IMG/VR virus record: IMGVR_UViG_3300036770_007547
Location: 62,001-126,000 of that record
Reading direction: 5' to 3' (one strand)
DNA: 64,000 bases
Both the position numbers and the translations under genes were made by a program. How positions within the stretch are numbered: position 1 is the stretch's first letter; each line of letters begins with the position of its first letter. The notes below the pieces were generated by a model. That model did no database searches. It was not told where the DNA came from and saw only the letters and a program-made list of their open reading frames with translations. Of this stretch, positions 1 through 64,000 are shown one piece after another.

Positions 1-110
1 CCATACATGTCGCCGTGTATCACACAGGCGCAATCGATGCCATTGTTGGGATCGCGCAGTTCGGTGGGCGTCAATCTTTCGAGAGCTTTCCTGCCAGCCT
101 TTTTAGCCAT
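1..110 (-). CDS. Probable glycosyltransferase, N-terminal part only (runs off the window start)
   Basis: Manual translation from ATG at 110: MAKKAGRKALERLTPTELRDPNNGIDCACVIHGDMY..., open to the edge. Resembles N-termini of phage GT-A proteins; sits in the glycan island. Confidence 0.45.
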   Translation of the reverse strand, partial: MAKKAGRKALERLTPTELRDPNNGIDCACVIHGDMY

Positions 111-931
111 AGTCCTTGTCTAATCTCTTCTACTGTGTATTCGGTGTGACTGATCTCGATCAACCATTGATTCCGATCAGGCACTTCGGCATCTTCGATG
201 TCTGCTATACTTATTGATACCGGATGTGCCAGGCTGGACTGATCCACAACAACGGGTGATCCGCGCAATGCAGCCTGTATGCCCACTCCACTGTTGTAAT
301 TTATCACGGCGTGATAGTCAAACTTGAGATCGTAGGTGTCATACGTGGTGGGGAGTCTGCGCGGACTTTCGATGCGAACATCTCCTGCATAATTTATGCG
401 TTTGTGATTGATGCGGCTGCGCGGGTGTGGTCGTATCACCACTGGACGGTCTGTGTATCTTCGCAGCTCTTGTATGGTGGAATTGATCCAGGATTCCTGG
501 CTGACCATGCTGTCGGTCTGCAGACTCTGTTGATGCTGTGAAGCTATCAATATCGCGGGGTTGGTCTGTGATGTTTCAAACAAGGCCAAGCCCAGTTGTT
601 CGGGTCTTTTGGCATCGAGATCTTCGGTGTGTCCATAATAACCATCGGCCGTGATGTTGTTGATGGCCACCTTCCAAGTGGTGCCACGATGCAGAGCGCC
701 CACATCGACCACGATCACAGGACGGCCTTGATCGACATAGTGTTTGTAAACCGATTGATTGGGTTTCATCCTTCCGTGCCACAGCACGCTCCATATCACG
801 GCAGCATCAGCATCATAAGAACCGTCCACGGTTCTGATACCGGCCGCCCGTGCGCTGTCCAACAGAGCTGACATGGCACTGCCGCTGTTCTGTGCGCATT
901 GGAAAGGAAAATAGGCTAAGGTTTCGATCAC
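71..931 (-). CDS. KpsS/KpsC-like (Capsule_synth) glycosyltransferase-family protein
   Basis: Motifs TDRPVVIRPHP, VINYNSGVGIQAALRGSPV, DRNQWL; paralogous to four neighbouring domains. Confidence 0.6.
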   Translation of the reverse strand: MIETLAYFPFQCAQNSGSAMSALLDSARAAGIRTVDGSYDADAAVIWSVLWHGRMKPNQSVYKHYVDQGRPVIVVDVGALHRGTTWKVAINNITADGYYGHTEDLDAKRPEQLGLALFETSQTNPAILIASQHQQSLQTDSMVSQESWINSTIQELRRYTDRPVVIRPHPRSRINHKRINYAGDVRIESPRRLPTTYDTYDLKFDYHAVINYNSGVGIQAALRGSPVVVDQSSLAHPVSISIADIEDAEVPDRNQWLIEISHTEYTVEEIRQGLWLKRLAGKLSKD

Positions 932-937
932 TAAATA
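932..937 (+). promoter_or_regulatory. T4-like late promoter core TAAATA for the plus-strand three-gene block
   Basis: ctaaata in the short divergent intergenic region upstream of 970. Confidence 0.5.
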
Positions 938-969
938 TCCTCGGTGGTATCGTTTAATTATTCATTGTC

Positions 970-1824
970 ATGGCATCTACAGCAATTAACTGGACCTATC
1001 TCAGCAAAAAAGGCGAGGACGAGTACATCAATCGACTGGCGCACAGCGCCGGTGTCGAGCCCACGGCCATCGAAAACTGGAACTATGGTGTCTGTCCCGA
1101 TCACGGATTGGTGTTGCGTGGCATAATGAAACACAAAATCATGAAACAGTGCTGGCATGATCGTAGACCTTTTCGATACATGGACACCGGATATTTTGGC
1201 AATGCCAAGAGCACTCGTAATCCCAGCGGATTCAAGCTGTGGCATCGCATCGTGGACAATGATCTGCAACATGGAAACTTGGTGGTCAAACGTCCGTTGG
1301 ATCGCTGGGAACAGCATGGTATACCTGTACATGCCCGCCGGCATGGCAGTAAAATCTTGGTTGTTGCGCCCGATGAGAAACCATGCTTGTTCTATGACAC
1401 CACCTTGGAAACCTGGTTGGACAACACAGTGTCGCGCATCAAACAACACACCGATCGTCCCATCGAAATCCGACATCGAGCACGCGATGCTGTCAAAAAC
1501 AATCGCACCAAAGACAAGAGCTTTGACGCTGCACTGGAAGATGATGTGGCCGCGGTGGTCACTTTCAATTCCACTGCCGCGGTGCACAGCGTGATCCGCG
1601 GCGTACCAGTGTATGTCACTGCGCCCACCAATGCAGCCGAGCCGGTGGCCAACGGTGATCTGAGCTCGATCGATGCTCCGGGATTTCCCGATCGTGACGA
1701 AATCATGGCCTGGCTGGCGCATCTCGCTTACGGTCAGTTCCATGTACGCGAACTTGAAAATGGCACTGCCATCAGATTGCTGGAAGAAACACAATATCTA
1801 ATCAAAAGAGGACTACAGTCTTGA
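970..1824 (+). CDS. KpsS/KpsC-like glycosyltransferase-family protein
   Basis: YMDTGYFGN, TDRPIEIR, VVTFNSTAAVHSVIRGVPV; close paralog of the C-terminal half of 4092..5741. Confidence 0.6.
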   Translation: MASTAINWTYLSKKGEDEYINRLAHSAGVEPTAIENWNYGVCPDHGLVLRGIMKHKIMKQCWHDRRPFRYMDTGYFGNAKSTRNPSGFKLWHRIVDNDLQHGNLVVKRPLDRWEQHGIPVHARRHGSKILVVAPDEKPCLFYDTTLETWLDNTVSRIKQHTDRPIEIRHRARDAVKNNRTKDKSFDAALEDDVAAVVTFNSTAAVHSVIRGVPVYVTAPTNAAEPVANGDLSSIDAPGFPDRDEIMAWLAHLAYGQFHVRELENGTAIRLLEETQYLIKRGLQS

Positions 1825-2645
1825 CCTATACCATCGTTACCACGTTTCATGAACCCGGCTTGCAAAAATACGCACAACGCATGATCGACACCTTTGATCG
1901 ATATTGGCCACAGGATGTGAAACTGCGTGCCTATGCCGAAGACTGCGATCCCATGTCACCCAGTGATCGTATTGAAATTTTTGATTTGCACGAATGCTGT
2001 CCCAGCCTGGTAGAATTCAAACAGCGACATCGCGACAATCCTGTGGCCAACGGTGAAGTCATGAAGGACACCGGTGTGCCCTACAAAGACAATCATTTCA
2101 AATGGGATGCCGTGAGATTCAGCAACAAGGTATTTGCCGTGATACACGCCTCACTCAGCACCAACACCGATTGGATGATATGGTTGGATGCTGACACGCT
2201 CACGTTCGATCACATTCCGCCGGGATTCCTGGATTCCATATGCGATCCCGCTGCCATGGCCTGTTATTTGGGTCGCCGAGAAAAGTATCACAGCGAGTGT
2301 GGTTGGGTGGCCTACAATCTACGGCATCCCGACATTACTCAATTCATGCAAGACTGGAAGGATCTCTATGTCAATGACACTATTTTTGATCTCCGCGAGT
2401 ATCATGACAGTTTTGTGTTTGATGTTTTGCGCCGGCGCTACAGTGATCGCGGCACTAGATTCCACAATCTCACTCCGGTACAACCCAATGAAAAGGGACC
2501 GGGTCATCCATTTATCGCATCGCCGCTGGGACGGTACATGGATCATCTCAAAGGTGACACACGCAAGGACATGGGCAAGAGCCAACATCGCGGTGATGAC
2601 ACCAGTTACCAAGTACATCAAGGAGTAGGATATTGGCAGAACTAG
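1821..2645 (+). CDS. GT-A fold nucleotide-diphospho-sugar transferase
   Basis: WDAVRFSNKVFA, DxD motif IWLDAD, YHDSFVFD, C-terminal DHLKG. Confidence 0.7.
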   Translation: MTYTIVTTFHEPGLQKYAQRMIDTFDRYWPQDVKLRAYAEDCDPMSPSDRIEIFDLHECCPSLVEFKQRHRDNPVANGEVMKDTGVPYKDNHFKWDAVRFSNKVFAVIHASLSTNTDWMIWLDADTLTFDHIPPGFLDSICDPAAMACYLGRREKYHSECGWVAYNLRHPDITQFMQDWKDLYVNDTIFDLREYHDSFVFDVLRRRYSDRGTRFHNLTPVQPNEKGPGHPFIASPLGRYMDHLKGDTRKDMGKSQHRGDDTSYQVHQGVGYWQN

Positions 2646-3181
2646 CCGAACACCTGGGCGGTCATCTCAACCGCACCCATACCGATCGTGGAATCCTCAG
2701 ATGGTTCCTGGAAAATCACGACATCCGTTCCATGTTGGATGTTGGATGTGGCCCGGGCGGACAAGTCGAACTGGCCCGCGAATGGGGCATAGATGCCTGG
2801 GGCATCGACGGAGATCACACCTTGGACCGCCCCGGGGACCACTACATCATACACGATTACTGTGTGGGACCCAGCACTTTTGATCGGCCGGTAGATTTGG
2901 TGTGGAGCTGTGAGTTTGTGGAACATGTCGACGAGCAGTATGTTCCAAACTTTGTGGCCGACTTTGCTCGTGGTCGATGGTTGTGCATGAGCTACGCGCC
3001 CCCGGGACATGACGGTCATCATCATGTCAATTGTCAGCCCGAAGACTATTGGATCGAGTGTTTACAACAACACGGCTTTCGTTATCGCTCGGATATCACG
3101 GCACAAGTGCGAAGAGCCAGTACTCAGGCCAAAAAATTCATGCGCAAGCGTGGCCTGGTGTTTGAGTCTACGTTAAGGTAG
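2633..3181 (+). CDS. Class I SAM-dependent methyltransferase
   Basis: MLDVGCGPG motif I; DLVWSCEFVEHV; GHHHVNCQ...YW. Confidence 0.85.
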   Translation: MAELAEHLGGHLNRTHTDRGILRWFLENHDIRSMLDVGCGPGGQVELAREWGIDAWGIDGDHTLDRPGDHYIIHDYCVGPSTFDRPVDLVWSCEFVEHVDEQYVPNFVADFARGRWLCMSYAPPGHDGHHHVNCQPEDYWIECLQQHGFRYRSDITAQVRRASTQAKKFMRKRGLVFESTLR

Positions 3182-4084
3182 TCGTGCTCGCATGAACCGC
3201 CAGGCAGTGCCGTCTCTGACTTCGTTCCAGTCAAAATGACACTGTGCCAGGCGGTGATAAAAAGTATTTCGATCTCCCATCACAGGATTTTCCAACATGG
3301 ACAAGTCGGTGTTGGCATCAGGCCAAGACTGGCTGCGTTGTGGAACCGGATCAGTGACCCAGGCCGGTATACCCCACAACATGCTGGCAACACTGGGACT
3401 GCTGTTATAAGTGATGGTGGCCCAGGCACGGTCGAAATCGGCTCGTATGTCTGGCGATTGGCTTATTTCAATGTCGGGCCAGCGTTTTTGTAGCTCGGGT
3501 ATGATTTGCTGATTTCCCGGATGTGCTCGCAACAGTATGGGTCGATCGCTGTTGGCACGGATCTGTGGCAAGATGCTGTCCAACCATTCCATGACACCAA
3601 ATCCGTCCATGCTCCAACCGCCGTCTCGCTGCAAACAGATCAGTATATTGCGTCCGTTGAGGCGCCATGGTCGTTCTTGGAATCCATAGCTTTTCTTGAT
3701 GTGTTCCCAGCGGGCAGCATCCACGTCTCGGTTGAAATAGTACCCCGTGGTGGGGAATATACCATCCAAGCTGTAGCGCAGGAAACGATCTCGATCGTTG
3801 GGCATGAGAAAGCCATAGAGATTGCTGTCCATGACCAGCACACGTTTTCCGGCTCTACTCTGTGCTTTGATCACGGCCTGCCGCACACGGAGGTGCGGGG
3901 CCGATTTCATGCCAATCCAGCCCTGCAACACTGCCACATCAGCATCGATCACGGTTTGCTCGTCCACTACCCATACCTCGTCGCCGGCTGCTTTGGCGCC
4001 GTGCGCAAACGTCATGAGATATTCGCGCTTTTGTTCCATCTTGGCTTTACTGGGCACAGCCGACAGGTAAACAGCTATTTTCAT
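3173..4084 (-). CDS. KpsS/KpsC-like glycosyltransferase-family protein
   Basis: SDRPILLRAHP, ITYNSSPSVASMLWGIP. Confidence 0.6.
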   Translation of the reverse strand: MKIAVYLSAVPSKAKMEQKREYLMTFAHGAKAAGDEVWVVDEQTVIDADVAVLQGWIGMKSAPHLRVRQAVIKAQSRAGKRVLVMDSNLYGFLMPNDRDRFLRYSLDGIFPTTGYYFNRDVDAARWEHIKKSYGFQERPWRLNGRNILICLQRDGGWSMDGFGVMEWLDSILPQIRANSDRPILLRAHPGNQQIIPELQKRWPDIEISQSPDIRADFDRAWATITYNSSPSVASMLWGIPAWVTDPVPQRSQSWPDANTDLSMLENPVMGDRNTFYHRLAQCHFDWNEVRDGTAWRFMRARLP

Positions 4085-4091
4085 TGATTTG

Positions 4092-5741
4092 TCATCCCCG
4101 GCTTACAGATTCCCAAGCGAATCCACTCTGCATCTCCTGCACTGTGAACTGATGATAGCTGAGACAAGCCATGAGCGCACGAACTTCATCGGTGTCCGGA
4201 CATCGTGGATTTTCGATGTCAGCAAGATTGGTGTTGCTGAGATGGTGTGCGGCATTGGGTCCCATGGTAAACACCGGTTTTCCATATATGAGACTTTCCA
4301 CGGCCGCGATCGAATTAAAGGTGACCATGCAGTGTATGTCATTGGCCAAGGCCATTTCCATGGTGTCCACAGTGGCACGCACCGATCTGTTTTGCTTGAG
4401 CCTGACCACGATCTCACGATCGGTGTGTTGCTTGATCTCGGCAATGGTGTTCTCCAACCAAGACTCTTCTTCCAGACCCCAGTAACTCAATGCCTTGGCG
4501 CTGGGCGGACATATCAGTATCTTGCTGCCCGGAGTCATGGGCTTGATTTTGAGACCGATTCGATCTATGCGATCAGTGGGGCGCTTTTCGATGGCACCCA
4601 ACCATTGCATGGCGTTCTTGGTGATGCGATGCCATTCTTTGCGCTTGTTGTTTCCAAAATAACCGGTGTCGATGTAATAAAAGTCTCGTCCGGTGTCCAG
4701 ACATTGCTGCATGATCTTTTTCTTGGCTATGCTGCGCAATGCTATGGGACTGTCATGCCGTTCGATGTCATTCCAGGGCGACATGCTGCCGGCAGCACCT
4801 TGCACAAAAGCATGCACGATAGGATCCCATCTCGCACCTTTGGTCTTCATTTTCTTTGTAACATCCTCTTCCTCGCTGATACCAATCACTGGCCATTTGT
4901 GACGATCATCCAACCATCTTATCAATTGTGCCCGTGTGGCAGTTTCCCCGTACTTACCATTGGGATTTTCCACATATTCTAGAACATTGGTGAAAAAATG
5001 CTTGTATACCCGTGGAAGATCGAGATCTCGAATCGCTGTCACCGAAGTGTCTATGCGAGATTCGGTGACTTGTTGTTCGTAGAATTTCCAGAGATGACTG
5101 TAATCGCAGTTGCGATAGTTGTCGAACCAAGGCCCACCTTCGGTATAGTGCAGGGCGCTGGGTTTACCGTCCCAGGGCTCGTGATACCATCCCACCAACC
5201 AGTTCCAAGCCGGTGCCAAGGATCCAATGTCGCTGTCGTCCAACCATTCGAATCGATGGAGTCGACTGCCCGGCCATTCGGCGACAGCGGTTTCATCGAG
5301 CTGACGATTCTTGGGATGTTCGCAGTTCCAGAGTATCATGCTTGACCAGTTTTTCCTGGGATAATATTCTTGGCGTTGCCCATCCATCTTGGTCTTGTTC
5401 TGCGGGCGATAGTCATGCTTGACCACCATCACAGCGTAGCGATCATCGGCTTGTTCAAACAGTTTTTCTATGTCATCGATCCAGAGAAAATCACAGTCAC
5501 AGAACACAGCCCACCCACGATACTGCATGAGCTTGGGAACCAAGAATCTAGTGAACGTGAATTCGGTGCTGGCTTTTTCATCGGGCAGTCGAGTGTATAT
5601 TTCTTGGGCTCTCAGATCCTGTTGTTTCAGCATCTGTATGTCAAGCACCGATTCGGTGTTTTCTTCGATGCTGTGTTGACACACGTCTGCTGCTATGGCC
5701 TCTCGACTGTCCCACCCAATGAATACGTTTCTTATGGTCAT
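4092..5741 (-). CDS. Two-domain glycosyltransferase: N-terminal GT8-like/CDI-like GT-A domain plus C-terminal KpsS-like domain
   Basis: FIGWDSRE, STEFTFTRFLVP, FCDCDFL, YPRKNWSS, HYTEGGPWF; second half YIDTGYFGN...VTFNSIAAVES. Confidence 0.75.
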   Translation of the reverse strand: MTIRNVFIGWDSREAIAADVCQHSIEENTESVLDIQMLKQQDLRAQEIYTRLPDEKASTEFTFTRFLVPKLMQYRGWAVFCDCDFLWIDDIEKLFEQADDRYAVMVVKHDYRPQNKTKMDGQRQEYYPRKNWSSMILWNCEHPKNRQLDETAVAEWPGSRLHRFEWLDDSDIGSLAPAWNWLVGWYHEPWDGKPSALHYTEGGPWFDNYRNCDYSHLWKFYEQQVTESRIDTSVTAIRDLDLPRVYKHFFTNVLEYVENPNGKYGETATRAQLIRWLDDRHKWPVIGISEEEDVTKKMKTKGARWDPIVHAFVQGAAGSMSPWNDIERHDSPIALRSIAKKKIMQQCLDTGRDFYYIDTGYFGNNKRKEWHRITKNAMQWLGAIEKRPTDRIDRIGLKIKPMTPGSKILICPPSAKALSYWGLEEESWLENTIAEIKQHTDREIVVRLKQNRSVRATVDTMEMALANDIHCMVTFNSIAAVESLIYGKPVFTMGPNAAHHLSNTNLADIENPRCPDTDEVRALMACLSYHQFTVQEMQSGFAWESVSRG

Positions 5742-6520
5742 TATTTCCTCTCTATGTCATCTTCTTGGCAGTCATCGCCGTACTGTATTTCGACTATGCG
5801 CAATTCTTGGGCAGTCTCGTTGCAGAGGCGGTGCCATTGATTACGAGAGATATGTAGATGCTGGAACTCACTGTAATGCCCGAGATGCTCGATGTCTGTG
5901 CTCTTGTCATCAATGGTATAAACCGATGCTTCACCTTTGCTCACAAACCAGAATTCAGATCGGTTGCTGTGTCGCTGCATGCTGAGACATGTTCCGGGCT
6001 CGACTGTGAGTTCTTTGACCTTGACTTGTGGGCCATCTTCGTGCAGCACACGATAATAGCCCCAGGGCCGGTTTGTCTTGGGTGCTTTCCACTCTTCTAG
6101 TATCCAGCTCGAAGAGTTCTTTTTGTCCTCGCCGCCAACACCGAACTTGAAATCGATGTTTGGGTCCTGTATCGACATCTCGGGGATGTTGTCAGAGGTG
6201 CGATCCCCGCCATTGGCAAAGATGATGCGATTTTGTGGGTAACTGGCCCGCACCATCTCGATGGCCCGGCGTGCCGATCCATCGCTGTCATCGAAGTCGA
6301 TGACGAAATCCACGCCTGTGATGTGTTTGAGTATGTTGCCACGCTCTCTCAAGGGCATGAAAGCACGACCTTTCTTGCGTTCCAACCAAGCATCGCTGTT
6401 GACACCCACTACCAAGATATCGCCCATGGCTTTGGCTGCTTGGAGATAACTGATGTGACCGCTGTGTATGGGGTCAAATCCCCCGGTGACCAATACTACG
6501 ACTTTGTCTTTTTCGTACAT
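5741..6520 (-). CDS. Cytidylyltransferase-like (HxGH) domain fused to a type II mannose-6-phosphate isomerase-like cupin
   Basis: TGGFDPIHSGH, GVNSDAWLERKKG, FANGGDR; RPWGYYRVL...LSMQRHSNRSEFW. Start moved to ATG at 6520 (MYEKDKVV) to avoid overlap. Confidence 0.85.
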   Translation of the reverse strand: MYEKDKVVVLVTGGFDPIHSGHISYLQAAKAMGDILVVGVNSDAWLERKKGRAFMPLRERGNILKHITGVDFVIDFDDSDGSARRAIEMVRASYPQNRIIFANGGDRTSDNIPEMSIQDPNIDFKFGVGGEDKKNSSSWILEEWKAPKTNRPWGYYRVLHEDGPQVKVKELTVEPGTCLSMQRHSNRSEFWFVSKGEASVYTIDDKSTDIEHLGHYSEFQHLHISRNQWHRLCNETAQELRIVEIQYGDDCQEDDIERK

Positions 6521-6522
6521 TG

Positions 6523-8184
6523 TTATTGTTCCTGTTCCTGAAGACGAGAATCTCGCAGCACCCGGGGCCACCAATGCATGAGGTGTTCCCAAGGCAATCC
6601 TGCTTCAATCTCGTCGCGCCGCCACTGTGAATAGCCAAGATTGGCCAACCATTGATCGCGTGGTATATTTAAATTGGGTCGTTCGATGTCTAAAATATTG
6701 TTCTGGCTCACAGGCCAGGCCATTGCGCTCTGATGCAAACAGTAGGTGGGCAATCCATAACAAGCCGATTCAGTGAGGCTGTTGCTGTTTCCTCCCACCA
6801 CTGCCCAGGCTGTATCAAAGTCGCGATACAAACTGTCACCGCCAGATACCCAATTGTCGTCGATGGCGCAACTGTGATCGCTGACCCGCACATCTTTGAT
6901 GGTTTGTATGGCCGATTCGATTATGGGCAACTGCTGCGGCAGCCGGCTGGGATGAAGTCGTATGCGTATGGGACGATTGGTTCGATGCCGTATCATCTTC
7001 AAGGCAGTGAGAACCATGTTTTCGTAACTGCCCCACTTGTTTATGAGCGGGACCATGCTGCTGTCTCGCGGTCTTTGCATCATGAACAACACATCGTCAC
7101 CGCGTGGCTGCCAGGGGTGTATCTCGATGTTCTGTTCTTTTTGTATGCGATGCCATCGATCCGCGGGACTGTCCTGACGGAAATGTATGCCATCGTGATA
7201 GAAATAACTGAACCAACTCCAACGATAGTAGACTTGATCTGATTCGGGACGTGCTTGATTGAAACGGAACGTGGGACTTTCTACCACTATCCAAGGTCGT
7301 CGGCTCTGCGTGATATAATTGTAGCAGTCTCGGTAGCGTTTGGTTCTTTTGTTGTCGGTGTTGTTGTGTATGATCCACAAGTCAGGCAAAGGTTGGTCGC
7401 GTATGTCTTCCAAGTTGGCTTCTTGGATGTTGGTGAATTCAGGCAAAGGCAGTCCTTGCCACCAAGGACCCACCAGAGCCACGGCACGCAGTTCGGGCCT
7501 CACAGTGGCCTCACGCCGGCGAGCCAACACTGTGGCCTGCTTGACCTGTGAGTCGTAGATCTGCAGCATGTTGTCTTTGTTTTTCTGTCGACCTTTCAGT
7601 GTCAGGAATACCCCGGTTCCCTTGCCGATGGCCACCCATTCACCGATGTTTGATATGGGTCGTATATCAAACTCTGGGGCCAATTGTCGCAATACCATTT
7701 GATCGTGTCCGTAGATCCACTGGTCTATGGGAGTATCCAAGAGCCGCTGTCTCAGCACTTTCTTGAAGTCACTGTTGCTGCCAAAGGTCACCGCTCCGGC
7801 CAACCAGTTTTGCTGTTTGTCATGCCACAACATGTGCGGATGGGCAGCGATGCTTTCAAATTCTTCCGGGGTAAATGACCTTGTACACACTGTGTCTATG
7901 TCCAGACTCATCACCAGCTGATCATCATCAAACAGCTCGCTGGCCACCAAGAACCTCAAGGCTTGATAGTAGGCAGCACGATTGTCGTCGTGCAATCGAG
8001 GTGCCTTTACATAGTGGTATCTTGCTCCGGGTACTGGATCCACAGCACCACCCGACACCACCACAGTGATGGACAGCCAGTTGTTGTGTGCCTGTAGGCT
8101 GGTGATGAGATTGGCTGCCCATTCATCATGATATACGGGATCGCAGGCTACCAGTATGTTGTATCGATTTTTGATGTCATTCAC
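6523..8184 (-). CDS. Two-domain glycosyltransferase: GT-A domain plus KpsS-like domain
   Basis: N-terminal SLDID (DxD), W..DQ motif, FLTLKG; C-terminal TNRPIRIRLHP, NSNSLTESACYGLP, RDQWLANLGYSQW. Confidence 0.65.
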   Translation of the reverse strand: MNDIKNRYNILVACDPVYHDEWAANLITSLQAHNNWLSITVVVSGGAVDPVPGARYHYVKAPRLHDDNRAAYYQALRFLVASELFDDDQLVMSLDIDTVCTRSFTPEEFESIAAHPHMLWHDKQQNWLAGAVTFGSNSDFKKVLRQRLLDTPIDQWIYGHDQMVLRQLAPEFDIRPISNIGEWVAIGKGTGVFLTLKGRQKNKDNMLQIYDSQVKQATVLARRREATVRPELRAVALVGPWWQGLPLPEFTNIQEANLEDIRDQPLPDLWIIHNNTDNKRTKRYRDCYNYITQSRRPWIVVESPTFRFNQARPESDQVYYRWSWFSYFYHDGIHFRQDSPADRWHRIQKEQNIEIHPWQPRGDDVLFMMQRPRDSSMVPLINKWGSYENMVLTALKMIRHRTNRPIRIRLHPSRLPQQLPIIESAIQTIKDVRVSDHSCAIDDNWVSGGDSLYRDFDTAWAVVGGNSNSLTESACYGLPTYCLHQSAMAWPVSQNNILDIERPNLNIPRDQWLANLGYSQWRRDEIEAGLPWEHLMHWWPRVLRDSRLQEQEQ

Positions 8185-8945
8185 TGTTGGTCATAGTTTC
8201 TCAATGCCCGATCAAGCCAAGGCAGCACCAAGTCTCTTTGGCGCACTTGGCCATGACGTTGGTAGCTCTGTACCGCAGATTCGGGCAAGAGATCTAATTC
8301 GGCAAGATCCAACCATGTGGTGGTGCGTGGATCTTGCGGCAAGTGTTCGCTGCGATAAACTATGGCATGCAACCAAGGGTCGTCTGACTGTTTGAGAAAG
8401 AATCCATCTCGACAGTCAAAGCCAGATACAGCCAGGGCATGCATGAGACTCACCAATGTCCAATTGTAATACACATGGTCTCTCTGATCAAACGCCTGTG
8501 TGTTGTATTCGATGTTGGTGTATTGCGGCAGTATCAGCACCAACATGCCATTGGCATTCATCATCGATCGCCAATTGCGCAAGGTATCCAGGGGTCTCAG
8601 CGCATATTGGAAAGCGTCATGGCACCATATCACATCGTAGTGATGTCGTAGATCGACTATGGGTTGCTCGAAATCATGACATATGAACCCGGTGTTTCGA
8701 TGTCTCACCACTTGTCCGGGCTCTACTGTGAGGTCCACACCGGTACAACGTATGTTCAACGGCGCCGATCTTTCGTCGCGTGTGGTACGAGTAGACCACC
8801 ATCCCAGGTCTAGGCCTGACCCCGATCCCATGTCGCACACAGTACCAATGCTCTCCATGAAATCATCGTACTCGTACAGTGCTTCAAGTGTGCGCAGGCT
8901 GTGTTCGTGGCTTTCTTGCTCGGATGTAAAATACGTTCTCATCAT
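8181..8945 (-). CDS. Class I SAM-dependent methyltransferase
   Basis: VCDMGSGSG; YDVIWCHDAFQY; NGMLVL. Confidence 0.8.
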   Translation of the reverse strand: MMRTYFTSEQESHEHSLRTLEALYEYDDFMESIGTVCDMGSGSGLDLGWWSTRTTRDERSAPLNIRCTGVDLTVEPGQVVRHRNTGFICHDFEQPIVDLRHHYDVIWCHDAFQYALRPLDTLRNWRSMMNANGMLVLILPQYTNIEYNTQAFDQRDHVYYNWTLVSLMHALAVSGFDCRDGFFLKQSDDPWLHAIVYRSEHLPQDPRTTTWLDLAELDLLPESAVQSYQRHGQVRQRDLVLPWLDRALRNYDQQ

Positions 8946-9394
8946 ACCGATGCATCCTCCATGCCAGCAGTCCTCAATCTAACGATGTGACCACTCATCC
9001 ATTGCTTGCTGTCCAGACCCTTCATGATGCCCAACCACCGATTGCGTAGATAGGCCACTTCGTTGATGATGGTTTCAAAGTCAATGACTTCGTCTTCGCC
9101 GTCCACGTATTTCTCAGCATCACGAGCCGTGAGTGCCCGGGCATAGCCTTCCAGATATTTCTGGAAGTGTCGCCTGCGTATCTTCCTGAGCTGTATGTTG
9201 AGATAGTTGAGCACGGCTTCGATCTCTTGGAGTTGATTGAATCTGAACTCGGTGATGCCCGGGAGTTCTTTGATGTTGCGCTCCACCAACCCCCCGATTC
9301 GGCATTCTGCTTTGGCTGACTCAAGCTCGTTTTCATAGTGCGTGATGAAATCAGGGATGGCACCAAGATCGCTGGTGATTCGTCTAAGCCACAT
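8942..9394 (-). CDS. uvsY: Recombination mediator UvsY-like protein
   Basis: YLEGYARALTARDAEKYVDGE...KGLDSKQW...LRTAGMED; near uvsX. Start moved to MWLRR at 9394. Confidence 0.8.
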   Translation of the reverse strand: MWLRRITSDLGAIPDFITHYENELESAKAECRIGGLVERNIKELPGITEFRFNQLQEIEAVLNYLNIQLRKIRRRHFQKYLEGYARALTARDAEKYVDGEDEVIDFETIINEVAYLRNRWLGIMKGLDSKQWMSGHIVRLRTAGMEDASV

Positions 9395-10646
9395 TTTTTG
9401 CCTCGTCGAGATAGGTAGTAAATTGTTCGAGCCATGGAAAAAGTTCTCTCCAATTGGTGCCACGACGTCGGTCTTTCTCGTCGAGGTACACCAATAGATT
9501 CCGTATCTGTTCAGGCACCGGTCCGGTGCTCCGACTCTTTAGGTATATACCATGCATGTTGGCCCAGGCCAAACGATTTTCATCAGTGTCTTGTGGCATG
9601 AGTCCTAGTATTTCTTGCCAGCGATCTTCAAACACATCACCGCCCAAGATGTTGATCTTGAGATACTCGGGATTGGGGCTGGCATCTGAAAACCAGTGCC
9701 CGATGTGCCGTTGTTTCCGCCATTCTGCCAATCGTCGCAGCAACTCGGGCATAGAGGGCAGTGTGAGTGGGGTGATGGTCTGGCTGATGTGCAATTTCAA
9801 CCACGGTTGTTGGCACAGATATTCAAAATTTTCTTGCCATTGTTTGAGATCTATGCCCCATCGCACATATTCTTGTTCAGGCCCCCAACAGTCGATGCTG
9901 GCGCTGACATCGATACGGCGAAGACGCTCGTTCAGGATCAACTGCTTCCATTGTTCCACATAGGATTCCAATCGAGATCTGGGTATCATGAGATTGGTGA
10001 CCACATTGAGATCGCAGTCAGGATTGGGCTGTTGCCAGATACGATCCAGCAGCTCCTGGAACTCGCGCATCAACAACGGTTCCCCGCCCAAGACATGCAG
10101 CCTGCGCAGTTTGGGAAAGCCGGTTTCAAACCATTTCCAGAACGACGGTGCTAAATCCCGATACTGATTTTGATGCGGTTCCAGTCGTACTCCCAGTTTC
10201 TGGAACGCACCGTGTTTGATGTTTTCTTGATTGATGCTGCTGCTGAGCCTGGGACTGCAATACAAGCATGCGAGGTTACAGGTGTTGCTGAACAACACAT
10301 CTATCACTGTGGGGTCGACTTGGGTGGCAGTGGCATCAGCATCCAGCTCGGGTGGACTGATCCTAGGCATGTCTAGATGCCGCATGCGATCACTGACTCC
10401 ACCTTCTTGCTCGATGCCACGACAATATCCACAATTGGTGTCAGGCCAGTCACCACGTAACATGGCCTCACGATCGGTTATTTTCGATTCAGTGTTGTGG
10501 AATTGGTCAAAGTTTTCGGGAGTGATCGTTGACAACGAAGTACGCCAGCAACTGGCTGTGGTGCCCGAATTGAGGTACAGGGTGCTCCAGGCCCATTTGA
10601 GCTGGCAGGCTGTGGCAGTGCGTATCGGGAAAACACGATCTGGCAC
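9384..10646 (-). CDS. Radical SAM protein with an N-terminal Twitch/SPASM-like Cys cluster
   Basis: CNLACLYC (CxxxCxxC), GGEPLL, SIDCWG..EYVRWG; N-terminal C..KW...SC...CGYC. Confidence 0.85.
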   Translation of the reverse strand: MPDRVFPIRTATACQLKWAWSTLYLNSGTTASCWRTSLSTITPENFDQFHNTESKITDREAMLRGDWPDTNCGYCRGIEQEGGVSDRMRHLDMPRISPPELDADATATQVDPTVIDVLFSNTCNLACLYCSPRLSSSINQENIKHGAFQKLGVRLEPHQNQYRDLAPSFWKWFETGFPKLRRLHVLGGEPLLMREFQELLDRIWQQPNPDCDLNVVTNLMIPRSRLESYVEQWKQLILNERLRRIDVSASIDCWGPEQEYVRWGIDLKQWQENFEYLCQQPWLKLHISQTITPLTLPSMPELLRRLAEWRKQRHIGHWFSDASPNPEYLKINILGGDVFEDRWQEILGLMPQDTDENRLAWANMHGIYLKSRSTGPVPEQIRNLLVYLDEKDRRRGTNWRELFPWLEQFTTYLDEAKNVA

Positions 10647-10892
10647 TCAATCTTCCTCGTAATCCTCTTCGTCATAGTCGTAGTCATCGCCATCATCACC
10701 GCCATCATCACCAAATTGATCGAGACTGCGTTTGATGTCGGTGTCGCCACGGAAAGCATCACGAATCTCTTGGCTTGACACATCGTTGTCGATCAGAATA
10801 TTCACCAACGAATCGGCTGCTTCAGTGCGATCAGTGACGATGATAAATCTCTTGAGCTCTTCCCAAGCATCTGCTACTAGATTCAAAGACAT
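10647..10892 (-). CDS. Small acidic hypothetical protein downstream of uvsX
   Basis: 81-aa ORF with SD (GGAG) and a D/E-rich tail; tiles between neighbours. Confidence 0.7.
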   Translation of the reverse strand: MSLNLVADAWEELKRFIIVTDRTEAADSLVNILIDNDVSSQEIRDAFRGDTDIKRSLDQFGDDGGDDGDDYDYDEEDYEED

Positions 10893-10901
10893 TTTTGCTC
10901 C

Positions 10902-11957
10902 TTATTGTTGTTCAGTTTCTTCTTCTTTGTTGGTGGTGGCCGGTTCCTGGAAATCGCGCATGACTTTGTCCAAACAGCCATCCTCGTTGGATTCCCATCC
11001 TTTGCGAAAGTATTTGATGATCTCACCATCTGAGGTCACAAACATCAGCTTGTTGCCATCCTTTTTCAACATGCCTTTCTTTTCAGCAAGATCCACCAAG
11101 CCTGAATAGGGATTCATGCCGGTCTCGTAAGGGATCTTGACCTGCACGCCTTCAAATGGTTTGGCATAGCGTGTTTTCATGACCTTACAAGCCGATCTGA
11201 TGCCCATGACATCGGAGATCTTGTTGCCATCTTCGTCCTCTTTGAGCTTGAGCTTGCGCATGGCTACCACGATGCTTGATGCATAGATAAAGCCCTGGCC
11301 GCCCGAGATCTTGTCATCGGGGTCGAACATGTCTTGGCTGGCATAGGTATGGTTGGTACAAACCATGCCTACTCCATATGCGCCAAACATATTTACACAA
11401 TTTCGCACCAAAGCTGTGAGGCTCTTGGCCTTGCGACCCAGATCACCCTTCATGTCACCGCTCTCAAATTGGTTCACGTCCGTGGGTGTCAGCAACATGC
11501 CCAAGCTGTCGATCACAAACAACACCTTGGGTCGATCTTCTGCGGCCAGGGACTTGTAGTCGCTCATGAACGTGGAGATGGTCTTGGCTACATCATCCAC
11601 CATGGCCATGCTGAGTTTGAGCAGCTTGCCTTCGTCGGTGCTCACTCCTAGAGCATGCAACCATGCTTCGTCGAGAGCATTTTCTGTGTCCACCAACACC
11701 ACGAAGATGCCCTGTTCCTGAGCATTCTTGATGATGTTTCCGCTGCAGATATAGCTCTTGCCTGCACCCGACTCGCCGGCGAACACAGTGACCTTGCCCA
11801 GTGGGATGCCACGATTGAAGTCACCCGAGATCAGGTAGTTGAGTGCGTAGTTGCCGGTGCTGATCCAGTCAGTGGGATCATTGAAGCCGATGCTGAGACC
11901 ATCAATACTTTTGGTGATCTCTTTGCGGAATTTGCTTACATCAAACGGTTTAGCCAT
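10902..11957 (-). CDS. uvsX: RecA-like recombinase UvsX
   Basis: Walker A GESGAGKS, DTENALD, VIDSLG, NHTY, SGGQGFIYASS. Confidence 0.95.
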   Translation of the reverse strand: MAKPFDVSKFRKEITKSIDGLSIGFNDPTDWISTGNYALNYLISGDFNRGIPLGKVTVFAGESGAGKSYICSGNIIKNAQEQGIFVVLVDTENALDEAWLHALGVSTDEGKLLKLSMAMVDDVAKTISTFMSDYKSLAAEDRPKVLFVIDSLGMLLTPTDVNQFESGDMKGDLGRKAKSLTALVRNCVNMFGAYGVGMVCTNHTYASQDMFDPDDKISGGQGFIYASSIVVAMRKLKLKEDEDGNKISDVMGIRSACKVMKTRYAKPFEGVQVKIPYETGMNPYSGLVDLAEKKGMLKKDGNKLMFVTSDGEIIKYFRKGWESNEDGCLDKVMRDFQEPATTNKEEETEQQ

Positions 11958-11999
11958 GATTTGCCTCTTTCTCTAAATTTTAACCACATCAATGATGTT

Positions 12000-12028
12000 A
12001 GTATACTGCATTTATTCCCAGCTGTCAA
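12000..12028 (-). promoter_or_regulatory. Sigma70-type early/middle promoter for uvsX
   Basis: TTGACA-17 nt-TATACT on the minus strand. Confidence 0.85.
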
Positions 12029-13211
12029 TGCCCAACGGATATCTAGGTCGATAGCCAAAAACTTCACAGCATTCGCGCTGTATGTGATCGGGCAAGCTCG
12101 AAAATTCTTGTTCGTTGTCGCAATCTGGCCAACTGGCATCTCGGACGCGATAGTAAAATTCCCACCATTTTTTGCGCCTGAGATACAAGGGTACCAATCT
12201 TTTGGCCGGAGTCGATGTGTCCAATTCGCTGTGTACCTGTTGTATCACTTGCCAATCTCGTTGCATCCAATACTGCAATCTCTGATAGTTGTATTCCACA
12301 TCCTCCCGGACGCGATCGGCTATCACATGCATGTTCTCCAACAACCAAGCTGTGCATTGTACCACAGCATCCAGGCGCTGTTCTAGGTCAGGAATCATGT
12401 CATAGGTCTGTCGGGGCAGATATTCCTCGAAGGTGCGGAATCCGCGTCTTCGCAGATAATCCAGGATTCCGGGACTGCTACCTATCACCAAAAATGGTTG
12501 GCGATTGGCCATGGTCTGCCAGGTTTTCTCTGTCACGATGCCGCGTGTGGATTCATTGGTCTCGCACACGATCCTAAAGGATGTGTCTCGGTACAACCGC
12601 CAATCGAACCAATCACCGTCGCGATGCAGATTCAGCTCAGAATCAAGATCAGCAAAAGCACCATCGGGATCGCGCACATGATTGGCCACGAATTTCTTGT
12701 ATTCGCGATCTGTGAGTTCGGGAATAAACTCACGGGCCTGGGCCAGCTGATCCGGATAACCGGGCAAGCTCCATGTGGCACGATCCAACAACGATGCCTG
12801 TTGCAATTTCCACAACAGTCTCATGCGACTGGCATGGTTGGCTTTGCCCAACAACACCAAGAAACGTCCGGTATGGGCGTTCCAGCTGGGATTGAACTTG
12901 ACCATTCGCCATTCTTCGAGATGCAGGCGCAAAATGTGTAGATCAAAATCCACATAACGTACCTGTTTTCCCAGCAGATGCTTGAGCTCGGCATGGTAAT
13001 CAAACCCGTCCTGCAACAGCCAGATCGCTGAACGATCCGTGTCATACACTTTTACCATGTTCACGATCTCGACCAATGCATGTGGTGTCAGGTACTCGAG
13101 GCTCCAGAGAAGACCGCGACGATTTCTTGGTTTGAGCCGGTACCACTCTTGTATCTTCAACGGATGCGTGCCCAACAAGTGCATCTGATAGGGATAGTAT
13201 GCATCACTCAT
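12012..13211 (-). CDS. Hypothetical protein with a GT10 (fucosyltransferase)-like 'E...TEK' domain
   Basis: TSFRIVCET...IVTEKTWQTMANRQPFLVIG...GFRTF...YD; C-terminal W..FY..VRD.SWPDC module. Confidence 0.5.
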   Translation of the reverse strand: MSDAYYPYQMHLLGTHPLKIQEWYRLKPRNRRGLLWSLEYLTPHALVEIVNMVKVYDTDRSAIWLLQDGFDYHAELKHLLGKQVRYVDFDLHILRLHLEEWRMVKFNPSWNAHTGRFLVLLGKANHASRMRLLWKLQQASLLDRATWSLPGYPDQLAQAREFIPELTDREYKKFVANHVRDPDGAFADLDSELNLHRDGDWFDWRLYRDTSFRIVCETNESTRGIVTEKTWQTMANRQPFLVIGSSPGILDYLRRRGFRTFEEYLPRQTYDMIPDLEQRLDAVVQCTAWLLENMHVIADRVREDVEYNYQRLQYWMQRDWQVIQQVHSELDTSTPAKRLVPLYLRRKKWWEFYYRVRDASWPDCDNEQEFSSLPDHIQRECCEVFGYRPRYPLGIDSWE

Positions 13212-14181
13212 GGTACTGATACCTCAAAGTCATGTGATGTTCGAGGTCCCCGCTGTAAAACCAGTCATAGTTGTGTTCGATGTTGTCAAGCTCGATTTGA
13301 TAGAGATCTCTCCAGTCCGCGGAATCCAAGTTGGAAAATCTAGACAGCATGTCCAACAGCAAAACCAGGCGCTTGACTGGATTGGGCTCGAGATCGAAAC
13401 TGTAGTCAAAAACTCCGCGATAGAGCCGGAATCCCCAATAGCGTTCGAGATAATGATGCCAACCGGGTTGAGCATAGGCCACAAACAATCCACGAGTGGA
13501 GATGCTGTGGAGGAATTTTTCAGTGATGAATGGCTCGTGCGTGGTAGACATGCTCTCGCTGACCACATGCACGAAACTGGTGGTCAAGGCCGATTCCAAC
13601 ACTTGTGCATTGTGCTCATGGCGTCCGCGATCATAGTTCATGGAATTCTGGACTGAAAAAAACTCGGGACTGTTTTTCCCAATGAAAAATTTGCGCCAGT
13701 ATCGATCATCGCTGCCAGTGAAATCTTGTATGTGCCCGTCCACGATGGCAGAGTCAAATGCGAAATTTTTGGTCACTCTCAAGGCATCGTACCAGCCGCG
13801 TCGATGCAAGGCTGCGGTGAGCAACCGACGTCCCACGTGCGGACTACCATTGAAACTGCAAAGAAAAGCCTGGAACTTGTGATCTGGATGCACGCGATAA
13901 CTCAACATGCGTTGCCAGAGGTATTCACGTATGATGTTTACCGGATAAGAAAGGCTGATGTGTGGATAGTTGCACTGTATGTGCGGCAAGGGAAGATATG
14001 GTGTAGACACACAGAGCGTGCGTCCCCGGCGCTGTGCTTCGCCTTCGATGCGATCTAATATGAGATTTCTTCCTCGATGATCGATGCCATCGAGATGATC
14101 GCCCAGCAAAAAGACATCCGGCAGTTGGGCTAGATCTGCCGGAGTCTTGGTTTCATTCCAGGGAGGTTGTATGCAAAGCAT
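13204..14181 (-). CDS. Hypothetical protein with a GT10-like 'E...TEK' domain (paralog of 12012..13211)
   Basis: TSFVHVVSES...FITEKFLHSI...GF..Y..VFDYSFD. Confidence 0.5.
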   Translation of the reverse strand: MLCIQPPWNETKTPADLAQLPDVFLLGDHLDGIDHRGRNLILDRIEGEAQRRGRTLCVSTPYLPLPHIQCNYPHISLSYPVNIIREYLWQRMLSYRVHPDHKFQAFLCSFNGSPHVGRRLLTAALHRRGWYDALRVTKNFAFDSAIVDGHIQDFTGSDDRYWRKFFIGKNSPEFFSVQNSMNYDRGRHEHNAQVLESALTTSFVHVVSESMSTTHEPFITEKFLHSISTRGLFVAYAQPGWHHYLERYWGFRLYRGVFDYSFDLEPNPVKRLVLLLDMLSRFSNLDSADWRDLYQIELDNIEHNYDWFYSGDLEHHMTLRYQYHE

Positions 14182-15554
14182 CAGGCAAGTTTGGGAACAC
14201 TCCGACGATCTAGAATGATGCCCAGGGCCGGCAGTGCTATCATGATGGCACTAAACATCCAACGCTCCAATGGCAGCGCATTGAAGTGTCCAAGCACTCC
14301 CACGACTATGGCGGCCAACACACCCCAAAGCATGAATCGTACTTGTGCCTGATGACGACTGAACACTCCATACAACACCGGCGCGATGGTCAGCAATCGT
14401 GCTGTACCAAACGTGATAAAAATGATCCAGATGTCGATCTTGAACAGAGCGATCACCGTGGTCACTAGAGCGATAAACACCATGGCGATGCGGCTCACCT
14501 TCACAGCATCACGGTCCGGCATGAAGTCGTTGCTGATGATGCTACCAAAACTGTTGTAGGCTGTGTCAATGGTAGATGCCGAGGCTGCCAGGAATGCCAG
14601 GGTGATCAAGACCAGCCCCCATTGCCCGAGCAAGAACTCACTGACCATGGTACCAGCCAGCTTGGGATCTTTGACTTCGAGTCCAAGCGGAACTGCCGAG
14701 CCTGCCATGATGCCAAATCCGATCAGGATCACTAGATAGATGGGGATGCTCAACAAAAAAGCCCGACGTATCTTGGAAACATCATTGGCGGCAAAGATCC
14801 TTTGGTAAAATCCGTTGTCGTTGAGCGAACTGCCTACCAAGATAAAAATGGTCATGATGCCGATGTTGGTCACTGTGGCTGGGTCCCACAGACTCACATT
14901 GGTCTTGGTCTGCACTGCGTCCCACACTGTGCCAAACCCACCGGCTGCTGCCACGGCAGCACCGCCGAGCCCCACTGCGATCAACAGCATCACACCAGTC
15001 TGCAACATGTCGGTCCTGATACTGCTTTTGAGTCCGCCCCACAGCGAGTACAACAACACGATGGCGGCCACACCAATCACCACCGCTTCGTAGGTGATCG
15101 AACTCTTGCCCACGTAAGTGGCGATACCACCAAATGCTGTGAGATTGGCTACCACGGCATTGAGAACACCAAACAACATCACGGCCTGGAATATACGGGT
15201 GAGAGTGGTGCTGCCATAACGCTCTTGTATGAATCCACTCAGCGTGAACTGTCGATTGTTTTGAGCCAGGAGACTGCTTGACACAGCACTCATCATCAAC
15301 AACACTATCACCGTGGGCAAAATGAACCAGAAGAATCCAGCGAAACCTTTGGTAAACACAAAGGCGCTGACCATGACAAACGCGAACAAGTGTATCCAAG
15401 ATGCCACGATGCTGCTGCTGAGTTCGGTGACACCCACGTCGCGGTTGCTGAGTAAGTAGCCCACTTTGCTGTCTCGAAACTGGCTGCCGATGTTCCAGGA
15501 ACTCAACAGCATGAGTCCAGCAAACAAGGCCAGTGCTATCAGGAATGCATCCAT
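14181..15554 (-). CDS. Sodium:solute symporter (SSS, PutP/DUR3-like) family transporter
   Basis: About 13 hydrophobic segments; SIVASW, YSLWGGLKSSIRTDMLQ, YQRIFAA, AASASTID. Confidence 0.9.
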   Translation of the reverse strand: MDAFLIALALFAGLMLLSSWNIGSQFRDSKVGYLLSNRDVGVTELSSSIVASWIHLFAFVMVSAFVFTKGFAGFFWFILPTVIVLLMMSAVSSSLLAQNNRQFTLSGFIQERYGSTTLTRIFQAVMLFGVLNAVVANLTAFGGIATYVGKSSITYEAVVIGVAAIVLLYSLWGGLKSSIRTDMLQTGVMLLIAVGLGGAAVAAAGGFGTVWDAVQTKTNVSLWDPATVTNIGIMTIFILVGSSLNDNGFYQRIFAANDVSKIRRAFLLSIPIYLVILIGFGIMAGSAVPLGLEVKDPKLAGTMVSEFLLGQWGLVLITLAFLAASASTIDTAYNSFGSIISNDFMPDRDAVKVSRIAMVFIALVTTVIALFKIDIWIIFITFGTARLLTIAPVLYGVFSRHQAQVRFMLWGVLAAIVVGVLGHFNALPLERWMFSAIMIALPALGIILDRRSVPKLA

Positions 15555-15578
15555 TTGTAACTCCTATGTTATATCACT

Positions 15579-16556
15579 TCATTTAGCCGCGATGCGTGGC
15601 TTGGCCCGAAATTCATCCACAGTGGCCAGATAACTACCACACTCACAGCGACCTTTGTAGCTGTAAGAGATATAGTCACCGAGATCGTTGTTGAATATGG
15701 GCAACGTCCAGATATTGGTGAAAAACGAGCGACCATCACGATAAGTCATGTGCGTGAAATCTTCGTTGAAATGCTGGTGTCCGTGGCGGCAGGTCCACAT
15801 GATCTGCCCGATTTCACTGCTGCCATATATGTCATAGATATCGTCCACGCCAAACGCATCCATGAGTCGTTGTTTGTCGGTGATATGACCACCGGTGCTG
15901 ATGATGGCACGGGGTTGTCTTGTAAAGTATTTGCGTGGTTCCATGTCGGCCAATCGATGCAGTTTGCTGGGCGTGCTCATGAACACTGTGACACCGTGAT
16001 CGCGTATGCGCTCTAGTTTGCGTTTCAAACTGGAACTGCGCTCGATGATGACTCGGGCACCGATCACCAGTTGTGCTGCTTCCTCCATGACACGGAATCC
16101 GGCTTGCATGGTTCCCAGGGCCGTGGTCAAAAACACATCATCGTGATCCATGCCCAAGGCCAGCATACCACGTGCTGTGCAGGCCAGGGTTTTCCACCAA
16201 TCGTCTTGGCGATAAGGGAACAATTTGACCGGACCAGTGCTGCCGCTAGAGGTCACTAGATATTCACCAGACTCTAACACTCCGTATGGAGGATCCGACA
16301 ATTGATTGTTGAGCCAGCGATCGGTGGTGGTTTCGGGAACCACACCCAGGTGTTCTGGACTCGTGACCGTGTGATCTCCAAACCAGAAATCACGAGTCAC
16401 CGAGTCCAACTTGTCCAGCGTGTGCATCCAGTTTTGGTCGCGTCGTTGCAACACATGTTCTCGACTCACTAGATGCGCTTGTGAGTCCAACAAAAGTCTC
16501 TGTCGTACCAGCCTGGATAGATCAGAGTATGCGATGTTCGAGGCTGGTTCGATCAT
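15579..16556 (-). CDS. Phenylacetate-CoA ligase (PaaK/CapK)-like adenylate-forming enzyme, apparently lacking the C-terminal lid domain
   Basis: TSSGSTGP P-loop, STPS, YDIYGSSEIG, GRCECGS. Start set at MIEP (16556), which has a GGAGG SD. Confidence 0.75.
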   Translation of the reverse strand: MIEPASNIAYSDLSRLVRQRLLLDSQAHLVSREHVLQRRDQNWMHTLDKLDSVTRDFWFGDHTVTSPEHLGVVPETTTDRWLNNQLSDPPYGVLESGEYLVTSSGSTGPVKLFPYRQDDWWKTLACTARGMLALGMDHDDVFLTTALGTMQAGFRVMEEAAQLVIGARVIIERSSSLKRKLERIRDHGVTVFMSTPSKLHRLADMEPRKYFTRQPRAIISTGGHITDKQRLMDAFGVDDIYDIYGSSEIGQIMWTCRHGHQHFNEDFTHMTYRDGRSFFTNIWTLPIFNNDLGDYISYSYKGRCECGSYLATVDEFRAKPRIAAK

Positions 16557-17163
16557 CGATCCTCCGTCGGCCATTGTAGGTACCAGACTCTGAGAGGCTG
16601 TCATATATGGTAGATCCTGATAAGATATTGGTGTAATTGGGTATGATGGTCGTTCCAGTGCGATTCATGATGGAACTGCGCAAACCTATCACTGTGCCTT
16701 GACCGATGCGCGTGTTATTTAAGAAACAATAGGCGCTGACATGGCAAAAGTTTTCCAAAGTCACATAGTGACCAAACTGTATGAATGATGACAGTATCAC
16801 ATGATCCCCGATGTCGATCACTCCACACAATAGATCCACCCAGGAACTCACCAACGTACCACGACCAATTTTCACATCGGGATTGATGGTGTGACTGGTG
16901 TCATGTATGAGACTGAACCAATCCACTCCCTGCGAATCTAGATATTCCACTGCGCTGATCTTGAGAGCGATGTCGCTTCCAAGCATGATGTATTGATATT
17001 GGCTCAGCCAATCTTTGTTTTGTTGCTGTAGTTGTTCCACAGTGTATGAAACGCACGGCCTTGTGGTAGACAACAGTTTCATCATGTGTCTACTCAGCAA
17101 AGCCGTGCCAACAAAGCACAATGGCTTCCCGGTATCATATAGAACCGTGATACCGGGTGTCAT
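16522..17163 (-). CDS. PglD/NeuD-like hexapeptide-repeat (left-handed beta-helix) acyltransferase
   Basis: SLIHD..., VKIGRGTLV, IGDHVIL, GHYVTL, IGQGTVIG. Confidence 0.8.
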   Translation of the reverse strand: MTPGITVLYDTGKPLCFVGTALLSRHMMKLLSTTRPCVSYTVEQLQQQNKDWLSQYQYIMLGSDIALKISAVEYLDSQGVDWFSLIHDTSHTINPDVKIGRGTLVSSWVDLLCGVIDIGDHVILSSFIQFGHYVTLENFCHVSAYCFLNNTRIGQGTVIGLRSSIMNRTGTTIIPNYTNILSGSTIYDSLSESGTYNGRRRIDDRTSLEHRIL

Positions 17164-17164
17164 G

Positions 17165-18154
17165 TCAGCCTTTGTTTTGTCTTGCTCGGATCATGGCCAG
17201 GATGTCCTCGGCTTTGGCATTGGAGGCCTTGGCCGGTTCCGACACCACAGGTGCTGTGGCCACCGGTGTGTCTTCGTCCTCGTCAAACGAGCTAGACACT
17301 GGGGCTGCCTTGGCTGGTGCTTGATGCACATCACCATGTCCATCCACCGAGGGCTTGGACGACGGAGCCGACATTCCAGCCGGACGGAAATACTGTCCCC
17401 AGCGTTCCATGTCAAAGGGCTGGCCGTCCACCGAAGCTTCGAACATCTCTTTCATGACCTTGAGCTCTACATCAGTGGGCTTCTTGGGCAAGAACTCGTT
17501 GAGATCAAACAAGCCGTATTTCTCAAGGGCTGCTTGCTCGTCTTCGGTGAGAGCGCTTTCTTTGCGGGCCCACTTGGATGTGGAATAGTCTGCGTAACCA
17601 CCTTTTGATGTCTTGGTGATACGGAAATCCAGACCACGCAAGAGATCGGTGGGCAGTTCTTCCAACTCGGGATCCATCAGTGCGGATTTGATTGTTTGGA
17701 AGATCTGGGGACCGATGATGAATCTGCGGATGGGATTTTCCGGAGTCTTGTCATCGCTGAGCGGATTTTCGCGAACAAAGCCCTGGAAAATGTAGCTACG
17801 CTTCTTCCAGTATTTGCGACCCATGTCTTCGAGGCTCTTGTCTTTGAACCAAGTGCGCACTTCGGCCAGGATCGGGCAGCTTTCGCCCCACATTTCCACA
17901 CAAGGTACTTGTACTTGTACCTGCTTGGAGTCCATTTCGCTTTTGACGCCGTTGAACGGCAGCTTGATCATGGCTCGCTCGACCCAGAAAAATGTGTTCT
18001 TTGAGTTGCCATCGGGCAGGAACCGAACCACTGCGCTTGCGCCTTCGTCGATGTTCCAATGGGGATAGATTGCATTGTCGCCGCCGGTGCTTTGACCGCC
18101 TTTGCCTGACTCTGCGGCTGCGAGTCGTGCGCGGATTTCTGCTAGAGATGCCAT
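17165..18154 (-). CDS. gp32: T4 gp32-like single-stranded DNA-binding protein
   Basis: MASLAEIRARL, VRFLPDGN, CVEMWGESCPI, YWKKRSY, GYADYSTSKW, acidic tail. Start at 18154 with AAGGA SD. Confidence 0.92.
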   Translation of the reverse strand: MASLAEIRARLAAAESGKGGQSTGGDNAIYPHWNIDEGASAVVRFLPDGNSKNTFFWVERAMIKLPFNGVKSEMDSKQVQVQVPCVEMWGESCPILAEVRTWFKDKSLEDMGRKYWKKRSYIFQGFVRENPLSDDKTPENPIRRFIIGPQIFQTIKSALMDPELEELPTDLLRGLDFRITKTSKGGYADYSTSKWARKESALTEDEQAALEKYGLFDLNEFLPKKPTDVELKVMKEMFEASVDGQPFDMERWGQYFRPAGMSAPSSKPSVDGHGDVHQAPAKAAPVSSSFDEDEDTPVATAPVVSEPAKASNAKAEDILAMIRARQNKG

Positions 18155-18170
18155 AATAGAAGTTTCCTTT

Positions 18171-18214
18171 CGTTTGCCTAAGTTTAGCCTAGTATGTGCC
18201 TTCAAACGCATACT
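18171..18214 (-). promoter_or_regulatory. Candidate pseudoknot in the gene 32 leader (translational operator)
   Basis: mRNA AGUAUG pairs with CAUACU and, interleaved, CGUUUG pairs with CAAACG just before the SD. Confidence 0.5.
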
Positions 18215-18220
18215 GCACTG

Positions 18221-18250
18221 AGTATAGCGTGCTTTTATTTAGTCCGTCAA
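18221..18250 (-). promoter_or_regulatory. Sigma70-type promoter for gene 32 with an embedded late core TAAATA (18236-18241)
   Basis: TTGACG-18 nt-TATACT; TAAATA lies inside the spacer. Confidence 0.75.
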
Positions 18251-18263
18251 GCACTTTCGTTGA

Positions 18264-18290
18264 AATTTGGGCGACCTGGCCGCCCAAATT
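18264..18290 (-). terminator. Stem-loop after the MFS gene (probable terminator)
   Basis: Perfect 10-bp inverted repeat aatttgggcg/cgcccaaatt with a 7-nt loop; weak U tract. Confidence 0.6.
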
Positions 18291-18297
18291 CCCGGTA

Positions 18298-19557
18298 TCA
18301 TGTGCTAGACACAGTGTTTGATCGCGGTATCAAAAAGAAAGTGGACACAAATGCTATGATGCTCAACACCGTGAACACCCAGCCCAACACCGTGATGTCA
18401 TTGTTGTAGCTGGACAATATTTCGGTGTTCATGAGTGGCACCAGCCCTCCGCCCACCATGCCGCCCAGATTCATGCTGACACCGCTGGCAAACTGGCGTA
18501 TGCGAGTGGGATAGATTTCTGTGAGCAGAGCCGAAGCCGGTGCCCAGGACCCACCACCGATCAGTATGGCTCCCAGCAAAAATGGGCCCAGTACCCAGCC
18601 CTCGGCTACCCAACCAAAGATTGGTACACTGAGGAAAATCCCGGCCAGGGTCACGATCTGATACACACGTAGACTGCCCAAGGGGCTGGGACCCAAGCGA
18701 TCGGCCAACCAACCAGCAAACAGCACAAACGCCAGATACACGAAAGTTAGATAAAACCATGTGTCCATGATGGCAGCACGGCTGGCGCCCAGATGTTGTA
18801 CCATCCAGGCCACAGAAAAGAAGATGATGCCGTGATAAAACGCTGCGCCCAATTGATAGACACCAATGGCCACCAGCACTCGTTTCCAATGCTGTGCCAA
18901 CAGTTCGCGCATGCCCGGACCTTCTTCTTTCTGTGCCTGCTGGAAAGCCGGAGTTTCCAGCACCTTGAGCCTAGCATACACACCTATGGCCAAGAGAACC
19001 ACGCTGAAAAGGAACGGGATACGCCATCCACCATCCAGCAAAAAGTTGTCACCGAAACTGGTGAGTGCGGCAAACACCGCGGTGCCCATGATAGTGGCCA
19101 AGGGCAGCCCCGAGGCCAACAATCCGCTGAACAGCCCGCGCCGTTGGCTGTCGAGATTGTATTCGATCATGATGGTGCTGGTGGCAGCCCATTCGCCGCC
19201 CAGTGCCATGGTCTGTATGATCCGCAACACAAACAATCCAACCGCAGCCCACACACCGATCTGTTCAAACGTGGGCATCAGTCCCACCAATGTAGTGGTG
19301 ATACCGGTCATGATCAAGGTCAGCACCAGAGTGGGTTTTCTACCCAGTCGATCACCTAGGTAGCCAAACACTGCGCTGCCCACGGGCCTCGCAAAAAATC
19401 CCACCCCATACACCAATGCAGCGATCCAAAATCCCAGGTCAGGGAAAAATAGATTTTTGAACACCAATGCAGTGGCGATACCAAATATAACAAAATCATA
19501 CCATACTATGGTTGCGCCCAAGACGCAACTCAGCATGGCGTGTTTCCTAACATCCAT
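18298..19557 (-). CDS. MFS transporter, metabolite:H+ symporter (MHS, ShiA/ProP-like) family
   Basis: WYDF..FG, FFARPVG..VFGYLGDRLGRK, LRIIQ..ALGGEW, WRIPFL, EIYPTRIR. Confidence 0.92.
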   Translation of the reverse strand: MDVRKHAMLSCVLGATIVWYDFVIFGIATALVFKNLFFPDLGFWIAALVYGVGFFARPVGSAVFGYLGDRLGRKPTLVLTLIMTGITTTLVGLMPTFEQIGVWAAVGLFVLRIIQTMALGGEWAATSTIMIEYNLDSQRRGLFSGLLASGLPLATIMGTAVFAALTSFGDNFLLDGGWRIPFLFSVVLLAIGVYARLKVLETPAFQQAQKEEGPGMRELLAQHWKRVLVAIGVYQLGAAFYHGIIFFSVAWMVQHLGASRAAIMDTWFYLTFVYLAFVLFAGWLADRLGPSPLGSLRVYQIVTLAGIFLSVPIFGWVAEGWVLGPFLLGAILIGGGSWAPASALLTEIYPTRIRQFASGVSMNLGGMVGGGLVPLMNTEILSSYNNDITVLGWVFTVLSIIAFVSTFFLIPRSNTVSST

Positions 19558-19566
19558 GAGCTTCTC

Positions 19567-20163
19567 CTAGATTTGTGTTGCTCCGGGCACTGCCCGATTT
19601 CCATAATAAGTGCCGGGACTGACCACATCTTTGTGAACCAGGCTGCCCATCATGAATTTGACATCATCGGTCACGTTCACGTAACTCGATATCGTGGACG
19701 AATAGCCCACGAATACATTATGGCCGATGCTGCTGCGGCCTCCCACGGTGACATTGGGACTGAAATACACGTTCCTACCAGTGTGTGTCTCATGCGTGAT
19801 GCTGGAATGCGTGCTGATCACATTGAACTCGCCCAAACGCACACGGAAACACACATAGACTTGACCATAGATCCAAGTACCGCGCTGTAAATTTTCCGGC
19901 TCTTCCACCCAGGCTGCTGGATGGACATAAATGGGCCAGTTCACCCGATCGATGTCATTGGATTCCAAGAACCGTTTTCGTCGATCAATGTTTCCGAACG
20001 CCAACACACAACTTCCGCCCTGGGGCACACGATGCAGTTCGTCATATTCGATGTGATGTACTGCGGTGACTGTGGATTCACGCTCTAATAGGAAACTGTA
20101 TTCTTGTGCCAGTATTCCCGAGCCTACCACCCAAAACTCGCCCAATTCATGTTGATACAACAT
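19567..20163 (-). CDS. PglD/NeuD-like hexapeptide-repeat acyltransferase
   Basis: N-terminal VVGSGILA, YVHPAAWV, ITHET, IGHNVFVG, PGTYYGN. Confidence 0.82.
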   Translation of the reverse strand: MLYQHELGEFWVVGSGILAQEYSFLLERESTVTAVHHIEYDELHRVPQGGSCVLAFGNIDRRKRFLESNDIDRVNWPIYVHPAAWVEEPENLQRGTWIYGQVYVCFRVRLGEFNVISTHSSITHETHTGRNVYFSPNVTVGGRSSIGHNVFVGYSSTISSYVNVTDDVKFMMGSLVHKDVVSPGTYYGNRAVPGATQI

Positions 20164-21568
20164 ATTTTTTCAAAACATCAAAAGATCTAGATTTTTTGTT
20201 GGTATCGGTGATTGGGATGTCGACCACCGAGTATATAGAATCAATGCCGCTGACTTGACTTATGTTGGATACATCGCCTAGAACAAAGGCTGCTAGACCT
20301 TGGTCCACTCGTATCACCACGCTGTCGGTGACTCCGGGCTGCTGATTGATGCGATTTTCCAACTCCAGGCAACTGATCCATCGTCCCTGGTGTTCCATCA
20401 ACTGCTCGCGGCGGCCAGCATAGTAATAATATCCATCGCTGTCCATCCACATGTAGTCACCGGTACGGTATCCCCCATCAACGAAACTGCGTTGTGTGCG
20501 CACAGCATCTCCGACATAGCCCACAGCGATGTTGCTGTGATACACCACTAGCTCACCAATCTCATCAACATCGCAGACACTGCCATCGTCGCGTGTCAAC
20601 AAGCACTTCGCCCCGGGTCCCATGCGTCCCAGACTGCCGCGGCGAAAATCGCCGGGACTGTTGCTGAGCACTGCCCAGGTGCGTATCTCTCCGGCGCCAT
20701 AAGTGTTCAAAACGTCCCGGCCAAATTTTTCCCGGAACGCCGATTCAGTCATGGGCAACAGGGCTTCGCCGGTGCTGTACACTGCCTGTAGCCCGGGATG
20801 GAAATCTCCGATCTTGTGTCTCACCAAGAAGTCAATGATCTTTGGGCTCACCATGGCATTGGTCACGCCCTGTTCATCGATGATGTCGTGTATGCGACGG
20901 AAATCTCTGGGAGTGTCAAGCACTATCAAAGTGTATCCCAGACTAAGGTGTCCCAGTATCGAAATGATCATACCAAACGAACTGGCCAGTTTGACTGATG
21001 TCATGACTCGGCTGGTGTGATCCAGAGCCAATGGATTGGGCTTGGAAAATGTTTGTTCAAGTCCGTGATGTCGATGCGCTATCAACTTGGGATCCGAAGT
21101 GGTGCCCGAACTGGTGATCACTGCCCAAACATCCTGTTCGGTGTAATCGTAGACCAGGTCAATGTCAAGTTCCGTTTGGTCATTGATGTCGTCCATGAGC
21201 ACTGTTGGTAGTCCCGGCGGTATCTCTAGATCATCGAGCATGTTTTTCTGGGTGATTATCCAGCGGCTGGCAGCACGCTGGCTGATGCTGACCACATAGT
21301 CGCGTCCAGCATTGGGCATGACCACCACTGGCACAGCACCGATCACTGTCAGGGCATGGAAAACCTCCAACCATTTGACACCGTCATCAGCGATGAATGT
21401 CACAGCATCGCGGCAGCGTATGCCACGATTCCAGAGATAGTGCGCTGTGCTGAGACAGGACGATTTAAATTGCGCCCAATCACGGACTTGACCATCATAC
21501 ACGATGGCATCATGCTTGGGTCCGGCAGCCCAACGAGTCAGACTGTTGTAGACGATGTTGTTTTTCAT
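20147..21568 (-). CDS. AMP-binding acyl-CoA synthetase, benzoate-CoA ligase-like
   Basis: TSSGTTSDPK, STGEAL...FG.DVLNTYGAGE...LSN.PG..R.GSLG, YRTGD, YAGR, terminal T.TNKK. Confidence 0.85.
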   Translation of the reverse strand: MKNNIVYNSLTRWAAGPKHDAIVYDGQVRDWAQFKSSCLSTAHYLWNRGIRCRDAVTFIADDGVKWLEVFHALTVIGAVPVVVMPNAGRDYVVSISQRAASRWIITQKNMLDDLEIPPGLPTVLMDDINDQTELDIDLVYDYTEQDVWAVITSSGTTSDPKLIAHRHHGLEQTFSKPNPLALDHTSRVMTSVKLASSFGMIISILGHLSLGYTLIVLDTPRDFRRIHDIIDEQGVTNAMVSPKIIDFLVRHKIGDFHPGLQAVYSTGEALLPMTESAFREKFGRDVLNTYGAGEIRTWAVLSNSPGDFRRGSLGRMGPGAKCLLTRDDGSVCDVDEIGELVVYHSNIAVGYVGDAVRTQRSFVDGGYRTGDYMWMDSDGYYYYAGRREQLMEHQGRWISCLELENRINQQPGVTDSVVIRVDQGLAAFVLGDVSNISQVSGIDSIYSVVDIPITDTNKKSRSFDVLKKYVVST

Positions 21569-21618
21569 GTGATTGTGTGGATACTTGAGATGTCTGAGCC
21601 GACATCTTGTTGGTGTCT

Positions 21619-21624
21619 TATTTA
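21619..21624 (-). promoter_or_regulatory. Late promoter core TAAATA upstream of the ligase-acyltransferase-MFS cassette
   Basis: tattta on the plus strand in the 21569-21644 intergenic gap; a 7-bp hairpin (agatgtc/gacatct) follows in the leader. Confidence 0.6.
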
Positions 21625-21644
21625 ATTGACACCGGGGGCAACAA

Positions 21645-23012
21645 CTATTTTTTTGCTAGTTCTAGGAGTCTTGCTAGATGCCGCTCGATGCTTTCGCTGC
21701 TCATGTTGGATGGTCGTGTCATCATGACACCGTCGGTGTCGAGATTTTCATCGGTGGGTTGCTGATTGTCGGGAATGTCAATGTCTATGCCTAGTTCGGA
21801 TAGCCGATCCTGGATCAACGGGCGTGCGTCTGCGTCTGCGTCTTTTTTTGCCAACTCACCGAGGCGATCAAACAACTCATCGTCGCCCAATATCCCGTCT
21901 AGGATGGAAGTGACATTGGATGCATCTGGGCCCACTGGCAAAGGTTGGGCCAGGAGTTCTTCCAATTGTTTCCGGGATTGTGGAGTGTCTGGTAACGCCC
22001 ATGTGCCTTCCAGCATGCGTTGGGTCCAAGAATCAAACTCGTTGACTTCTTCCATGTAGTCGCTGTCACTGACAGCCTGGCCAGACAGTGTGCCAGCCAC
22101 TCTCGCCAACACCGGCAATGCTTCTTCGATGCGATGATCGATGTTTCTCTCTACAAACATGTTGCGTATGTTTTCTACTTCGGGCTGGGTGGAATCGACT
22201 GCGGATGGATCAAATTTTTCTCGTTCTTCGCGATAACCTCTTTGGCCCAGCATTTTCCTGGTCTTGGTTTTCAAGGCCTGATAATGACGTATGGCTGCTT
22301 CACGCACTCGATTGGCTTTTTCATCGTAGTCGCGCTTGTCACTGGCACGCAAAAATCTAGACAGCACCGACAACTCGTTCACCATTTCATTGATGTGATT
22401 GCCGAACAGATCATAGGGGGTACCACCTTCGCTGACGTGTCGGGCCAACAGTTTACCATGGGTGAGATTGCGGCTGGGCACACGAAAACGCTCGCCTTCG
22501 GCTGTTTCAATGAACAAACTTTCGATGGCACGATATCTAGCTTCGCCCTCGCCGAGGTCACGAGAATGCTTGATCATGAGTCGTGTCTGCTTGGGCTGGT
22601 CGCTGTAGCTGATGTTTTTCTTCTTGCCATAATAACCTTCGAACAAACCTTCACGTATGGCGGCCATGCCCTTCATGGTATATTTCAAACGATTGAGATT
22701 GTTGACCCGGAAGTTCAAGAGATTGCGTGTAGAAAACTTTTTGATCTGTTCCAGGAACGCATACCATTGCTGTTTGTCATCGCCTTCCATGCTCTTGCCG
22801 AGATTGTCACCAAAATAAAGCTCGACACTGTTGTTGTTGTCAAACAAGATCACCACTGTGCCGTAGTTCTTGGCCGGAGTTTTCCAATCAAATGACAGCA
22901 ATTCAGCTTCACTGGGATCTTCCACGGGTTTGCCCGAGCTGTCTAGAGTCTCGATGTCTAGATCTCGTGTCACCAATAGATCAAAGAGTTCTTTTTGCGG
23001 CGTGTTTTCCAT
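21645..23012 (-). CDS. Hypothetical (probably head-associated) protein downstream of the terminase
   Basis: 455-aa ORF with its own TAAATA promoter; LFE/MLE sites and C-terminal RLLELAK motif shared with the internal-protein block. Confidence 0.7.
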   Translation of the reverse strand: MENTPQKELFDLLVTRDLDIETLDSSGKPVEDPSEAELLSFDWKTPAKNYGTVVILFDNNNSVELYFGDNLGKSMEGDDKQQWYAFLEQIKKFSTRNLLNFRVNNLNRLKYTMKGMAAIREGLFEGYYGKKKNISYSDQPKQTRLMIKHSRDLGEGEARYRAIESLFIETAEGERFRVPSRNLTHGKLLARHVSEGGTPYDLFGNHINEMVNELSVLSRFLRASDKRDYDEKANRVREAAIRHYQALKTKTRKMLGQRGYREEREKFDPSAVDSTQPEVENIRNMFVERNIDHRIEEALPVLARVAGTLSGQAVSDSDYMEEVNEFDSWTQRMLEGTWALPDTPQSRKQLEELLAQPLPVGPDASNVTSILDGILGDDELFDRLGELAKKDADADARPLIQDRLSELGIDIDIPDNQQPTDENLDTDGVMMTRPSNMSSESIERHLARLLELAKK

Positions 23013-23018
23013 ATGTGT

Positions 23019-23024
23019 TATTTA
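23019..23024 (-). promoter_or_regulatory. Late promoter core TAAATA, 6 nt before the ATG
   Basis: CATAAATA-ACACAT-ATG; no SD. Confidence 0.7.
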
Positions 23025-23026
23025 TG

Positions 23027-24592
23027 CTACATGACAACAACAAAGGGCAAGGGCTCGATGATGCTGTCCTGGTGATCACGCATTTGTGCGTCTAGGTCAG
23101 TGTGGTAACTCTGCAAAACCTGCAACATCCTTATCACGAGGATGGTAGACATGACCAAATCGTCGGTCTCGCCTGCTTTGGCTGCATAACCAGCGCCCGA
23201 TGCCACAAAGTTCTTGAGTTCGCTCACCAAATTCCGGCTGTGTATCTTCATGCGGCCGCTTTCCACGAGATTTTTTAGTTTGGCACATGCAGCGAGTTTG
23301 GGCTTGTTGGTGGTGTTGAATCCTTTGCGGAATCTACGGGAGCCGCCCGCACCGGGTTCGCTGAGGAAGTAGCCCGGAATATTTTCTTCTCCGTATTCAG
23401 CTATGGATATCAAGGCAGCTTCGCCGATGCTGTTGTTTTCTACCGAATAATAGATACCACTGGGATTCTGTACCACATCATTGATATGGACCATGATGTC
23501 TCGCAAGATCCTGATCTGCGTGGGTATGTCAGTGCGATTGTGGCGCCATTCGGCCACCTGCTCGGTGCTGTTGGCTTCATAGACTTGGATGGCTGCAGGA
23601 TCACCGCCAGTGCCCAGGCTGGGATCCAGTCCAATCACGTAGATACGATCTTTTTGCGGTTGCTTGTACCATCGCACTTCACCGGTTTTGTAAATCGGAT
23701 CATGCCCTTCGAGATCCACCAATTTGGCGGGTGCGATCAATGTTTCATCTGCGATGATGAATTCGCAGTCCATTTCGCGACGGAATCGATCCACGCCCAA
23801 TGCTGCCCGTTGTTGCTGTGCCCAAGTTTCATCGCGATCAGGGTGTTCGTTCCAAAAAGCCCGATAAGCACGGAATCCGTTCATGCCAACTTCGGTGGGA
23901 TTTCCGTATTCATCGATGCATCGGTTGGCACCTTTCCACAAGAGGGCGAACTGATCCTCGTCGCTGTTGGGTGTTGATGTGATGATGGCTTTACCGCCTG
24001 TGGCCAATGTGGGCGAGATCGAAGTCCAGAATTCCGTGGCTATGGTGGGTCGCACGAAGGCAAACTCGTCAGCGTAGAGCAGCGAGATACTCATGCCTCG
24101 GCCAGTGTTTTCAGTTGTGGTCTGGCTCACGATCCTGCTGCCGTTGTCAAACTCCAGGCTGCCTTTGTTGTAGCTGGTTACACCTGCACGGATATGATCT
24201 GGACAGTTTTCATAGGCATATCGCACACGTTGCATGATCTCTTGTGCGCCGAGATATTTGTGTGCTGCTACCAGGATGGTAGAGTCGGGTATGAACATAG
24301 CATACCACAAGAGATACCCGGCCGCAGATGTTGACTTACCAGTCTGCCTGGGCATCATGGATATGCTGAATCGATACTGGTGATAGGTGTCTATGAGCCG
24401 ACGTTGATATTCAAACGGATGGTACTGCATGCGTCCCCGGGTGGGATGCTGTATGTAAAAGAAGTTGTCCATGAAGTACATGGGCCCGGTATCGGGATCA
24501 GCACAGGCCGCGAACTCTCGTATCTGCTCGTCGGTGTAGATCGAGCTTTCGTGCGGATTTTTGATGAGGGCGACTTCGGTGTTCTTGGCCAT
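23027..24592 (-). CDS. terL: Terminase large subunit (T4 gp17-like)
   Basis: PRQTGKS Walker A, LLYADEFAFV Walker B, ITSTPN, GLDPSLGTGGD, DDLVMS. Confidence 0.96.
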   Translation of the reverse strand: MAKNTEVALIKNPHESSIYTDEQIREFAACADPDTGPMYFMDNFFYIQHPTRGRMQYHPFEYQRRLIDTYHQYRFSISMMPRQTGKSTSAAGYLLWYAMFIPDSTILVAAHKYLGAQEIMQRVRYAYENCPDHIRAGVTSYNKGSLEFDNGSRIVSQTTTENTGRGMSISLLYADEFAFVRPTIATEFWTSISPTLATGGKAIITSTPNSDEDQFALLWKGANRCIDEYGNPTEVGMNGFRAYRAFWNEHPDRDETWAQQQRAALGVDRFRREMDCEFIIADETLIAPAKLVDLEGHDPIYKTGEVRWYKQPQKDRIYVIGLDPSLGTGGDPAAIQVYEANSTEQVAEWRHNRTDIPTQIRILRDIMVHINDVVQNPSGIYYSVENNSIGEAALISIAEYGEENIPGYFLSEPGAGGSRRFRKGFNTTNKPKLAACAKLKNLVESGRMKIHSRNLVSELKNFVASGAGYAAKAGETDDLVMSTILVIRMLQVLQSYHTDLDAQMRDHQDSIIEPLPFVVVM

Positions 24593-25243
24593 TTACTTGA
24601 CGTCCACGGATCTCCGTCGAGTACACACAAACACAAAAAATTTTTCAGTCCAAGTTTCACTGTCATCCTGGAACTTGAGTGGCATTTGATAATCATACCA
24701 TTCCACGTCAAACCCGGTTCTTTGCAGCAGGCTCAACCACATGGTACGCCCAAACACGCTGTAATGATTCTGATTGTGTTCGTGTGGCCGTTCGTTGTCG
24801 GGCTGCGGGACCTCGATGTAGAGCTTGCCTCCGGGCCTCAGCACTCGATTGAACTCGAGCAAGGTGATGAAGGGGAACGGACTGTGCTCGATGCCGTGGC
24901 GACAAAACAAAAGATCCACGCTTTCGTCGGCTTCTTGCAGGAAGTTGAAATCGGTCATGCGCACTGGCAACTGCTGGGACTGGCAGGTTTCAAAGTCATC
25001 AGGGCTGAGAGTGATTCCCGTGAGATTGGTATACCCTCGCTGTCTCATGTCTTCGAGAAAGTAACCGGGACCACAGCCTAGATCTAGTATTTTGGCATCG
25101 GCTTTGAGTTTCATGGGCTCCACAAATTTGGAAATCACATCTTTGGTGATATGACGATGCGCTGGACTGATGCCTTCGCTGTAAACTTGGGTGAGCACAT
25201 GCTCGTAATAAAATCTCAGTTTGACTAAGTCTAATTGGTTCAT
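24593..25243 (-). CDS. Class I SAM-dependent methyltransferase
   Basis: ILDLGCGPG, DLLFCRHGIEHS, RVLRPGGKLYIEVP; resembles 8181..8945. Confidence 0.88.
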   Translation of the reverse strand: MNQLDLVKLRFYYEHVLTQVYSEGISPAHRHITKDVISKFVEPMKLKADAKILDLGCGPGYFLEDMRQRGYTNLTGITLSPDDFETCQSQQLPVRMTDFNFLQEADESVDLLFCRHGIEHSPFPFITLLEFNRVLRPGGKLYIEVPQPDNERPHEHNQNHYSVFGRTMWLSLLQRTGFDVEWYDYQMPLKFQDDSETWTEKFFVFVCTRRRSVDVK

Positions 25244-25269
25244 TTGGTTCCGCCGTAAAAGTAGTGCGA

Positions 25270-25482
25270 TTATTTAACGGGCCGCTCACCGGTGAGGTAA
25301 GGAAGACTGAACCACAATTGGAACCATTCGGGAGTTCCGGGTTGGATGTTTTGATCTCGCATGATACGAGCTTTTTCAGTGCCGGTGTAGCTGATGTTGC
25401 TACCAGCAGTGGGTCGAGACGGAGGTTGGGAGTAGACCCCTTGGCCTACTCCGCTGAGACGTCGCAGCTCATCCAGTGTCAT
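25270..25482 (-). CDS. Small hypothetical protein
   Basis: MTLDELRRLSG...IQPGTPEWFQLWFSLPYLTGE; ATGA overlap with the nuclease stop. Confidence 0.7.
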   Translation of the reverse strand: MTLDELRRLSGVGQGVYSQPPSRPTAGSNISYTGTEKARIMRDQNIQPGTPEWFQLWFSLPYLTGERPVK

Positions 25483-25904
25483 TGGCACCAGCTGGATTTT
25501 TTCTCGCCGTGGTAAGGGCGCGCCAGGCCGTTGGCTATGAGACCTTGCGTGAGATCCTGTCCGCCCACGCGAACTGCGCCCAGGATACGACCACCATATT
25601 TGTCCCAACCGACGATGTCTATCTCTACCGGCTGACCTGAAGCGATGAGGCTCTTGGTATAAGCCGACGCACGTTCAGCCAAGGCAGCCTCTTGTGGGCA
25701 TTGGGCACGATGTCCTTTTTCCGGCGTATCTACGCCCAAGACTCGTATAGAAAGTTTTTGTTTGAGTTCGGGTGGAAGGAAGCGTGCTTCGATTTCGATG
25801 GTATCACCATCGATCACTCTCAACACTTTGACCGGATAAGGATTGGCCGTCGCCGAGGACATCATTGAAACCGAGATCATTGCTGCTAGAAAAAATTTTT
25901 TCAT
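25479..25904 (-). CDS. Thermonuclease (SNase-like) with an N-terminal signal peptide
   Basis: RVIDGDTI, IRVLGVDTPE, DKYGGRIL, LIANGLA; MKKFFLAAM...ATA signal. Confidence 0.9.
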   Translation of the reverse strand: MKKFFLAAMISVSMMSSATANPYPVKVLRVIDGDTIEIEARFLPPELKQKLSIRVLGVDTPEKGHRAQCPQEAALAERASAYTKSLIASGQPVEIDIVGWDKYGGRILGAVRVGGQDLTQGLIANGLARPYHGEKKSSWCQ

Positions 25905-25919
25905 CGTGATTCCTTTCTG

Positions 25920-27599
25920 TTATTCGATGATTTGGCCATTGACCACGCTGCGCCAGTTGGTACCGTCTGAATAGGCCGGTACTGCTCCGCCGCTGGCATC
26001 GGTGACAAACACCATCTGGCCAGCTGGTGTTACGCCCGGAAGTGTGTTGATCCTGAATGCTGGCAACACAAATTTACTGGGTACTATCACACCTGATAAT
26101 ACCACTCCTCCAAGATTGAGTTGTGTGGCTACTACTTCTAATACTTCGCCTAGATTTTCTATGTTGTTGGCCAACTGTACTACCTCACCAAAATCGCTGC
26201 CGTCGGTCCAGGGATAGTTGTTGGGTTGTGCCAGAGAAAATGTCAATGTGCTGTCGGTGGCAGTGATCTGCATGCCTACGTTTTGATTGGCTGGCCCCAC
26301 TGCTGCAAAGGTCACGGTACTGAGTGGTGCATTGGCGATCACCGAATTGCCGTTGGCCACTGTGATGTTGCCAAAGGAATTTGAGCCCGATATACCAGTG
26401 AGTTGGCTTCCGTTGCCAACAAAAACATTGGCAGTGATAGTGCCCGAAGCAGTGATGTCTGCTGCTTCAACATTGCCGGCCACCACGATGGTATCGCTGT
26501 CAATGGTGGTAGTTGTACCACGCACAGTGAGATTGCCTTCGATGATCACAGTACCGGTGCTGCCGTCAGCAGCGGGATCTATGGTTATGATCGAATTGGC
26601 GCTGGTGATGCGATCACCTTCTATCACCACATTGCCCACGGTTATGACACCGGTGTTGGCAGTGAGGTTTCCGGTCACAATCACATTGGCGAATTCGCTG
26701 TCCTGGGTGGTGGCAGCATTGGCCACAGCATTGGCATTGGCCACTCCGTTTGAAGTGGCTATGGGTATGAATTTGCCGGCTGGGTTGATGAGCACTGCTG
26801 TGGGACTGGGATTGTCGTTGGTTACCGGAGGTATCAATAAAATGCCGGCCGTGGCATCGGTCTTGATCACAGCTCCACCAAGATCTATGGTGTTGCCGGC
26901 CAGGTAAATGCTGTTCCAACGCAGATCAGCAGATCCGAGATTGTAGGTGACATTGGCTGTGGGCACGATGTTGCCGCCCACGGTCATGTTGGCACCATCA
27001 AAGGTGAGATTGCTACTGCCCGATAATTCACCATCGTTGTTGATTTGTATGGCGTTGGATTCGCCACCTGCTACGATGCTAGAAACAGTGACCGTGACGT
27101 CTGTGCCCGATGCTGTGGCTGTCACAGCGTTGCCCACAAAGTTAAAACTGCTCACCGAAGAAGTGAGTTCTACGTTTGAGTTGCTGACAGAGATGTTGGC
27201 CGAGCCTGAGGTCTGAGCTACCCATGACAGATTGCCGGTGCCATCGGTTTTCAGCACATAGTTGGCCGATCCGCCTTGTATTGTGACATTGGATACATCG
27301 CCGAGATTGATGGAACTGGTTACCGTGATGTTGTTGGCAGTTAGGGTGGTGTTGTTTGTATCATACACCAAGTCCGGGCTACCACCAAAGATGCCGGCAT
27401 CGTTGTACTGTATCTGTGTGTTTGACCCACCTGGCGAACTATTGCTGCTGCCACCGGTCACCACTGCTCCACCCGGTGTACCATCGTAGACACGAATGGT
27501 ATTGGTTATGGGGTCGTACCAGAGACGGCCATCTTGACCAATATAGTCAACACTGACTACTTTGTTGTTGCGACTGGTGCGGAATTCTTGGATGGCCAT
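25920..27599 (-). CDS. Virion fibre-like protein with an Mtd_N-like N-terminus
   Basis: YIGQDGRLWYDP.TN.IRVYDG.PGG; PGGSNTQIQYND; YNLGS..LRW..IYL; GNGSQLTG. Confidence 0.65.
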   Translation of the reverse strand: MAIQEFRTSRNNKVVSVDYIGQDGRLWYDPITNTIRVYDGTPGGAVVTGGSSNSSPGGSNTQIQYNDAGIFGGSPDLVYDTNNTTLTANNITVTSSINLGDVSNVTIQGGSANYVLKTDGTGNLSWVAQTSGSANISVSNSNVELTSSVSSFNFVGNAVTATASGTDVTVTVSSIVAGGESNAIQINNDGELSGSSNLTFDGANMTVGGNIVPTANVTYNLGSADLRWNSIYLAGNTIDLGGAVIKTDATAGILLIPPVTNDNPSPTAVLINPAGKFIPIATSNGVANANAVANAATTQDSEFANVIVTGNLTANTGVITVGNVVIEGDRITSANSIITIDPAADGSTGTVIIEGNLTVRGTTTTIDSDTIVVAGNVEAADITASGTITANVFVGNGSQLTGISGSNSFGNITVANGNSVIANAPLSTVTFAAVGPANQNVGMQITATDSTLTFSLAQPNNYPWTDGSDFGEVVQLANNIENLGEVLEVVATQLNLGGVVLSGVIVPSKFVLPAFRINTLPGVTPAGQMVFVTDASGGAVPAYSDGTNWRSVVNGQIIE

Positions 27600-27605
27600 T
27601 GGGGT

Positions 27606-27923
27606 TTAACCCCCTGCTGGCTGTGTGGGCGGAGTAAAGATGGCAGCGAGTTTGCGTAATCGATCAATCTCTTGATCAGATGCTAGTTCTTGGGTTTGTT
27701 CGGGAGTGGGTTCTTCGGTGACATCATCTGTGGTGGGACCCACAGCATCGCGCATGATATCCAGCTGTTGTTGCAAGGGCGTGCTCCAGTTGGCTCGGCC
27801 ATCTTCACCATAGCTGATGCCAGGATTTACAACAGCGGGTTTTTCTTCGGTGGGAGACATCACGATCACATTCATGTTCTGTATGTTTACTGAACCAGAT
27901 CCTAGTATATCTTTGATGTTCAT
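27606..27923 (-). CDS. Small hypothetical virion protein (paralog of 29717..30058)
   Basis: MNIKDIL..., PLQQQLDIMRDAVG, RLRKLA; TAAGTA 6 nt before the ATG. Confidence 0.65.
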   Translation of the reverse strand: MNIKDILGSGSVNIQNMNVIVMSPTEEKPAVVNPGISYGEDGRANWSTPLQQQLDIMRDAVGPTTDDVTEEPTPEQTQELASDQEIDRLRKLAAIFTPPTQPAGG

Positions 27924-27932
27924 TTATTATAC

Positions 27933-29708
27933 TTATGCCCAGTTTCCTATTGAGACATTGGCCCCAGTGGCACCAATAGGCCAAACTTCGATACTGGATC
28001 CGGCAGTGACTAAACTTCCGGCACCGGGCAAGCCGGTGAATCCGATCTGCGGGAACCAGGTGCCGCCTGTGGTGACATTTATCTTGCCCTGTACAGTGAG
28101 ACTGTAATAGCCAGCACCATTGAGTGATGCAGTGACAGTGACCGCAGTGCCAAAATTGGTGGTCAACACATTGCGCACCACGTTGGGCGCGGTGAGAGTA
28201 CCCAAGCCCGCAGCAGCAGTAGTCAGGGTCTCGTAGGTGTGTCTGGCCAGGGTAGCAGTACCACCTAGAGCATACTGCAAGGCGATGTTGTTGGCAGTCT
28301 TGTATACGGTAGATTGAATGCGGTAGGCATATCGGGTGTTTGAACTCAAGGTCACGCTGGCGCCCAGCAGGGTCTGCGGCGCGGTCTGATCCACGATGTT
28401 GTAGTCCGCGTTGATCACGTAGATCTGTTCGGTGACTATGAGACCGCGCTCGCTGTCTTGTGGTGTGGCATAGAACACGCGACCATCATAGTTCATGCCG
28501 CCTGCGATGGGAGAGGTGGTGACCACTCCTGTGGTAAACACCAGAGGTGCTATGTTGGCCGTGCCCGCTGGCAAGGTCACATAAGAGTTTACATTACCAG
28601 CTGAAATGTTGCCAGTGGTGGATATCAAGCCGGTGCTGGATATCAACCCACCATCGCTGAGTATGAGGTTCCCACCTGCGATGTTGCCCGTGGCAGTGAT
28701 GTTGCCAGCAGTATTGAATTGCGTGGCAGTGACACCGTTGGCCACTGTGATATTGGCCACATCTACTCTCGATGTAGCTGCTGATCCCACTGGGGTCACA
28801 GTAAACACAATTTCACTGCCTTGTGCTGTGGCAGTTTGATTTTCTAGAGCCGCCATTGAGATCTGTGCCATGGCCACATTGCCCACATTGCCGCCACCGG
28901 CATTGGTGGCCGCAGTGGCATTGATGCGTAACACATCTTGGCCGGCCAGCACCTGTGTGGGTGCGGTCACATTGCCGTTCCAGCGCCGTGCCACCCATGA
29001 TACATAGTCGCCGTTGCCGTCGTAGTAAAGGCGGCAGGGTGTGTCTAGCTGCCCGGTCACATGCAACATGGTACCCGGTGTGCCCGGAGCGATGGAATTG
29101 CCTGTGGTGGATCCCACGATTTCCACTGCACCCAGTAAGGGATCAGTGTTGGAGACCAAGATACTAATCTGTCCATCATTGGATGCCTGGAAATAACGAT
29201 TGGCCACATTGGGCGGCAAACCGTTGGTTCTATAAAATCCTATGTTGCCGATCAACTGTATTTCTGCCGAACCTTGTGTGGCCAAGATCATGTTCTCATC
29301 TAGATTCACTATGGTCAGCACATTGTTGTTGGCAAAGAAGTTACCAAAGCTCACTGGTAAGTTGGCCGAGTCGATGGTGAGCAGCCCGATGTTGCTGATT
29401 TCAACACCGGGACCGGGTATGATACCACCGATCTTGTTGGTGGATGCAGGTGATATATTGCCGGAAATGACGAGATTGCCTGTGACTGTGATATTGCCTG
29501 ATGTGGATGTTACGGCATTGAGTGTGACTGTGTTAGCCGTGATGTTGGCACCAGTGGCCAGGTCCACAGGAATACCTCCCACAGTGGCGCCGTCTGATGC
29601 ATAAAGGCTGTTGGTGTCGGGATTGTACCACAGGCGGCCCAGCTGGCCTACATAGGTGTTGCCATCAAGGTTGTTGTCACGGCTGGTAAAAAAATTCTGG
29701 ATGGCCAC
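27933..29708 (-). CDS. Virion fibre-like protein with an Mtd_N-like N-terminus
   Basis: MAIQNFFTSR...YVGQLGRLWYNPDTN..Y.SDG.T.GG; G/T/N-rich beta repeats. Confidence 0.65.
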   Translation of the reverse strand: MAIQNFFTSRDNNLDGNTYVGQLGRLWYNPDTNSLYASDGATVGGIPVDLATGANITANTVTLNAVTSTSGNITVTGNLVISGNISPASTNKIGGIIPGPGVEISNIGLLTIDSANLPVSFGNFFANNNVLTIVNLDENMILATQGSAEIQLIGNIGFYRTNGLPPNVANRYFQASNDGQISILVSNTDPLLGAVEIVGSTTGNSIAPGTPGTMLHVTGQLDTPCRLYYDGNGDYVSWVARRWNGNVTAPTQVLAGQDVLRINATAATNAGGGNVGNVAMAQISMAALENQTATAQGSEIVFTVTPVGSAATSRVDVANITVANGVTATQFNTAGNITATGNIAGGNLILSDGGLISSTGLISTTGNISAGNVNSYVTLPAGTANIAPLVFTTGVVTTSPIAGGMNYDGRVFYATPQDSERGLIVTEQIYVINADYNIVDQTAPQTLLGASVTLSSNTRYAYRIQSTVYKTANNIALQYALGGTATLARHTYETLTTAAAGLGTLTAPNVVRNVLTTNFGTAVTVTASLNGAGYYSLTVQGKINVTTGGTWFPQIGFTGLPGAGSLVTAGSSIEVWPIGATGANVSIGNWA

Positions 29709-29716
29709 CGTTTTTC

Positions 29717-30058
29717 CTAGTCGTCGAAAGGTTCGTCATCTACGGCCATCATCATAGGCACTATGCCGGCACGTCGCTGCATGATCGCGATCTCGTCTTC
29801 GCTGTCACCATCTGTGACTTCGTCAGCACGCTCGCCGTCGTACACATTGTCCACGCCCACAGCACGCTTGAGCAGTTCCAGCTTGAGCTGCAAGGGAGGT
29901 ACAAAATTGTCATCACCTTCGGCGGCATCGTTGTTCTTGGGAGCTTCTACCTGATCTCCGGCTGCTGTGCTGGAAAGTTCGGGCACAGGATTGTGATCAC
30001 GCACATCTTCTTGGTCCACTTCGTCGGCCAAGCGTCGCAATATGTCTGCTATCTTCAT
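29717..30058 (-). CDS. Small acidic hypothetical virion protein
   Basis: MKIADIL..., FVPPLQLKLELLKRAVG. Confidence 0.7.
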   Translation of the reverse strand: MKIADILRRLADEVDQEDVRDHNPVPELSSTAAGDQVEAPKNNDAAEGDDNFVPPLQLKLELLKRAVGVDNVYDGERADEVTDGDSEDEIAIMQRRAGIVPMMMAVDDEPFDD

Positions 30059-30420
30059 CTCGGATATCCTTGGAATGATTTTATCGGGCTCTCGGTGTTG
30101 ACGCCGGGCGGTTCGTGACTGTCTTCGCTGCCCACCAGTTCTTCGTATTCACTGTCCACTGTGGCAAACGCTGCCTTCATCATGTTGTGTTCTTCGCGTG
30201 TGTAGGGATGCGCTGAGTTGTAGCGATCCAACCACGAAGCCTGGGGCATGTCTACTGCCGCAGTGCTGCGTCCATCTGCACAGGCAGCAGCCATCATCAC
30301 ACGATTGAGATTGTAGGCTCGATCATTTAGACTGCGGAATCGTATGTTTCCGGTCATGGCTGCTTGAGCGGTGTGTCTCAGCCGACCGTTTCGTTCTGTG
30401 ATGAACTCGCGAGCTCTCAT
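30055..30420 (-). CDS. Probable internal head protein
   Basis: N-terminus MRAREFITE resembles the T4 capsid-targeting sequence; paralog of 30417..30758. Confidence 0.6.
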   Translation of the reverse strand: MRAREFITERNGRLRHTAQAAMTGNIRFRSLNDRAYNLNRVMMAAACADGRSTAAVDMPQASWLDRYNSAHPYTREEHNMMKAAFATVDSEYEELVGSEDSHEPPGVNTESPIKSFQGYPR

Positions 30421-30758
30421 CGTGGATATCCTGCGAAGGGTTTTACGATGCTCTGGATGTTGCCACCTGGTGGTTCCCGGCTGCCCACATCAGTGTGGAC
30501 TGTGGGCGTGACGCCAAACTGTTTGAAAGCAGCCAGCATCTTTTCCTGATCGGCCTTGGTGTAGGTTCCGATAAACATGTTGTCCCCGATCCAACTCACG
30601 TCGCTGTCTCCGACATCGAAACCAGGCGCAGATGCCATGAGCACACCCATCCTATACAATTCATAGTATTTGTCTACACCACCAAAGCCACCAGGTATAG
30701 GGTACTCTTGGTATGGGTGCATTTTTTTGCTTTCAACTATAAACTCACGAGCACGCAT
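30417..30758 (-). CDS. Probable internal head protein
   Basis: MRAREFIVES; shares S.EPPG.N..S..K.F.GYPR with its neighbour. Confidence 0.6.
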   Translation of the reverse strand: MRAREFIVESKKMHPYQEYPIPGGFGGVDKYYELYRMGVLMASAPGFDVGDSDVSWIGDNMFIGTYTKADQEKMLAAFKQFGVTPTVHTDVGSREPPGGNIQSIVKPFAGYPR

Positions 30759-30759
30759 G

Positions 30760-31041
30760 TTAGCCCGCCTTGACTGCGTTTTTGCCCGAGCTCGTGGTTC
30801 CTAGTTCTTCGGCTGTGAAATTGGCGCCGGTGATGGTGAGCTGATTGCCTACGCCCACCCAAACATCGCTGCTCCAATTGGCCGGGATCGACGCAGCATT
30901 GCTGTAGATGTTGCCGGTGGTGGGAGTTCCATAAATCATGTTGACATTGTAGGTCACAGCGGTGTTTCCCGTGGTGATCCTGCATTTGTCAGTGTACCAA
31001 CTCTGGGCGCTCACTGATGTATAGACGTTTGCCTGTGCCAT
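30760..31041 (-). CDS. Small hypothetical virion protein
   Basis: 93-aa T/N/G-rich ORF with AAGGA SD. Confidence 0.7.
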   Translation of the reverse strand: MAQANVYTSVSAQSWYTDKCRITTGNTAVTYNVNMIYGTPTTGNIYSNAASIPANWSSDVWVGVGNQLTITGANFTAEELGTTSSGKNAVKAG

Positions 31042-31058
31042 TTATTATAGTTCCTTTC

Positions 31059-32033
31059 TTACCACTTGCGGCAGCTCCAGTAACGTGCCTTGGTGCGCGG
31101 ACCGGGATTGTCACAATTATGCCGTGCCCGGAAGCTGCGCCGACGTGCTGGATTTGATTTTTTGATGCGCATGGTCTTGTCACCAAAATTGACTTTTTTC
31201 ACATTGCCAGTCTTGGGATCCTTGACATAGACCTTGAACTTTTTGACATCGCCTTGCATGGGTTTGCCCAACTGTACCTTGCGGCCTTGATATTCGGCTT
31301 CGGACATTTCTTCAAAATCAGGATCGCCGCCGTATTCTTCGACTAGCTTGTCCCATAGTATTTCGATCATCCGATCATAGTCGTTGATGACATCGTTCAT
31401 GCCTTTAGATGCTAGTTCGTCTTTGAGTTCTTCCATCATGTGTTGCAAGACATCTGCCGTACCAGGTCCCAGGTCACCTTCGAGAGCAGCGATTAGATCT
31501 TCCTCGTCTCCGCGATTGGCCAGGCTACGCAGATCGATGTCTATGTCACTCATTCGACCTTCGTCCACGGTGGTGGCTTGATTGGGATTGTCCATGGCAT
31601 TCACTGCTGCATCATCTGCGGCCTTGGCGGCAAGAGGGTCATTGTCGTTGGCGTTCTCGGACATGCGGCTTTCTAGGCCAGCACGACTGCGTATGAGATC
31701 TAACACAGCATCAAACGCCGATCCCGCATCGTGTTGTGGGGCAGGTTCGCTGCCGCATTCATCGATCGATTCTTCTTCTAGAGTGTAGCCTTGACCGCGA
31801 CTGGATCCCACCGCGCCATAGCGCCGTACAGTTTCGAGAGTTATACCATACTGCTCCATGAGTTGGATCATACGATCATCGGCCTGTAGCACCACGCCAT
31901 CGGCAGTGGTTTCAACGATGTGGCTTTCGATCAGGCATTCCTCGCGGATGTTGATGGCAAAGCTGTCGCCCACTGCTGGTGTGTCGATCCAAGTCTCGCA
32001 TTCAGAAATATACTCTTTGAGAGTACGCATCAT
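31059..32033 (-). CDS. Probable internal head protein with a basic C-terminal domain
   Basis: MRTLKEYISE start; acidic middle; AEYQGRKV...KVNFGD...SFRARHNC...ARYWSC. Confidence 0.65.
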   Translation of the reverse strand: MMRTLKEYISECETWIDTPAVGDSFAINIREECLIESHIVETTADGVVLQADDRMIQLMEQYGITLETVRRYGAVGSSRGQGYTLEEESIDECGSEPAPQHDAGSAFDAVLDLIRSRAGLESRMSENANDNDPLAAKAADDAAVNAMDNPNQATTVDEGRMSDIDIDLRSLANRGDEEDLIAALEGDLGPGTADVLQHMMEELKDELASKGMNDVINDYDRMIEILWDKLVEEYGGDPDFEEMSEAEYQGRKVQLGKPMQGDVKKFKVYVKDPKTGNVKKVNFGDKTMRIKKSNPARRRSFRARHNCDNPGPRTKARYWSCRKW

Positions 32034-34663
32034 GAAATCCTCTTGTAGAGATCAAGCATGCGCTGATACTGATCTTGTTCCACCTGCTCGGCAATGGCGC
32101 CTAGATTGACCTGACCCGACGGAGCTCGGCCAAGATCACGCATGGCCATGGGGTTGTCACCCATGTTGTTGGGGTTCACTTGCAGCTTGGGACCATTGAC
32201 GCCGCCAGCCAACCCGTAGTCTCGGGTGGCACCCAGTTCAGCATAAGCGGGATCGGGCTTGTTGGCCATCTCTTCTTCCACCATTTCGCCTTGGCTGCAA
32301 CCGGCTTCGTGCATGCCAGCACCACCGCACTCACTGCAGGTGTCTTCGGCATCGATGCGCTGATAACCCGAGCTACCAAACAAACCTGCCAGTTTCAAAA
32401 GCTCGCCCAGCTTGGCAGCATCCTCGCCAGTGGCTGTGACAGTGACCGAGGGATCGCCTTGTGTGCTGGCGTTCATGGTAGCATTGACTTCTTCGCCCAA
32501 GATCTCCGACATCTTGTTCTGGAAACTTTCTTCCAATCGACCCTCGTACACGCCTTTGCCAAACTGCATGCCGCCTTTCTTGCTCTTGGGAGCTTCGTCA
32601 CTGGTGGCCACTGAACCTGCTGTGGTTGTTTCTTCCACGCTTTCGTCCTTCTTGGCCGGTAGATCTTTTTCTTTGGTCTTGGCAAACTTCTTGAGTTCTT
32701 TGGTGGGCATGTCGCTCATCTCTTTTGATGCGCCACGCAGTTCGCTCTTGGGGATGTCACCCTTCTTGGCAGCGTAGGCTATGCCAGCTGCCTTGCGCTG
32801 TGCTTTGCTTACAGCTTTTTCGCTGACAGCTTCTTCATCGAAGAGATCAGGCTGTGTGATCTTTACTTTGTTGGGAGCAAACTTTTGGATGAACTCTGCT
32901 CTCTGCCATTCGCCCTGCTCAAACTTGCTTAATACAGCATCTTTGAGTTCGCGGAAGCTCATGTCTCCCGAGTCCCATTTGTTTTGTATCCTTATGAGAG
33001 CATCACCCAAGTATGGATTGTCGTCGAATACACCGTCGGCATGATATGATAACCAATCAGAAATCTTGCGACCGGTTTTGTCATCAACATCACGGAACGC
33101 ACCTTCCATCTGTATTTCACTGTCGTCCTCGGGGCGATTGGCTTTGAGGTAGTCACGTGCCGAATCGATGTACTCTTGTGCTAGAGTGATCTTCTTCTGC
33201 ACCCACTCTGGCAGGTTCTCGTTGGCATCCAGGATGCTTTGCAGTTCTTCGGCAGCATCTTCGATGCTGCGGGCCTGGCTCTGGGCCATCTCACCTTCTT
33301 CGTCGTACTCGTCTTTGTCGTAGTCTTCGCCCATGGTCTTCTTGGCAGGCAGCTTGGTCTGCTTGGCTTTTTCTAGAGCACGCCGCTCAAGATCGTCGAG
33401 CTTTTTGTGATCTCGGGCCAACTGCTTGCGATCAGCAGCACGCTGTCCTGTGTTTTCAGGATCGCCAATGGCTTCTTCAACTTCTTCTTCACGTATAGCA
33501 GCACCACGGGCTAGTTTGCTGAGTCCAGTGGATTTGGCACCGAGGCGCTTGCCACCACCTGAACCTTTGGGACGTCCACGACCGCGTTTTTCGCCCGGCA
33601 CTACATGCGCAGCCTTCTTCTTGCCGGGTTTGAGGTTGCCCCACTCGTCGTAGTCATCGTCCTCGCCGCCTTCGTCGTCGCGATCGCTGCGATATCCGTA
33701 TTTCTTGTGTATGTTGCGCTCGCTTTCAGGATCCTTGATACCAGGCTTGGCACCTTTCTGCATGGCTTTGACAAGATTGATGTCCAGGGCTTCGTTGACA
33801 AATGCGCTGGCCATCGACACAGCATTGGATTTGTTCTCAGTGAAGTGGCGAGACATCATGCCATCGGCATGCAAACGCACTTGATACTCGTTGTATTCAC
33901 GATCAACAAACACTTCAGCTCGCCGGTCGTTGCCTTCCAGCACTTTTACCAGGGCCATGCTTTCTTTCATCTTCTTCTTTTTGTCTTGGGCAGCTTTCTT
34001 CATGCTTTCTTTCTTGTTGCCGTCCTTGTCAAGGTCGATGTAATCGGGCTTGGCTGCTTCTTTCACCTGATACTTTTTGCCATCCACTTCAAATTCTTGT
34101 TTGCCTGCGGCCTTGGCCTTGGCCAGCTCGCCGGAAAACTCGTTGCCTTCTTCCATGTCGGCTTCATTGACATCTTCTTTTCTCAGCTTGGCTAACACAG
34201 CACCAGCCACTTTCTCGCCGCGCTCTTTTGATCCATATCGCTCACCCGCTGACTTGGCTATCTTGGCAAACTGCTTGCCGGGCTTGCCGATGTCTTTGCC
34301 GGCGCGGGCTTTCTTGGCCGAATAATCACCGGTGCTGCCCTCTTTGACTTGGTCATGATCGGCATTGACCCATGCCAATACCTCATCATAATCGTAGCCC
34401 AATTTTTGTGCAGCCATTTCTTCGGCATCTTCTGGTTCAAGATTGCGATTCAATATCATCAGGTGCCGTTTTTTGCGTGCGATTTTGTCGTAGTCTGCTT
34501 GTGTAAATCCCTCGTCGCCTTCTTTCACCTGTTTGGCCTGTTTCGCGGCCTGTTTCATGGGCTCTGATTTGTCACCATCCTTGTCAAGGTCAATGAAGTC
34601 GGGTTTGCTGCCGCGGCCTTCCAGCAGATTCATTTTTGCGAGTATGTCGTACATGTTATCCAT
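32030..34663 (-). CDS. Large multi-module probable internal head polyprotein
   Basis: Two KPD.IDLDKDG repeats, AT-hook KRGRGRPKG, LPEWVQKKI module, KAVSKAQRKAAG module, many hydrophobic-X-E sites. Confidence 0.65.
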   Translation of the reverse strand: MDNMYDILAKMNLLEGRGSKPDFIDLDKDGDKSEPMKQAAKQAKQVKEGDEGFTQADYDKIARKKRHLMILNRNLEPEDAEEMAAQKLGYDYDEVLAWVNADHDQVKEGSTGDYSAKKARAGKDIGKPGKQFAKIAKSAGERYGSKERGEKVAGAVLAKLRKEDVNEADMEEGNEFSGELAKAKAAGKQEFEVDGKKYQVKEAAKPDYIDLDKDGNKKESMKKAAQDKKKKMKESMALVKVLEGNDRRAEVFVDREYNEYQVRLHADGMMSRHFTENKSNAVSMASAFVNEALDINLVKAMQKGAKPGIKDPESERNIHKKYGYRSDRDDEGGEDDDYDEWGNLKPGKKKAAHVVPGEKRGRGRPKGSGGGKRLGAKSTGLSKLARGAAIREEEVEEAIGDPENTGQRAADRKQLARDHKKLDDLERRALEKAKQTKLPAKKTMGEDYDKDEYDEEGEMAQSQARSIEDAAEELQSILDANENLPEWVQKKITLAQEYIDSARDYLKANRPEDDSEIQMEGAFRDVDDKTGRKISDWLSYHADGVFDDNPYLGDALIRIQNKWDSGDMSFRELKDAVLSKFEQGEWQRAEFIQKFAPNKVKITQPDLFDEEAVSEKAVSKAQRKAAGIAYAAKKGDIPKSELRGASKEMSDMPTKELKKFAKTKEKDLPAKKDESVEETTTAGSVATSDEAPKSKKGGMQFGKGVYEGRLEESFQNKMSEILGEEVNATMNASTQGDPSVTVTATGEDAAKLGELLKLAGLFGSSGYQRIDAEDTCSECGGAGMHEAGCSQGEMVEEEMANKPDPAYAELGATRDYGLAGGVNGPKLQVNPNNMGDNPMAMRDLGRAPSGQVNLGAIAEQVEQDQYQRMLDLYKRIS

Positions 34664-34674
34664 TTTGTGTATCC

Positions 34675-35274
34675 TTATTTCTGAAAGCCAGTGGCTGGAC
34701 GCGGGGGGCGTTTGATAGTGGTCATGGGACTGTTCACACCCATGGGAATATCATTTGTGGTTTCTGCAGGCTTGGTTTTGCCACCAGCAACGACAAACGT
34801 GGCATCAGCTGCTGAATTCTTGATCACTTTTTTGTCTTTGCCCACGGCTGCATAATCGCTGCTGGCTTCTTTTTGTTCTTTGGTGTCAGCAGGATATTCG
34901 GTGGTCAATAGATCTTTCTGACTTTCAATGCCCAACAGTTCACGATCCATGCCATTGGCCCAGTCGCGCTGTTGTATTACCAATCGATCGGGATCCAACC
35001 CCAACAGCTTGGCGATCTCTTGTATCTGTGGCGGTGTGGCTGGATAGCGCAGAGTAACGTCCACGATATTCACTGCTTGGTTGTTGAAGGCAGGAAAATC
35101 TTGTGGCTTGGACATGACCGGTGTTTTCTTGAATTCGCCTACAGTCACTGGATCAAACTTTTTGAGTTGATCTCGGAACTGTGAGGTGAATCCAGCCGGC
35201 ACATCACCCACGATTTTGATGCGATAATCGTGTGTTTTTTGGCTCTCGGTTAGGTATTGTGCGAATGTCTTCAT
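34675..35274 (-). CDS. Probable head-associated protein
   Basis: MKTFAQYLTES, close to T4 MKTYQEFIAE; late promoter at 35293-35298. Confidence 0.65.
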   Translation of the reverse strand: MKTFAQYLTESQKTHDYRIKIVGDVPAGFTSQFRDQLKKFDPVTVGEFKKTPVMSKPQDFPAFNNQAVNIVDVTLRYPATPPQIQEIAKLLGLDPDRLVIQQRDWANGMDRELLGIESQKDLLTTEYPADTKEQKEASSDYAAVGKDKKVIKNSAADATFVVAGGKTKPAETTNDIPMGVNSPMTTIKRPPRPATGFQK

Positions 35275-35291
35275 GATTTATGATCCTATCT

Positions 35292-35813
35292 TTATTTATC
35301 AGAACCGTTGTTTTCGCGATCACCCAATATAGATCTCAACAGTTCGTTGCGATTGAGCACACGCCCTTCGGCGCTTGGCAATGATGCCTTGTCTGATGGT
35401 TCTACCTGATCCAGTCTTGCTTTTTTGAGCTGTAGATCAATCATCTTGAGTTTCTTGTTCATCTTGGCTGTCTTGGCTGTGATGGCATGTCCCAACATGG
35501 TACCGGCCACGGCAAAGATTTCTGATGCGTATCTCGAATCCACCTGCATGCCCAATGTCATGAGCTCGTCAAAACTCTCCTGAGCCTTTTTAGCGAGGTC
35601 GTCCATCTCGTTGTCTGACGATTCCAGACCACGCACCGTGGGCAAGGCTTCTTCGATTTTGTCAAGTGCTTTGAGTGTTTCGGGAAGTATGGGCAGATTG
35701 TTGGCGAGGTCGTCGGCCGGCTCGGCCTGGTCTGAATCTTCGGGTTCGGGATTGTCTGATGATCTTGGAAGATCAAACAGTTCTTCGAGGTTGTGATTAT
35801 TTGCAAGGGCCAT
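35292..35813 (-). CDS. Helical protein, putative terminase small subunit (gp16-like)
   Basis: LEELFDL..., ELMTLGMQVDSRYASEIFAVA..ML, coiled-coil, C-terminal NRNELL. Start set 4 nt after TAAATA. Function is inference. Confidence 0.45.
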   Translation of the reverse strand: MALANNHNLEELFDLPRSSDNPEPEDSDQAEPADDLANNLPILPETLKALDKIEEALPTVRGLESSDNEMDDLAKKAQESFDELMTLGMQVDSRYASEIFAVAGTMLGHAITAKTAKMNKKLKMIDLQLKKARLDQVEPSDKASLPSAEGRVLNRNELLRSILGDRENNGSDK

Positions 35814-35820
35814 GCGGTAT

Positions 35821-36258
35821 TTACCGCTTTTTGGCACCGTTGCGGAACAATGAATCTTCGTTGAGCACTCGGAACACTATGCCAGCACGCCGGCACCAGG
35901 CCTGGGCTGCCTGCCATTTGGCGTGATTTATGGCCACCACCATGCGGTCTCGTTCGCTCATCTTGCCTTCGATGAGACTCTGCTTTCTCGGTTTGATCTC
36001 AATGATCTCGGTGCATATCTTGTTGTTGCGAGTGCGATATCGCATGAACACATCGGGCACATAACTTGACATCTTACCGGTCAAGGGGTTGCGGTACTTG
36101 ATGGCTATGGCTTCGCTGGCCCATTCCAGCACAGCATCGTTGTTGTCGCAGAACTGGAAGAAACTCCACTCCCATCCTGATCGATAACGAGGATTTCCTT
36201 TACCTACATATTTCTGTGGATTCTTTGGCACGAATGTGCCCTGGGCAAAGTTGCTCAT
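35821..36258 (-). CDS. gp4: Head completion nuclease (T4 gp4 / TnsA-N-like)
   Basis: PKNPQKYVG..., YRSGWE..F..FCD.N..VLEWASE, YVPD, EIKP, N.AKWQAA. Confidence 0.9.
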   Translation of the reverse strand: MSNFAQGTFVPKNPQKYVGKGNPRYRSGWEWSFFQFCDNNDAVLEWASEAIAIKYRNPLTGKMSSYVPDVFMRYRTRNNKICTEIIEIKPRKQSLIEGKMSERDRMVVAINHAKWQAAQAWCRRAGIVFRVLNEDSLFRNGAKKR

Positions 36259-36614
36259 ACACGGATGTTACGACTCACGAATGGGTTGCCGTATGTGACT
36301 CCGCCCACGCCCAAGAGGGTGGTCTTGCTGCGCAAAGAGTTCATGTAATAGGCCAGGGTAGCTGACAGTTGTATTCCGGGCTGCGATTCAAGTTGTGCCA
36401 GGATGTCCAATGCGCTGGTTCCAGTGGCAGTGCTGATACGGAACACTGATGTGGTGAAATTCTTGGCTGCTGTTTTGTCTTTGAGACGAGACATAAAAAA
36501 CGACAACACCGCATCGTACTCAGTGGCCGGCACGCTGGCGTCATACTGATAAAATTGATCGTATACCCTGACCGTGGGATCCAACCCCGGATTGGCATTG
36601 TTGACTGAGCCCAT
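36255..36614 (-). CDS. Hypothetical virion-associated protein
   Basis: 119-aa ORF coupled to gp4 by an ATGA overlap. Confidence 0.7.
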   Translation of the reverse strand: MGSVNNANPGLDPTVRVYDQFYQYDASVPATEYDAVLSFFMSRLKDKTAAKNFTTSVFRISTATGTSALDILAQLESQPGIQLSATLAYYMNSLRSKTTLLGVGGVTYGNPFVSRNIRV

Positions 36615-36616
36615 GA

Positions 36617-37822
36617 CTACCCTCCAGAACGTTGACGACCGGCCACAGCAGGATCAGGAATGCAAGGTACAGCGCCCGGTTTAGATGGTGGGAACGGAAA
36701 CTGTGGTGCTTGCAACAATCCACTGCGATTGGTGACCACCGGTGAAGATACCGATCCCACTACTCCGCTGCCAAGCACACCGGTCTGCTGTCCGCGCAAC
36801 ACTGTCTTGGCACAACCTAGAACTTCTTCTTTGATGCTGGGTTTGCTGGTCTTGGTGGTTTCATAAATGCGACCGGCTTTTTGCACAGCACCTACTACCC
36901 CGGCCACAGATCCAGCCTGTACGTCTTGTATGATACCAACACCGGTGTCTAGGATACCGCCACGGCCGATCACACTACGGGTACCGCCAGGACGGCTCAA
37001 TGGACTTGTTTCTTGATCATAGTAGTTGGGATCGCCAAATCCCTGCACATTGGTGTCGGGTCTCACACCACCAATGGCACCGGTGTAGTATTTCACTGTT
37101 TCAAAATTGATGGTCATGGTGTTTTCCATGACACCGTCACCTGAATCGTAGTCGTAGTTGTCGTGCGACCAATCCGTGATCATGGGGTTTATCAACACAT
37201 ATTCAACAAACTTGTGCTGATTGAATCCGTATATAGATATGTCTTTGAAAAAAGGCGGTTTGCCGTTGGTGGTACCGTCGCTGTAGGATTCACCGATGTA
37301 GCCCCAGTCATTGGCCAGCCTATCTGGGGCATATATGTCTCTGCTGTTGTAGTCAAACCCATTGGTTTGGTTTCCACTGACACCCAGGGTACCATTGGTA
37401 GTGGCCTGACCACGATAGGGTTGGCTGGGGTCTTTGTAATAATAGGCAAAATAGTTGTACCACATGGTACGGATCAAATCTCCGCCGTCATCGTGCAATT
37501 TCACAGTGACTGGTTGATATTCGATCTTGCTCTGGACCAAGCGTTTGCGATTGTATTGATTCATGGTGTCCACAGACACCTTGTATTTGGGTAGGTCTAC
37601 TGTTTTTACCAGTAGACCTATCGTGCTTTGATCAGGAGAGGAGAAAATATTTCTCAGACGTGGTATCTGTGAAGTGTTGAGATTGAAGTAGACATGAAAT
37701 AGAAACTTGAAGCGCGGAGCGTTTTCATATCCACCACTGCGAAAAATCTTTGACGCATGGCGATAGTCCTTGACATAGTCATTGCCAAAAAAGGCTTTGA
37801 GAAAGTCCTGACCAAACGCCAT
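36617..37822 (-). CDS. Tail tube-fold protein (gp19/gp48/gp54-like tube initiator)
   Basis: VKTVDLPKY...NQYNRKR..QSKIEYQPVTVKLHDD; directly after the tube gene. Confidence 0.7.
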   Translation of the reverse strand: MAFGQDFLKAFFGNDYVKDYRHASKIFRSGGYENAPRFKFLFHVYFNLNTSQIPRLRNIFSSPDQSTIGLLVKTVDLPKYKVSVDTMNQYNRKRLVQSKIEYQPVTVKLHDDGGDLIRTMWYNYFAYYYKDPSQPYRGQATTNGTLGVSGNQTNGFDYNSRDIYAPDRLANDWGYIGESYSDGTTNGKPPFFKDISIYGFNQHKFVEYVLINPMITDWSHDNYDYDSGDGVMENTMTINFETVKYYTGAIGGVRPDTNVQGFGDPNYYDQETSPLSRPGGTRSVIGRGGILDTGVGIIQDVQAGSVAGVVGAVQKAGRIYETTKTSKPSIKEEVLGCAKTVLRGQQTGVLGSGVVGSVSSPVVTNRSGLLQAPQFPFPPSKPGAVPCIPDPAVAGRQRSGG

Positions 37823-37835
37823 ACGTCAGATCGAC

Positions 37836-38462
37836 TTAAGAGCCTGAGCCAGTTACCGTGGTTCCAGCTGCTCGTCCAACCGATGTACCCACACCAATAC
37901 CAAGCGGTGTTTGCACAGCGTTGTCGAAACGTATGTTCATGGTAATTGTCACTGCTTCACTATTGGCATAGTTGAGTTCGTTGTAGTTGACACTACGCAG
38001 GAAGCAACCATACATCTCCCAGGTCTCTAGGACTGTGGGTGCCGAAGTTCCGTTACCACCATCAAGTATCTCACAGCGTGTGAGGAACTTGTAGTCGATA
38101 CCGGCAGCAGCAGATGCCTGCTCAACGAAATCCAATTGTTTCTGGAGTTGTTCGCCCACCAGTTTGGCCACTTCACCGGAAGCATCGTCACGGAGGTTGA
38201 CCGTGAGTTCTTGCCAGGTGTGTTTGCCAGCCAAATAGAGTCGGCTGTTGTAGATGGGAATCTCGATCTCTTCAAACTCGACTTGTGGGCGAGTAAAATC
38301 GATCACTTGTTTGGTGAGCTCAGTCCTTGGGGTGCTTACTCCAAAGTTTTCGAATACCACTCGGAAGCGGTATTGAAGCTTGGGCATAAGCAGACCTTGA
38401 GTAGTGCTACTCTGGTCACTGGCCAAGGGCACTGTCATTCTTGTCAAAGATGAAACGGCCAT
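37836..38462 (-). CDS. gp19: Tail tube protein (T4 gp19-like)
   Basis: PKLQYRFRV, YLAGKHTW..LTVNLRDD, ETWEMYGCF, IRFDNA; follows the sheath gene. Confidence 0.88.
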   Translation of the reverse strand: MAVSSLTRMTVPLASDQSSTTQGLLMPKLQYRFRVVFENFGVSTPRTELTKQVIDFTRPQVEFEEIEIPIYNSRLYLAGKHTWQELTVNLRDDASGEVAKLVGEQLQKQLDFVEQASAAAGIDYKFLTRCEILDGGNGTSAPTVLETWEMYGCFLRSVNYNELNYANSEAVTITMNIRFDNAVQTPLGIGVGTSVGRAAGTTVTGSGS

Positions 38463-38484
38463 TTGTGTTTTCTCCTGTTCCTTT

Positions 38485-38490
38485 TATTTA
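38485..38490 (-). promoter_or_regulatory. Late promoter core TAAATA for the tail tube gene
   Basis: GATAAATA upstream of the AGGAG SD. Confidence 0.7.
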
Positions 38491-38509
38491 TCACTCAGTC
38501 GGTGTGTCA

Positions 38510-38531
38510 AATCGGGGCCTAGGCCCCGATT
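38510..38531 (-). terminator. Stem-loop between sheath and tube genes
   Basis: Perfect 22-bp palindrome aatcggggcctaggccccgatt. Confidence 0.65.
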
Positions 38532-38542
38532 GTCCTCAGTCA

Positions 38543-41500
38543 TCATACCGCCGAACTTGTAGCAGTTTGACCTGCTGCCAGTTCACCGGTGTTCTTGAGT
38601 CTCACCGGAATGTAGATGAACTCAACAGCCTTGACTGGTTCGATAGCAATGTCTACATAGAGTTCATTGCGGTCGATACGAGCCGGCGTGTTGTTAGACA
38701 GATCACAGACCACCAAGTAGTCATAGATACCACGCTTGGCGATCAAGTCGATCATGAGACCGTCGATCGCATTTGTGATCTCGTTACGAGTGATCTGATC
38801 ATTGGGTTCAAACACAAACTGCTTGGCAATCTCAGTCAATCGTCCACGTATGTAAGCTACCAGACGTGCTACGTTGATCCGATCCAATGCACTGGTCACT
38901 GCACTTTCAGTCTTGTTACCATAGTTGGTGATACCAACACCGGGGATGAACGTGATGGGGTTGATCTTGTTGGTGTAAAGAACATCCCGCAGTCCTTGTC
39001 CAGTCGCGATGCTGACAAACTCACCAGTCTGTGCATTGACATAACCAATGGATGCAGCATTGTCGATCACACCACGACGTACACCTGCCGGGGCCAACCA
39101 AGGGAATCCAACTTCATCGCTGCGAACGATAGTGCGCAACATCATGTGGCTGGCTGGTTGTACCACCACCGATCCCGAAAGATCGTTGGTCAAACAAGCA
39201 GGGTAGAACGTTCCCAGGTAAGGATCGCTGATAGTAAGGCCATCGCCCGAAGGGAAACCAGTACCGTTGTTGTTGGTACTCCAACTCACGATATCAGCAC
39301 CAACTGGTTCCAGTCGCATGGGTGTGTCGCCAATCACGAAACCGGTGTTGTTGCGCTCGTTGTTGAGTGCCACCATGTTGGGGATCAGTTCAGGATAGTT
39401 GGGAGTTGCGATGAGATCAAACACCAACTGTTCTTCACGCAATGTGTCGGAACTGTCGATGGCTGCTTTCATGGCCGCAACCACTACCTGACGCTGGCTC
39501 AATCGACCCATGTAGGGAGATCCGTCAGCGCGATTGCCCACTGTGGTAACCCAAGCATTGCTTTCAAGCACGCTCCAGTAGTTTGAGTCGCTGGGGAGAT
39601 TGCCCTGTGTGGTAGCTGTACAGATGTAAATGATTCCATCGTACTGCACAAGGTCGCCACCAACGTATGTGGTAGGATTGCTGTAACCGTCAACTTCGAA
39701 GTCGCGAGGATTGAAATAGTCAGAACGGAATGTCTTGACATTGAAACCACTACGACGTGTGTTGAACAACAATGTGCCCGAAGGATACAAAGTAGAATCG
39801 GGAGCATCGATGTCAAGATAGTTGCTGGTCAACAGTGTTGTGATGCTGGGGATCGAGTCAGTGACTGGATCTGTGACACCGTTTGGTGCCCAACGAGCAT
39901 CAGCGAACACAATGCCGTCTGATGTGGTTTGATCCGTGTTGTCGATCAACACCCACTGATTGACACCATTGAGCGGCTGCCAACGACGTATCACTGGATA
40001 GTTTTCGAGATCGCTGGTGTCGATCCAGAGATCACCGTTGACCAGATCAGTGTTGTCGCTTTGCTTGGTGGGCGAAGTAGCACTGAAGATCGGACCGGCT
40101 GGGTCGGTGAGAGTGAGGTTGAATCCACGAACGTCGAGATTGACGTTGCGATAACCTTGCCATCCCGAGTCGCCTTTGATCATGATGTCAGCTTGGTTGG
40201 TGGCCGAATAGTACCAACGGCGTCCATCAGCAGGATCCAGGCTTGGAGCATCGGCTGCAGCGGTATAATCAAGCTCTTCCCAAGATGACAGCAACAGAGA
40301 ACCAGTGATGTCTTTGGGTCCTGAACGCACACCGTCGGTGCTGGTAGTGAATCCAGCTGCTGTGAGTGGTGTACCCAGTGTGTTGGCGAGAACGATGTCA
40401 CCACCACGAGCATGTGTAAATGCGATAGCTCCGGTGTCTGTGACCGAAGCCGACACGTTGGCTACACCAGCTGCCGAAACCGCAGCAACGAAATCGGCTG
40501 CTGTGGTACCACTCAAGGTCACTGTCACGGCAGCAGTCAACGAGTCACTGTTGGCTTGGCTGGCACGGATAGTAAAGGTGTTGCCGGAAGTAAAGGTCGG
40601 TGTGAGTTCGTCACCAACAATCACTGTGGGACCAGTGGTGGCACGCACCAACGGCAGGAATGTCACAGTGTTATTGAGCACCGAAGCGCTGGTCAATTCA
40701 GGATCGGCATTGTACTGGATGTACAGTGTGTCGGCCGGAATGTTTTGACCACCACCAACTGGATCGAGAGCCTTGTCGGCGCTCCAGTTGTTTTCGTAGA
40801 TCGGTGTGCTCTGTGTCACAAACGCACCCAGAGCAGAACTGTAACGACGCACCACGATGTCGGCACCGTTGTTCACGGCTGTCAGCATGTTCCATACCGA
40901 GCCAGTGGGGCGCGGGGAAACGTCGGTGCTGCGCCAGCGTGGTACTGTGTAGTTGGGACTCTGCTGGAGAGCAGGGGCGAAATAAGTGCCCGAAGTCATG
41001 CCCAACGCGGTCAACAGTGCTGCGGTACTTTCGCTGGAGATGTTGATGACGCCACCATCAGAACTGGATCCATCGCTGAGAGCCGAGCTGTCAGCGGTCA
41101 ATACCAAGCGATCGCTGCTGTCGACTTCGGCATAGATGCCGGGCAAGTTCACCGAACGCTGATTGTTGATCGCGTTGGCAAGACCTTCCACGGTGTTGTT
41201 GGGGCTGGCAGGTACCGAAACGTACACACCGTTGATCACGATCTGTTGTCCGGCTGTGAGAGCCGCGGTCACTGCTTCTTCGCCTTGAACTGTGGGCCAG
41301 CTGAGTTTCCAGGCATCGCTGCCTACCAGGACCCAGGCGTTGTCGCTGTTTTTGTAATAGATGGGGTTGTATGCGCTGAGAGCATTCACACAATAGTCAC
41401 CAATGTTGCCTATGCTGGCAAGAGGTACGCCGCCAGACACTTGATTGGATGCTGTGATCACCAAAGGAATCTTGGTAGAAAATGCGCCAGTGGTTTGATT

Positions 41501-41947
41501 CCACTCAAAAACACCCCAAGAAGTGCTTTCTGTGTCAAGCCAATAAGTATCATTGGTGGGAGCACCAAGAGGGCGCACCAGTGATGCTGTGAGCTCGGCG
41601 AGGTCGATGTCAGCACGCTGTACATAGGCACGATTAGTGATGCCTAGCACAGAGAACGCTGCCAACAAACCGTATTCGTTGAGTTCATAACCGTTGATCG
41701 GTGTTCCAGCCGAAGTCTTGTAGAAGAAAGGATTTCCAAACGTGGCGGCTAAATCACGTTGGCTTGTGATGAGATAAACACGATCTGCGTTGGCAGCCAA
41801 TGTGCCAGGTGCTACGCCTACTCCAGTTCCCGAAATCTTGTTTTGCGCAGTGGCAATCAAGATGTAAGGCACTGAGTTGGTAGCAGCAGGTACATAGTTC
41901 GACTCATCGATAACTGTAACTTCTACACCGGGGGATACGAGGGCCAT
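38543..41947 (-). CDS. gp18: Contractile tail sheath protein (T4 gp18-like), enlarged
   Basis: MALVSPGVEVTVIDES, WLAPAGVRRG, LYTNKINPI, SALDRINVARL, FEPND..TR, IEPVKAVEFIYI. Confidence 0.96.
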   Translation of the reverse strand: MALVSPGVEVTVIDESNYVPAATNSVPYILIATAQNKISGTGVGVAPGTLAANADRVYLITSQRDLAATFGNPFFYKTSAGTPINGYELNEYGLLAAFSVLGITNRAYVQRADIDLAELTASLVRPLGAPTNDTYWLDTESTSWGVFEWNQTTGAFSTKIPLVITASNQVSGGVPLASIGNIGDYCVNALSAYNPIYYKNSDNAWVLVGSDAWKLSWPTVQGEEAVTAALTAGQQIVINGVYVSVPASPNNTVEGLANAINNQRSVNLPGIYAEVDSSDRLVLTADSSALSDGSSSDGGVINISSESTAALLTALGMTSGTYFAPALQQSPNYTVPRWRSTDVSPRPTGSVWNMLTAVNNGADIVVRRYSSALGAFVTQSTPIYENNWSADKALDPVGGGQNIPADTLYIQYNADPELTSASVLNNTVTFLPLVRATTGPTVIVGDELTPTFTSGNTFTIRASQANSDSLTAAVTVTLSGTTAADFVAAVSAAGVANVSASVTDTGAIAFTHARGGDIVLANTLGTPLTAAGFTTSTDGVRSGPKDITGSLLLSSWEELDYTAAADAPSLDPADGRRWYYSATNQADIMIKGDSGWQGYRNVNLDVRGFNLTLTDPAGPIFSATSPTKQSDNTDLVNGDLWIDTSDLENYPVIRRWQPLNGVNQWVLIDNTDQTTSDGIVFADARWAPNGVTDPVTDSIPSITTLLTSNYLDIDAPDSTLYPSGTLLFNTRRSGFNVKTFRSDYFNPRDFEVDGYSNPTTYVGGDLVQYDGIIYICTATTQGNLPSDSNYWSVLESNAWVTTVGNRADGSPYMGRLSQRQVVVAAMKAAIDSSDTLREEQLVFDLIATPNYPELIPNMVALNNERNNTGFVIGDTPMRLEPVGADIVSWSTNNNGTGFPSGDGLTISDPYLGTFYPACLTNDLSGSVVVQPASHMMLRTIVRSDEVGFPWLAPAGVRRGVIDNAASIGYVNAQTGEFVSIATGQGLRDVLYTNKINPITFIPGVGITNYGNKTESAVTSALDRINVARLVAYIRGRLTEIAKQFVFEPNDQITRNEITNAIDGLMIDLIAKRGIYDYLVVCDLSNNTPARIDRNELYVDIAIEPVKAVEFIYIPVRLKNTGELAAGQTATSSAV

Positions 41948-41979
41948 AGTTGCTTCCTTGTAAAAAAGTTTGTCCTTGA

Positions 41980-41985
41980 TATTTA
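41980..41985 (-). promoter_or_regulatory. Late promoter core TAAATA for the sheath gene
   Basis: CATAAATA in the divergent intergenic region. Confidence 0.75.
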
Positions 41986-42042
41986 TGAAAAGCCGATAAA
42001 ATCAGGCCGTTACGATAGCCTACATATAGGTTTAAATACAAG

Positions 42043-42387
42043 ATGAGACCGTTATGTAGCGTTTGCAACAGCAATTTCCGGGCAGTGGCGTACCACAAGT
42101 ATGACCGCGTCTACTATCGCAGTCGTTGTGATTCATGCATACGCAAAGGAAAGAAACTCAAGAAGGTGCAACCCAGATGGGTTCGTGCTGGATATCAAAA
42201 AAAGAAACAGTGCGACCGCTGCCGTTTCATAGCCCGGCACACATCACAACTGTTGGTGTATCACGTAGATGGTAATCTCAACAACAACGAACTGAGAAAT
42301 CTCAAAACTATTTGCTTGAATTGCTCGGTGGAAATCACTAAGATGGATCTGCCTTGGAAGCGCGGAGATCTTGAACCAGATCATTGA
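42043..42387 (+). CDS. Small Zn-finger/HNH-like protein
   Basis: CSVC, CDSC, CDRC...YHVDGNLNNN..RNLKTICLNC; TAAATA at 42033-42038. Confidence 0.75.
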   Translation: MRPLCSVCNSNFRAVAYHKYDRVYYRSRCDSCIRKGKKLKKVQPRWVRAGYQKKKQCDRCRFIARHTSQLLVYHVDGNLNNNELRNLKTICLNCSVEITKMDLPWKRGDLEPDH

Positions 42388-42979
42388 CTTGGGCATACAA
42401 GTCGTCAAGGCTGCCGTTGTTGTCGATCACACGATCAAAGTCGGTACCAATCCACGAAGTTTCGCTGGCATGTACTCCTAGATTTTGCAAGGCCACGGCG
42501 GCAAATTCTACGCCACTATTGGCCGATTCGGCGATGCTGTACCAGTCAGGATCTGGGCCACGTTTCACACGGATCACAGCACCGCCTTGGGCACGGATGG
42601 CACGGATCTCGTTGGGGAAACGACAGTCCGAGATCACAACATCGTCCTGTGCTGTGCGTAGTTTGTTTTCCAAACTGGCTATCCAGATGTCATCGTGGAA
42701 TCCACGTCGACATACTTCTGTGCCCCAATGTTGTAGGATATAGCGTGGGGTGATCTCGCGACCCAAGCGACGACTCCACCATTCATCGGGCTGTTCTCTC
42801 CATTCCCGACTGCTCTTGGTGCGACCCTCTAGCATGGTACGATCCCAGCCAAACACCGCGGCGCACGCATCTTTCAAAGTGGCTGCAAAACTGTCCCTGC
42901 GGAACTCATGGATATTCACGAGATAATCGGCGATGGTATCTTTTCCAGCCCCGATGAGACCACACACTCCAATGATCAT
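42338..42979 (-). CDS. gp1: Deoxynucleoside monophosphate kinase (T4 gp1-like)
   Basis: MIIGVCGLIGAGKDT, SFAATLKD, TPRYILQHWGTE, ISDCRFPNE, HASE. Confidence 0.92.
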   Translation of the reverse strand: MIIGVCGLIGAGKDTIADYLVNIHEFRRDSFAATLKDACAAVFGWDRTMLEGRTKSSREWREQPDEWWSRRLGREITPRYILQHWGTEVCRRGFHDDIWIASLENKLRTAQDDVVISDCRFPNEIRAIRAQGGAVIRVKRGPDPDWYSIAESANSGVEFAAVALQNLGVHASETSWIGTDFDRVIDNNGSLDDLYAQVNDLVQDLRASKADPS

Positions 42980-43620
42980 TGCAACTTCTCCTGTATGAAT
43001 TTTGCAAAAGCCCAATGGGCTTCGAGTTCGTAATGTTGTTCTATGCGTTTGAATCCGTGAGTGTCACAGAAATCCACCCAGCTGGGCAAAACCAGATTGT
43101 TTTGTTTCAGGCATCGATGCAAAGAGGTATCCCCGGGCACCTGATAGCTGAAACCAAATCTCCAGTCAATGTTTTTGCTGTCAAGATACTGTTGCAAAGC
43201 CAGCATTTGCACCACGCTGTGTTCGCGAAACCATTCGTCATCAAACTGATCACGGAATATGCTTTGTGCCAACACATGCATCAAAGCACCGTTGTTGTTG
43301 AGACGAGGATGCAGCTCTATGGCATTACCGCTGTTCAACGAAAAATAACGAGATTTTAGATCGCGTTCCTGCCAGAATGGTATGGCCAATTCCAAACGAT
43401 CGAAGTGGCTCCATTGAATGTACACAAAATCGTAGTGATGTTCCTCGAGATGTTGCACAGTGCGGCGGCGTATGCTGTCGTTGCTGCTGCCGGCCTGGGC
43501 TATGTTCACGACCTGCCAATCCGCAACATAGTTGGGCCAAGTCAATGTCGGACTCACTTCGGCATCTTCGTGTAATTCGCAACCTTGCACATGGCTGCAT
43601 CCGTTGACCAACACTTTCAT
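42976..43620 (-). CDS. SGNH/GDSL hydrolase-like hypothetical protein
   Basis: NGCSH block I, NIAQAGSSND block II, IQWS, C-terminal HY...AH. Confidence 0.55.
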   Translation of the reverse strand: MKVLVNGCSHVQGCELHEDAEVSPTLTWPNYVADWQVVNIAQAGSSNDSIRRRTVQHLEEHHYDFVYIQWSHFDRLELAIPFWQERDLKSRYFSLNSGNAIELHPRLNNNGALMHVLAQSIFRDQFDDEWFREHSVVQMLALQQYLDSKNIDWRFGFSYQVPGDTSLHRCLKQNNLVLPSWVDFCDTHGFKRIEQHYELEAHWAFAKFIQEKLQ

Positions 43621-44150
43621 GTGAGTTCACGTATGTTGAGATGTTCGAGGGTATCATGCAACATCACAATCTGTCGCCGACAGTCTTCGAGGGCATTGTG
43701 AGTGGCCGGTGGTTTTGGCACTCCCGGCCATAGGCTGTAAACTGTTCGAGCATCGCGCACACGGTAATATTTCCAAGGCAGGGCCATGCCAGCTTCTTTG
43801 TAAGCATGCTCGAGTATGTTGGCATCAAAAGTGGGACCATTGGCCCAGAACCTATTGCTGTGCCAGATCATCCGGCCCAGTTCTTCCAGACTTTGTTTCA
43901 ACGAAATACGATCGTGGTCTCCAAACGCTTCGTCTTGTATGTGTTTGGGTTGTTGGCTCCACCAGGCCAAGGTGTCGTCCTGTACTCGCCGAGAAGGCTG
44001 GCTTTCGGGATCAATCCTGGCATAGTAGCTGATCCAGTTTTCCCAATCGCAATGCCGATTGAGGGGATCAAATGTCTGCGCTGCGATTGTGATTATGCAG
44101 GCCTCGGGTCCTGTGCCCAAGGTTTCGATGTCGATCATGATATCAGCCAT
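43617..44150 (-). CDS. DEDDh 3'-5' exonuclease (RNase AS-like)
   Basis: IMIDIETLG, WANGPTFD, PWKYY.VRDART, HNALED. Confidence 0.88.
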   Translation of the reverse strand: MADIMIDIETLGTGPEACIITIAAQTFDPLNRHCDWENWISYYARIDPESQPSRRVQDDTLAWWSQQPKHIQDEAFGDHDRISLKQSLEELGRMIWHSNRFWANGPTFDANILEHAYKEAGMALPWKYYRVRDARTVYSLWPGVPKPPATHNALEDCRRQIVMLHDTLEHLNIRELT

Positions 44151-44156
44151 GCTGGG

Positions 44157-44185
44157 ATTATAGCATGACTTGGGAAGCCAGTCTA
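44157..44185 (-). promoter_or_regulatory. Sigma70-type early promoter, leaderless transcript
   Basis: TAGACT-17 nt-TATAAT with TG extension; ATG 6 nt after the -10 box. Confidence 0.75.
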
Positions 44186-44464
44186 GCGATAAAGGTTGAG
44201 TAGTTTGAGCAGTTTGGCCTTGGGATTTATCCGCTTGGTACGCTTGGCCTTGCGTGCCTGTCGAACCTTGGTGCGCTGGCGTGTTTTTTTCATGCGTTGT
44301 GCTTGGGCAACATCTGGCGCCGACGAACAGTCGGACACCTTGGGCACTGTACGGTTGCGCCTAGGACCAGATTCACAGCGCCAACGCAGGGTCACTTTGC
44401 CGGTCTTGGGATTCCGCCGCCACACCATGCGATGCTCGTCCAAGATGAATTCGCTGGCTCTCAC
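44183..44464 (-). CDS. Small very basic probable internal head protein
   Basis: MRASEFILDE N-terminus (GTG start), R/K-rich, RC.SGPR..R.V. Confidence 0.65.
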   Translation of the reverse strand: MRASEFILDEHRMVWRRNPKTGKVTLRWRCESGPRRNRTVPKVSDCSSAPDVAQAQRMKKTRQRTKVRQARKAKRTKRINPKAKLLKLLNLYR

Positions 44465-44467
44465 AAA

Positions 44468-45229
44468 CTATCCTATCACAAAAGTCAGTGGTTGGCTGCC
44501 ATCCACATAGAGTTTGAGATCTTCTATGCACCGGTCCATCATGGCCTGGCCTTCGCTCTTCATGGCAGCACCATTGAGCGCTGTACCACCCTGTGGGCCT
44601 GCGATGCTGGCAAATTTTTCGCGAGCTTCGCCGATGATGTATTTGGCTGCACCCACCATGTAATCACGAAACCACTGCGAGATCTGATAGTCGCTCAACA
44701 GCGTGATTTCGGGCTTGAGATTGTAGGTCCACAACAACACCACTTCGTCGTTGCCGCGCGGATCGCGTATGAGTTGCAGCTTCTTGGTCACCGGATTCCA
44801 GGTATAGTTGATGTAACCTCCAAACATCCTGGCAGCCAGTTCCACATATTGCTGATAAAAGTCATATGTGGCCATTCCGCCCGATGCTTGGTTGAAATTG
44901 AGTAGATACACGTTGAGTGTGGCTGCGCCAAATGGGTCGAAACTGTAGCCACCTACACCAGTGATACCAATGGTTCTACGGAAAATCTGGCGCACTTGAG
45001 TGACTTCTTGTGGCAATGTGTACACGTTCACGTCATCCTGCAACTGCAAGAAACTGTAGCTCTCTTCGTAGGCGTTTTGAGCTCGTTGGCGATATGTGCC
45101 TAGGGTTTTCTGATAGGCTGCTTCGAGGTGTGCTGGGTCTAGCTCGATGTCGATGATGCCATCACCCAGTTCGAGTCTCACATACTCGAGCAGTTGGCTT
45201 TTGAGGGGTTCTAGTGTTTGATCTGCCAT
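44468..45229 (-). CDS. gp13: Neck protein (T4 gp13-like)
   Basis: LGDGIIDIELD, YTLPQEV..V, GEAREKF.SIAGPQGGTALNG, P..FVIG. Confidence 0.88.
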   Translation of the reverse strand: MADQTLEPLKSQLLEYVRLELGDGIIDIELDPAHLEAAYQKTLGTYRQRAQNAYEESYSFLQLQDDVNVYTLPQEVTQVRQIFRRTIGITGVGGYSFDPFGAATLNVYLLNFNQASGGMATYDFYQQYVELAARMFGGYINYTWNPVTKKLQLIRDPRGNDEVVLLWTYNLKPEITLLSDYQISQWFRDYMVGAAKYIIGEAREKFASIAGPQGGTALNGAAMKSEGQAMMDRCIEDLKLYVDGSQPLTFVIG

Positions 45230-45230
45230 A

Positions 45231-45264
45231 GTGGGCTCCGTGTGGTATTTAGCACGGAGCCCAC
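45231..45264 (-). promoter_or_regulatory. RBS-sequestering hairpin with a late promoter in the loop
   Basis: Perfect 12-bp stem gtgggctccgtg/cacggagcccac; loop reads CTAAATACCA on the minus strand; the mRNA 3' arm contains the GGAG SD and ends 1 nt before the gp13 ATG. Confidence 0.8.
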
Positions 45265-45269
45265 ACGGA

Positions 45270-45491
45270 TTAACCCTGGCTTACAAACTTGTTGAGTTTT
45301 TCAGCTTCGGCCAGCACACTGTCAGTGCTGGGAAAATCCGGCAAGGCAGGAAATGGTGCCTGTTTGTCGGTTTCAAACCGGCAGTGATATTCCTGTATCA
45401 AGGCCTCTCGGCGTTGGAATACTGGCGTTGTGAGTACTTCGTTGGCCAGCTTGAGGAGTTCGAGACGGATCTCGTAGGGTGTTTTGCTCAT
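45270..45491 (-). CDS. Small phage protein of the 'PYEIRLELL' type
   Basis: MSKTPYEIRLELLKLA...AEKLNKFVS; AAGGAG SD preceded by a CA-rich leader. Confidence 0.75.
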   Translation of the reverse strand: MSKTPYEIRLELLKLANEVLTTPVFQRREALIQEYHCRFETDKQAPFPALPDFPSTDSVLAEAEKLNKFVSQG

Positions 45492-45544
45492 GGTAGTCTC
45501 CTTTCTGTGAGTGTGTGTATGTGCTACACGAGCATGTTTAGTTA

Positions 45545-46693
45545 TCATTTGACTCGCAGGATCACTAAATTTTCGTTGCCACGACCATTCCATTTGATCT
45601 CGGTGGCTTTGATGTCCTTGAAGAACTTGCGAGCATTGGGCACCGATGCTGCCATGAGAGTCTTGAGCTGTTCAGCGGGTTTCCTCAGTGTTTTTTGCAG
45701 TGTTTGTGCGGTATCAAGTCCAATGAGGCCCGAACCTTTTACTGTGAAACTGCCCACATGAGAATCTGCCACAGCATGTATCAGCTTGCGTTTTTTGACA
45801 TCATACAACCAGGCTTCGCTGGCACCCACCAAGCGAGCGGCTGTCTCACTGCGCAATTTGAGCTCGGCATCTTCCACCAAGATTTTGAACCCGCGTGCTA
45901 TGACCTCGGGAGGTTTGGCCTTCTTGGCTCTGGGTTTGCGTTCCACTTTCTTGAGTTGTCGATAACTGTTGCAATCGGCGATCACTTGTTCCACGAACTT
46001 GATCATGCCGCGTATCTGCAATTTTCCAAAATTTCCGTAGCCCTCGACCAGTTGCGCATCTCGACCTTCGGCCACGGCTTCGAGTTCTTCCAGCCGTTGT
46101 TGCCAAAGTCCAGCGATGTCTCCCACCATCTGCGGTGACACATTCATGCCGCGCAATACTGTGATGGGTTTGAAGTCGGCCGACATCTTGCAGCCAGCCC
46201 GTAACATGTCATCAAACATGCCTTCTAGCTCGCCTGCGGCCTCCATCATCTTTTCACGCAAACGATCCTGGATAGTGATCTTGGGTACGATGGGTTCGTC
46301 CACGGCTTTGGTGACTTCTTTTACGGATAACGCGGCCTGGCACTGTTGAGAAACATGATCGTTGACATAGAGCAGTTCGCGATCCGAGAGGGCAAGGCCC
46401 ATGAGACTCATGCGACTCAGCCAAGCAGCCTGCAAGCTCACCGAACTGTCAGGTACACGATGATAGTTGCGGGCATCTTTCTGGCGATCGTTGCGTGTGA
46501 GCCAATCAATCAAAAAATTCTTGGCATCCTTTTTACCATAGTGGTAGTTGTACCAAGTGAACGCTCCGATGACCTGGCTCATGCGCTGTTCGGCTTCGGG
46601 TTGTGCTCGCCACTGTGGTTCCCCGCCAGTGTATTTGGTTTCGTGCGATTTGGGCTGTAAAGGTTTCACGGGTTTGAGTGCAGTCGCAGTCAT
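45545..46693 (-). CDS. Hypothetical early protein
   Basis: 382-aa ORF; WYNYHY, QLVEGY, KTLRKP, NGR.NEN motifs as seen in large T4-like phage proteins. Confidence 0.75.
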   Translation of the reverse strand: MTATALKPVKPLQPKSHETKYTGGEPQWRAQPEAEQRMSQVIGAFTWYNYHYGKKDAKNFLIDWLTRNDRQKDARNYHRVPDSSVSLQAAWLSRMSLMGLALSDRELLYVNDHVSQQCQAALSVKEVTKAVDEPIVPKITIQDRLREKMMEAAGELEGMFDDMLRAGCKMSADFKPITVLRGMNVSPQMVGDIAGLWQQRLEELEAVAEGRDAQLVEGYGNFGKLQIRGMIKFVEQVIADCNSYRQLKKVERKPRAKKAKPPEVIARGFKILVEDAELKLRSETAARLVGASEAWLYDVKKRKLIHAVADSHVGSFTVKGSGLIGLDTAQTLQKTLRKPAEQLKTLMAASVPNARKFFKDIKATEIKWNGRGNENLVILRVK

Positions 46694-46962
46694 CTTGGCT
46701 CCTTGTTCATTAGTTTAGCCATCAATATGTGTCCTTCGAAATTCTTCAGGGCTTCGTCGGCTTGGGCGAGAAGATCGTTGAAGCGCGGGCTTCCGGTGCC
46801 TCGCCGTCGGCAATTGACCCATTCGGCATTGGCCTGGTTCAGCATTTTTGAGATCGCTCGATGCCAGATCCAGAATTCTCTGACACCTATTCTCATGCCA
46901 ACACAGTTGCGATGAGCTTGGTCCAAACGATCATGCAATTTTTGCCAATCTTCCAGGTCCAT
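46690..46962 (-). CDS. Hypothetical early protein
   Basis: 90-aa ORF directly behind a sigma70 promoter; ATGA overlap with the next gene. Confidence 0.7.
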   Translation of the reverse strand: MDLEDWQKLHDRLDQAHRNCVGMRIGVREFWIWHRAISKMLNQANAEWVNCRRRGTGSPRFNDLLAQADEALKNFEGHILMAKLMNKEPR

Positions 46963-46967
46963 GTGCT

Positions 46968-46996
46968 ATTTTAGCATGATCATCGTTTCCGGTCAA
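46968..46996 (-). promoter_or_regulatory. Sigma70-type early promoter, leaderless transcript
   Basis: TTGACC-17 nt-TAAAAT with TG extension; ATG 5 nt after the -10 box. Confidence 0.8.
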
Positions 46997-47004
46997 GCCG
47001 TCCA

Positions 47005-47010
47005 TAAATA
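47005..47010 (+). promoter_or_regulatory. Late promoter core TAAATA, 7 nt before the gp14 ATG
   Basis: CATAAATA-CAGAACT-ATG; no SD. Confidence 0.75.
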
Positions 47011-47017
47011 CAGAACT

Positions 47018-48343
47018 ATGCCCAGACTCAGTCTTTATCGTCCCAATCGCACCAATGATTACCGATTTTTGGATAGAACTATTTCGGAAATGTACACAGT
47101 GGGCGGAGTGGACATCTACGTCCACAAATACATGGGACCAAAAACCGGCGGCGAAGATTCTGCCGAAAGCGGCAACTACGATGCCACGCAGCCGATTTAC
47201 AGCAACGAAAACCCCTTGTTCATACAGGATCTCTTGTTGCTGGAAAATCGAGACCGAGCCTACGATCCCGATGTCTATCGCTTGCGCGGGGTTTACAATA
47301 CCCAAGACATAGATTTCAACCTCAGCCAGTTTGGCCTGTTCTTGCAGAATGATACCTTGTTTATCACGTTCCACTACAATGACATGATCGACACCATCGG
47401 CCGCAAGCTCATGAGCGGTGATGTGTTAGAAGTGCCCAACCTGCGCGACATGCATCCGCTTGACACCACTATCGCAAAAGCCATACCCAGATACTACGTG
47501 ATACAAGAAGCCAATTATGGCAGTGAAGGATTCAGCCAGACTTGGTTGCCGCACCTGTGGCGTGTGAAAGCCACACCCATGGTCAATGCACAAGAATACC
47601 AGGATGTGCTCAACAAACCGTTCGTGCAGGATCAAATCTGGGATCCGGGCAATTTTTATCCTGCAGGTTCCATAGTCAACTACGGCGATGTTTACTATCA
47701 AGCTCGAGTGGACGTGCCCGTTGACACCGAAATCACTGACACCAACTATTGGCGAGAGATTGATCCTCCCACGCAAGAAGAAAAAGTCACTACCAGACCC
47801 AAAGATCTTGAAATCAACGATGCCATCTTGGCACAAGCCGAGATCGAAGTCCCGCTTTCGGGCTACGACACAGTAAAGTTTTACATCTATCCCACGTTGG
47901 AAGATGGTACTCCGGCACCGCCCCAGGCCCTGTCTGTGGATGATTCACAGGTCACTATTGACAGCAGTGGCACCAACGTCACCCAAGCATCTGCCACGCC
48001 ACAGAGCGATGGCTATACCATGGGCTATCTCACTGGAGATGGCATCGCTCCCAACGGCTTGCCGGTGACGCCGGGAGTGAGCTTCCCTTCCAACCCTTAC
48101 GAAGGCGACTATTGTTTGCGGCTGGACTATTTCCCCAACCGACTGTTCCGATTCAACGGCAAAGGATGGATCAAGATCGAGGACAATGTACGCACTGACC
48201 TCACCAACGGTCCGGCCAATCAGACCCTGCGCTCGAGCTTTGTCAACAACGACAACACGGTGCCGACCACGGATCGCGGCGACATACCCAGCCGTCAGAG
48301 TCTCAGCGAGATTCTCAAACCACGAGCCGACAACGGAGGCTAA
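47018..48343 (+). CDS. gp14: Neck / head-closure protein (T4 gp14-like) with insertions
   Basis: GGVDIYVHKY, IQDLLLLENRDR.Y, LSQFGLFL..D.LFITFH, GDVLEVP; upstream of the gp15-like gene. Start MPRLSLYRP. Confidence 0.75.
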   Translation: MPRLSLYRPNRTNDYRFLDRTISEMYTVGGVDIYVHKYMGPKTGGEDSAESGNYDATQPIYSNENPLFIQDLLLLENRDRAYDPDVYRLRGVYNTQDIDFNLSQFGLFLQNDTLFITFHYNDMIDTIGRKLMSGDVLEVPNLRDMHPLDTTIAKAIPRYYVIQEANYGSEGFSQTWLPHLWRVKATPMVNAQEYQDVLNKPFVQDQIWDPGNFYPAGSIVNYGDVYYQARVDVPVDTEITDTNYWREIDPPTQEEKVTTRPKDLEINDAILAQAEIEVPLSGYDTVKFYIYPTLEDGTPAPPQALSVDDSQVTIDSSGTNVTQASATPQSDGYTMGYLTGDGIAPNGLPVTPGVSFPSNPYEGDYCLRLDYFPNRLFRFNGKGWIKIEDNVRTDLTNGPANQTLRSSFVNNDNTVPTTDRGDIPSRQSLSEILKPRADNGG

Positions 48344-48346
48344 CAA

Positions 48347-49729
48347 ATGCAGTCCTTCTTTTACGATGAACAAATACGCAGATTCCTCCTGCAGTTTGCT
48401 AGGATCTTCAGCAACTTCCAGGTCGAATACGGTCGAGACGAAGAAGGCAATCCCACTCTGTTGCGTGTACCAGTTCGCTATGGTGATTCCAGCCGCCAAG
48501 TGCAAACAGTGATCCAAAACAATTCACCCAACTCCATGCCTAGCACACCAATGATCACTTTTTACATCACTGGCATGGACTATGATCGCCCTCGCATGCA
48601 AGATCCCTATTTTGTTGATCGGGTATCAGTGCGTCAACGCACCTACGATTCCGACACCGACAGCTACGAGACCACGCAAGGCAATGCATTCACCATTGAA
48701 CGCTTGATGCCGGTTCCCTACAAGATGACCATCAACTGCGACATCTGGACTTCGAACACCAATCAAAAATTCCAGATATTCGAGCAGATATCAACCTTGT
48801 TCAATCCTGCACTGGAAATACAAAGCACCGACAACTATCTGGACTGGACCAGCCTCTCGGTGGTGGAACTGGATCAAGTCACATGGAGCAGTCGTACCGT
48901 GCCCGTGGGCACCGAAGATCCCATAGACATCATGACCATGAGATTTTCCCTGCCCATATGGATATCTTCACCAGCTAAGGTCAAGAAGCTGGGAGTGGTT
49001 GAAAAAATCATTGCATCAGTGTACGATGCTCAGGGCGATGCTGTAGAGGCCGTGACCAACAATGACCTGTTGTTGGGCACTCGACAAAAAATCACTCCGT
49101 TTGGCTATCAAGTCCTGCTCATCGGCAACAAACTGCAGGCACTGAAACAAAGCGCAGTGGTAGATCAAAGCAACCGAAGTCTAGATCCTCCCACATCGCC
49201 GCCCAGCAACGAGCTGTGGAATACCATAATCAACATGTATGGAGTGATCCGTCCGGGCATAAGCCAGATACGACTTGACAGCCAATGGGGTGACGAATCA
49301 CAGGTGATTGGATACATCAGCCAAGATCCCACTGACGATCGTTTCCTGCTGTTTGATGTTGACATCGATACCATCCCCCAGAATACCCTGTCACCATTGG
49401 ATGCTGTGGTCAATCCTTTGTTGAGCGGTCCTGGAGCTGGATTACCTGCGGCGGCCGCTGGACAACGATATCTTCTCGTTGAACCGATCAATACCACTCA
49501 AAATGTTGGACCAGCCACGGCCTGGGGCTTGATCGAAGGCGATGCCAACGACATCATCGAATACGACGGTCAGGGATGGGTAGTAAGTTTTGACGCTACG
49601 CAATCGCGTGATAATATACAATTTGTTACCAACATAACCACCAACATACAATATCGTTGGACTGGTACTACATGGGTCAAGAGTTATCAAGGTCTGTATC
49701 CGGGAGGAGAATGGAGCATCGTATTTTAA
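48347..49729 (+). CDS. gp15: Tail sheath stabiliser / tail terminator (T4 gp15-like)
   Basis: FFYDEQIRRFLLQF..IFS, VPVRYG, MPVPY, QIFEQI..LFNP. Confidence 0.85.
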   Translation: MQSFFYDEQIRRFLLQFARIFSNFQVEYGRDEEGNPTLLRVPVRYGDSSRQVQTVIQNNSPNSMPSTPMITFYITGMDYDRPRMQDPYFVDRVSVRQRTYDSDTDSYETTQGNAFTIERLMPVPYKMTINCDIWTSNTNQKFQIFEQISTLFNPALEIQSTDNYLDWTSLSVVELDQVTWSSRTVPVGTEDPIDIMTMRFSLPIWISSPAKVKKLGVVEKIIASVYDAQGDAVEAVTNNDLLLGTRQKITPFGYQVLLIGNKLQALKQSAVVDQSNRSLDPPTSPPSNELWNTIINMYGVIRPGISQIRLDSQWGDESQVIGYISQDPTDDRFLLFDVDIDTIPQNTLSPLDAVVNPLLSGPGAGLPAAAAGQRYLLVEPINTTQNVGPATAWGLIEGDANDIIEYDGQGWVVSFDATQSRDNIQFVTNITTNIQYRWTGTTWVKSYQGLYPGGEWSIVF

Positions 49730-50169
49730 ACGCTGTGGGTGTTTGGTTTTACAGTATCAACACTGATAGATACCTTTATCTCATGCGAGACGACTCTCGA
49801 CATCCCATGACATGGGGTCTACCTGGCGGCAAATGTGATGCCAACGAAGCATTGCTGGATGCTATCAATCGAGAATGTCAAGAAGAACTGGGCAGCATGC
49901 CCGAATACGTGAAGTTACTGCCCATAGAAAAATTCACCAGCGATGATGGCAAGTTTGTGTATCACACTTTTTTCGCTGGTGTTGCCGACGAGTTCAGACC
50001 CCGTCTCAACGACGAGCACCTTGGGTATGCCTGGATCGACAGCGGAGTCCTGCCCAAACCATTGCACCCCGGACTTTGGAACACCGTGAATTTTGACGTG
50101 GTGCAAAACAAGATATCGCTGATACGCGATGACTTTCAGATGTCACAGTGCGTGACAAATTTTCGATGA
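49711..50169 (+). CDS. NUDIX hydrolase
   Basis: WGLPGGK...E....A..RE..EELG Nudix box; LNDEHLGYAW. Start at 49711 with a GGAGG SD. Confidence 0.88.
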   Translation: MEHRILNAVGVWFYSINTDRYLYLMRDDSRHPMTWGLPGGKCDANEALLDAINRECQEELGSMPEYVKLLPIEKFTSDDGKFVYHTFFAGVADEFRPRLNDEHLGYAWIDSGVLPKPLHPGLWNTVNFDVVQNKISLIRDDFQMSQCVTNFR

Positions 50170-50840
50170 GTCATGCAACGAACATTGGCCAGCTTTTTCC
50201 AATCTTCGGGCATGTTACTGGCTGCGCCCACTAGAGTAAACTGCACACCGCTGTAGGCACGCATGACATTTTCGATGTCCTGCATCCAAGAGCGTTCGTA
50301 GTGCGTGAGTTCTTGATTGTAGCCCAGCATGTAGATCTCTTGGTGCCCATCAAAAGCCGCGATATAAAGCGGCAGTGCTAGGTTGCTCATGGGCACTGAA
50401 TGTGGGATGAGATAAAATTTTCCGGGATTGGCCAAAACTTTGGGAGCCGTGGTATACACTGCGGTCATCTCATGATACATGACTCGACGTGTGAAGAATG
50501 GAGTGATATCGTAGTGTACTTTTTTTGATAGACTGTCCAGTTCTTCTGATATCGTAGTGGCATAAAAATCCAATCGCATGTCACGCCAGGTATCCAAAGC
50601 ACCGTAAGTCTGTAAACGCTTACGACCATGCAGTCCACCACGATGACGTTGTAAACGAGTGTGATCAAACATGCTTCGATCGCTGTTTGATCCAATCACT
50701 GCGGCACGCCCTGAGATCCAGTGATTCTGGATCTGATTTGGGATCCATTCGCGTTGTTGTATCTTGACACCATCACGCCATGTGGTGTCGGATATAACAA
50801 ATTCTCCGGTGTACTCGCTGCGATACCGCTCGGATATCAT
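50136..50840 (-). CDS. Hypothetical protein, possibly Maf/GT29-like Rossmann fold
   Basis: AAVIG...R, QTYG, LYIAAFDGHQEIYMLGY. Confidence 0.5.
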   Translation of the reverse strand: MISERYRSEYTGEFVISDTTWRDGVKIQQREWIPNQIQNHWISGRAAVIGSNSDRSMFDHTRLQRHRGGLHGRKRLQTYGALDTWRDMRLDFYATTISEELDSLSKKVHYDITPFFTRRVMYHEMTAVYTTAPKVLANPGKFYLIPHSVPMSNLALPLYIAAFDGHQEIYMLGYNQELTHYERSWMQDIENVMRAYSGVQFTLVGAASNMPEDWKKLANVRCMTHRKFVTHCDI

Positions 50841-53800
50841 AGACGTCCCACTACCACTTCGATCACACCCAAGCCTTCACTGTCGTGATCTTCCAAGGCT
50901 TTTCCTATCACTGATCCATACACAAACACGGTGTGATCTATGGCAGTGGCCACACCCGGTGAATCACTGCTGATCAAGAGATCTCCGCGACGTATACGTC
51001 CTTTCACCAAGCAAGGCACACGTCCAGTCAGTGCCACTGACACTGCTGCGGTATCATCTAGACCGGTATTCATCAAGAAAGCAGGATCGGTAGATACCAC
51101 GCCAATCACACGACTGCTGGCGGGAGTAGTGGTCTGCGTGACTTCGGCTGTACCACCAATTTCCACCACGGTGCCCGGGGGGTAGGATTGATCAGCCAGA
51201 TATTTTTCTGCCAAGTCAGCGTAAAGTGCGCTGGTTGCTCGAGCGTAAACTGTGTTGAAATAGTTGCTGCTTGATCCAATATTGCCCACACCGTTGGAAC
51301 CGGTCTTGATGATCTCGATGGTGCTGACTGCACCAGCTGTGACTAGATTACCGCCGGTGATGTTGCCTGTGGCCACCACTTGTGCGCCGGTGTTCAGATT
51401 GCCACCGGTGATGTTGCCAGTAAACTGTCCCAGGCCTCCCACATGTAGGTTACCAACCACACCCGCACCCCCGGCCACTTGAAGTGCACCAGTAGTGGTG
51501 GAAGTGGCTGCCGTGGTTGAAGTCACGTTGGCCAATGCAGAAATGATTATGTTGGCCGCGCTGAGAGTGGCCGAAGTGCTGAAATTACCGGCATTGACGT
51601 TGCCAGTCACAGTGGCATTGGCAGCGATGGCCAGGTTGCCACCTGATATGTTTCCAGTGACTGCTGCTGCACCGGCTGTGACCAAGTTACCACCTATGAC
51701 GTTGCCCGTGGATTGTACCACACCAGCTGTGGTCAGATTGCCACCTATGACGTTGCCTGTAGACTGTACCACACCACCTGTGACCAAGTTGCCACCGCCT
51801 ACGTTTCCAGTAGCAGACACTAGACCACCAGTGACGAGATTGCCGCCTGACACGTTTCCGGTAGCGATCACTTGCCCACCCACATAGGTTTCACCACCTA
51901 TGCCCACACCGCCGGCCACGATCAACGCACCAGTGGTGGTGGAAGTAGATGTTGTTGACGCTGTGAGATTGGCTGATCCGGCTTTGATGCCTGGATAGAC
52001 CAAGTTGGCATCAGAAAAATCAACTTCGGTGTTGGGTCGATTGGCTATGTTGGCAAAAAATTTGAACACACCGTCGGTGGCATCACGCACCAGACCGTTG
52101 TAGAGATTGCCACCGGCATTGTATTGACCCACGAAACCCAGATCCAGGAGGTCTGCGGCATTGTTGGCTCCCAAGAAGATCAAGGGATCATCAACCACCA
52201 GGGCCGACACGTCAATGGTGTTGCCTGAACCGCCCAGGGTGATGTTACCAACGATGTTGACGTCACCGCCCACGTTGAGGTTACCCGTGAGTCCCAAACC
52301 ACCATCAATCACCAAAGCACCGGTGGTTGTCGATGTGGAATCTGTGGGGATCACGATCTCGACCTTTTGGTCGGGGAAGATGATCATCTGTGTGTTACCA
52401 GTGCCAAAGCCGCCGGCACCAAACTTGATGGCATTGACATTGCCGTTGCTGCCCGTGGCGATGATGAGGTTACCGCCTGACGCCACATCAGTGGGAGCTT
52501 CAAACAAGAGATAACCGTCGCTGGCCTGGGTGAGCAGGAAAGCAGGGTCGTCGTATAGACTGGAGTTGATACCCATGGAAATCCAGCCCTGCTCGATGTT
52601 GCCCACGTCGTTGATGGCGATGAATTCACCATAGGCCAAGTTGCCCGAGCTTTCGTTGACTGAGGCGATCTCCGCTGCGCCAGCGATGTTGGCCACAGCG
52701 ATGATACGTCGCCCTTCCTCGCTTTCGCCCTGTGCTGTGAGCCAAGCGTTGACTTCGCCTGAATGCACCCAGTTGTTGGCTGTGATGTTGTTGGCTGTGA
52801 TATAGCTGGTTTCGCTGGCTGTGAGGTTACCGCCCATGTTAAGGTTGCCAGTGAGTCCCATGCCACCTGCCACACGCAATGCGCCAGTGGTGGTAGATGT
52901 AGATGTGGTTGGAATCTCGATGTGCACCTGCAGATCAGGTATGATCACCATCTGTGTGTTACCAGTGGCAAATCCGCCAGCACCAAACACGATGGAGTTG
53001 TTGCTGCCATTGCCGCCCGTGGCGATCACCAAGTTGCCTGAACCAGAAGTGTTGGCCGGGGCTTCAAACAGGATGTAGCCCTCGTCGGCCATCGTGAGCT
53101 GGAAGCTGGGATCATCGTAAGTGGAACTGTTGATGCCCATGCTGATCCAACCCTGGCTTACATTGCCCACGTCGTTGATGGCCAAAAATTCCGAGTAACT
53201 TAGATTGCCAGCATTTTGATTGACTGTGAGTATTTCGGCTGCGCCTGCGATGTTGGCCACAGCAGCGATGCGTCGGCCAGTGTCTGCTTCACTTTGATCT
53301 GTGAGCCACTGTTCCACTGGTCCCGAGTACACATGATTGTTGGCCAAGAAATTGTTGGCCAGCACTGTACTGGTATCGCCCACGGTGATATTACCAGCCA
53401 CATTGAGCTGGCCGCCCATGTTGAGGTTACCGGTAAGGCCCATGCCGCCGCCCACTCGCAAAGCACCAGTGGCGGTGTTGGTAGACACCGTGGGTATTTC
53501 GATGTGCACCTGCTCGTCAGGCATGATCAGCATCTGCACGTTACCAGTGGCAAATCCACCAGCGCCAAACACGATGTAGTTGTTGGCGCCATTGGTGCCG
53601 GTACCTATAACGAGGTTACCACCAGCAGTGGTTCCTGCTGGTGCTTCATACAAGAGATATCCACCATCAGCTTTGGTGATAGGGAAAGAAGGATCATCAT
53701 AGGTGCTGGAGTTGATGCCCATGCTGATCCAGCCCTGGTCGATGTTGCCAACATCGTTCATAGCAATGAATTCTGAATAGGCAAGATTGGCTGCACTTTC

Positions 53801-54715
53801 ATTGACCACAGCAATCTCAACCGGTCCTGCGATGTTGGCAACGGCCATGATGCGCCGATCTTCGGCAGAAACACCTTCGTCAGACAACCATCCATCCACA
53901 TTGCCCGAGAACAAGTGATCGGTGGCAGAAACATTGGCAGCTACGATGTTGCCATCAACTGTGAGTGTGCCGGCTGTGAGATTCCCCGACACATCAAGCG
54001 AGGCCATGTCCAGCACTGTGTTGGCCGCACTGTTGCCGGACAGCACGAATTCAGCACCTTCAGGTCCGGTGATGATCACACTGGTGGTATTGGCACTGAA
54101 AGTGGCATTGGCCAAGAATATGGAATTGCCGGCTAGATAAAGATCGTTCCAACGATTGGTGGTATTGCCCAGGCTGTAAGTGACATTGGCGCTGGGATTG
54201 AGGTTTCCTGCCACCGAAAAAGGCACAAGAGTGTCGTTCAATGTCAACACACCGTCGATGTTTACATTGGCCGATGCTTCGAGTTCTCCGGCCACCGAAA
54301 CTCCATTGGCAAAAATAGCTTCTGGGGTGATTGTGATTCCACTGCTGCCATCTTGAGTGTCAATGAGATTGGTGTAGACATTTCCGTGTAGATTATCTGC
54401 AGTGACATTGGCCACTACTGTGATTCCGTTGGGCAGCACTTCAACTATGCGTGTTCCGCCAACATTGATGTTGACGTTGCCACCCGAGCTTAAAATTTTG
54501 ACGTTGCTGGTACCATTGTAAATTTCGCTGGTGCTGAACGGAGATACCAGGTTTTCCACCCAGGGTTCGGTGGCTAGAGTGGTGCCCCCGGCTGTGGTAC
54601 CGTCGTGTACCCGCAGCGTACCGTTAGTGGTGTCAACCGTGATTTCGCCCAACGCTCCAGTGAAAGCGTCATTTTCTTGTTCAGTTCCTCGTCGATATTG
54701 TATCTGTACAGCCAT
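50837..54715 (-). CDS. Long tail fibre/spike protein: Mtd_N-like N-terminus, three internal repeats, C-terminal intramolecular-chaperone (peptidase G2-like) domain
   Basis: IQYRRGT...FTGALGEITVDT..TLRVHDG.TAGG; YADLAEKY...GVVSTDPA...VALTGRVPC...GKALE. Confidence 0.8.
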   Translation of the reverse strand: MAVQIQYRRGTEQENDAFTGALGEITVDTTNGTLRVHDGTTAGGTTLATEPWVENLVSPFSTSEIYNGTSNVKILSSGGNVNINVGGTRIVEVLPNGITVVANVTADNLHGNVYTNLIDTQDGSSGITITPEAIFANGVSVAGELEASANVNIDGVLTLNDTLVPFSVAGNLNPSANVTYSLGNTTNRWNDLYLAGNSIFLANATFSANTTSVIITGPEGAEFVLSGNSAANTVLDMASLDVSGNLTAGTLTVDGNIVAANVSATDHLFSGNVDGWLSDEGVSAEDRRIMAVANIAGPVEIAVVNESAANLAYSEFIAMNDVGNIDQGWISMGINSSTYDDPSFPITKADGGYLLYEAPAGTTAGGNLVIGTGTNGANNYIVFGAGGFATGNVQMLIMPDEQVHIEIPTVSTNTATGALRVGGGMGLTGNLNMGGQLNVAGNITVGDTSTVLANNFLANNHVYSGPVEQWLTDQSEADTGRRIAAVANIAGAAEILTVNQNAGNLSYSEFLAINDVGNVSQGWISMGINSSTYDDPSFQLTMADEGYILFEAPANTSGSGNLVIATGGNGSNNSIVFGAGGFATGNTQMVIIPDLQVHIEIPTTSTSTTTGALRVAGGMGLTGNLNMGGNLTASETSYITANNITANNWVHSGEVNAWLTAQGESEEGRRIIAVANIAGAAEIASVNESSGNLAYGEFIAINDVGNIEQGWISMGINSSLYDDPAFLLTQASDGYLLFEAPTDVASGGNLIIATGSNGNVNAIKFGAGGFGTGNTQMIIFPDQKVEIVIPTDSTSTTTGALVIDGGLGLTGNLNVGGDVNIVGNITLGGSGNTIDVSALVVDDPLIFLGANNAADLLDLGFVGQYNAGGNLYNGLVRDATDGVFKFFANIANRPNTEVDFSDANLVYPGIKAGSANLTASTTSTSTTTGALIVAGGVGIGGETYVGGQVIATGNVSGGNLVTGGLVSATGNVGGGNLVTGGVVQSTGNVIGGNLTTAGVVQSTGNVIGGNLVTAGAAAVTGNISGGNLAIAANATVTGNVNAGNFSTSATLSAANIIISALANVTSTTAATSTTTGALQVAGGAGVVGNLHVGGLGQFTGNITGGNLNTGAQVVATGNITGGNLVTAGAVSTIEIIKTGSNGVGNIGSSSNYFNTVYARATSALYADLAEKYLADQSYPPGTVVEIGGTAEVTQTTTPASSRVIGVVSTDPAFLMNTGLDDTAAVSVALTGRVPCLVKGRIRRGDLLISSDSPGVATAIDHTVFVYGSVIGKALEDHDSEGLGVIEVVVGRL
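52260..53920 (-). repeat. Three tandem ~190-aa domain repeats in the fibre gene (approximate bounds)
   Basis: GWISMGINSS.YDDP.F and FGAGGF.TGN.QM each occur three times, about 570-580 nt apart. Confidence 0.85.
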
Positions 54716-54735
54716 GTCAGTTGTCTCCGTCCCGG

Positions 54736-54791
54736 TATTTATGGTTATGAACTAACAGACTGAGTCTGCGTCCGGTGTTTGATGTTATTTA
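54736..54791 (-). promoter_or_regulatory. Two late promoter cores TAAATA (54786-54791 and 54736-54741)
   Basis: GATAAATA and CATAAATA in the intergenic region, then a GGAG SD. Confidence 0.7.
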
Positions 54792-54799
54792 TCGATGAT

Positions 54800-55606
54800 T
54801 CAGCTGGCATCAGTGGTGTACGTTATAGCTACAGATCCCCCGCTGGGTACCGAAATATTGTAAGTAGTGCTGGGCAACACCGATGAATTGGTGTAAGATG
54901 TGGGTGTTGCTGGATATCCAGTACCGGCCTCGTAGGCTCCGCCCGGGAACGAGTAAGACGCAAAAGCCGTGGCCGAAGTGCCCGCAGTCCCGGCGAAATA
55001 TTGGGTGGCAAACACCGCTGAACCGTAACGACGACTCTGTCTCGCACCAGTGTCGGGGTTGAATCCATACTCGCTGATGCTGATGGGTATGTCATCGTTG
55101 GGCAATGGGGCTATCGAGTTAAAGGTTCCGCCTTGGGCGATGTAAGCAGTTCCGCCCACGACTTGATAGGTAGGCTGCCCCCCATAAGGACCGGCCACTG
55201 TGGCTCGTTGTGTCCATCCTCGACCATCATTGTCTGTGACTGGACCGTACACTGATCCATAATAGTTGGTGGTCTCCACTGTGTTCACTCCGCTCAGTCC
55301 GTTGATTTCGTTGCGCTTTTGTTCAAGCAAGTCATAGAATTGCTGCATGGTGGCCACACCTGGGTCGTACTGGAGCACGATGTCAGCTATGCTAAATCCT
55401 ATGCTGACCCACATCACATAATCGATTCCGGTGCTGTCACTGACTCCGTTTGACCCTTGCCCGGTCATGGAATTGATGGAAAAAATGCCCCAAGGCACAG
55501 TGAAAGTACCACTGGATGTGTAGGTCACTGTGGTGGTAGTGAGTCGACGGGCTCGGAATCCCAGAGCCCGAGCACTGGCCGATCCCAGACTGTTGATCAT
55601 GGGCAT
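54800..55606 (-). CDS. Fibre tip / adhesin-like protein
   Basis: MPMINSLGSASARALG start; TYTSSGTFTVP; TAATG overlap with the upstream fibre gene. Confidence 0.6.
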   Translation of the reverse strand: MPMINSLGSASARALGFRARRLTTTTVTYTSSGTFTVPWGIFSINSMTGQGSNGVSDSTGIDYVMWVSIGFSIADIVLQYDPGVATMQQFYDLLEQKRNEINGLSGVNTVETTNYYGSVYGPVTDNDGRGWTQRATVAGPYGGQPTYQVVGGTAYIAQGGTFNSIAPLPNDDIPISISEYGFNPDTGARQSRRYGSAVFATQYFAGTAGTSATAFASYSFPGGAYEAGTGYPATPTSYTNSSVLPSTTYNISVPSGGSVAITYTTDAS

Positions 55607-57090
55607 TATGCGAATCTCGTTTGCGAAGCAAACACGGTGAAAGTGGCTGATCCAGTCTTGAATATCGAAAGCGTGTACATGTCAATACCGTTGGCATTTC
55701 CGCCCGTGGGCGCTACACCACCTTGCCACTTGGGTGTAACGCTGACACCATCGATGGTGGTAGCAGACTGATAATAAGCCGTGGAACCTTGCGTGGCCAA
55801 AAAAGCCAGTGTCAATGTTTGTCCAGTCTCCATGACCGAGTCCAGAGTGGTCGAAGAATTTCCACGCACATTCAATGTCCAGTTTGCTGATGCGTTGGTG
55901 GTATAATACACCACCGACTGTGTGAGAGCATCATAGTCAATGGTTCCTGTGGCTGCTGTGGCCGACACTGCGCAATCTTCCAACACGATACGAGTGTTCA
56001 CAGGTCCAGAAAACACCGCCGCAGCGCCGTTGAGTGTGCCCGACACGTTGGCACCACCAGTCACTGCCAGCGTGGTACCGTTCCAGGTGAGATTGGCGCT
56101 GCCTGCAAATGCGCCCGAATTGTTGTACTGTATCTGCGTGTCGCTGCCGCCGGCCGAGGTTGACACGCCGGTGAGTTGGCTTCCGTTGCCCAGAAAATAA
56201 TTGGCTGTGACGTTGCCGGTGGCTGCGATCGTGCCTGTGGCAGAGATGTTGCCAGCAGTGACGTTTGCAGTCACCGATGCGTTGCCGCTTGACACAGTTC
56301 CGGTCACAGTGAGCGATGCTGCCGACACTGCAGATGTTATACTGGCATTGCCCGCATTTAGATTTCCCGAAAACGTAGCCGATGCTCCGGTTATGCTACC
56401 GGTGTTGCCAATACTGGCCACATCATTGACATTGATGGTGGTGGCGGTGAACCAAGTGTTGGGGGCTGCGCGATATAGCAGGGCAGCATATTCTGCGCCC
56501 ACTGGTCCCACTTCGAGTCCGCCATTGTTGGCTTCGCTGGCTGTGGCAGCATTGTTGGCCACGTTGATGGTGATGTCATTGATGGTAGAAGTCTGGCTAT
56601 CTACGGTGGTAGTGGTACCGTTGACTTGCAGATTTCCAGTAATGATCACAGTACCGTTGCCGCTGGCCAAAGGTATGATATCGATGTTTCCGTTGGTGCT
56701 GACTATAGAATCCGAGCTCACTGTGATGTTGGCTGATCTGAGATTTCCGCCAGTGATGTTGCTGGTGGTCACGATCTCGCCCGAGGTAGTGATGTTTCCA
56801 CCCGTGACATTGCCGGTGGCCACGACCTGGGCTGCGGTCTCTACGTTGCCTGTGGCAATGAGTTTGCCTGATGCTGTGACGTTGCCACTCGTGAGGTTTC
56901 CCGATACCACGGATGTAGTGGCAGCTAGATTGGTAAAAGTTCCGTTGGATGCAGTAGTGTTCCCGATAACGATGTTGTTGATGGCACCGGTTCGTTGCAA
57001 CTGCCAGCCGCCACCATTCCATACCCAGGTTTTATCACCAAAGGTATAGGTCTCATCTAGTACAGGGTTGGCTGGAAATTGTAATGGCAT
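55606..57090 (-). CDS. Fibre-like protein with the shared 'MPL.FP..P' N-terminal module
   Basis: Start MPLQFPANP (57090, GGAG SD, TAAGTA at 57108-57113); GGSDTQIQYN; C-terminal KWQGG.AP..G.ANGID.YT. Confidence 0.7.
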   Translation of the reverse strand: MPLQFPANPVLDETYTFGDKTWVWNGGGWQLQRTGAINNIVIGNTTASNGTFTNLAATTSVVSGNLTSGNVTASGKLIATGNVETAAQVVATGNVTGGNITTSGEIVTTSNITGGNLRSANITVSSDSIVSTNGNIDIIPLASGNGTVIITGNLQVNGTTTTVDSQTSTINDITINVANNAATASEANNGGLEVGPVGAEYAALLYRAAPNTWFTATTINVNDVASIGNTGSITGASATFSGNLNAGNASITSAVSAASLTVTGTVSSGNASVTANVTAGNISATGTIAATGNVTANYFLGNGSQLTGVSTSAGGSDTQIQYNNSGAFAGSANLTWNGTTLAVTGGANVSGTLNGAAAVFSGPVNTRIVLEDCAVSATAATGTIDYDALTQSVVYYTTNASANWTLNVRGNSSTTLDSVMETGQTLTLAFLATQGSTAYYQSATTIDGVSVTPKWQGGVAPTGGNANGIDMYTLSIFKTGSATFTVFASQTRFA

Positions 57091-57113
57091 TTTTGGCTCC
57101 GATCCTGTACTTA

Positions 57114-57596
57114 TCAGTTGTTCCAACCATAACGATCTGGGGCTTGCTGCCCGGTATCATCGGCCATGCACCCTGAACAGCAGAATTTTGGGTACAGAAC
57201 CGGGTTATCCCGGAGATCAACAAGTTTGTCCAAGAATTCTTGCCGTTGTTCTGGAGTAAGATCGCGTGCTTCGTGTATGGTATCGATGTTGTTGATGTAA
57301 AATGTGGCTGCTCTCACACATTCGTCTAGCATGGCTTGGCGCTGGATTTCAGCTTCTTGTTGTGTCATGAATCTCGTGTCCCAAACATCGTACACACGAC
57401 CGTTGTTGAGTTCGTAATGAAATCCGGTTATCACTAACCAGTCATCGATCACGGGCTTGTCACTGCGGTCAAACGGCACATAATCATGCGGATTGTTGTT
57501 GGCATCAAAGTCGGGAAAGGCTGTCCGTAGATTGTCCTCCAGGACTGGGTGATCATAGATCACACCATCTTTGTATCGTATATACAGGTTCATCAC
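57114..57596 (-). CDS. Putative tail fibre assembly/accessory protein
   Basis: LYIR...IYDHPV..DNL..AFP; follows the glycine-rich adhesin gene. Confidence 0.55.
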   Translation of the reverse strand: MMNLYIRYKDGVIYDHPVLEDNLRTAFPDFDANNNPHDYVPFDRSDKPVIDDWLVITGFHYELNNGRVYDVWDTRFMTQQEAEIQRQAMLDECVRAATFYINNIDTIHEARDLTPEQRQEFLDKLVDLRDNPVLYPKFCCSGCMADDTGQQAPDRYGWNN

Positions 57597-58468
57597 ACGT
57601 TTCCAGTGTTGGTGCTAGGGAACGCACGCCCTTCGCCCCAAATTATACGCACTGCACCGCCAGATCCGCTGCCCCCGACGCCATCACCGCCAGATCCTCC
57701 ACCGCCACCGCCACCATAGGCTCCGCCGGGACCGCCCGGTCCTCCGGCTGGACCTGAACCATTGGTTCCATTGCCGCCACTGGATCCGCCTCCACCACCG
57801 CCACCACCTTGGAAGCTAGATCCAAATCCGCCGCCACCGTTGCTGCCTTGACCTAGTATACCTACACCACCACCGCCACCACCGCCACCTTCGGCATTTG
57901 TATCTGGTGGCCAACCACGGCCTGCACCACCACCACCACCGGCTCCGCCGCTGCCCGAAGATCCCGGATTACCATCTGACTCCACGACTCCACTGCCGCC
58001 ATTGCCGCCTGTTCCGCTGTAGCCGCCAGCACCACCAGCACCAGCACCACCGCCACCACCAGCTTGGCATGATCCACCGCTGCCGCCATTTCCCCCACCA
58101 TCACCGGTGTAAGAGCCGCCACCTCCACCGCCTCCACCGTTGTTGCCGCCGTTGCTACCACCGCCACCTCGCACAGTACCAGTGTCAATGAAATAACTGG
58201 CGCCGCCTGCTCCACCAACCACCACCGTGTAACTGGTTCCGGGCGAGACCGAAATATTGTTTTTGTAACCTAAACCACCACCGCCACCGCCTCCGGCGCA
58301 GTTTGTTCCGCCCGATCCCCCACCACCTACTGCTACCACTGACACGGAAAAAACACCGGCTGGACACAGCCAGCTGTAAGTGCCGGCCGAAGTGTAGGCT
58401 TGTTGTCCGGGTGGTGCTATGTATCGACCTTTGCCAAACCCACTGGCCATCAAGGTGTAGATAGTCAC
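57593..58468 (-). CDS. Glycine-rich adhesin-like protein (T-even gp38-like polyglycine architecture)
   Basis: YTSAGTYSWLCPAGV.SVSVVAVGGGG, long GG runs, GSGGAVRIIWG..RAFP. Confidence 0.7.
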   Translation of the reverse strand: MTIYTLMASGFGKGRYIAPPGQQAYTSAGTYSWLCPAGVFSVSVVAVGGGGSGGTNCAGGGGGGGLGYKNNISVSPGTSYTVVVGGAGGASYFIDTGTVRGGGGSNGGNNGGGGGGGGSYTGDGGGNGGSGGSCQAGGGGGAGAGGAGGYSGTGGNGGSGVVESDGNPGSSGSGGAGGGGGAGRGWPPDTNAEGGGGGGGGVGILGQGSNGGGGFGSSFQGGGGGGGGSSGGNGTNGSGPAGGPGGPGGAYGGGGGGGSGGDGVGGSGSGGAVRIIWGEGRAFPSTNTGNV

Positions 58469-58953
58469 TAACTGACTCCTCCTCCACCCACTACAAAAGT
58501 ATTGGCACCCACACAGAATATAGTGGCGATACCGCGTTGTGCTAGAGTGCGATTGCCGGTGTCGGATGTACCAATGTTGTACATGGTCACGCCGGTGTCT
58601 TGAACCAAAGTGATATTGCCCGTGCTGTTGTTGTAAACTGCCACCGATTGACCCGAAGTGAACACGCTGTTAGGCACAGTGACGCTGGAGTTGCTGCTGA
58701 TGTATTTTCCAGCGTCGCTGTCTATCAATGTGTAACTTGCGGTCTTGGCATTTTCAGGCACAGTGCGCAGTTCTCCCAAAGAATCAGACACCGTAGTAAA
58801 TGTACCTGTGCTAGGAGTCACATTGCCAATGGGGATACCATTGATGGCCCCAGTGCTTTGTAGTTCCCAGGCAGATCCATTCCATACCCATGTTTTATTG
58901 TTAAAACTGTAGGTATCGTTGAGATTAGGGCTGGCGGGAAAATCTAAAGGCAT
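58468..58953 (-). CDS. Short fibre adaptor protein
   Basis: MPLDFPASP N-module; C-terminal domain (..GNRTLAQ.G.AT.FC..ANTFV..GGG.S) shared with the 62209 gene. Confidence 0.65.
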   Translation of the reverse strand: MPLDFPASPNLNDTYSFNNKTWVWNGSAWELQSTGAINGIPIGNVTPSTGTFTTVSDSLGELRTVPENAKTASYTLIDSDAGKYISSNSSVTVPNSVFTSGQSVAVYNNSTGNITLVQDTGVTMYNIGTSDTGNRTLAQRGIATIFCVGANTFVVGGGGVS

Positions 58954-58967
58954 ATCATTTGTTCCAG

Positions 58968-59285
58968 TTATTGATAAGGATATCTATCTCGTATGGCTTG
59001 CACCGCGTCCAACCATTCTTGTTGGGTGGCTTCACCGCGTTGTACTTTGAAAAAGAGTGGGTCAGCCTCGACTTCGAATGCTCGCTGGCGATTTGATCGA
59101 GCTTGTCGGTTGGGTTCCTCGGCGGTGAGTCTCGTCAATTCGGCCTCGGCCTCGGCCTGAGTAGGTTGCACTCCTTGATGGTCGGGCTGCCAGACAATGG
59201 TGGCATAATCATTGTCTTCCATGGTGAATCGAGCAAGCGGATTCAACGAAAGTATGGCACGACCGAGATTTATTCTCCTCGTCAT
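58968..59285 (-). CDS. Tail fibre assembly chaperone-like (XkdW-like) protein
   Basis: AILSLNP.A.F..., PT..E.EAE, R..AF..EADPLFFK.QRGE, I..RYPY; ATGA overlap. Confidence 0.65.
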   Translation of the reverse strand: MTRRINLGRAILSLNPLARFTMEDNDYATIVWQPDHQGVQPTQAEAEAELTRLTAEEPNRQARSNRQRAFEVEADPLFFKVQRGEATQQEWLDAVQAIRDRYPYQ

Positions 59286-61198
59286 GGTGCTATTTCCTCC
59301 AGCATTATATATGTCCATCCCTGGTAAGGCAGTTCAAGAAGCGTGCCAGAGAGACCTACTGCCGCCTGGAAGTTAAAACTGCGAGTTCCGCTGCCAGCAG
59401 AGGAAAAACCTACCATGGTTATGGGAACCAGCAATACTTCGGTGTTGGTAGCGTCATTGGTACTGAGTATTATATAATAAACCTCACCAAGATTTGTGCT
59501 GCCTTCGCGTAGCTGGAAATAGCCCGAAGGAAAACTCTGGGCATTGCCATCAATGTATACACAGGTAGTCACTGTCATCTTGACTATGCTGGTGCTACGC
59601 TCGGCCGGGATAGTGATCTGTGGTGTGGCGTTGAAGCCTGTGACTTCGGTGAGGCTGGTAGATGTGGTGCTGAAGGAACTTGACTTGTAAAAATACTTGC
59701 TCTGAACTACGCCGCTGGTACTACCACCAGATGCAGCTTGGCTGATCCAGGCCGATCCATTTGATGTCAGCACATTGCCACTGGTTCCCGGTGCTAGTTG
59801 GCGCACAGCGCTGGTACTATTGCCTAGCAGCACATAGTTGCTGGTAAGGCTGGCGGCACCGGTACCACCTTGGCTCACTGATACAGTGCCAACCACGTTG
59901 GCCACGGCAATGTTGCCCAAGAAATTCAAACCTGACACATTGGCGCTGGCTATGAGATTGCCGCCTGACACATTGCCTGTAGCAGCTACAACTCCAGCAG
60001 TTACTAGATTGCCACCAGTGATGTTGCCAGTGGCCACCACTTGTGCACCGGTTTCAATATTGCCACCCGACACATTGCCTGTAGCAGCTACAACTCCAGC
60101 AGTTACTAGATTGCCACCAGTGATGTTGCCAGTGGCCGATACTAAGCCTGCAGTATTGAGATTAGCGCCTGACACGTTTCCAGTGAAACTGGGTGCATCT
60201 GACACAGCAAATGTAGCCGTGTCACTGGCAGCATTGCCAGTGATAGTGAGATTGTTGCCCGCGGTCAACGTCAGTGTTTCGGTACTGCTGGTAGCAATTA
60301 AACTGGTGCCATTGGCATCAATGGTGCTAAATGAATTGGCTGCGCCGCCGCCTCCAGTACTAGTAAAACTCTGCGACGCCTCCATTTCGGCCCATTGGCT
60401 GCTGTTTCCATCATTGAAATAAATGAACTGTTTGCCAGTGTCAGTGTCAATCCACACATCTCCTTGGCTGGGAGAGCTTGGGGCCGATCCAGAGACCGTG
60501 GTCTTGGCACCAGCCAACTGGCTGCCGTTGCCCAAGAAATAGCTGGCAGTGATGTTTCCGGTCACGTCCAAAGGACTGTCACTGACCCACTTGTCGCCAG
60601 TGCTGGCATAAGTCAAAGCAGCATATTCGCTGCCCACAGGACCCACTTTGATACCACCGCCGTTGGCTTCTGATGCTGTGCTGGCGTTGTTGGCCACGTT
60701 GATGGCTAGATCATTGATGGTGACTGTGGTACTATCCACTGTGGTAGTAGTGCCCGTGACCTGCAGATTGCCAGCAATCACCACTGTGCCACCAGCACCG
60801 GTAGTACTGGGATCAATGGTCAATGTGGTGTTGGCACTGACGATGGTGTCAGACCCAACTGTGATATTGCCTATCGTGAGATTTCCGCCGGCAAGATTAC
60901 CAGTATAAGTCGGTAGATAGGCTCCAACATTGGCATTACCATAGCTTTCGGGCAAACCAGTGAGCTGGCTACCATTGCCGATAAAGTAGTTGCCAGTGAC
61001 GTTACCGGTCGCACTGACATTTCCAGTGGCAGTTATTGTGGTAAAAGCCCCGGTGTTGGGGGTGACGTTACCAATAGGGATGTTGTTGATAGACCCTGCT
61101 GAATTCAGGCGCCAAGCTGACCCATTGTAGATCCAGGTCTTACCACCAAACGAGTAAGTGTCATTCAACGAAGGATTGGCAGGAAAATCTAAAGGCAT
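59282..61198 (-). CDS. Tail fibre-like protein
   Basis: MPLDFPANP N-module; 17-aa ATGN.GGN repeats; GGTGA, APGTSGNVLTSNG. Confidence 0.72.
   Translation of the reverse strand: MPLDFPANPSLNDTYSFGGKTWIYNGSAWRLNSAGSINNIPIGNVTPNTGAFTTITATGNVSATGNVTGNYFIGNGSQLTGLPESYGNANVGAYLPTYTGNLAGGNLTIGNITVGSDTIVSANTTLTIDPSTTGAGGTVVIAGNLQVTGTTTTVDSTTVTINDLAINVANNASTASEANGGGIKVGPVGSEYAALTYASTGDKWVSDSPLDVTGNITASYFLGNGSQLAGAKTTVSGSAPSSPSQGDVWIDTDTGKQFIYFNDGNSSQWAEMEASQSFTSTGGGGAANSFSTIDANGTSLIATSSTETLTLTAGNNLTITGNAASDTATFAVSDAPSFTGNVSGANLNTAGLVSATGNITGGNLVTAGVVAATGNVSGGNIETGAQVVATGNITGGNLVTAGVVAATGNVSGGNLIASANVSGLNFLGNIAVANVVGTVSVSQGGTGAASLTSNYVLLGNSTSAVRQLAPGTSGNVLTSNGSAWISQAASGGSTSGVVQSKYFYKSSSFSTTSTSLTEVTGFNATPQITIPAERSTSIVKMTVTTCVYIDGNAQSFPSGYFQLREGSTNLGEVYYIILSTNDATNTEVLLVPITMVGFSSAGSGTRSFNFQAAVGLSGTLLELPYQGWTYIMLEEIAP
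59967..60137. repeat. Exact 69-bp direct repeat (59967-60035 and 60069-60137), period 102 bp
   Basis: gacacattgcctgtagcagc...gttgccagtggcc occurs twice. Confidence 0.85.
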
Positions 61199-61223
61199 GT
61201 CTGGTCTCGGTGTATTTGACTCG

Positions 61224-61231
61224 TATTTATA
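61224..61231 (-). promoter_or_regulatory. Canonical T4 late promoter TATAAATA
   Basis: tatttata on the plus strand, upstream of 61198. Confidence 0.8.
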
Positions 61232-61237
61232 GTGATT

Positions 61238-62209
61238 TTATGGGGCCCATCTATACACCTGGCCATCAGCGCCTATGAGATACACATAATTTTCACCGTC
61301 GCTGCGAGCATCGCGTATATTAGTGACACCTGAAATCAGTGTTGGTGCCGAGCCCGAAGTGTTCACGCTCCATACCCCGGTAGTCATAGGAACTATGATA
61401 GTACCGCCCGGGGATATACAAGGTTGTCCGGTGCGCAGAGTGCCCATTCCAGTGACATTGGCGTTAGAATAGCTAGTACCAGGATATGTGGCATAGAGAA
61501 CACCAAATGTAGCAGATCCTTCAGGTGCAGATACTATGGCATTGAATCCTGTGACCGGATTTGATGCCACATAGTTTTGATTTCCAGTGACAGAGATAGG
61601 ACCCACAGCACTGCCACCGACATTGGTGGCTATGTAAGCCGCTGCCGGCGATGAGCTGCTGCCAAGTCCCGCATGCAAGAACCGGTTGCTGCCGTTGTTG
61701 GTCACAGTCACAGTGGCCATACATCTTCCAAATGGCAGCCCAGCCGCGGAGGCCGAAACCCAGTTATTAGAGGTCACCATGTTTTGATCATACCCACCAC
61801 ACACTCCATAGGTTCCATCGGTGGTGGGTCTGAAGAAATTGTTTTGGCCGCCCGAAGTATTGAGGATACTGCTGAATGTCACGCCGCCGTTGGTGCTGCG
61901 GAACATGGAACCTCGATGCTGAGCAATCACGATCGAGCTAGAGATGGCCAGCAGTCCAAAACCGTATGCCGAGCCGGTTCCCACCATGCTGCCTCGCTGT
62001 GTCCAATTGGCTCCTAGATCAGCGCTGTAATATATGGTACCGGTGCCGCCGGGCTCGGCCGATTGTGCCATGGCAAACATGGCACCATCAGAGGTGATGT
62101 CTAGTTGCCAACCGCCAGCTGGTGAACTGTTCAATGATCCTACTAGAACAAAGCCGCTGACTATGCCTGTGCCTGGACTATATCCTGCCAAAAGATTATA
62201 GATGCTCAT
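61238..62209 (-). CDS. Beta-propeller-like (BNR/Asp-box) fibre tip protein
   Basis: YSADLGANW and RSTNGGVTF Asp-box motifs; start MSIYNLLAG in a TAATG overlap. Confidence 0.6.
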   Translation of the reverse strand: MSIYNLLAGYSPGTGIVSGFVLVGSLNSSPAGGWQLDITSDGAMFAMAQSAEPGGTGTIYYSADLGANWTQRGSMVGTGSAYGFGLLAISSSIVIAQHRGSMFRSTNGGVTFSSILNTSGGQNNFFRPTTDGTYGVCGGYDQNMVTSNNWVSASAAGLPFGRCMATVTVTNNGSNRFLHAGLGSSSSPAAAYIATNVGGSAVGPISVTGNQNYVASNPVTGFNAIVSAPEGSATFGVLYATYPGTSYSNANVTGMGTLRTGQPCISPGGTIIVPMTTGVWSVNTSGSAPTLISGVTNIRDARSDGENYVYLIGADGQVYRWAP

Positions 62210-64000
62210 TAACTGAGCCCGCCGCCCGTGATCACAAAAGTGTTGGCGTCGGTACAAAACACTGTGGCCAATCCGTTTTGTGCCAGTGTGCGATTTCCTG
62301 AGTTTGTGGTGCCCACTTGATACATGGTCACTCCTGCGTCTGAGATCAACAAAATGTTGCCTTCGCTGCGATTGAATATGGTCACGCTCTGTCCGGCCGA
62401 AAACACGCCATTGGGCACCGTGATGTTGGCATTGCTGTTGATGTAGAGACCTGCATCGTTCAAGGTCAAGGTATAATCTTCGTTTTTAGTGGCTGCAGGA
62501 ACTGTGCGCAAATCGCCTTTGCTGTCACTGACTGTGTTACCAGTGACTTGCGAGGCTGAAATGTTTCCTGCCGTGATGTTGCTAGTTGCAGCTATGGCAC
62601 CTGTTGTGTTGAAGTTGGCAGCGTCTATGTTTCCTGTAAACACACCAATGCCACTGCCAATGTTGCCAATGTTCGCATTACCGGTCACAGTCAGTATACC
62701 TGCAGTTGAAACATTGCCAGCAGAGATGTTTGCAGTGGCTTGTATCCCCAAGGTGGTGATCCAAGAGTTGCTGCTGTTGTCAAACAACCAGGTGGCATAT
62801 TCTGAGCCCACCGGGCCTACTTTGATTCCTCCGCCGTCGGCCTGGCTGGCGTTGGCTGCATTGTTGGCGAGATTGAAGTCTTTGTCATTGATGGTGACTG
62901 TGACTGAATCCACAGTGGTAGTGGTTCCGGTGACCTGCAGATTTCCGGCCACTATCACCAAACCGCTTGACCCTGCTGCGGCTGGATCAATTGTTATGGT
63001 GCCGTCGGCGCTGGTGATGCTGTCACTTGATATAGAGATATTTCCCACTGTGACTGTGTTGGCTTCAACCAAGTTGGCTGCCACATTGGTTGATGTGACA
63101 TTTCCGATCACCGAAGTAAAGTTTCCAAGGTTGGCGTTGACATTGACTGCGATAACAGTGTTTGAGTCAATGGTGGTGGCTTCAATCACTTCGGGCAGTG
63201 CTAGGTTGCCCGAACTGGCATCCAATGTGGTGTTTCCGATTTGTATCACATCGGGCAAAATTAGATTGCCGCCTGAAGCCGAGATGTTGGCCTCGCCCAA
63301 GAAAATTGTAGAATTTGATAGATAGAGATCTCGCCAGCGATTGGTGGCGTTTCCGAGGTCGTAAGTGATATCGCTGCTGGGTATCACATTGCCACTGATG
63401 TTGGCTAGATTGGGCGTTTCTGTGACACTGATACTGGTGGCAGCCTCCATCTCAGCCCATTGATTGGAATCTCCGTCGCTGAAATAGATGAATTGAACAC
63501 CTGTGGCAGTATCAATCCAAATGTCACCCTGACTGGGGCTGGCTGGGGCGGTGCCTGACACAGTGACATTGGCACCAAACTGTATGCCAGTGAGCTGGCT
63601 ACCATTACCAATAAAATAAGACGCGTCAACATTGGCTGTGGTAGTGATGTTGCCAGTGAGGCTGTTGAGATTTCCAGTATACGTGGGTAGATACGCGGCC
63701 ACGTTGGCATTGGAGTAGTTGCTCTCACCACCGCCACCTGCCGAGAATGCCTGGAACGCCTCCATTTCGGCCCATTGGCTCGTGACCCCATCATTGAAAT
63801 AGAGATATTGGATGGCAGTATCACTGTCAATCCATATGTCCCCGATCACAGCATTGGCTGGATATTCGCTCTGCACATAGACGTTGCCTACGTTGATTCC
63901 TGTGAGCTGGCTACCGTTGCCCAGGAAATAGTTGGCAGTGATGTTGCCGGTGGCTGATACCGCACCAAATTCACCGGTAGTGTTTCCTGCACTGTTTCCG
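62209..64000 (-). CDS. Tail fibre-like protein, 5' end outside the window
   Basis: Frame is open from the window end (...ATGNITANYFLGNGSQLTG...); two GDIWID...QWAEMEA modules; C-terminal adaptor domain. Confidence 0.75.
   Translation of the reverse strand, partial: GNSAGNTTGEFGAVSATGNITANYFLGNGSQLTGINVGNVYVQSEYPANAVIGDIWIDSDTAIQYLYFNDGVTSQWAEMEAFQAFSAGGGGESNYSNANVAAYLPTYTGNLNSLTGNITTTANVDASYFIGNGSQLTGIQFGANVTVSGTAPASPSQGDIWIDTATGVQFIYFSDGDSNQWAEMEAATSISVTETPNLANISGNVIPSSDITYDLGNATNRWRDLYLSNSTIFLGEANISASGGNLILPDVIQIGNTTLDASSGNLALPEVIEATTIDSNTVIAVNVNANLGNFTSVIGNVTSTNVAANLVEANTVTVGNISISSDSITSADGTITIDPAAAGSSGLVIVAGNLQVTGTTTTVDSVTVTINDKDFNLANNAANASQADGGGIKVGPVGSEYATWLFDNSSNSWITTLGIQATANISAGNVSTAGILTVTGNANIGNIGSGIGVFTGNIDAANFNTTGAIAATSNITAGNISASQVTGNTVSDSKGDLRTVPAATKNEDYTLTLNDAGLYINSNANITVPNGVFSAGQSVTIFNRSEGNILLISDAGVTMYQVGTTNSGNRTLAQNGLATVFCTDANTFVITGGGLS

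What the first reader, a model, noticed from the sequence alone, without database searches (positions are those of the whole stretch)
1..8945. Glycan-synthesis island with five paralogous KpsS/KpsC-like domains
Seen: ORFs 71, 970, 3173 and the C-halves of 4092 and 6523 share (T/S)DR(P/E)I..R.., T.NS....A...G.P and DR..W...L...Q....E...G..W. Three keep the HP motif (RPHP, RAHP, RLHP) and two do not. They are mixed with GT-A domains, two methyltransferases and a nucleotidyltransferase-cupin fusion. Established: HP and T.NS motifs mark the KpsS/KpsC beta-Kdo transferases (GT107). Inference: a phage-expanded, diverged GT family that builds a complex methylated glycan, probably on the virion.
Basis: partly seen in the sequence, partly recalled or inferred. 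Interest (0 to 1): 0.65.

Follow-up and report, generated by a model that had tools for sequence, protein, structure and literature searches.

The report
Phage glycan island with KpsC-like transferases
An uncultured giant phage carries a 9-kb block of sugar-building genes, including five copies of a virus-only enzyme family shaped like the bacterial enzymes that add the acidic sugar Kdo to capsules; the block probably makes a methylated glycan, but what the glycan is attached to is still unknown.

Summary
Window 71-8945 encodes five paralogous domains: all ten pairs give phmmer E <= 6e-9. Three carry R-x-H-P and two do not. With them are three GT-A-like domains, two SAM methyltransferases and a nucleotidyltransferase-cupin fusion.

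Membership of GT107 is not shown. Pfam Capsule_synth fails. The defining QXXXD nucleophile motif is present only in the C-half of ORF 6523-8184; two copies keep Q and HP without the Asp, and two have lost Q, Asp and HP.

The family is large (about 4,900 clusters at 50% identity), has almost no Pfam coverage and is essentially virus-restricted. It occurs as 2-6 copies at one fixed site (uvsX-uvsY / helicase) across a lineage of Rak2-like jumbo phages. The expansion is therefore old, not specific to this phage.

All island proteins are soluble, and no export genes, hydroxymethylase, TET enzyme or CMP-sugar synthetase was found. A virion target is plausible but untested. Host envelope lipid and DNA remain rivals.

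The parts
71..931 (-). P0001, 286 aa. KpsC-like GT-B paralog of clade P1. It keeps R167-P-H-P, Q of the Q-region, N-S and the N-domain Asp76. It has no Asp at Q+4.
970..1824 (+). P0002, 284 aa. KpsC-like GT-B paralog of the HP-less clade P2 (R-H-R-A in place of R-x-H-P, P-D-E-K in place of Q-x-x-x-D). It keeps Arg168, N-S and Asp72.
1821..2645 (+). P0006, 274 aa. Probable GT-A (nucleotide-diphospho-sugar transferase) with a D-A-D motif. No Pfam hit.
   Evidence: Atlas feature score 0.96 to viral GT8/Nucleotid_trans clusters. Matching genes are present in related islands.
2633..3181 (+). Class-I SAM methyltransferase, 182 aa.
   Evidence: Pfam Methyltransf_23 E 5e-7 and Methyltransf_11
3173..4084 (-). 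P0003, 303 aa. KpsC-like GT-B paralog of clade P3. It has R186-A-H-P, Q152-R-D-G-G (no Asp at Q+4), N227-S-S and Asp86.
4092..4847 (-). C-half of P0004 (residues about 299-549). KpsC-like GT-B, HP-less clade P4C (R-L-K-Q). It is the closest paralog of P0002.
   Evidence: Pfam Capsule_synth gives only 11.2 bits, E 0.02.
5037..5741 (-). N-half of P0004 (residues 1-235). GT8-like GT-A domain with a D-C-D motif. It is a separate gene in relatives.
   Evidence: Pfam GT8 E 0.0016, below cut-off. phrog_28018 E 1.5e-54. Split 226-aa GT8 gene in L008. GT8 hits among related loci.
5741..6520 (-). Nucleotidyltransferase-cupin fusion (the ORF runs to 6592; the probable start is the ATG at 6518-6520). The N-half is an HldC/RfaE-domain-II-like HIGH-family nucleotidyltransferase with an H-x-G-H motif. 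The C-half is a type-II phosphomannose-isomerase-like cupin.
   Evidence: Best PDB match is 5x9q (BpHldC), E 4e-12. CTP_transf_like and MannoseP_isomerase are the commonest island families in the tally of 11 related loci (10 and 11 genes). No cultured phage has the fusion.
6523..7401 (-). C-half of P0005 (residues about 262-553). KpsC-like GT-B, clade P5C. It is the only domain with the full motif set: Q370-R-P-R-D374, R409-L-H-P, N466-S and Glu302.
   Evidence: The clade of 38 homologues has QxPxD 38/38, RxHP 38/38 and NS 37/38.
7540..8184 (-). N-half of P0005 (residues 1-215). Probable GT-A/GT8-like domain with a D-I-D motif.
   Evidence: Atlas structure TM 0.62-0.71 to GT8 clusters, and to a viral two-domain cluster that carries Capsule_synth. 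No Pfam hit.
8181..8945 (-). Class-I SAM methyltransferase, 254 aa.
   Evidence: Pfam Methyltransf_11/12/23
8942..11957 (-). Flank on the same strand with no long gaps: uvsY-like (8942-9463), twitch radical SAM (9384-10646) and uvsX/RecA-like (10902-11957). A sigma-70-like site (11 of 12) lies at 12028-12000.

Best explanation
The island is a self-contained cytoplasmic glycan assembly line. It is conserved in a lineage of uncultured Rak2-like jumbo myoviruses.

Shown:
- It encodes eight glycosyltransferase domains. Five belong to a virus-restricted GT-B family whose whole-length fold is closest to the retaining beta-Kdo transferases KpsC, WbbB and KrkA. Three are GT-A/GT8-like.
- It also encodes two SAM methyltransferases and a fusion of an HldC-like nucleotidyltransferase with a phosphomannose-isomerase-like cupin.
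- All are soluble proteins.
- The five GT-B domains fall into old clades with different catalytic motifs.

Inferred:
- Each domain adds a different residue or linkage.
- The P0005 C-domain (QxPxD + RxHP + NS) transfers an ulosonic acid such as Kdo from a host-made CMP-sugar through a covalent Asp374 adduct, as KpsC, WbbB and KrkA do.
- P0001 and P0003 keep the carboxylate-binding Gln and the CMP-binding RxHP but lack the Asp. They probably still use a CMP-ulosonic acid, by a different and probably inverting mechanism.
- P0002 and the P0004 C-domain have lost Gln, Asp and His together. They keep the base-binding Arg, the phosphate-binding Ser and the N-domain acidic residue, so they probably use another nucleotide sugar.
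- The fusion enzyme supplies an activated manno-configured hexose or heptose.
- The methyltransferases O-methylate the product.

Least certain step: the acceptor. I put it on phage structural proteins at about 40%.
For: Paralogy.

Fold:
- hhalign of clade P2 against clade P3: probability 99.9%, 260 columns.

Sequence link: the family profile's only PDB hit below E 0.1 is WbbB, E 0.013, aligned on R-x-H-P and N-S.

Motifs:
- Their definitions come from PMC12887879 and PMC10148158.
- Among 148 diverse representatives, HP and Q co-occur: 92 with both, 51 with neither, 5 mixed. Arg/Lys is present in 148/148 and the N-domain Asp/Glu in 144/148.

The clades are old: tree support 0.96-1.0 and the split HP-bearing against HP-less.

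Conserved island: 2-6 copies per locus in 83 loci. The position is fixed, gp32-uvsX-uvsY-[island]-helicase. Related islands also carry FkbM, GXM and Methyltransf_24 methyltransferases, sulfotransferases and epimerases/dehydratases.

Nucleotidyltransferase: best PDB match is BpHldC. NCBIfam rfaE_dom_II E 1.6e-21.

Soluble proteins: maximum 19-residue hydropathy <= 1.17.

For a virion acceptor:
- No lipid-carrier, flippase or export domain turned up in the island or in 142 genes from 11 related loci.
- The same orthologous enzyme set is kept across phages from many different metagenomes, which suggests a conserved acceptor.
- In Caulobacter phage CcrSC two family members sit with a methyltransferase and a GT9 heptosyltransferase-like gene directly after the tail-fibre genes.
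- In a 42.7-kb podovirus a member lies beside the terminase, portal and capsid genes.
- Precedents: PBCV-1 A064R, a GT-GT-methyltransferase acting on capsid glycans (PMC7826918), and mycobacteriophage virion glycosylation (Freeman et al. 2023, cited in PMC12619734).
Against: - No activity, donor or acceptor has been measured.
- Catalytic-residue equivalence rests on sequence register and secondary structure (Q follows the first strand of the C-domain; Asp-to-His spacing is 37 residues against 33-34 in WbbB and KrkA). It does not rest on a residue-level superposition.
- Pfam Capsule_synth does not accept any of the five.
- The held 64% of the genome and five related partial records contain no CMP-Kdo/CMP-NeuAc synthetase. 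The own record also has no NeuB. A CMP-ulosonic donor would therefore have to come from the host, and the host is unknown.
- Against a virion acceptor: the minus-strand genes run on from uvsX/uvsY behind a sigma-70-like site, which points to early rather than late expression. The solved relatives all act on lipid-linked glycans. The literature reads similar jumbo-phage clusters as modification of host surface polysaccharide (PMC7824862).
- The 'TibC' label in the podovirus record is not confirmed by Pfam.
Confidence: 0.5

Rival explanations
1. The same enzymes act on a host envelope lipid. They would act at the cytoplasmic face of the inner membrane, on phosphatidylglycerol-linked or undecaprenyl-linked capsule or O-antigen intermediates. 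The host's own export machinery would then display the altered glycan, for example to block superinfection.
For: All solved structural neighbours (KpsC, WbbB, KrkA) work on lipid-linked glycans. The island is contiguous with early-type genes behind a sigma-70-like site. Iyer et al. interpret jumbo-phage clusters of HIGH nucleotidyltransferases, cupins and paralogous GTs in this way (PMC7824862), and cyanophage papers do the same (PMC12801897). Phosphatidylglycerol would be an acceptor independent of the host species, which fits the conservation.
Against: No protein has a hydrophobic segment. [quoted passage not shown] No priming transferase, ABC transporter, flippase or ligase was seen. In two cultured phages, family members adjoin structural genes.
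Confidence: 0.3
2. The island hypermodifies the phage DNA with a glycan on a hydroxymethylated pyrimidine.
For: The island sits between replication genes (DnaB, primase, helicase) and recombination genes (uvsY, uvsX). Phage clusters are known to put Kdo and heptose on 5hmC, the heptose cluster with a 'CTP transf.' nucleotidyltransferase (bioRxiv 10.1101/2023.12.21.572611). A relative carries a faint 2OG-Fe(II) oxygenase hit in its island.
Against: Neither the own record (222 kb) nor five related records (812 kb in all) contain a thymidylate-synthase-family hydroxymethylase or a Tet/JBP enzyme, and the own record has no C5-methylase. All of these records are partial, and the Tet_JBP control rang in no control genome above its cut-off. 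The methyltransferases are small-molecule class-I types, and relatives add FkbM, GXM and sulfotransferase genes typical of sugar decoration. Eight GT domains is far more than known DNA glycans need. T4 beta-glucosyltransferase is not among the top 50 fold matches.
Confidence: 0.08
3. All five domains are ordinary GT107 beta-Kdo transferases that polymerise Kdo.
For: Shared fold. R-x-H-P in three of them. A weak Capsule_synth hit to one domain and to 1 of 148 relatives.
Against: The QXXXD nucleophile motif, invariant in GT99, GT107 and GT140, is present in only one of the five. It is absent from clades P1 (1/50), P3 (1/84), P2 (0/122) and P4C (0/57). HP is absent from two clades. Pfam Capsule_synth is far below its cut-off.
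Confidence: 0.04
4. The HP-less copies (P0002 and the P0004 C-half) are catalytically dead. They would serve as acceptor-binding or scaffolding partners of the active copies.
For: They have lost Gln, Asp and His together.
Against: This is the largest and best conserved clade (2,020 homologues of P0002). It keeps the motif Arg (148/148 in the family sample) and the N-domain acidic residue (144/148); the phosphate-site Ser is nearly invariant (>= 90%) and a Glu/Asp occupies the ribose site in 105/148. Lys or Arg regularly replaces the His, which looks like a change of donor rather than decay.
Confidence: 0.08

Closest known systems
KpsC (GT107), E. coli and Thermosulfurimonas; retaining beta-Kdo transferases of the capsule linker
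   Different: Sequence identity is 8-12%. Pfam Capsule_synth does not recognise the phage proteins. The QXXXD Asp is present in only one of the five. There is no duplicated-module architecture and no C-terminal membrane anchor. The phage modules are instead fused to GT8-like domains or stand alone.
WbbB N-terminal domain (GT99), Raoultella terrigena O-antigen terminator
   Different: WbbB is about 400 residues with extra insertions and is part of a three-GT protein. It acts on undecaprenyl-linked O-antigen and has the invariant Q...D232.
KrkA GT140 module, E. coli K13 capsule (PMC12887879)
   Different: KrkA keeps QXXXD and HP. The phage clades lose them in defined combinations.
Chlorovirus PBCV-1 capsid-glycan machinery (A064R, A111/114R)
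   Same: Virus-encoded, soluble, multi-domain GT and GT-methyltransferase proteins that build a methylated glycan in the cytoplasm without host glycosylation machinery.
   Different: It belongs to a eukaryotic virus and uses different GT families. Its acceptor (the major capsid protein) is proven there and unknown here.
Jumbo-phage and cyanophage 'capsular polysaccharide modification' clusters (PMC7824862; PMC12801897)
   Same: Clusters of HIGH-family nucleotidyltransferases, cupin isomerases, epimerases and several paralogous GTs. The NT half is about 50% identical to cyanophage genes annotated as heptose-1-P adenylyltransferase or TagD.
   Different: I found no description of those clusters containing the KpsC-like family. 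The NT-cupin fusion occurs in no cultured phage. This island sits at a fixed core-genome position.
Type-II PMI-GMP bifunctional enzymes (AlgA/ManC) and HldC/RfaE domain II
   Same: The cupin half matches the PMI C-terminal domain (E 9e-21). The NT half matches HldC (E 4e-12). The overall logic, nucleotidyltransferase plus isomerase in one chain, is that of AlgA/ManC.
   Different: The nucleotidyltransferase is of the HIGH (cytidylyltransferase-like) fold rather than the NTP_transferase fold of AlgA/ManC. Scores lie far below the equivalog cut-offs (76.6 vs 181.5 bits), so the substrate is not assigned.

Membership tests
Retaining beta-Kdo glycosyltransferases (GT99 / GT107 / GT140) | Modified GT-B fold shared by KpsC, WbbB and KrkA | tested here: met
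Retaining beta-Kdo glycosyltransferases (GT99 / GT107 / GT140) | QXXXD motif: Asp nucleophile and carboxylate-binding Gln after the first strand of the C-domain | tested here: not met
   Met only by the P0005 C-half (QRPRD; 38/38 in its clade). P0001 and P0003 have Q but no Asp at +4 (clades 1/50 and 1/84). P0002 and P0004-C have neither (0/122, 0/57). The register comes from sequence alignment, not from a superposition.
Retaining beta-Kdo glycosyltransferases (GT99 / GT107 / GT140) | (K/R)XHP CMP-binding motif | tested here: inconclusive
   Met in three of the five (RPHP, RAHP, RLHP). Not met in two (R-H-R-A, R-L-K-Q), although the Arg is kept in all. The motif is also shared with sialyltransferases, so it is not specific.
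Retaining beta-Kdo glycosyltransferases (GT99 / GT107 / GT140) | Ser pair / N-S phosphate-binding loop | tested here: met
   N-S is invariant in the five. The Ser is nearly invariant (>= 90%) in 148 representatives. It aligns to WbbB 'NSS'.
Retaining beta-Kdo glycosyltransferases (GT99 / GT107 / GT140) | Sequence-family membership (Pfam PF05159 Capsule_synth) | tested here: not met
   No hit at E <= 10 for four domains. The best is 11.2 bits against a cut-off of 20 for P0004-C. 1 of 148 relatives hits, at E 4e-4.
Retaining beta-Kdo glycosyltransferases (GT99 / GT107 / GT140) | CMP-beta-Kdo donor, net retention, covalent Asp-Kdo adduct | not testable with these tools
   Needs enzyme assays or mass spectrometry of a D374C variant.
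Bacterial GT-B sialyltransferases (GT38/52/80) | HP motif plus a whole-length fold match | tested here: inconclusive
Phage DNA sugar-hypermodification clusters | A hydroxymethylpyrimidine-forming enzyme (ThyS-like, or C5-MT + 5mYOX/TET) in the genome, usually adjacent | tested here: not met
   None in the own 222 kb. No ThyS-family or Tet/JBP hit in five related records; C5-methylase was searched only in the own record. All records are partial (31-64% complete).
Jumbo-phage glycan ('capsular polysaccharide modification') clusters of Iyer et al. 2021 | HIGH nucleotidyltransferase, cupin isomerase and several paralogous GTs in one neighbourhood | tested here: met
GT8 (N-half of P0004) | Pfam PF01501 above threshold, DXD motif | tested here: inconclusive
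   18.5 bits against a cut-off of 24.3. D-C-D is present. GT8-like genes in related loci hit GT8 (E down to 4e-8; unmarked hit in L008).

The most novel reading that the evidence does not exclude
The island defines a large, unnamed, virus-only branch of the Kdo/sialyl-transferase fold. Within it the retaining double-displacement machinery (Gln, Asp, His) has been dismantled stepwise to give new mechanisms and donors. Together the copies would build an ulosonic-acid- and heptose-containing, O-methylated glycan directly on virion proteins of phages that infect Gram-negative bacteria. That would be the first self-encoded virion glycan of this kind outside actinophages and giant algal viruses.
Probability: 0.2. 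Interest if true: 0.75.

Novelty: new variant of a known kind. Interest (0 to 1): 0.55.

Why it matters
Retaining beta-Kdo transferases are a small, recently solved group (GT99, GT107, GT140) known only from bacterial capsules and O-antigens. This work finds about 4,900 sequence clusters of a phage-restricted relative that Pfam essentially does not cover.

The family has natural variants that keep, partly lose or fully lose the catalytic triad of motifs. That is a ready-made series for studying how a double-displacement glycosyltransferase changes mechanism and donor.

For phage biology, the island is a conserved, costly (about 9 kb) glycan pathway at a fixed core-genome site in an abundant aquatic and subsurface jumbo-phage lineage. 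Finding its acceptor (virion, host envelope or DNA) would show a new way in which large phages use sugars. Cultured carriers exist in a tractable host (Caulobacter phages CcrSC and CcrBL9), so the question can be tested directly.

Tried and rejected
- Megablast of the island against 50,697 phage records: no match.
- The ortholog-only profile A2 against PDB gave only chance hits. Only family-wide profiles reach WbbB.
- phmmer of the P0005 C-half, the P0004 N-half and P0006 against PDB: nothing useful.
- BLASTP of P0006 against the two other GT-A-like domains: not significant. The three are not shown to be paralogs of one another.
With A5 it returned only five MAG contigs, which look like binned phage DNA.
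- The 'moraphage' paper (PMC12619734) describes another lineage.
- No RNA run holds the stretch, so there is no expression evidence.
The viral fold library (BFVD) was never searched.
- I rejected the idea that phage-made CMP-sugars feed the family: no CTP_transf_3 hit in the own or five related records, and no NeuB in the own record.
- I rejected recent expansion in this phage: the clades are orthologous across the lineage.
- The podovirus 'TibC' annotation could not be confirmed by Pfam, so it is not used as evidence.

Full report
**Where the window lies.** The window is bases 62,001-126,000 of a 222,775-bp IMG/VR virus record that CheckV rates 64% complete. The sample is labelled a subsurface metagenome. 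Its UvsX-like recombinase is 61-69% identical to those of the Rak2-like giant myoviruses: Sinorhizobium Phosso, Agrobacterium Atu_ph07, Pectobacterium CBB and Cronobacter GAP32. The window also holds a large terminase and a 1,134-aa tail sheath. GC content is even at 0.49-0.55, with no break at the island.

**The observation.**
- The five domains are the only matches to P0003 in the record.
- All ten pairs are significant by phmmer, E 1e-53 to 6e-9 per comparison.
- The alignment has twelve invariant columns, including N-S, G.P and E...G.
- RPHP, RAHP and RLHP are present in ORFs 71, 3173 and 6523. ORFs 970 and 4092 read R-H-R-A and R-L-K-Q at that place.
- Small corrections: the N-S to G.P spacing is one residue longer than written. 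ORF 6523 has TNRP rather than (T/S)DRP, and 'PRD' rather than 'DR'.
- The two methyltransferases and the nucleotidyltransferase-cupin fusion are confirmed by Pfam and NCBIfam. The fusion probably begins at the ATG at 6518-6520.
- The three 'GT-A' domains are supported unevenly. They are not detectably paralogous to each other.

**Membership.** The literature defines the retaining Kdo transferases by an invariant QXXXD motif (Asp nucleophile, Gln binding the Kdo carboxylate) together with (K/R)XHP and a Ser pair at the CMP phosphate. (K/R)XHP is shared with sialyltransferases (PMC12887879; PMC10148158).

In the window only the C-half of ORF 6523 has all three: QRPRD, RLHP and NS. In its clade of 38 homologues QxPxD and RxHP are invariant.

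I took 317 domains from 83 related loci and assigned each to its nearest window paralog:

| Clade | RxHP | Q | Asp at Q+4 |
|---|---|---|---|
| P1 (ORF 71) | 50/50 | 50/50 | 1/50 |
| P3 (ORF 3173) | 84/84 | 84/84 | 1/84 |
| P2 (ORF 970) | 0/122 | 0/122 | 0/122 |
| P4C (ORF 4092 C-half) | 0/57 | 0/57 | 0/57 |

In P2 and P4C a Lys or Arg usually replaces the His.

A tree of 355 domains splits cleanly into HP-less {P2, P4C} and HP-bearing {P1, P3, P5C} (support 0.99). P1+P3 form a clade (support 1.0) beside P5C.

Among 148 diverse representatives, HP and Q go together: 92 have both, 51 have neither and 5 are mixed. The motif Arg/Lys is present in 148/148, the phosphate-site Ser is nearly invariant (>= 90%), and the N-domain Asp/Glu is present in 144/148.

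Pfam Capsule_synth does not reach threshold on any domain. The family profile finds WbbB alone in the PDB, at E 0.013. My reading is same fold and same ancestry, but the five are not shown to be GT107 members, and four of them lack the feature that defines the retaining mechanism.

**Size and range of the family.** A profile of the five domains finds 4,913 clusters (at 50% identity) at E <= 0.001 among 1.84 billion proteins.
- P0002 alone has 2,020 homologues and P0003 has 848. All are unnamed, and some lie on contigs up to 366 kb.
- Only 4 of 148 representatives touch Pfam DUF6716 and one touches Capsule_synth.
- In 185,579 species' genomes the P2 clade occurs on five MAG contigs only.
- Among cultured phages it is found only distantly: Pelagibacter phage Mosig (two HP-less copies), the giant Caulobacter siphoviruses (CcrSC gp170 with RPHP and gp171 HP-less), and a 42.7-kb podovirus.
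- The cultured Rak2-like phages lack it.

**The island is a lineage feature.** Eighty IMG/VR loci carrying a P0003 orthologue hold 2-6 family copies each. The position is always the same: gp32, uvsX, uvsY, then the island, then a helicase. The recurrent core is NT-cupin, GT8-like, one to three P2/P4C copies, P3, a P0006-like GT-A, and P1.

The five largest related records are 31-56% complete at 115-199 kb, so they too are jumbo phages. The GT8 + P4C fusion of the window is two genes in L008, but the fused form recurs elsewhere.

A Pfam tally of 142 neighbouring genes from 11 loci gives the NT and cupin domains (10 and 11 genes), FkbM methyltransferase (7), GT8 (7) and Methyltransf_23 (5). It also gives NAD-dependent epimerases/dehydratases, GXM-type and Methyltransf_24 methyltransferases, and sulfotransferases. 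This is the make-up of a pathway that builds and decorates a glycan.

**Donors.** The nucleotidyltransferase half is closest to heptose-1-phosphate adenylyltransferase: PDB 5x9q, BpHldC, E 4e-12, and rfaE_dom_II E 1.6e-21, well below the equivalog cut-off. It is about 50% identical to cyanophage genes annotated as heptose or glycerol-3-P nucleotidyltransferases.

The cupin half matches the isomerase domain of bifunctional PMI-GMP enzymes. Phosphomannose isomerase chemistry (ketose-6-P to manno-aldose-6-P) is the hexose counterpart of the first step of heptose synthesis. From this I infer an activated mannose or glycero-manno-heptose. The CcrSC cluster contains a GT9 heptosyltransferase-like gene, which fits that inference. 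No CMP-Kdo/CMP-NeuAc synthetase was found in the own or five related records, and no NeuB in the own record. Any CMP-ulosonic acid would therefore be host-made.

**Acceptor.** Three candidates remain.

1. *Virion proteins.*
   - All island proteins are soluble.
   - No carrier-lipid, flippase or export function was seen.
   - The orthologous enzyme set is conserved across phages from many samples.
   - In CcrSC the cluster directly follows the tail-fibre genes. In the podovirus it adjoins the terminase, portal and capsid genes.
   - PBCV-1 and mycobacteriophages are precedents.
2. *Host envelope lipid.*
   - Every solved relative acts on a lipid-linked glycan.
   - The minus-strand genes continue from uvsX behind an 11-of-12 sigma-70-like site.
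   - This is the reading in the literature for similar clusters.
3. *DNA.*
   - The position among replication and recombination genes favours it, as do known Kdo and heptose adducts on 5hmC.
   - Against it, no hydroxymethylase or TET enzyme appears in about 1 Mb of partial genomes, and no C5-methylase in the own record. The decoration enzymes are sugar-type, and T4 beta-glucosyltransferase is not among the fold matches.

My estimates are virion about 0.4, host envelope about 0.3, DNA about 0.1, and the remainder something else.

**Verdict.** The fold claim is right. The GT107 assignment and the 'motifs mark KpsC/KpsS' premise are too strong, and the virion target is untested.

The thing itself is a conserved glycan-synthesis island of a jumbo-phage lineage. 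It is built around a large, unnamed, virus-only offshoot of the Kdo-transferase fold with graded loss of the catalytic motifs. It is a new variant of known kinds (phage glycan clusters; the KpsC/WbbB/KrkA superfamily). It can be tested with standard biochemistry and in cultured Caulobacter phages.

Noticed in passing
window 14181-21568 (- strand): Two tandem triads of [AMP-binding adenylate-forming enzyme][NeuD/PglB/VioB-family sugar acyltransferase][membrane transporter]. The first is 20147-21568, 19567-20163 and an MFS metabolite/H+ symporter at 18298-19557. The second is 15579-16604, 16522-17163 and a sodium:solute symporter at 14181-15554. A gp32 gene (17165-18211) lies between them. Phage-encoded transporters are unusual. 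It is absent at this place in relative L008.
   Followed up: partly
window 9384-10646 (-): A twitch-domain radical SAM protein (NCBIfam N_Twi_rSAM, E 9e-69) is inserted between uvsY and uvsX. Relatives have uvsX directly beside uvsY. Its function is unknown.
   Followed up: no
window 12000-12028 (-): A sigma-70-like site (TTGACA, 17 nt, TATACT; 11 of 12) lies just upstream of uvsX. No convincing terminator follows down to 3173, so the minus-strand island genes may be co-transcribed with recombination genes. Promoter-like sites overall are not above chance in the region.
   Followed up: no
window 4092-5741 versus L008:8326-10001: The GT8-like and KpsC-like halves of P0004 are one ORF here and two adjacent genes (226 and 347 aa) in a 337-kb relative. 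Fused forms of about 550 aa recur among the family representatives.
   Followed up: partly
L091 (Caulobacter phage CcrSC, gp169-gp174): A small related cluster lies right after the tail-fibre genes: a weak MptE/Maf-like domain (gp169, below cut-off), two family members (gp170 with RPHP, gp171 HP-less), a Methyltransf_23 methyltransferase (gp173) and a GT9 heptosyltransferase-like protein (gp174, 26.7 bits, over cut-off). This is a tractable system for testing the family.
   Followed up: partly
L010 (Pelagibacter phage Mosig, genes 185-191): A T4-like pelagiphage carries two HP-less family members with two methyltransferases, a GT8, another GT and a sulfotransferase, set among primase, RNR and RuvC genes. 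Its make-up resembles the island in the window.
   Followed up: partly
L094, L095 (Haliscomenobacter MAG contigs, one of 148 kb): These contigs, filed under a bacterial MAG, carry three to four family copies each. They look like jumbo-phage contigs binned into the MAG.
   Followed up: no
L006 (46 to 62 kb of the record, upstream of the window): A replication module lies directly upstream of the island: DnaB-like helicase, Toprim primase, an SF2 helicase, an AAA ATPase and a DUF6267 protein.
   Followed up: partly

Follow-up and report, generated by a model that had tools for sequence, protein, structure and literature searches.

The 64,000-nucleotide stretch of DNA that we analyzed (hereafter the window) is part of a 222,775-bp IMG/VR contig of an uncultured freshwater phage with a large genome. 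On its minus strand lie, in transcription order, an adenylate-forming (ANL/AMP-binding) ligase (ligase 1, 20147-21568), a left-handed β-helix (LbH, hexapeptide-repeat) acyltransferase (LbH1, 19567-20163), an MFS transporter (18298-19557), the single-stranded-DNA-binding protein gp32 (17165-18211), a second LbH acyltransferase (LbH2, 16522-17163), a protein with a PaaK/F390-like AMP-binding domain (15579-16493), an SSS symporter (14181-15554), and two glycosyltransferase-like genes, GT325 (13204-14181) and GT399 (12012-13211). This is the arrangement described in the original prediction, and the observation holds for all six cassette genes. The two triads of transporter, acid-activating enzyme and acyltransferase are also not duplicates of each other, as had been stated: LbH1 and LbH2 share 20% identity, the ligases belong to different ANL subfamilies, and MFS and SSS transporters have unrelated folds.

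Ligase 1 (473 residues) is a full-length ANL enzyme (PF00501, E 1.4e-41) that appears intact, since the core motifs, including the C-terminal TNKK lysine motif, are invariant in its 10-member family. Its best matches in the PDB were anthranilate-, benzoate- and medium-chain-CoA ligases and NRPS adenylation domains, all at about 25% identity. In profile searches it scored equally with fatty-acyl, amino-acid-adenylating and aryl-CoA ligase models, all far below their cut-offs, and the best models included fatty-acid-, benzoate- and acetate-CoA ligases. The substrate can therefore not be read from homology, and the aromatic acid suggested in the original prediction is unsupported. The family was found only in phage-like contigs and in no bacterial genome.

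LbH1 (198 residues) overlaps ligase 1 by 17 nt, and likewise in relatives. Its best profile is the NeuD/PglB/VioB family (TIGR03570, E 6e-29). An AF2 model (pLDDT 92.7) superposes over its full length, including the N-terminal nucleotide-binding subdomain, on NDP-amino-sugar N-acetyltransferases of the PglD type. These accounted for all of the top 16 Foldseek hits (TM 0.79 over about 204 columns), the named acceptors being 4-amino sugars. A histidine at position 124, which probably corresponds to the catalytic base of PglD, is conserved in 23 of 25 phage homologues. LbH2 (213 residues) is more divergent (TIGR03570, E 5e-15); VioB is its best, though weak, PDB match, and the histidine is conserved.

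The MFS transporter (419 residues, about 12 TM segments by hydropathy) is of the metabolite:H+ symporter type (TIGR00883, E 3e-79; shikimate transporter model, E 3e-53). The SSS symporter (457 residues, about 12-13 TM segments) matches PF00474 (E 4e-18, 66 bits, above the cut-off), with weak hits to PanF and PutP models. It should be noted that all family scores are below the curated cut-offs, except those of the Pfam AMP-binding, MFS_1, Sugar_tr, Hexapep and SSF models, and that the activities of these proteins are inferred by similarity alone.

The PaaK-like protein lies in an ORF spanning 15579-16604, but the real gene encodes about 304 residues (15579-16493), with an uncertain start codon (TTG at 16493 or ATG at 16427). 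It matches PF00501 (E 2.5e-12), but consists of the N-terminal domain only, so that its description as a PaaK-like ligase needs correction. The PaaK-like ligase 6siw (436 residues) aligns over its residues 68-262, the PaaK equivalog score is 31.7 against a cut-off of 700, homologues are 302-304 residues long (282-304 as called), and all six family members, at 23-69% identity, stop at the hinge just after the CxCGS motif. The protein thus lacks the lysine that ANL enzymes normally need for adenylation. It is therefore possible, though doubtful, that cassette 2 is not a true parallel of cassette 1: the protein would then not be an acyl-CoA ligase, but might bind or adenylate by a non-canonical route, hand an acyl-adenylate directly to LbH2, or act on the cargo of the transporter in another way. 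This would be compatible with our main reading of cassette 1. Against it, the phosphate-binding loop SSGSTGxxK and the GSSE motif are invariant, the gene is under purifying selection (dN/dS 0.11), it matches a roughly 331-residue NCBIfam model, "DVU_1553 family AMP-dependent CoA ligase", at E 5e-9, and it keeps the same neighbors (LbH plus SSS, or LbH alone in the relative locus L050) as a full-length ligase does in other islands.

The gene for gp32 (phrog_1192, E 3e-67; 65-89% identical in relatives) is a backbone gene that is not part of the proposed pathway but marks the insertion hot spot. Two TAAATA late-promoter-like cores are located where the original prediction placed them, one at 21619-21624, 51 nt upstream of the ligase 1 start codon, and one at 18236-18241, upstream of gp32. 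The latter lies within a σ70-like promoter (TTGACG-18-TATACT, 18221-18250, minus strand), preceded by a GC-rich hairpin at about 18266-18300; these are consensus matches only. TAAATA occurs 18 times in the window against 10.5 expected, and 13 of the 18 copies lie just upstream of genes, including structural genes, so that cassette 1 shares this motif with them. The full T4 octamer TATAAATA occurs only once.

GT325 (325 residues) is a core gene of this phage group and a probable GT-B-fold glycosyltransferase. We confirmed 237 relatives of it in IMG/VR, and in the 80 loci that we retrieved, the gene lies between gp32 and UvsX wherever those genes are in the locus. It had no Pfam or PDB sequence hit and no sequence-level link to any glycosyltransferase family. 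Its AF2 model (pLDDT 93) gave PDB fold matches that were weak (best E 7e-3, TM 0.35-0.41) but mostly to GT-B glycosyltransferases, and BFVD matches that included a protein fused to a UDP-glucose dehydrogenase domain and a fucosyltransferase-domain protein. GT399 (399 residues) is a distant paralogue present in some relatives only, with an hhalign probability against the GT325 profile of 93.5% as a single sequence and 97.6% as a family. The proposed assignment of the two genes as GT10-like thus has no sequence-profile support and rests only on a weak resemblance of fold and motif. The original prediction missed a nucleotidyltransferase-cupin protein (5741-6520, minus strand, 259 residues; PF01467/PF01050), which resembles sugar-phosphate nucleotidylyltransferases (RfaE domain II, E 2e-21; C-terminal part of GMP_PMI, E 5e-20) and is conserved in 11 distinct relatives (16 loci). 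Next to it lies a conserved backbone gene for a 549-residue protein (4092-5741, minus strand) with a weak GT8 match (PF01501, E 1.6e-3, below the cut-off) and homologues in most relatives.

To verify that the triads are units, we examined their synteny in related phages, a criterion that had been set beforehand and that they passed. Cassette 1 occurs in at least seven other distinct phage contigs (loci L002, L003, L004, L005/L006, L007, L008 and L010), in two gene orders (ligase-LbH-MFS and MFS-ligase-LbH) and at two sites, before and after gp32. Cassette 2 occurs in at least five (L014, L015, L016, L021-L023 and L027/L028). The arrangement is thus more than chance, and each triad behaves as one functional unit that stays together through changes of gene order, insertion site and recombination. 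All cassette genes are under purifying selection, with dN/dS values in close pairs of 0.05-0.14 (MFS 0.054, SSS 0.066, LbH2 0.137), similar to gp32 (0.14).

These findings contradict the view that the cassettes are inert passengers of recently acquired bacterial origin. Transporter genes in GenBank "phage" records are indeed mostly bacterial contamination or prophage cargo, but besides the purifying selection and the finding of the ligase 1 family in phage-like contigs only, the cassettes have the same G+C as the rest of the window, their start and stop codons are tightly coupled, and they recur across lakes and samples. We consider this explanation very improbable.

In 51 distinct gp32-GT325 islands of this phage group the parts are nested. 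A ligase is present in 9 islands, all of which have an LbH (hypergeometric P about 2e-5), and an uptake component in 6, all among those 9 (P about 5e-6), although these P values ignore shared ancestry. A further 9 islands have an LbH without a ligase. The same slot is filled by three unrelated uptake components, namely MFS, SSS and, in the relative locus L038, a signal-peptide-bearing TctC-like carboxylate-binding protein. The LbH usually abuts GT325, directly so in 12 loci. The cassettes thus appear as accessory modules in a hypervariable island around gp32, in a large group of uncultured phages that are mostly aquatic, to judge from those sample names that could be recognized; different relatives carry no module, the acyltransferase alone, ligase plus acyltransferase, or the full triad. 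However, GT325 is present with or without cassettes, so that adjacency may partly reflect a shared insertion hot spot, and cassette 2 recombines independently of the GT325 allele (about 95% against 66% identity in L021 versus L027).

The nestedness also bears on the possibility that transporters and ligases are auxiliary metabolic genes, which would scavenge organic acids and commit them to the host CoA pool to fuel energy or lipid metabolism during infection, with the neighboring acyltransferases and glycosyltransferase-like genes being functionally unrelated. MHS and SSS carriers and acyl-CoA ligases are classic first steps of organic-acid catabolism, and the best models for ligase 1 would fit such a role. 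Yet no ligase occurs without an LbH in the 9 distinct islands, no uptake component occurs without both, ligase 1 and LbH1 overlap, an even more distant phage-like contig pairs an LbH with a relative of ligase 1, and no downstream catabolic genes are present. We therefore regard this reading as highly unlikely.

Taken together, the best explanation in our view, to which we assign a probability of about 0.5, is that each cassette is a three-step supply line for an unusual acyl group. In this view, a phage-encoded secondary transporter inserted in the host inner membrane would import a carboxylic acid, which may be aliphatic, hydroxylated, aromatic or an amino acid; cassette 1 would use the MHS-type MFS transporter and cassette 2 the SSS symporter. 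An adenylate-forming enzyme would activate the acid, most likely to the acyl-CoA, and a trimeric PglD/VioB-type N-acyltransferase would move the acyl group onto the amino group of a nucleotide-linked amino sugar. The acylated sugar would then be used by the GT-B-like transferases of the phage (GT325, GT399 and possibly the GT8-like protein) to decorate a target not yet identified, be it a virion protein, the phage DNA or the host envelope. Such a pathway would be new for phages, although built from known kinds of enzymes. The analysis itself establishes the gene identities at the level of family or fold, the conserved synteny, the nestedness, the purifying selection and the promoter-like motifs, whereas the enzymatic activities, the direction of transport, the formation of a CoA thioester, the amino-sugar acceptor, the coupling to GT325 and the target are inferred. 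The interpretation given in the original prediction, that imported and activated acids acylate sugars used by the phage's own glycosyltransferases, is thus supported only in part.

The sugar context is further indicated by a DegT fragment and an SDR in the islands of relatives. However, no 4,6-dehydratase or sugar aminotransferase, and thus no gene for amino-sugar synthesis, was found in the 64-kb window or in 9 kb further along the contig, so that the acceptor would have to come from the host or from the remaining part of the genome, about 150 kb. It is conceivable, if unlikely, that the same three-step chemistry serves an acceptor other than a nucleotide sugar, such as an aminated DNA base or its nucleotide precursor, a polyamine, an amino acid or a xenobiotic; the cassettes would then serve DNA hypermodification or small-molecule production rather than glycan decoration. 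In favor of this, the cassettes flank gp32 and lie near UvsX, helicase and primase genes, the window encodes a dNMP kinase, as phages with modified nucleotides often do, the island is hypervariable between close relatives, as expected for arms-race loci, and the LbH superfamily includes non-sugar acyltransferases, with both phage LbH proteins scoring below the TIGR03570 cut-off. In contrast, the full-length fold matches of LbH1 are exclusively to NDP-amino-sugar N-acetyltransferases, the LbH usually abuts a GT-B-like gene, and no hydroxymethylase, aminotransferase or other base-modifying enzyme was seen in the 73 kb examined.

Among known systems, phage DNA glycosylation, as by the T4 α- and β-glucosyltransferases and by metagenomic methyltransferase/5mYOX/GT clusters (10.1101/2023.12.21.572611), shares with our locus GT-B-type transferases encoded by phages among DNA-metabolism genes, two paralogous transferases in some genomes, and hypervariability. 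However, no hydroxymethylase, cytosine methyltransferase or TET-like gene was seen in the 73 kb examined, T4 glucosyltransferase structures were not among the top 50 fold matches listed for GT325, and the cited study mentions no acyltransferase, nucleotide-sugar tailoring or transporter. Compared with the benzoate-, anthranilate- and phenylacetate-CoA ligases and NRPS adenylation domains of the ANL superfamily, ligase 1 has the full motif set and both domains, but is at most 28% identical to any named ligase, whereas the cassette 2 protein has only the PaaK-type N-terminal domain.

Giant viruses also encode amino-sugar N-acetyltransferases together with glycosyltransferases, as in the Mimivirus R141/L136/L142 genes for N-acetylviosamine on fibrils (PMC10117803, PMC9614988), where L142 even fuses an amino-sugar N-acetyltransferase domain to a glycosyltransferase domain (PMC10117803), echoing the adjacency of LbH and GT325. 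These are viruses of eukaryotes that use acetyl groups only, encode the dehydratase and aminotransferase themselves, and have neither a transporter nor an acid-activating ligase.

The closest relatives of LbH1 in structure are the bacterial NDP-4-amino-4,6-dideoxyhexose N-acetyltransferases PglD, the PglB acetyltransferase domain, VioB, PerB and WeeI, with which it shares the two-domain architecture (TM 0.75-0.80 over the whole length), though at 15-22% identity. These enzymes sit in O-antigen or protein-glycosylation clusters together with a dehydratase and an aminotransferase, neither of which was found here, whereas LbH1 is encoded by a lytic-type phage and is genetically welded to an adenylate-forming enzyme and a transporter, which implies a donor other than acetyl-CoA. 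Unusual acyl-CoA donors are used by other amino-sugar N-acyltransferases with a left-handed β-helix, such as AntD of the anthrose pathway and 3-hydroxybutanoyl-transferring FdhC-type enzymes, which put a non-acetyl acyl group on an NDP-amino sugar, the chemistry we propose here. Those pathways draw the acyl-CoA from host metabolism, whereas in the phage a dedicated putative ligase and importer are encoded next to the transferase.

The window belongs to the 222,775-bp IMG/VR contig IMGVR_UViG_3300036770_007547, where window coordinate x corresponds to contig x + 62,003. Its large terminase is 54% identical to that of the Pseudomonas jumbo phage PA5oct and about 52-54% identical to those of Sinorhizobium phage Phosso and Agrobacterium phage Atu_ph07, but no close relative exists among deposited phage genomes. 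DNA and tblastn searches of GenBank phages found no relative with the cassettes; the matches to the ligase and the MFS transporter were to bacterial contigs filed as phage or to prophage cargo, and the 325-residue protein discussed below as GT325 had no match at all.

The genes of interest all lie on the minus strand. In transcription order, a TAAATA motif (21619-21624) is followed by an ANL ligase (ligase 1, 20147-21568), a left-handed beta-helix, hexapeptide-repeat acyltransferase (LbH1, 19567-20163), which overlaps the ligase by 17 nt, and an MHS-type MFS transporter (18298-19557). After a hairpin and a promoter-like site come gp32 (17165-18211), a second acyltransferase (LbH2, 16522-17163), a PaaK-like protein (15579-16493) and an SSS symporter (14181-15554), and then a 325-aa gene (GT325), a 399-aa gene (GT399) and UvsX (10902-11957). 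The observation in the original prediction, two triads of ligase, acyltransferase and transporter on either side of gp32, is thus confirmed, and the two triads are not duplicates of each other. Its interpretation, import and activation of possibly aromatic acids for acylation of sugars used by the phage's own glycosyltransferases, is only partly supported.

The region between the MFS gene and gp32 (18221-18300, minus strand) contains a GC-rich hairpin without a T tract, followed by TTGACG-18-TATACT with an embedded TAAATA; judging from these motifs, gp32 may have both an early-type and a late-type promoter. The full T4-type late promoter octamer, TATAAATA, occurs only once in the 64 kb. In contrast, its TAAATA core occurs 18 times against 10.5 expected (e.g. 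at 23019, 25271, 38485, 41980, 45246, 54736, 54786 and 61224), and 13 of the 18 copies lie just upstream of genes, mostly structural ones but including ligase 1 and gp32, which makes it a candidate late-promoter core for this phage group on sequence grounds. Pfam hits among the ORFs of the structural part (25920-63876) include a dNMP kinase, a TnsA-like endonuclease, an Rv2179c-like 3'-5' exoribonuclease, an Mtd_N tropism-determinant domain, a Chlorovirus glycoprotein repeat and a CBM_5_12 module.

Conserved synteny in relatives had been set beforehand as the test of whether the triads are units, and we found it for both. Ligase 1 belongs to a small family of about ten cluster representatives at 36-58% identity, beyond which similarity drops to at most 28% with named CoA ligases. 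A scan of IMG/VR with the single ligase 1 sequence returned only the contig of the window, so that an alignment-based scan was needed to recover the family; an alignment-based pattern scan of 185,579 bacterial and archaeal genomes found no member, only a 25% Erythrobacter hit. Every contig that carries a member also carries the MFS and/or the LbH1 homologue next to it, as far as the contig reaches. Among the loci fetched from these contigs (numbered with the prefix L), L002 has the gene order of the window, whereas L003, L004, L005, L008 and L010 have the order MFS-ligase-LbH. The triad lies either between the virion gene and gp32 (window, L002, L004, L005, L008) or between gp32 and GT325 (L003; L007 and L010 show the GT325 side). 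The PaaK-like protein has two close homologues, both in the order LbH2-PaaK-like-SSS, which in L014 lies between gp32 and GT325 exactly as in the window; more divergent copies are found in L021-L023 and L027/L028. Both triads therefore survive changes of gene order, insertion site and genomic background. A word-indexed search with LbH1 found only one relative, and we therefore rebuilt the membership of this family from the fetched loci.

GT325 proved to be the key to the wider picture. It has 764 cluster representatives at E <= 1e-3 in a library of 1.8 billion proteins, and 237 relatives were confirmed in IMG/VR, of which 80 loci were fetched. Mapping the proteins of the window onto these loci shows a conserved backbone of TerL, virion protein, gp32, a variable island, GT325, a second variable island (sometimes with GT399), UvsX, an 81-aa protein, sometimes a radical SAM enzyme, a 198-aa protein and a methyltransferase. 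In the window, the radical SAM gene (9384-10646, minus strand) lies between the 81-aa and the 198-aa gene and encodes a twitch-domain protein (NF033640, 232 bits, above the cut-off) that is present in only some relatives. In one relative, L074, the large terminase is split into two ORFs (256-2320), which could result from a frameshift, an assembly error or an intervening element. We also considered whether a small ORF might encode a carrier protein for an NRPS-like route, but the conserved 81-aa protein has no PP-binding hit and an acidic tail, and we rejected the idea.

Among 51 distinct gp32-GT325 islands, 33 have no LbH (9 distinct islands, 13 loci, are essentially empty), 9 have an LbH without a ligase, and 9 have a ligase, all of which also have an LbH; 6 have an uptake component, and all 6 are among the 9 with a ligase. 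Simple hypergeometric probabilities for the two nested relations are about 2e-5 and 5e-6, but these ignore shared ancestry and are only indicative. The nestedness contradicts the view that the transporters and ligases merely scavenge nutrients, which we consider very unlikely. The uptake component is the MFS, the SSS or, in L038 (5080-5976) and also in L039, a TctC-like tripartite-tricarboxylate-transporter binding protein with a signal peptide, directly upstream of an ANL ligase and an LbH acyltransferase. Three unrelated solutions to bringing in a carboxylate, in the same genomic slot, argue strongly that import is part of the function.

In 12 loci the LbH directly abuts GT325. The islands with an LbH but no ligase pair it with an Asp/Asn-hydroxylase-type dioxygenase, or with a 205-233-aa protein of unknown function (together with a TauD-type dioxygenase in one island), or have it alone. 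The Fe/2-oxoglutarate dioxygenases beside the LbH gene in such islands (L024 4146-4664; L031, L034, L036, L063, L073; L090 1692-2753) are of the Asp/Asn beta-hydroxylase/LpxO type (PF05118) or the TauD type and might hydroxylate the acyl group or its precursor. The 205-233-aa family (L008 10476-11177; L040 2523-3140; L090 3374-4009) has no Pfam hits and repeatedly follows the LbH gene and precedes GT325; its copy in L008 has an HxD...H pattern that suggests a metal-dependent enzyme. Pfam searches with 18 representatives of other island gene clusters mostly gave no hit, and hhalign comparisons among clusters linked only GT399 to GT325 and the two ligase families to each other. A still more distant relative of ligase 1 (28% identity) also sits next to an LbH gene, on the contig of P0011 (ENA ERZ1426845), where both lie next to a 4HFCP_synth (MfnB-like) gene. 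This contig also encodes ribosomal protein S21, HSP70, HSP20, ClpS and an Rv2179c-like exonuclease, and thus looks like a huge phage.

To evaluate whether the genes are maintained, we compared close pairs of loci (L003 with L010, L021 with L027). dN/dS was 0.05-0.14 for every cassette gene, with the transporters being the most constrained, compared to 0.14 for gp32. Selection and recurrence contradict the possibility that the cassettes are inert cargo, which we regard as highly improbable. The cassettes of L021 and L027 are about 95% identical, while the adjacent GT325 genes are only 66% identical, a mosaic that indicates recent exchange; the cassette therefore moves as a block and is not tied to one GT325 allele.

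Ligase 1 is a member of the ANL adenylate-forming superfamily (PF00501, 143 bits against a cut-off of 29.9). It has every core motif, from the phosphate-binding loop and the YGxxE and TGD motifs of the N-terminal AMP-binding domain to the hinge GRxxxx motif and the catalytic lysine motif of the C-terminal domain, and SSGTT..PKL, YG.GE, TGD, GRxEQL and P.T.TNKK.R are invariant or nearly so in the 10 family members. Nothing, however, points specifically to aromatic acids. The fatty-acid-CoA ligase, amino-acid adenylation and benzoate-CoA ligase (TIGR02262) models score 154, 144 and 115 bits, all far below their cut-offs (375 for TIGR02262), and the relatives in PDB are about 25% identical. An amino acid or a hydroxy acid is as likely a substrate as an aryl acid.

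The protein described in the original prediction as a PaaK-like ligase is an N-terminal domain only. PaaK is a two-domain enzyme of about 430-440 residues, whose C-terminal domain carries the hinge and the catalytic lysine. In contrast, the phage protein has about 304 residues, aligns to the PaaK-like ligase 6siw over residues 68-262 of its 436, and scores 31.7 on the PaaK equivalog model against a cut-off of 700. All six homologues, at 23-69% identity, end just after the CxCGS motif, where the hinge to the C-terminal domain would begin. The N-terminal domain itself is of the PaaK type, with invariant SSGSTGxxK (P-loop) and GSSE motifs and with PaaK-like ligases and AjiA1 as best matches in PDB. 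It is under purifying selection. It lacks the C-terminal lysine that ANL enzymes normally need for adenylation. Due to this single-domain enzyme, cassette 2 may work by a non-canonical route; we consider this a tentative reading, which is compatible with the main model.

The best profile by far for both acyltransferases is TIGR03570, but their scores (101 bits for LbH1 and 55.7 bits for LbH2) are below its cut-off of 160.8. The AlphaFold2 model of LbH1 is confident (pLDDT 92.7) and has the two-domain fold of PglD/NeuD/VioB-type enzymes, with an N-terminal alpha/beta nucleotide-binding subdomain and a C-terminal left-handed beta-helix. In Foldseek searches, its 16 best matches in PDB were all NDP-amino-sugar N-acetyltransferases of the PglD type (PglB acetyltransferase domain, VioB, PglD, PerB, Pcryo_0637), with WeeI following at ranks 19-21. 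The TM-score is 0.79 over about 204 columns to 4m98 and 7txp and reaches 0.80 across the full two-domain length. A histidine (H124 of LbH1) is kept in 23 of 25 phage homologues and lies at or next to the VioB histidine in the HMMER alignments; its equivalence to the catalytic base of PglD is presumed. LbH2 is more divergent, but TIGR03570 and, weakly, VioB in PDB are again its best matches.

The MFS protein scores above the cut-offs of PF07690 and PF00083 and has about 12 hydrophobic segments; its best model is the metabolite:H+ symporter family TIGR00883, at 267 bits against a cut-off of 443. The SSS protein belongs to the sodium:solute symporter family (PF00474, 66.1 bits against 22.8) and has about 12-13 hydrophobic segments, with the PanF and PutP subfamily models far below their cut-offs. 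Scavenging of sialic acid, by NanT- or SiaT-like carriers together with NeuD, is not supported, since the MFS protein scores only 96 bits on the sialate model and no CMP-sialate synthetase was found.

The proposed similarity of GT325 and GT399 to GT10 fucosyltransferases is not supported by sequence profiles. The GT325 protein of the window has no Pfam hit, and none of the 42 family members has one to a glycosyltransferase family. No glycosyltransferase in PDB was matched with either the single sequence or the family profile, the latter giving only spurious cullin-type hits. The structure model of GT325 is confident (pLDDT 93), but its matches in PDB are weak (best E 7e-3, TM 0.35-0.41), although most are GT-B enzymes, with H. 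pylori alpha-1,3-fucosyltransferase at rank 10. In BFVD it matches uncharacterised freshwater phage proteins, a fucosyltransferase-domain protein (E 1.6e-3) and GT group 1 proteins (about 1e-2). One BFVD match, A0A6J5TB28, is a 788-aa protein of an uncultured phage that combines a GT325-like fold with an N-terminal domain of the UDP-glucose/GDP-mannose dehydrogenase type, which links the family to nucleotide-sugar metabolism. By eye only, the family motifs (..CSFNG....R and SET....TEK) recall those of GT10. GT399 is a distant paralogue of GT325.

The original prediction also missed a 259-aa gene at 5741-6520 (minus strand), which encodes an N-terminal cytidylyl/adenylyltransferase domain, like RfaE domain II, fused to a C-terminal cupin of the mannose-6-phosphate isomerase type. 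It is conserved next to a GT8-like gene in 11 distinct relatives (16 loci) and adds a putative nucleotide-sugar-forming step to the neighborhood. No sugar 4,6-dehydratase or DegT aminotransferase is encoded in the window or in the 9 kb beyond its low end, although the island of one relative has a DegT fragment and that of another an SDR. Extending along the contig, where a DNA-pattern scan returned 5 kb, we found helicase and primase genes in the flank, but no sugar or base-modification genes. The acceptor must therefore come from the host or from the unseen part of the genome, about 150 kb. As to the target of glycosylation, the late-type TAAATA motifs shared with structural genes and the position next to a virion gene fit virion decoration, whereas the position among gp32, UvsX, helicase and primase genes, the dNMP kinase in the window and the hypervariability fit DNA modification. 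The same chemistry on a non-sugar acceptor, including DNA precursors, remains a rival reading, but an unlikely one.

We estimate a probability of about 0.5 for the full chain, in which a carboxylic acid is imported, activated by the ligase (probably to acyl-CoA), transferred by the LbH enzyme onto the amino group of an NDP-amino sugar, and this sugar used by the GT-like enzymes of the phage. That each triad is one functional pathway is likely, whereas a nucleotide sugar as the acceptor is only slightly more probable than not. The interpretation is coherent and the comparative evidence good: synteny, nestedness and purifying selection were observed directly, whereas every biochemical step, including the acyl-CoA-dependent N-acylation of an NDP-4-amino sugar, is still inferred.

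A bolder reading, which is possible but doubtful on present evidence, is that a widespread group of uncultured aquatic phages runs a plug-in system for chemical diversification. Interchangeable modules would import environmental carboxylic acids (by MFS, SSS or TctC-type importers), activate them (by a full-length or single-domain adenylating enzyme, sometimes with dioxygenases) and write them as N-acyl groups onto a phage-made glycan, so that the chemistry of the virion surface or of the DNA would depend on the module carried and on the acids the water offers. This would be a new kind of arms-race or camouflage locus and the first case of a phage encoding transporters to feed its own biosynthetic pathway.

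If the supply chain is confirmed, lytic phages would be shown to remodel host membrane transport in order to feed a virus-specific biosynthetic pathway, there would be a natural toolbox of ligase and N-acyltransferase pairs for making N-acylated amino sugars, and a hypervariable locus, likely to matter for phage-host or phage-defence interactions in lakes, would be identified. It would also flag the conserved single-domain PaaK-like enzyme and the large uncharacterised GT-B-like family as worth biochemical study.

As far as our literature searches reach, there is no description of a phage that encodes importers and an activating ligase dedicated to its own acyl-transfer step, of a clade-wide, nested, modular set of such parts at one hot spot, or of a conserved single-domain PaaK homologue in that role; these searches found no single-domain PaaK homologues at all. 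The enzyme kinds themselves, PglD/VioB-type N-acyltransferases, ANL ligases, and MHS and SSS carriers, are known. Phage DNA glycosylation is a classic counter-defence, and virus-encoded glycan synthesis is known from giant viruses and from a few phages; in every described case the building blocks come from host metabolism, whereas here a phage appears to bring the whole supply chain for an unusual acyl group, including membrane importers, with a clade of relatives swapping these parts at one hot spot. Virus-encoded amino-sugar acetylation coupled to glycosyltransferases is known from Mimivirus, where L142 fuses the two activities (PMC10117803, PMC9614988).

What the first reader, a model, noticed from the sequence alone, without database searches (positions are those of the whole stretch)
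18155..18250. Candidate pseudoknot operator in the gene 32 leader, under a dual early/late promoter
Seen: the mRNA reads AGUAUG-CGUUUG-AAGGCA-CAUACU-(14 nt)-CAAACG-AAAGGA...AUG, giving two interleaved 6-bp helices. Helix 1 begins at 18214, where the TTGACG/TATACT promoter should initiate, and helix 2 abuts the SD. Established: T4 gp32 represses its own translation by nucleating on a leader pseudoknot. Inference: an analogous autoregulatory structure with different loop geometry, which would also influence the downstream acylation cassette.
Basis: partly seen in the sequence, partly recalled or inferred. Interest (0 to 1): 0.6.

Follow-up and report, generated by a model that had tools for sequence, protein, structure and literature searches.

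The report
Repeat-bearing gene 32 leader, no pseudoknot
The two interleaved helices exist in this jumbo-phage SSB (gene 32) leader, but relatives keep only one of them; what more than 160 related phages do conserve is a double promoter, a hairpin that holds the promoter's -10 box, and two to four AGGCA repeats running into the ribosome site, which is probably a gene-specific control region.

Summary
The sequence facts hold. On the minus strand, AGUAUG (18214-18209) pairs with CAUACU (18196-18191), and CGUUUG (18208-18203) pairs with CAAACG (18176-18171). They lie downstream of TTGACG-N18-TATACT and upstream of a gp32-family SSB gene (18154-17165).

The pseudoknot is not supported:
- Such interleaved 6+6 bp pairs occur in 1% of 63-nt windows of this genome.
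- Across 70 related leaders they occur at the chance rate.
- Helix 2 is paired in only 18-52% of aligned relatives.
- Its two arms are pieces of two other, separately conserved elements.

Four things are conserved across about 167 distinct leaders of an uncultivated jumbo-phage clade:
1. A sigma-70-type promoter with a T4-late-type (C/A)TAAATA in its spacer.
2. A 9-13 bp covarying hairpin whose 5' arm contains the -10 box (window 18230-18206).
3. An alternative hairpin that reuses its 3' arm.
4. Two to four AGGCA(AC) repeats, found only in the transcribed leader. The last lies at or next to the SD.

In the window the repeats have an exact 11-nt period. No other non-coding site has such a cluster in this genome or in about 920 kb of five related contigs. 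I read this as a gene-32-specific post-transcriptional operator built on the T4 plan (a 5' structure, repeats, then the RBS). Binding by the SSB is inferred, not shown.

The parts
18264..18290 (-). 10-bp palindromic hairpin (AAUUUGGGCG / CGCCCAAAUU, 7-nt loop) just after the MFS transporter stop. It is a likely terminator or insulator ahead of the gene 32 promoter.
   Evidence: Read. The simple terminator scan did not flag it because the U run lies inside the stem.
18245..18250 (-). -35 hexamer TTGACG of the sigma-70-type promoter
   Evidence: 10 of 12 with TATACT, spacer 18. TTGAC-N16-19-TAnnnT is present in most related leaders.
18236..18242 (-). CTAAATA, a T4-late-type promoter element inside the sigma-70 spacer
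   Evidence: Conserved as (C/A)TAAATA in related leaders. In this genome 47 of 77 TAAATA copies lie in sense within 100 nt upstream of ORF starts, the top A/T hexamer.
18221..18226 (-). -10 hexamer TATACT, embedded in the 5' arm of hairpin A:B
18206..18230 (-). Hairpin A:B. The 5' arm is ACGCUAUACU (18230-18221), the loop is 18220-18215, and the 3' arm is AGUAUGCGU (18214-18206). It has 9 bp with one bulge, at -6.6 kcal/mol. It can form only in transcripts that start upstream of the sigma-70 start.
   Evidence: RNAalifold finds it unprompted. On 30 sequences 94.4% of cells are paired, 22 cells show compensatory change, and the covariation score of 0.385 exceeds all 500 shuffles. It is 9-13 bp in 38 of 45 leaders. 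Energy.
18191..18214 (-). The loop carries AGGCA copy 1. It is mutually exclusive with A:B.
   Evidence: 94% paired in 9 sequences with AU/GC/GU exchange at one pair. 80% paired in 30 sequences. Mean best stem is 6.79 vs 5.39 bp in shuffles, and 10 of 34 leaders reach p<=0.05. Energy is -3.4 kcal/mol and pair probability is 0.75 in the sigma-70 transcript.
18203..18208 (-). It is really the tail of the A:B 3' arm plus a short U run.
   Evidence: The pairing is not conserved.
18171..18176 (-). It is really the end of AGGCA copy 3 plus conserved pre-SD bases.
   Evidence: Relatives read AGGCAAC-GAAAGG here and have no complementary partner.
18197..18201 (-). AGGCA repeat, copy 1
18186..18190 (-). 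AGGCU repeat, copy 2, directly abutting the 3' arm of helix 1 and 11 nt after copy 1
18175..18179 (-). AGGCA repeat, copy 3, 11 nt after copy 2
18164..18168 (-). Shine-Dalgarno AGGAA, 11 nt after copy 3 and in register with the repeats. In other subclades the SD is itself an AGGCA copy or is fused to one.
17165..18154 (-). Gene 32-type SSB (329 aa). The conserved start is AUG 18154. The ORF-finder start at 18211 is an in-frame leader AUG.
16522..17163 (-). LbH (hexapeptide) acyltransferase gene. Its AUG lies 1 nt after the gene 32 UGA, so it shares the gene 32 transcript.

Best explanation
Shown:
- The window is part of a 223-kb uncultivated jumbo-phage contig related to PA5oct, Atu_ph07 and the Rak2-like phages.
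- Its gp32-type SSB gene has a leader architecture shared by about 167 distinct relatives.
- A sigma-70-type promoter carries a T4-late-type TAAATA box in its spacer.
- A 9-13 bp covarying hairpin (A:B) has the -10 box in its 5' arm. Its 3' arm begins at the predicted sigma-70 start.
- Two to four AGGCA(AC) repeats lie only in the transcribed leader and end at or next to the SD.
- The repeat cluster is unique to gene 32.

Inferred:
- The leader is a gene-specific post-transcriptional operator on the T4 gene 32 plan: a 5' structure, then short repeats, then the RBS.
- Excess SSB, or another dedicated factor, binds the repeat array cooperatively and blocks the SD.
- Late or read-through transcripts begin with A:B, and sigma-70 transcripts begin with B:C. 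Each mRNA therefore starts with a stem-loop, which may stabilise it and may change how repeat copy 1 is displayed.
- Because the acyltransferase gene abuts the gene 32 stop, it shares this control at least at the level of transcription.

The confidence given is for the whole reading, including the inferred operator function. For the shown parts alone (no conserved pseudoknot; conserved promoter, hairpin and repeat architecture) I would put it at about 0.85. For the SSB itself being the binding factor, about 0.4.
For: - Repeats: AGGCA occurs at 2.62 per 100 nt in 72 leaders, against 0.16 elsewhere on the same strand and 0.07 on the opposite strand.
- 96 of 103 distinct leaders have 2 or more copies and 77 have 3 or more. 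The consensus is A-(U/C)-AGGCA-A-C, with A at +4 in 94%.
- A second subclade has 2 or more copies in 64 of 64 leaders.
- Density is 3.28 per 100 nt downstream of the predicted start and 0.23 upstream.
- All other clusters are in coding sequence, and the triple cluster is the only non-coding one in this genome.
- A:B covaries. It starts 4-6 nt after TAAATA in 29 of 45 leaders, and its 3' arm starts 5-7 nt after the -10 box in 39 of 45.
- Helix 1 is kept.
- TAAATA behaves as a promoter motif.
- The T4 operator is a pseudoknot followed by UUAAA repeats and the RBS, and RB49 keeps the repeats without a knot (PMC535899).
- T4 gene 32 mRNA is the most stable T4 message, and T4 genes e and I-TevI have promoters placed inside the 5' strand of a hairpin (PMC3014915).
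Against: - There are no RNA data for this phage, so both transcript starts are predicted from consensus spacing only.
- Nothing here shows that the SSB binds the leader. T4 gp32 is not known to read a G/C-containing motif.
- Repeat positions are only slightly more unpaired than the rest of the leader in folding predictions (0.58 vs 0.52). In the window itself they are less unpaired (0.44 vs 0.54).
- Helix 1 support is modest, and its three segments are all pieces of one palindrome, so part of the covariation may come from A:B.
- Cultured relatives (PA5oct, Phosso, Atu_ph07, XaC1, 121Q) lack AGGCA repeats.
Confidence: 0.5

Rival explanations
1. One reading: an H-type pseudoknot (helix 1 plus helix 2) nucleates SSB binding, as in T4.
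For: Both 6-bp helices are present and perfect. Helix 1 starts at the predicted sigma-70 start and helix 2 abuts the SD. T4 uses a pseudoknot (PMC535899).
Against: - Helix 2 is paired in 18-50% of cells and 22-52%, close to the slid controls.
- Best loop-to-downstream pairing is 3.82 bp against 3.86 bp in shuffles.
- The closest leader (L172) has the same helix 1 and no helix 2.
- Knots occur at the chance rate in 70 relatives.
- 1% of windows in this genome show such pairs.
- The zero-length loop 1 and the 6-nt inter-stem linker are sterically poor and rule out coaxial stacking.
Confidence: 0.06
2. The AGGCA repeats are sites for a different sequence-specific RNA-binding factor (a phage- or host-encoded protein or small RNA), not for the SSB. 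This factor would control gene 32 translation or mRNA decay.
For: A strongly conserved G/C-containing core (AGGC invariant by definition, A at +4 in 94%) looks more like specific recognition than like the AU-rich, low-specificity T4 gp32 target. The repeats lie only in the transcript.
Against: The cluster occurs at gene 32 only, in this genome and in about 920 kb of five related contigs. A general regulator such as RegA or CsrA would be expected to have several targets. The CsrA-type core GGA is not met, since the core here is GGC.
Confidence: 0.22
3. The repeats act on DNA, as direct-repeat operator sites for a transcription factor that blocks or activates the gene 32 promoters.
For: They are direct repeats at 9-17 bp spacing close to a promoter, with an exact 11-bp period (about one helical turn) in the window.
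Against: The copies lie almost only downstream of the start (3.28 vs 0.23 per 100 nt). They are always in the sense orientation (0.07 per 100 nt on the opposite strand). The last copy merges with the SD in several subclades. Spacing varies from 9 to 34 nt between relatives.
Confidence: 0.1
4. The repeats are SD-like (AGG) standby or enhancer sites that recruit 30S subunits, with no repressor involved. The hairpins only stabilise the mRNA or terminate upstream transcription.
For: Every copy contains AGG. In some subclades the last copy is the SD itself. In other subclades A:B is followed by a U run, like an intrinsic terminator.
Against: The C at +3 and the A at +4 are not complementary to the anti-SD yet are as conserved as AGG. 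In the window A:B is followed only by UUUG.
Confidence: 0.1

Closest known systems
T4/T2/RB69 gene 32 autogenous translational operator (McPheeters 1988; Shamoo 1993; Borjac-Natour 2004, PMC535899)
   Same: It is the leader of a gp32-family SSB gene. A structured element sits at the 5' end, followed by an array of short repeats that runs into the RBS, all within about 65 nt of the AUG. The element is specific to the gene. Gene 32 is served by more than one promoter class.
   Different: The 5' element is a simple hairpin (two alternative ones), not a conserved pseudoknot. The repeats are AGGCA(AC) rather than UUAAA/UAAA. There is no sequence similarity and no Rfam match. SSB binding has not been tested.
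RB49 gene 32 leader (repeats without a pseudoknot; cited in PMC535899)
   Same: The repeats are kept and no pseudoknot is apparent.
   Different: The repeat sequence differs (UUAA/UUAAA), and so does the phage lineage.
Promoter-dependent alternative 5' structures of T4 genes e and I-TevI (PMC3014915)
   Same: A promoter lies inside the DNA that encodes the 5' strand of an RNA hairpin, so transcripts from that promoter lack the 5' arm while longer transcripts fold it.
   Different: In T4 the embedded promoter is the late one and the hairpin hides the RBS. Here the embedded -10 box is sigma-70-type, the late-type box lies just upstream of the hairpin, and the hairpin lies about 40 nt from the SD.
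5'-terminal stem-loop mRNA stabilisers (E. coli ompA type; my own knowledge, not checked here)
   Same: Both predicted transcripts begin at or within about 1 nt of the base of a stem-loop.
   Different: The starts are predicted, not mapped, and no decay data exist.
CsrA/RsmA-regulated leaders (several GGA sites, the last over the SD)
   Same: Several short G-rich sites in a leader, the last at the SD, one of them displayed in a hairpin loop.
   Different: The core is GGC, not GGA, and the element occurs at a single gene rather than across a regulon.

Membership tests
T4-type gene 32 translational operator | A 5' RNA pseudoknot of about 28 nt that nucleates gp32 binding | tested here: not met
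   Helix 2 is not conserved. Knots occur at the chance rate in 70 relatives. The loop geometry is unfavourable.
T4-type gene 32 translational operator | An adjacent, weakly structured stretch with several short sequence repeats that includes the RBS | tested here: inconclusive
   A repeat array running into the SD is present and strongly conserved. The repeats are AGGCA rather than UUAAA, and predicted single-strandedness is only slightly raised (0.58 vs 0.52).
T4-type gene 32 translational operator | Lies in the leader of a gp32-family SSB gene | tested here: met
   Pfam gp32, PHROG 1192, and tblastn hits to annotated phage SSBs.
T4-type gene 32 translational operator | The SSB binds its own leader and represses its own translation | not testable with these tools
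   This needs a binding or reporter assay. No RNA runs exist for this phage.
Promoter-embedded alternative hairpin (T4 e / I-TevI type) | A promoter lies within the 5' strand of the hairpin | tested here: met
   The -10 TATACT lies in the A arm. The 3' arm starts 5-7 nt after the -10 box in 39 of 45 leaders. The hairpin covaries.
Promoter-embedded alternative hairpin (T4 e / I-TevI type) | The hairpin sequesters the RBS in the longer transcripts | tested here: not met
   A:B spans 18230-18206 and the SD is at 18168-18164.
Intrinsic (rho-independent) terminator | A G+C-rich stem followed by a U run | tested here: not met
   In the window A:B is followed only by UUUG and the scan does not list it. 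The feature is met in other subclades of relatives.
CsrA/RsmA target leader | A GGA core in each site | tested here: not met
   The core is GGC in all 279 instances by definition of the search, with A at +4 in 94%.
Rfam families | A match to any curated covariance model | tested here: not met
   Only snoRNA noise at E>4 in 17000-19700.

The most novel reading that the evidence does not exclude
A large uncultivated jumbo-phage clade regulates its gp32-type SSB through a previously undescribed operator. This is an array of sequence-specific AGGCA(AC) repeats read by the SSB itself. The display of the first repeat would be switched by which promoter fires: sigma-70 transcripts fold B:C, while late or read-through transcripts fold A:B. 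This would show that SSB autoregulation reaches far beyond the T-even phages, using a G/C-containing recognition motif and a promoter-dependent RNA switch.
Probability: 0.3. Interest if true: 0.7.

Novelty: new variant of a known kind. Interest (0 to 1): 0.45.

Why it matters
Autogenous control of gene 32 is a textbook case, but it is known in detail only for T-even phages. How gp32 tells its own mRNA from other RNA is still open (PMC535899).

A second, unrelated leader design is conserved in more than 160 environmental jumbo-phage variants. It has a hairpin plus a specific repeat in place of a pseudoknot plus UUAAA. This gives a natural comparison set and a short, testable motif.

It also shows that the eye-catching pseudoknot is a by-product of two other conserved elements. 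That is a useful caution for scans that work from sequence alone.

In this phage the same leader also heads an acyltransferase / acyl-adenylate enzyme / transporter cassette. Whatever controls gene 32 therefore also sets the expression of that cargo.

Tried and rejected
- Rfam scan of 17000-19700 at E<=10: only snoRNA noise.
- Nearest DNA relatives among cultured phages: only two weak coding matches. Their SSB leaders lack AGGCA repeats.
- AGGCA as a genome-wide promoter or regulon motif: rejected. TAGGCA is not enriched genome-wide (29 and 42 copies per strand). The other clusters are coding, in a RecA P-loop and in fibre-like repeats. No other leader in this genome has 3 copies.
- A leader peptide from the in-frame AUG at 18211: rejected. 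The 11-nt repeat period breaks the reading frame, spacing varies in relatives, and the N-terminus MASLAEIR with its SD is conserved.
- A:B as a protein operator (LexA-like CTGT..ACAG): rejected. The loop varies from 3 to 8 nt or more, and the outer stem shows GC/AU exchanges.
- Expression data: no RNA run holds the stretch.
- Predicted single-strandedness of the repeats: only a weak trend.
- Not used, because they were not needed or do not apply to protein-RNA questions: the search for homologous proteins, the search of protein representatives, structure prediction and complex prediction.
- One paper search failed on a two-letter term.
- I did not check whether the genome encodes a gp55-like late sigma factor.

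Full report
**What is there**

The window is bases 62001-126000 of a 222,775-bp IMG/VR virus contig, estimated 64% complete. The gene downstream of the finding lies on the minus strand at 18154-17165. It encodes a 329-aa gp32-type single-strand DNA-binding protein: Pfam gp32 at its cut-off and PHROG 1192 at E 4e-67. Its nearest cultured relatives are the SSBs of Pseudomonas phage PA5oct (53% identity), Sinorhizobium phage Phosso, Agrobacterium phage Atu_ph07 and the Rak2/121Q group.

On the minus strand the order is:
- TTGACG at 18250-18245
- an 18-nt spacer
- TATACT at 18226-18221
- AGUAUG at 18214-18209
- CGUUUG at 18208-18203
- AAGGCA
- CAUACU at 18196-18191
- 14 nt
- CAAACG at 18176-18171
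- an AAAGGAA Shine-Dalgarno
- AUG at 18154

The promoter is the best sigma-70-like match in the neighbourhood.

**Is the pseudoknot more than chance?**

Two interleaved perfect 6-bp helices appear in 0.5% of dinucleotide shuffles of the 63-nt leader. They also appear in 75 of 7072 (1.06%) 63-nt windows of this genome, so about twenty are expected in any 64-kb window.

Each helix alone is weak, at -3.4 and -3.6 kcal/mol. The leader does not fold better than its shuffles (z = +1.19).

The geometry is also poor. No nucleotide separates the two 5' arms, and six separate the stem 2 5' arm from the stem 1 3' arm. The T2/T4 knot has two coaxially stacked stems (PMC3014915).

**Comparison with relatives**

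IMG/VR holds more than 600 relatives of the SSB. I took 80 loci at 67-87% identity. I added 33 distinct leaders, found with a promoter pattern that does not constrain the downstream sequence, and 64 distinct leaders from a more distant subclade.
- In 70 distinct leaders, interleaved helices occur at the chance rate: 4 observed against 4.2 expected for 6 bp, and 35 against 32.3 for 5 bp.
- On two alignments, helix 2 is paired in 18-50% of cells and 22-52%, no better than slid controls.
- The best pairing between the helix 1 loop and the downstream leader is 3.82 bp, against 3.86 bp in shuffles.
- The most similar leader (L172) has the identical helix 1 and no helix 2.

Helix 1 is kept. It is 94% paired in 9 sequences with AU/GC/GU exchange at one position and 80% paired in 30 sequences. 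The mean best stem is 6.79 bp against 5.39 bp in shuffles, and 10 of 34 leaders reach p<=0.05.

**What the two arms of helix 2 really are**

RNAalifold, given 30 leaders with no structure, returns a different hairpin. I call it A:B.
- Its 5' arm contains the -10 box (window 18230-18221).
- Its 3' arm is AGUAUGCGU (18214-18206).
- A:B is paired in 94.4% of cells, has 22 cells with compensatory change, and has a covariation score above all 500 shuffles.
- It is 9-13 bp long in 38 of 45 leaders.
- In other subclades it is G+C-rich and followed by a U run.

The 3' arm of helix 2 is the end of a conserved AGGCA repeat plus conserved pre-SD bases. Helix 2 is therefore an accidental complementarity between two elements that are each conserved for other reasons.

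**The promoters**

TTGAC-N16-19-TAnnnT is present in most relatives. PA5oct is reported to use host RNA polymerase with TTGAC / TATAATA promoters (PMC7318152).

The spacer carries (C/A)TAAATA in the window and in many relatives. In this genome TAAATA is the top A/T-only hexamer upstream of genes. Of its 77 copies, 47 lie in sense within 100 nt of ORF starts and 15 lie antisense. It usually appears as ATAAATA 20-25 nt before the AUG, matching the T4 late promoter TATAAATA (PMC3014915).

A:B begins 4-6 nt after TAAATA in 29 of 45 leaders. Its 3' arm begins 5-7 nt after the -10 box in 39 of 45. A late-type transcript would therefore start at the base of A:B, and a sigma-70 transcript at the base of helix 1. 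These starts are inferred from spacing rules. No RNA data exist for this phage.

**The repeats**

The most striking conserved feature was not in the finding.
- AGGCA occurs at 2.62 per 100 nt in the last 100 nt of 72 leaders, against 0.16 elsewhere on the same strand and 0.07 on the other strand.
- 96 of 103 distinct leaders have two or more AGGC copies, and 77 have three or more.
- The consensus is A-(U/C)-AGGCA-A-C.
- All 64 leaders of the second subclade have two or more copies, often with the SD written AGGAGGCA.
- The copies lie downstream of the predicted start: 3.28 against 0.23 per 100 nt.
- In the window they are AGGCA 18201-18197, AGGCU 18190-18186 and AGGCA 18179-18175. With the SD AGGAA at 18168-18164 they form an exact 11-nt period.
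- The first copy sits in the loop of helix 1, and the second abuts its 3' arm.
- No other non-coding site carries such a cluster within 3 kb of gene 32 in 72 loci, in five related contigs totalling about 920 kb, or in this genome.
- Cultured relatives lack AGGCA but carry their own short repeats in the SSB leader, for example TAGCACAAT in Atu_ph07.

**Interpretation**

The T4 operator is a 5' structured element followed by more than 40 nt carrying UUAAA/UAAA repeats and the RBS. Both parts are needed for repression, the repeats are thought to give specificity, and RB49 keeps the repeats without a knot (PMC535899).

The leader here has the same plan with different parts: a hairpin, a G/C-containing repeat array, and the SD in register with the array. 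Because the array is unique to gene 32, a gene-specific regulator fits better than a global one. The SSB itself is the simplest candidate, but this is an inference.

The A:B / B:C alternation recalls T4 genes e and I-TevI, where a promoter lies inside the 5' strand of a hairpin (PMC3014915). Here, however, the hairpin does not cover the RBS. Both predicted transcripts start with a stem-loop, which may add stability, as is known for gene 32 mRNA in T4. Rival readings are a different RNA-binding factor, DNA operators, or SD-like standby sites; they are listed with their tests.

**Context**

In cultured relatives gene 32 lies between a structural gene and recA/uvsX. Here it is flanked by two look-alike cassettes on the same strand:
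- Upstream: AMP-binding enzyme, LbH acyltransferase and MFS transporter.
- Downstream: LbH acyltransferase, AMP-binding enzyme and sodium:solute symporter. This cassette is followed, after two unknown genes, by UvsX.

The downstream acyltransferase AUG lies 1 nt after the gene 32 UGA.

**Verdict**

Helix 1 and the dual promoter are supported and helix 2 is not. The region holds a conserved, apparently undescribed gene 32 leader design that deserves a binding and reporter test.

Noticed in passing
window 21568-18298 and 17163-14181 (minus strand): Gene 32 is flanked by two look-alike cargo cassettes. Upstream: AMP-binding enzyme, LbH acyltransferase and MFS transporter. Downstream: LbH acyltransferase, AMP-binding enzyme and Na:solute symporter. 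In cultured relatives the SSB lies directly between a structural gene and RecA/UvsX.
   Followed up: partly
window, TAAATA 5' base: 932(+), 42033(+), 61229, 54791, 54741, 45251, 41985, 38490, 23024, 21624, 18241, 16721 (minus strand unless marked): (A)TAAATA is the most enriched, sense-oriented A/T hexamer upstream of genes. Of 77 copies, 47 lie within 100 nt upstream of ORF starts, mostly 20-25 nt before the AUG. It looks like a T4-type late promoter. I did not check whether the genome encodes a gp55-like late sigma factor.
   Followed up: partly
G000:C1 about 58997 (minus strand), outside the window: A second promoter has the same dual layout, TTGAC-N-TAAATA-N-TATACT, about 20 nt before an AUG.
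   Followed up: no
L095 (Atu_ph07) 1229-1431; L097 (121Q) 1238-1440; L096 (XaC1) 1241-1443: SSB leaders of cultured jumbo phages carry their own lineage-specific short repeats: TAGCACAAT twice plus TTACACAAC in Atu_ph07, TGAAG three times in 121Q, and AAGAAACT twice in XaC1. Repeats in gene 32 leaders may be general, with the repeat sequence changing between lineages.
   Followed up: no
window 18290-18264 (minus strand): A perfect 10-bp palindromic hairpin lies just after the MFS transporter stop and before the gene 32 promoter. Its short A and U runs are inside the stem, so it could act as a terminator in both directions.
   Followed up: no
L002, L012, L004 and similar (about 40-70 nt before the AUG); L010, L064 group: Other subclades have an extra conserved hairpin between repeat copies 1 and 2: AUCUAA..UUAGAU directly abutting AGGCAAC, or AUUUAAG..CUUAAAU. 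A stem directly followed by an AGGCA copy recurs across subclades.
   Followed up: partly
window 18211-18155 (minus strand): An in-frame AUG at 18211 leads the ORF finder to call a 348-aa product. The conserved SD, the conserved N-terminus and the relatives all place the real start at 18154.
   Followed up: yes
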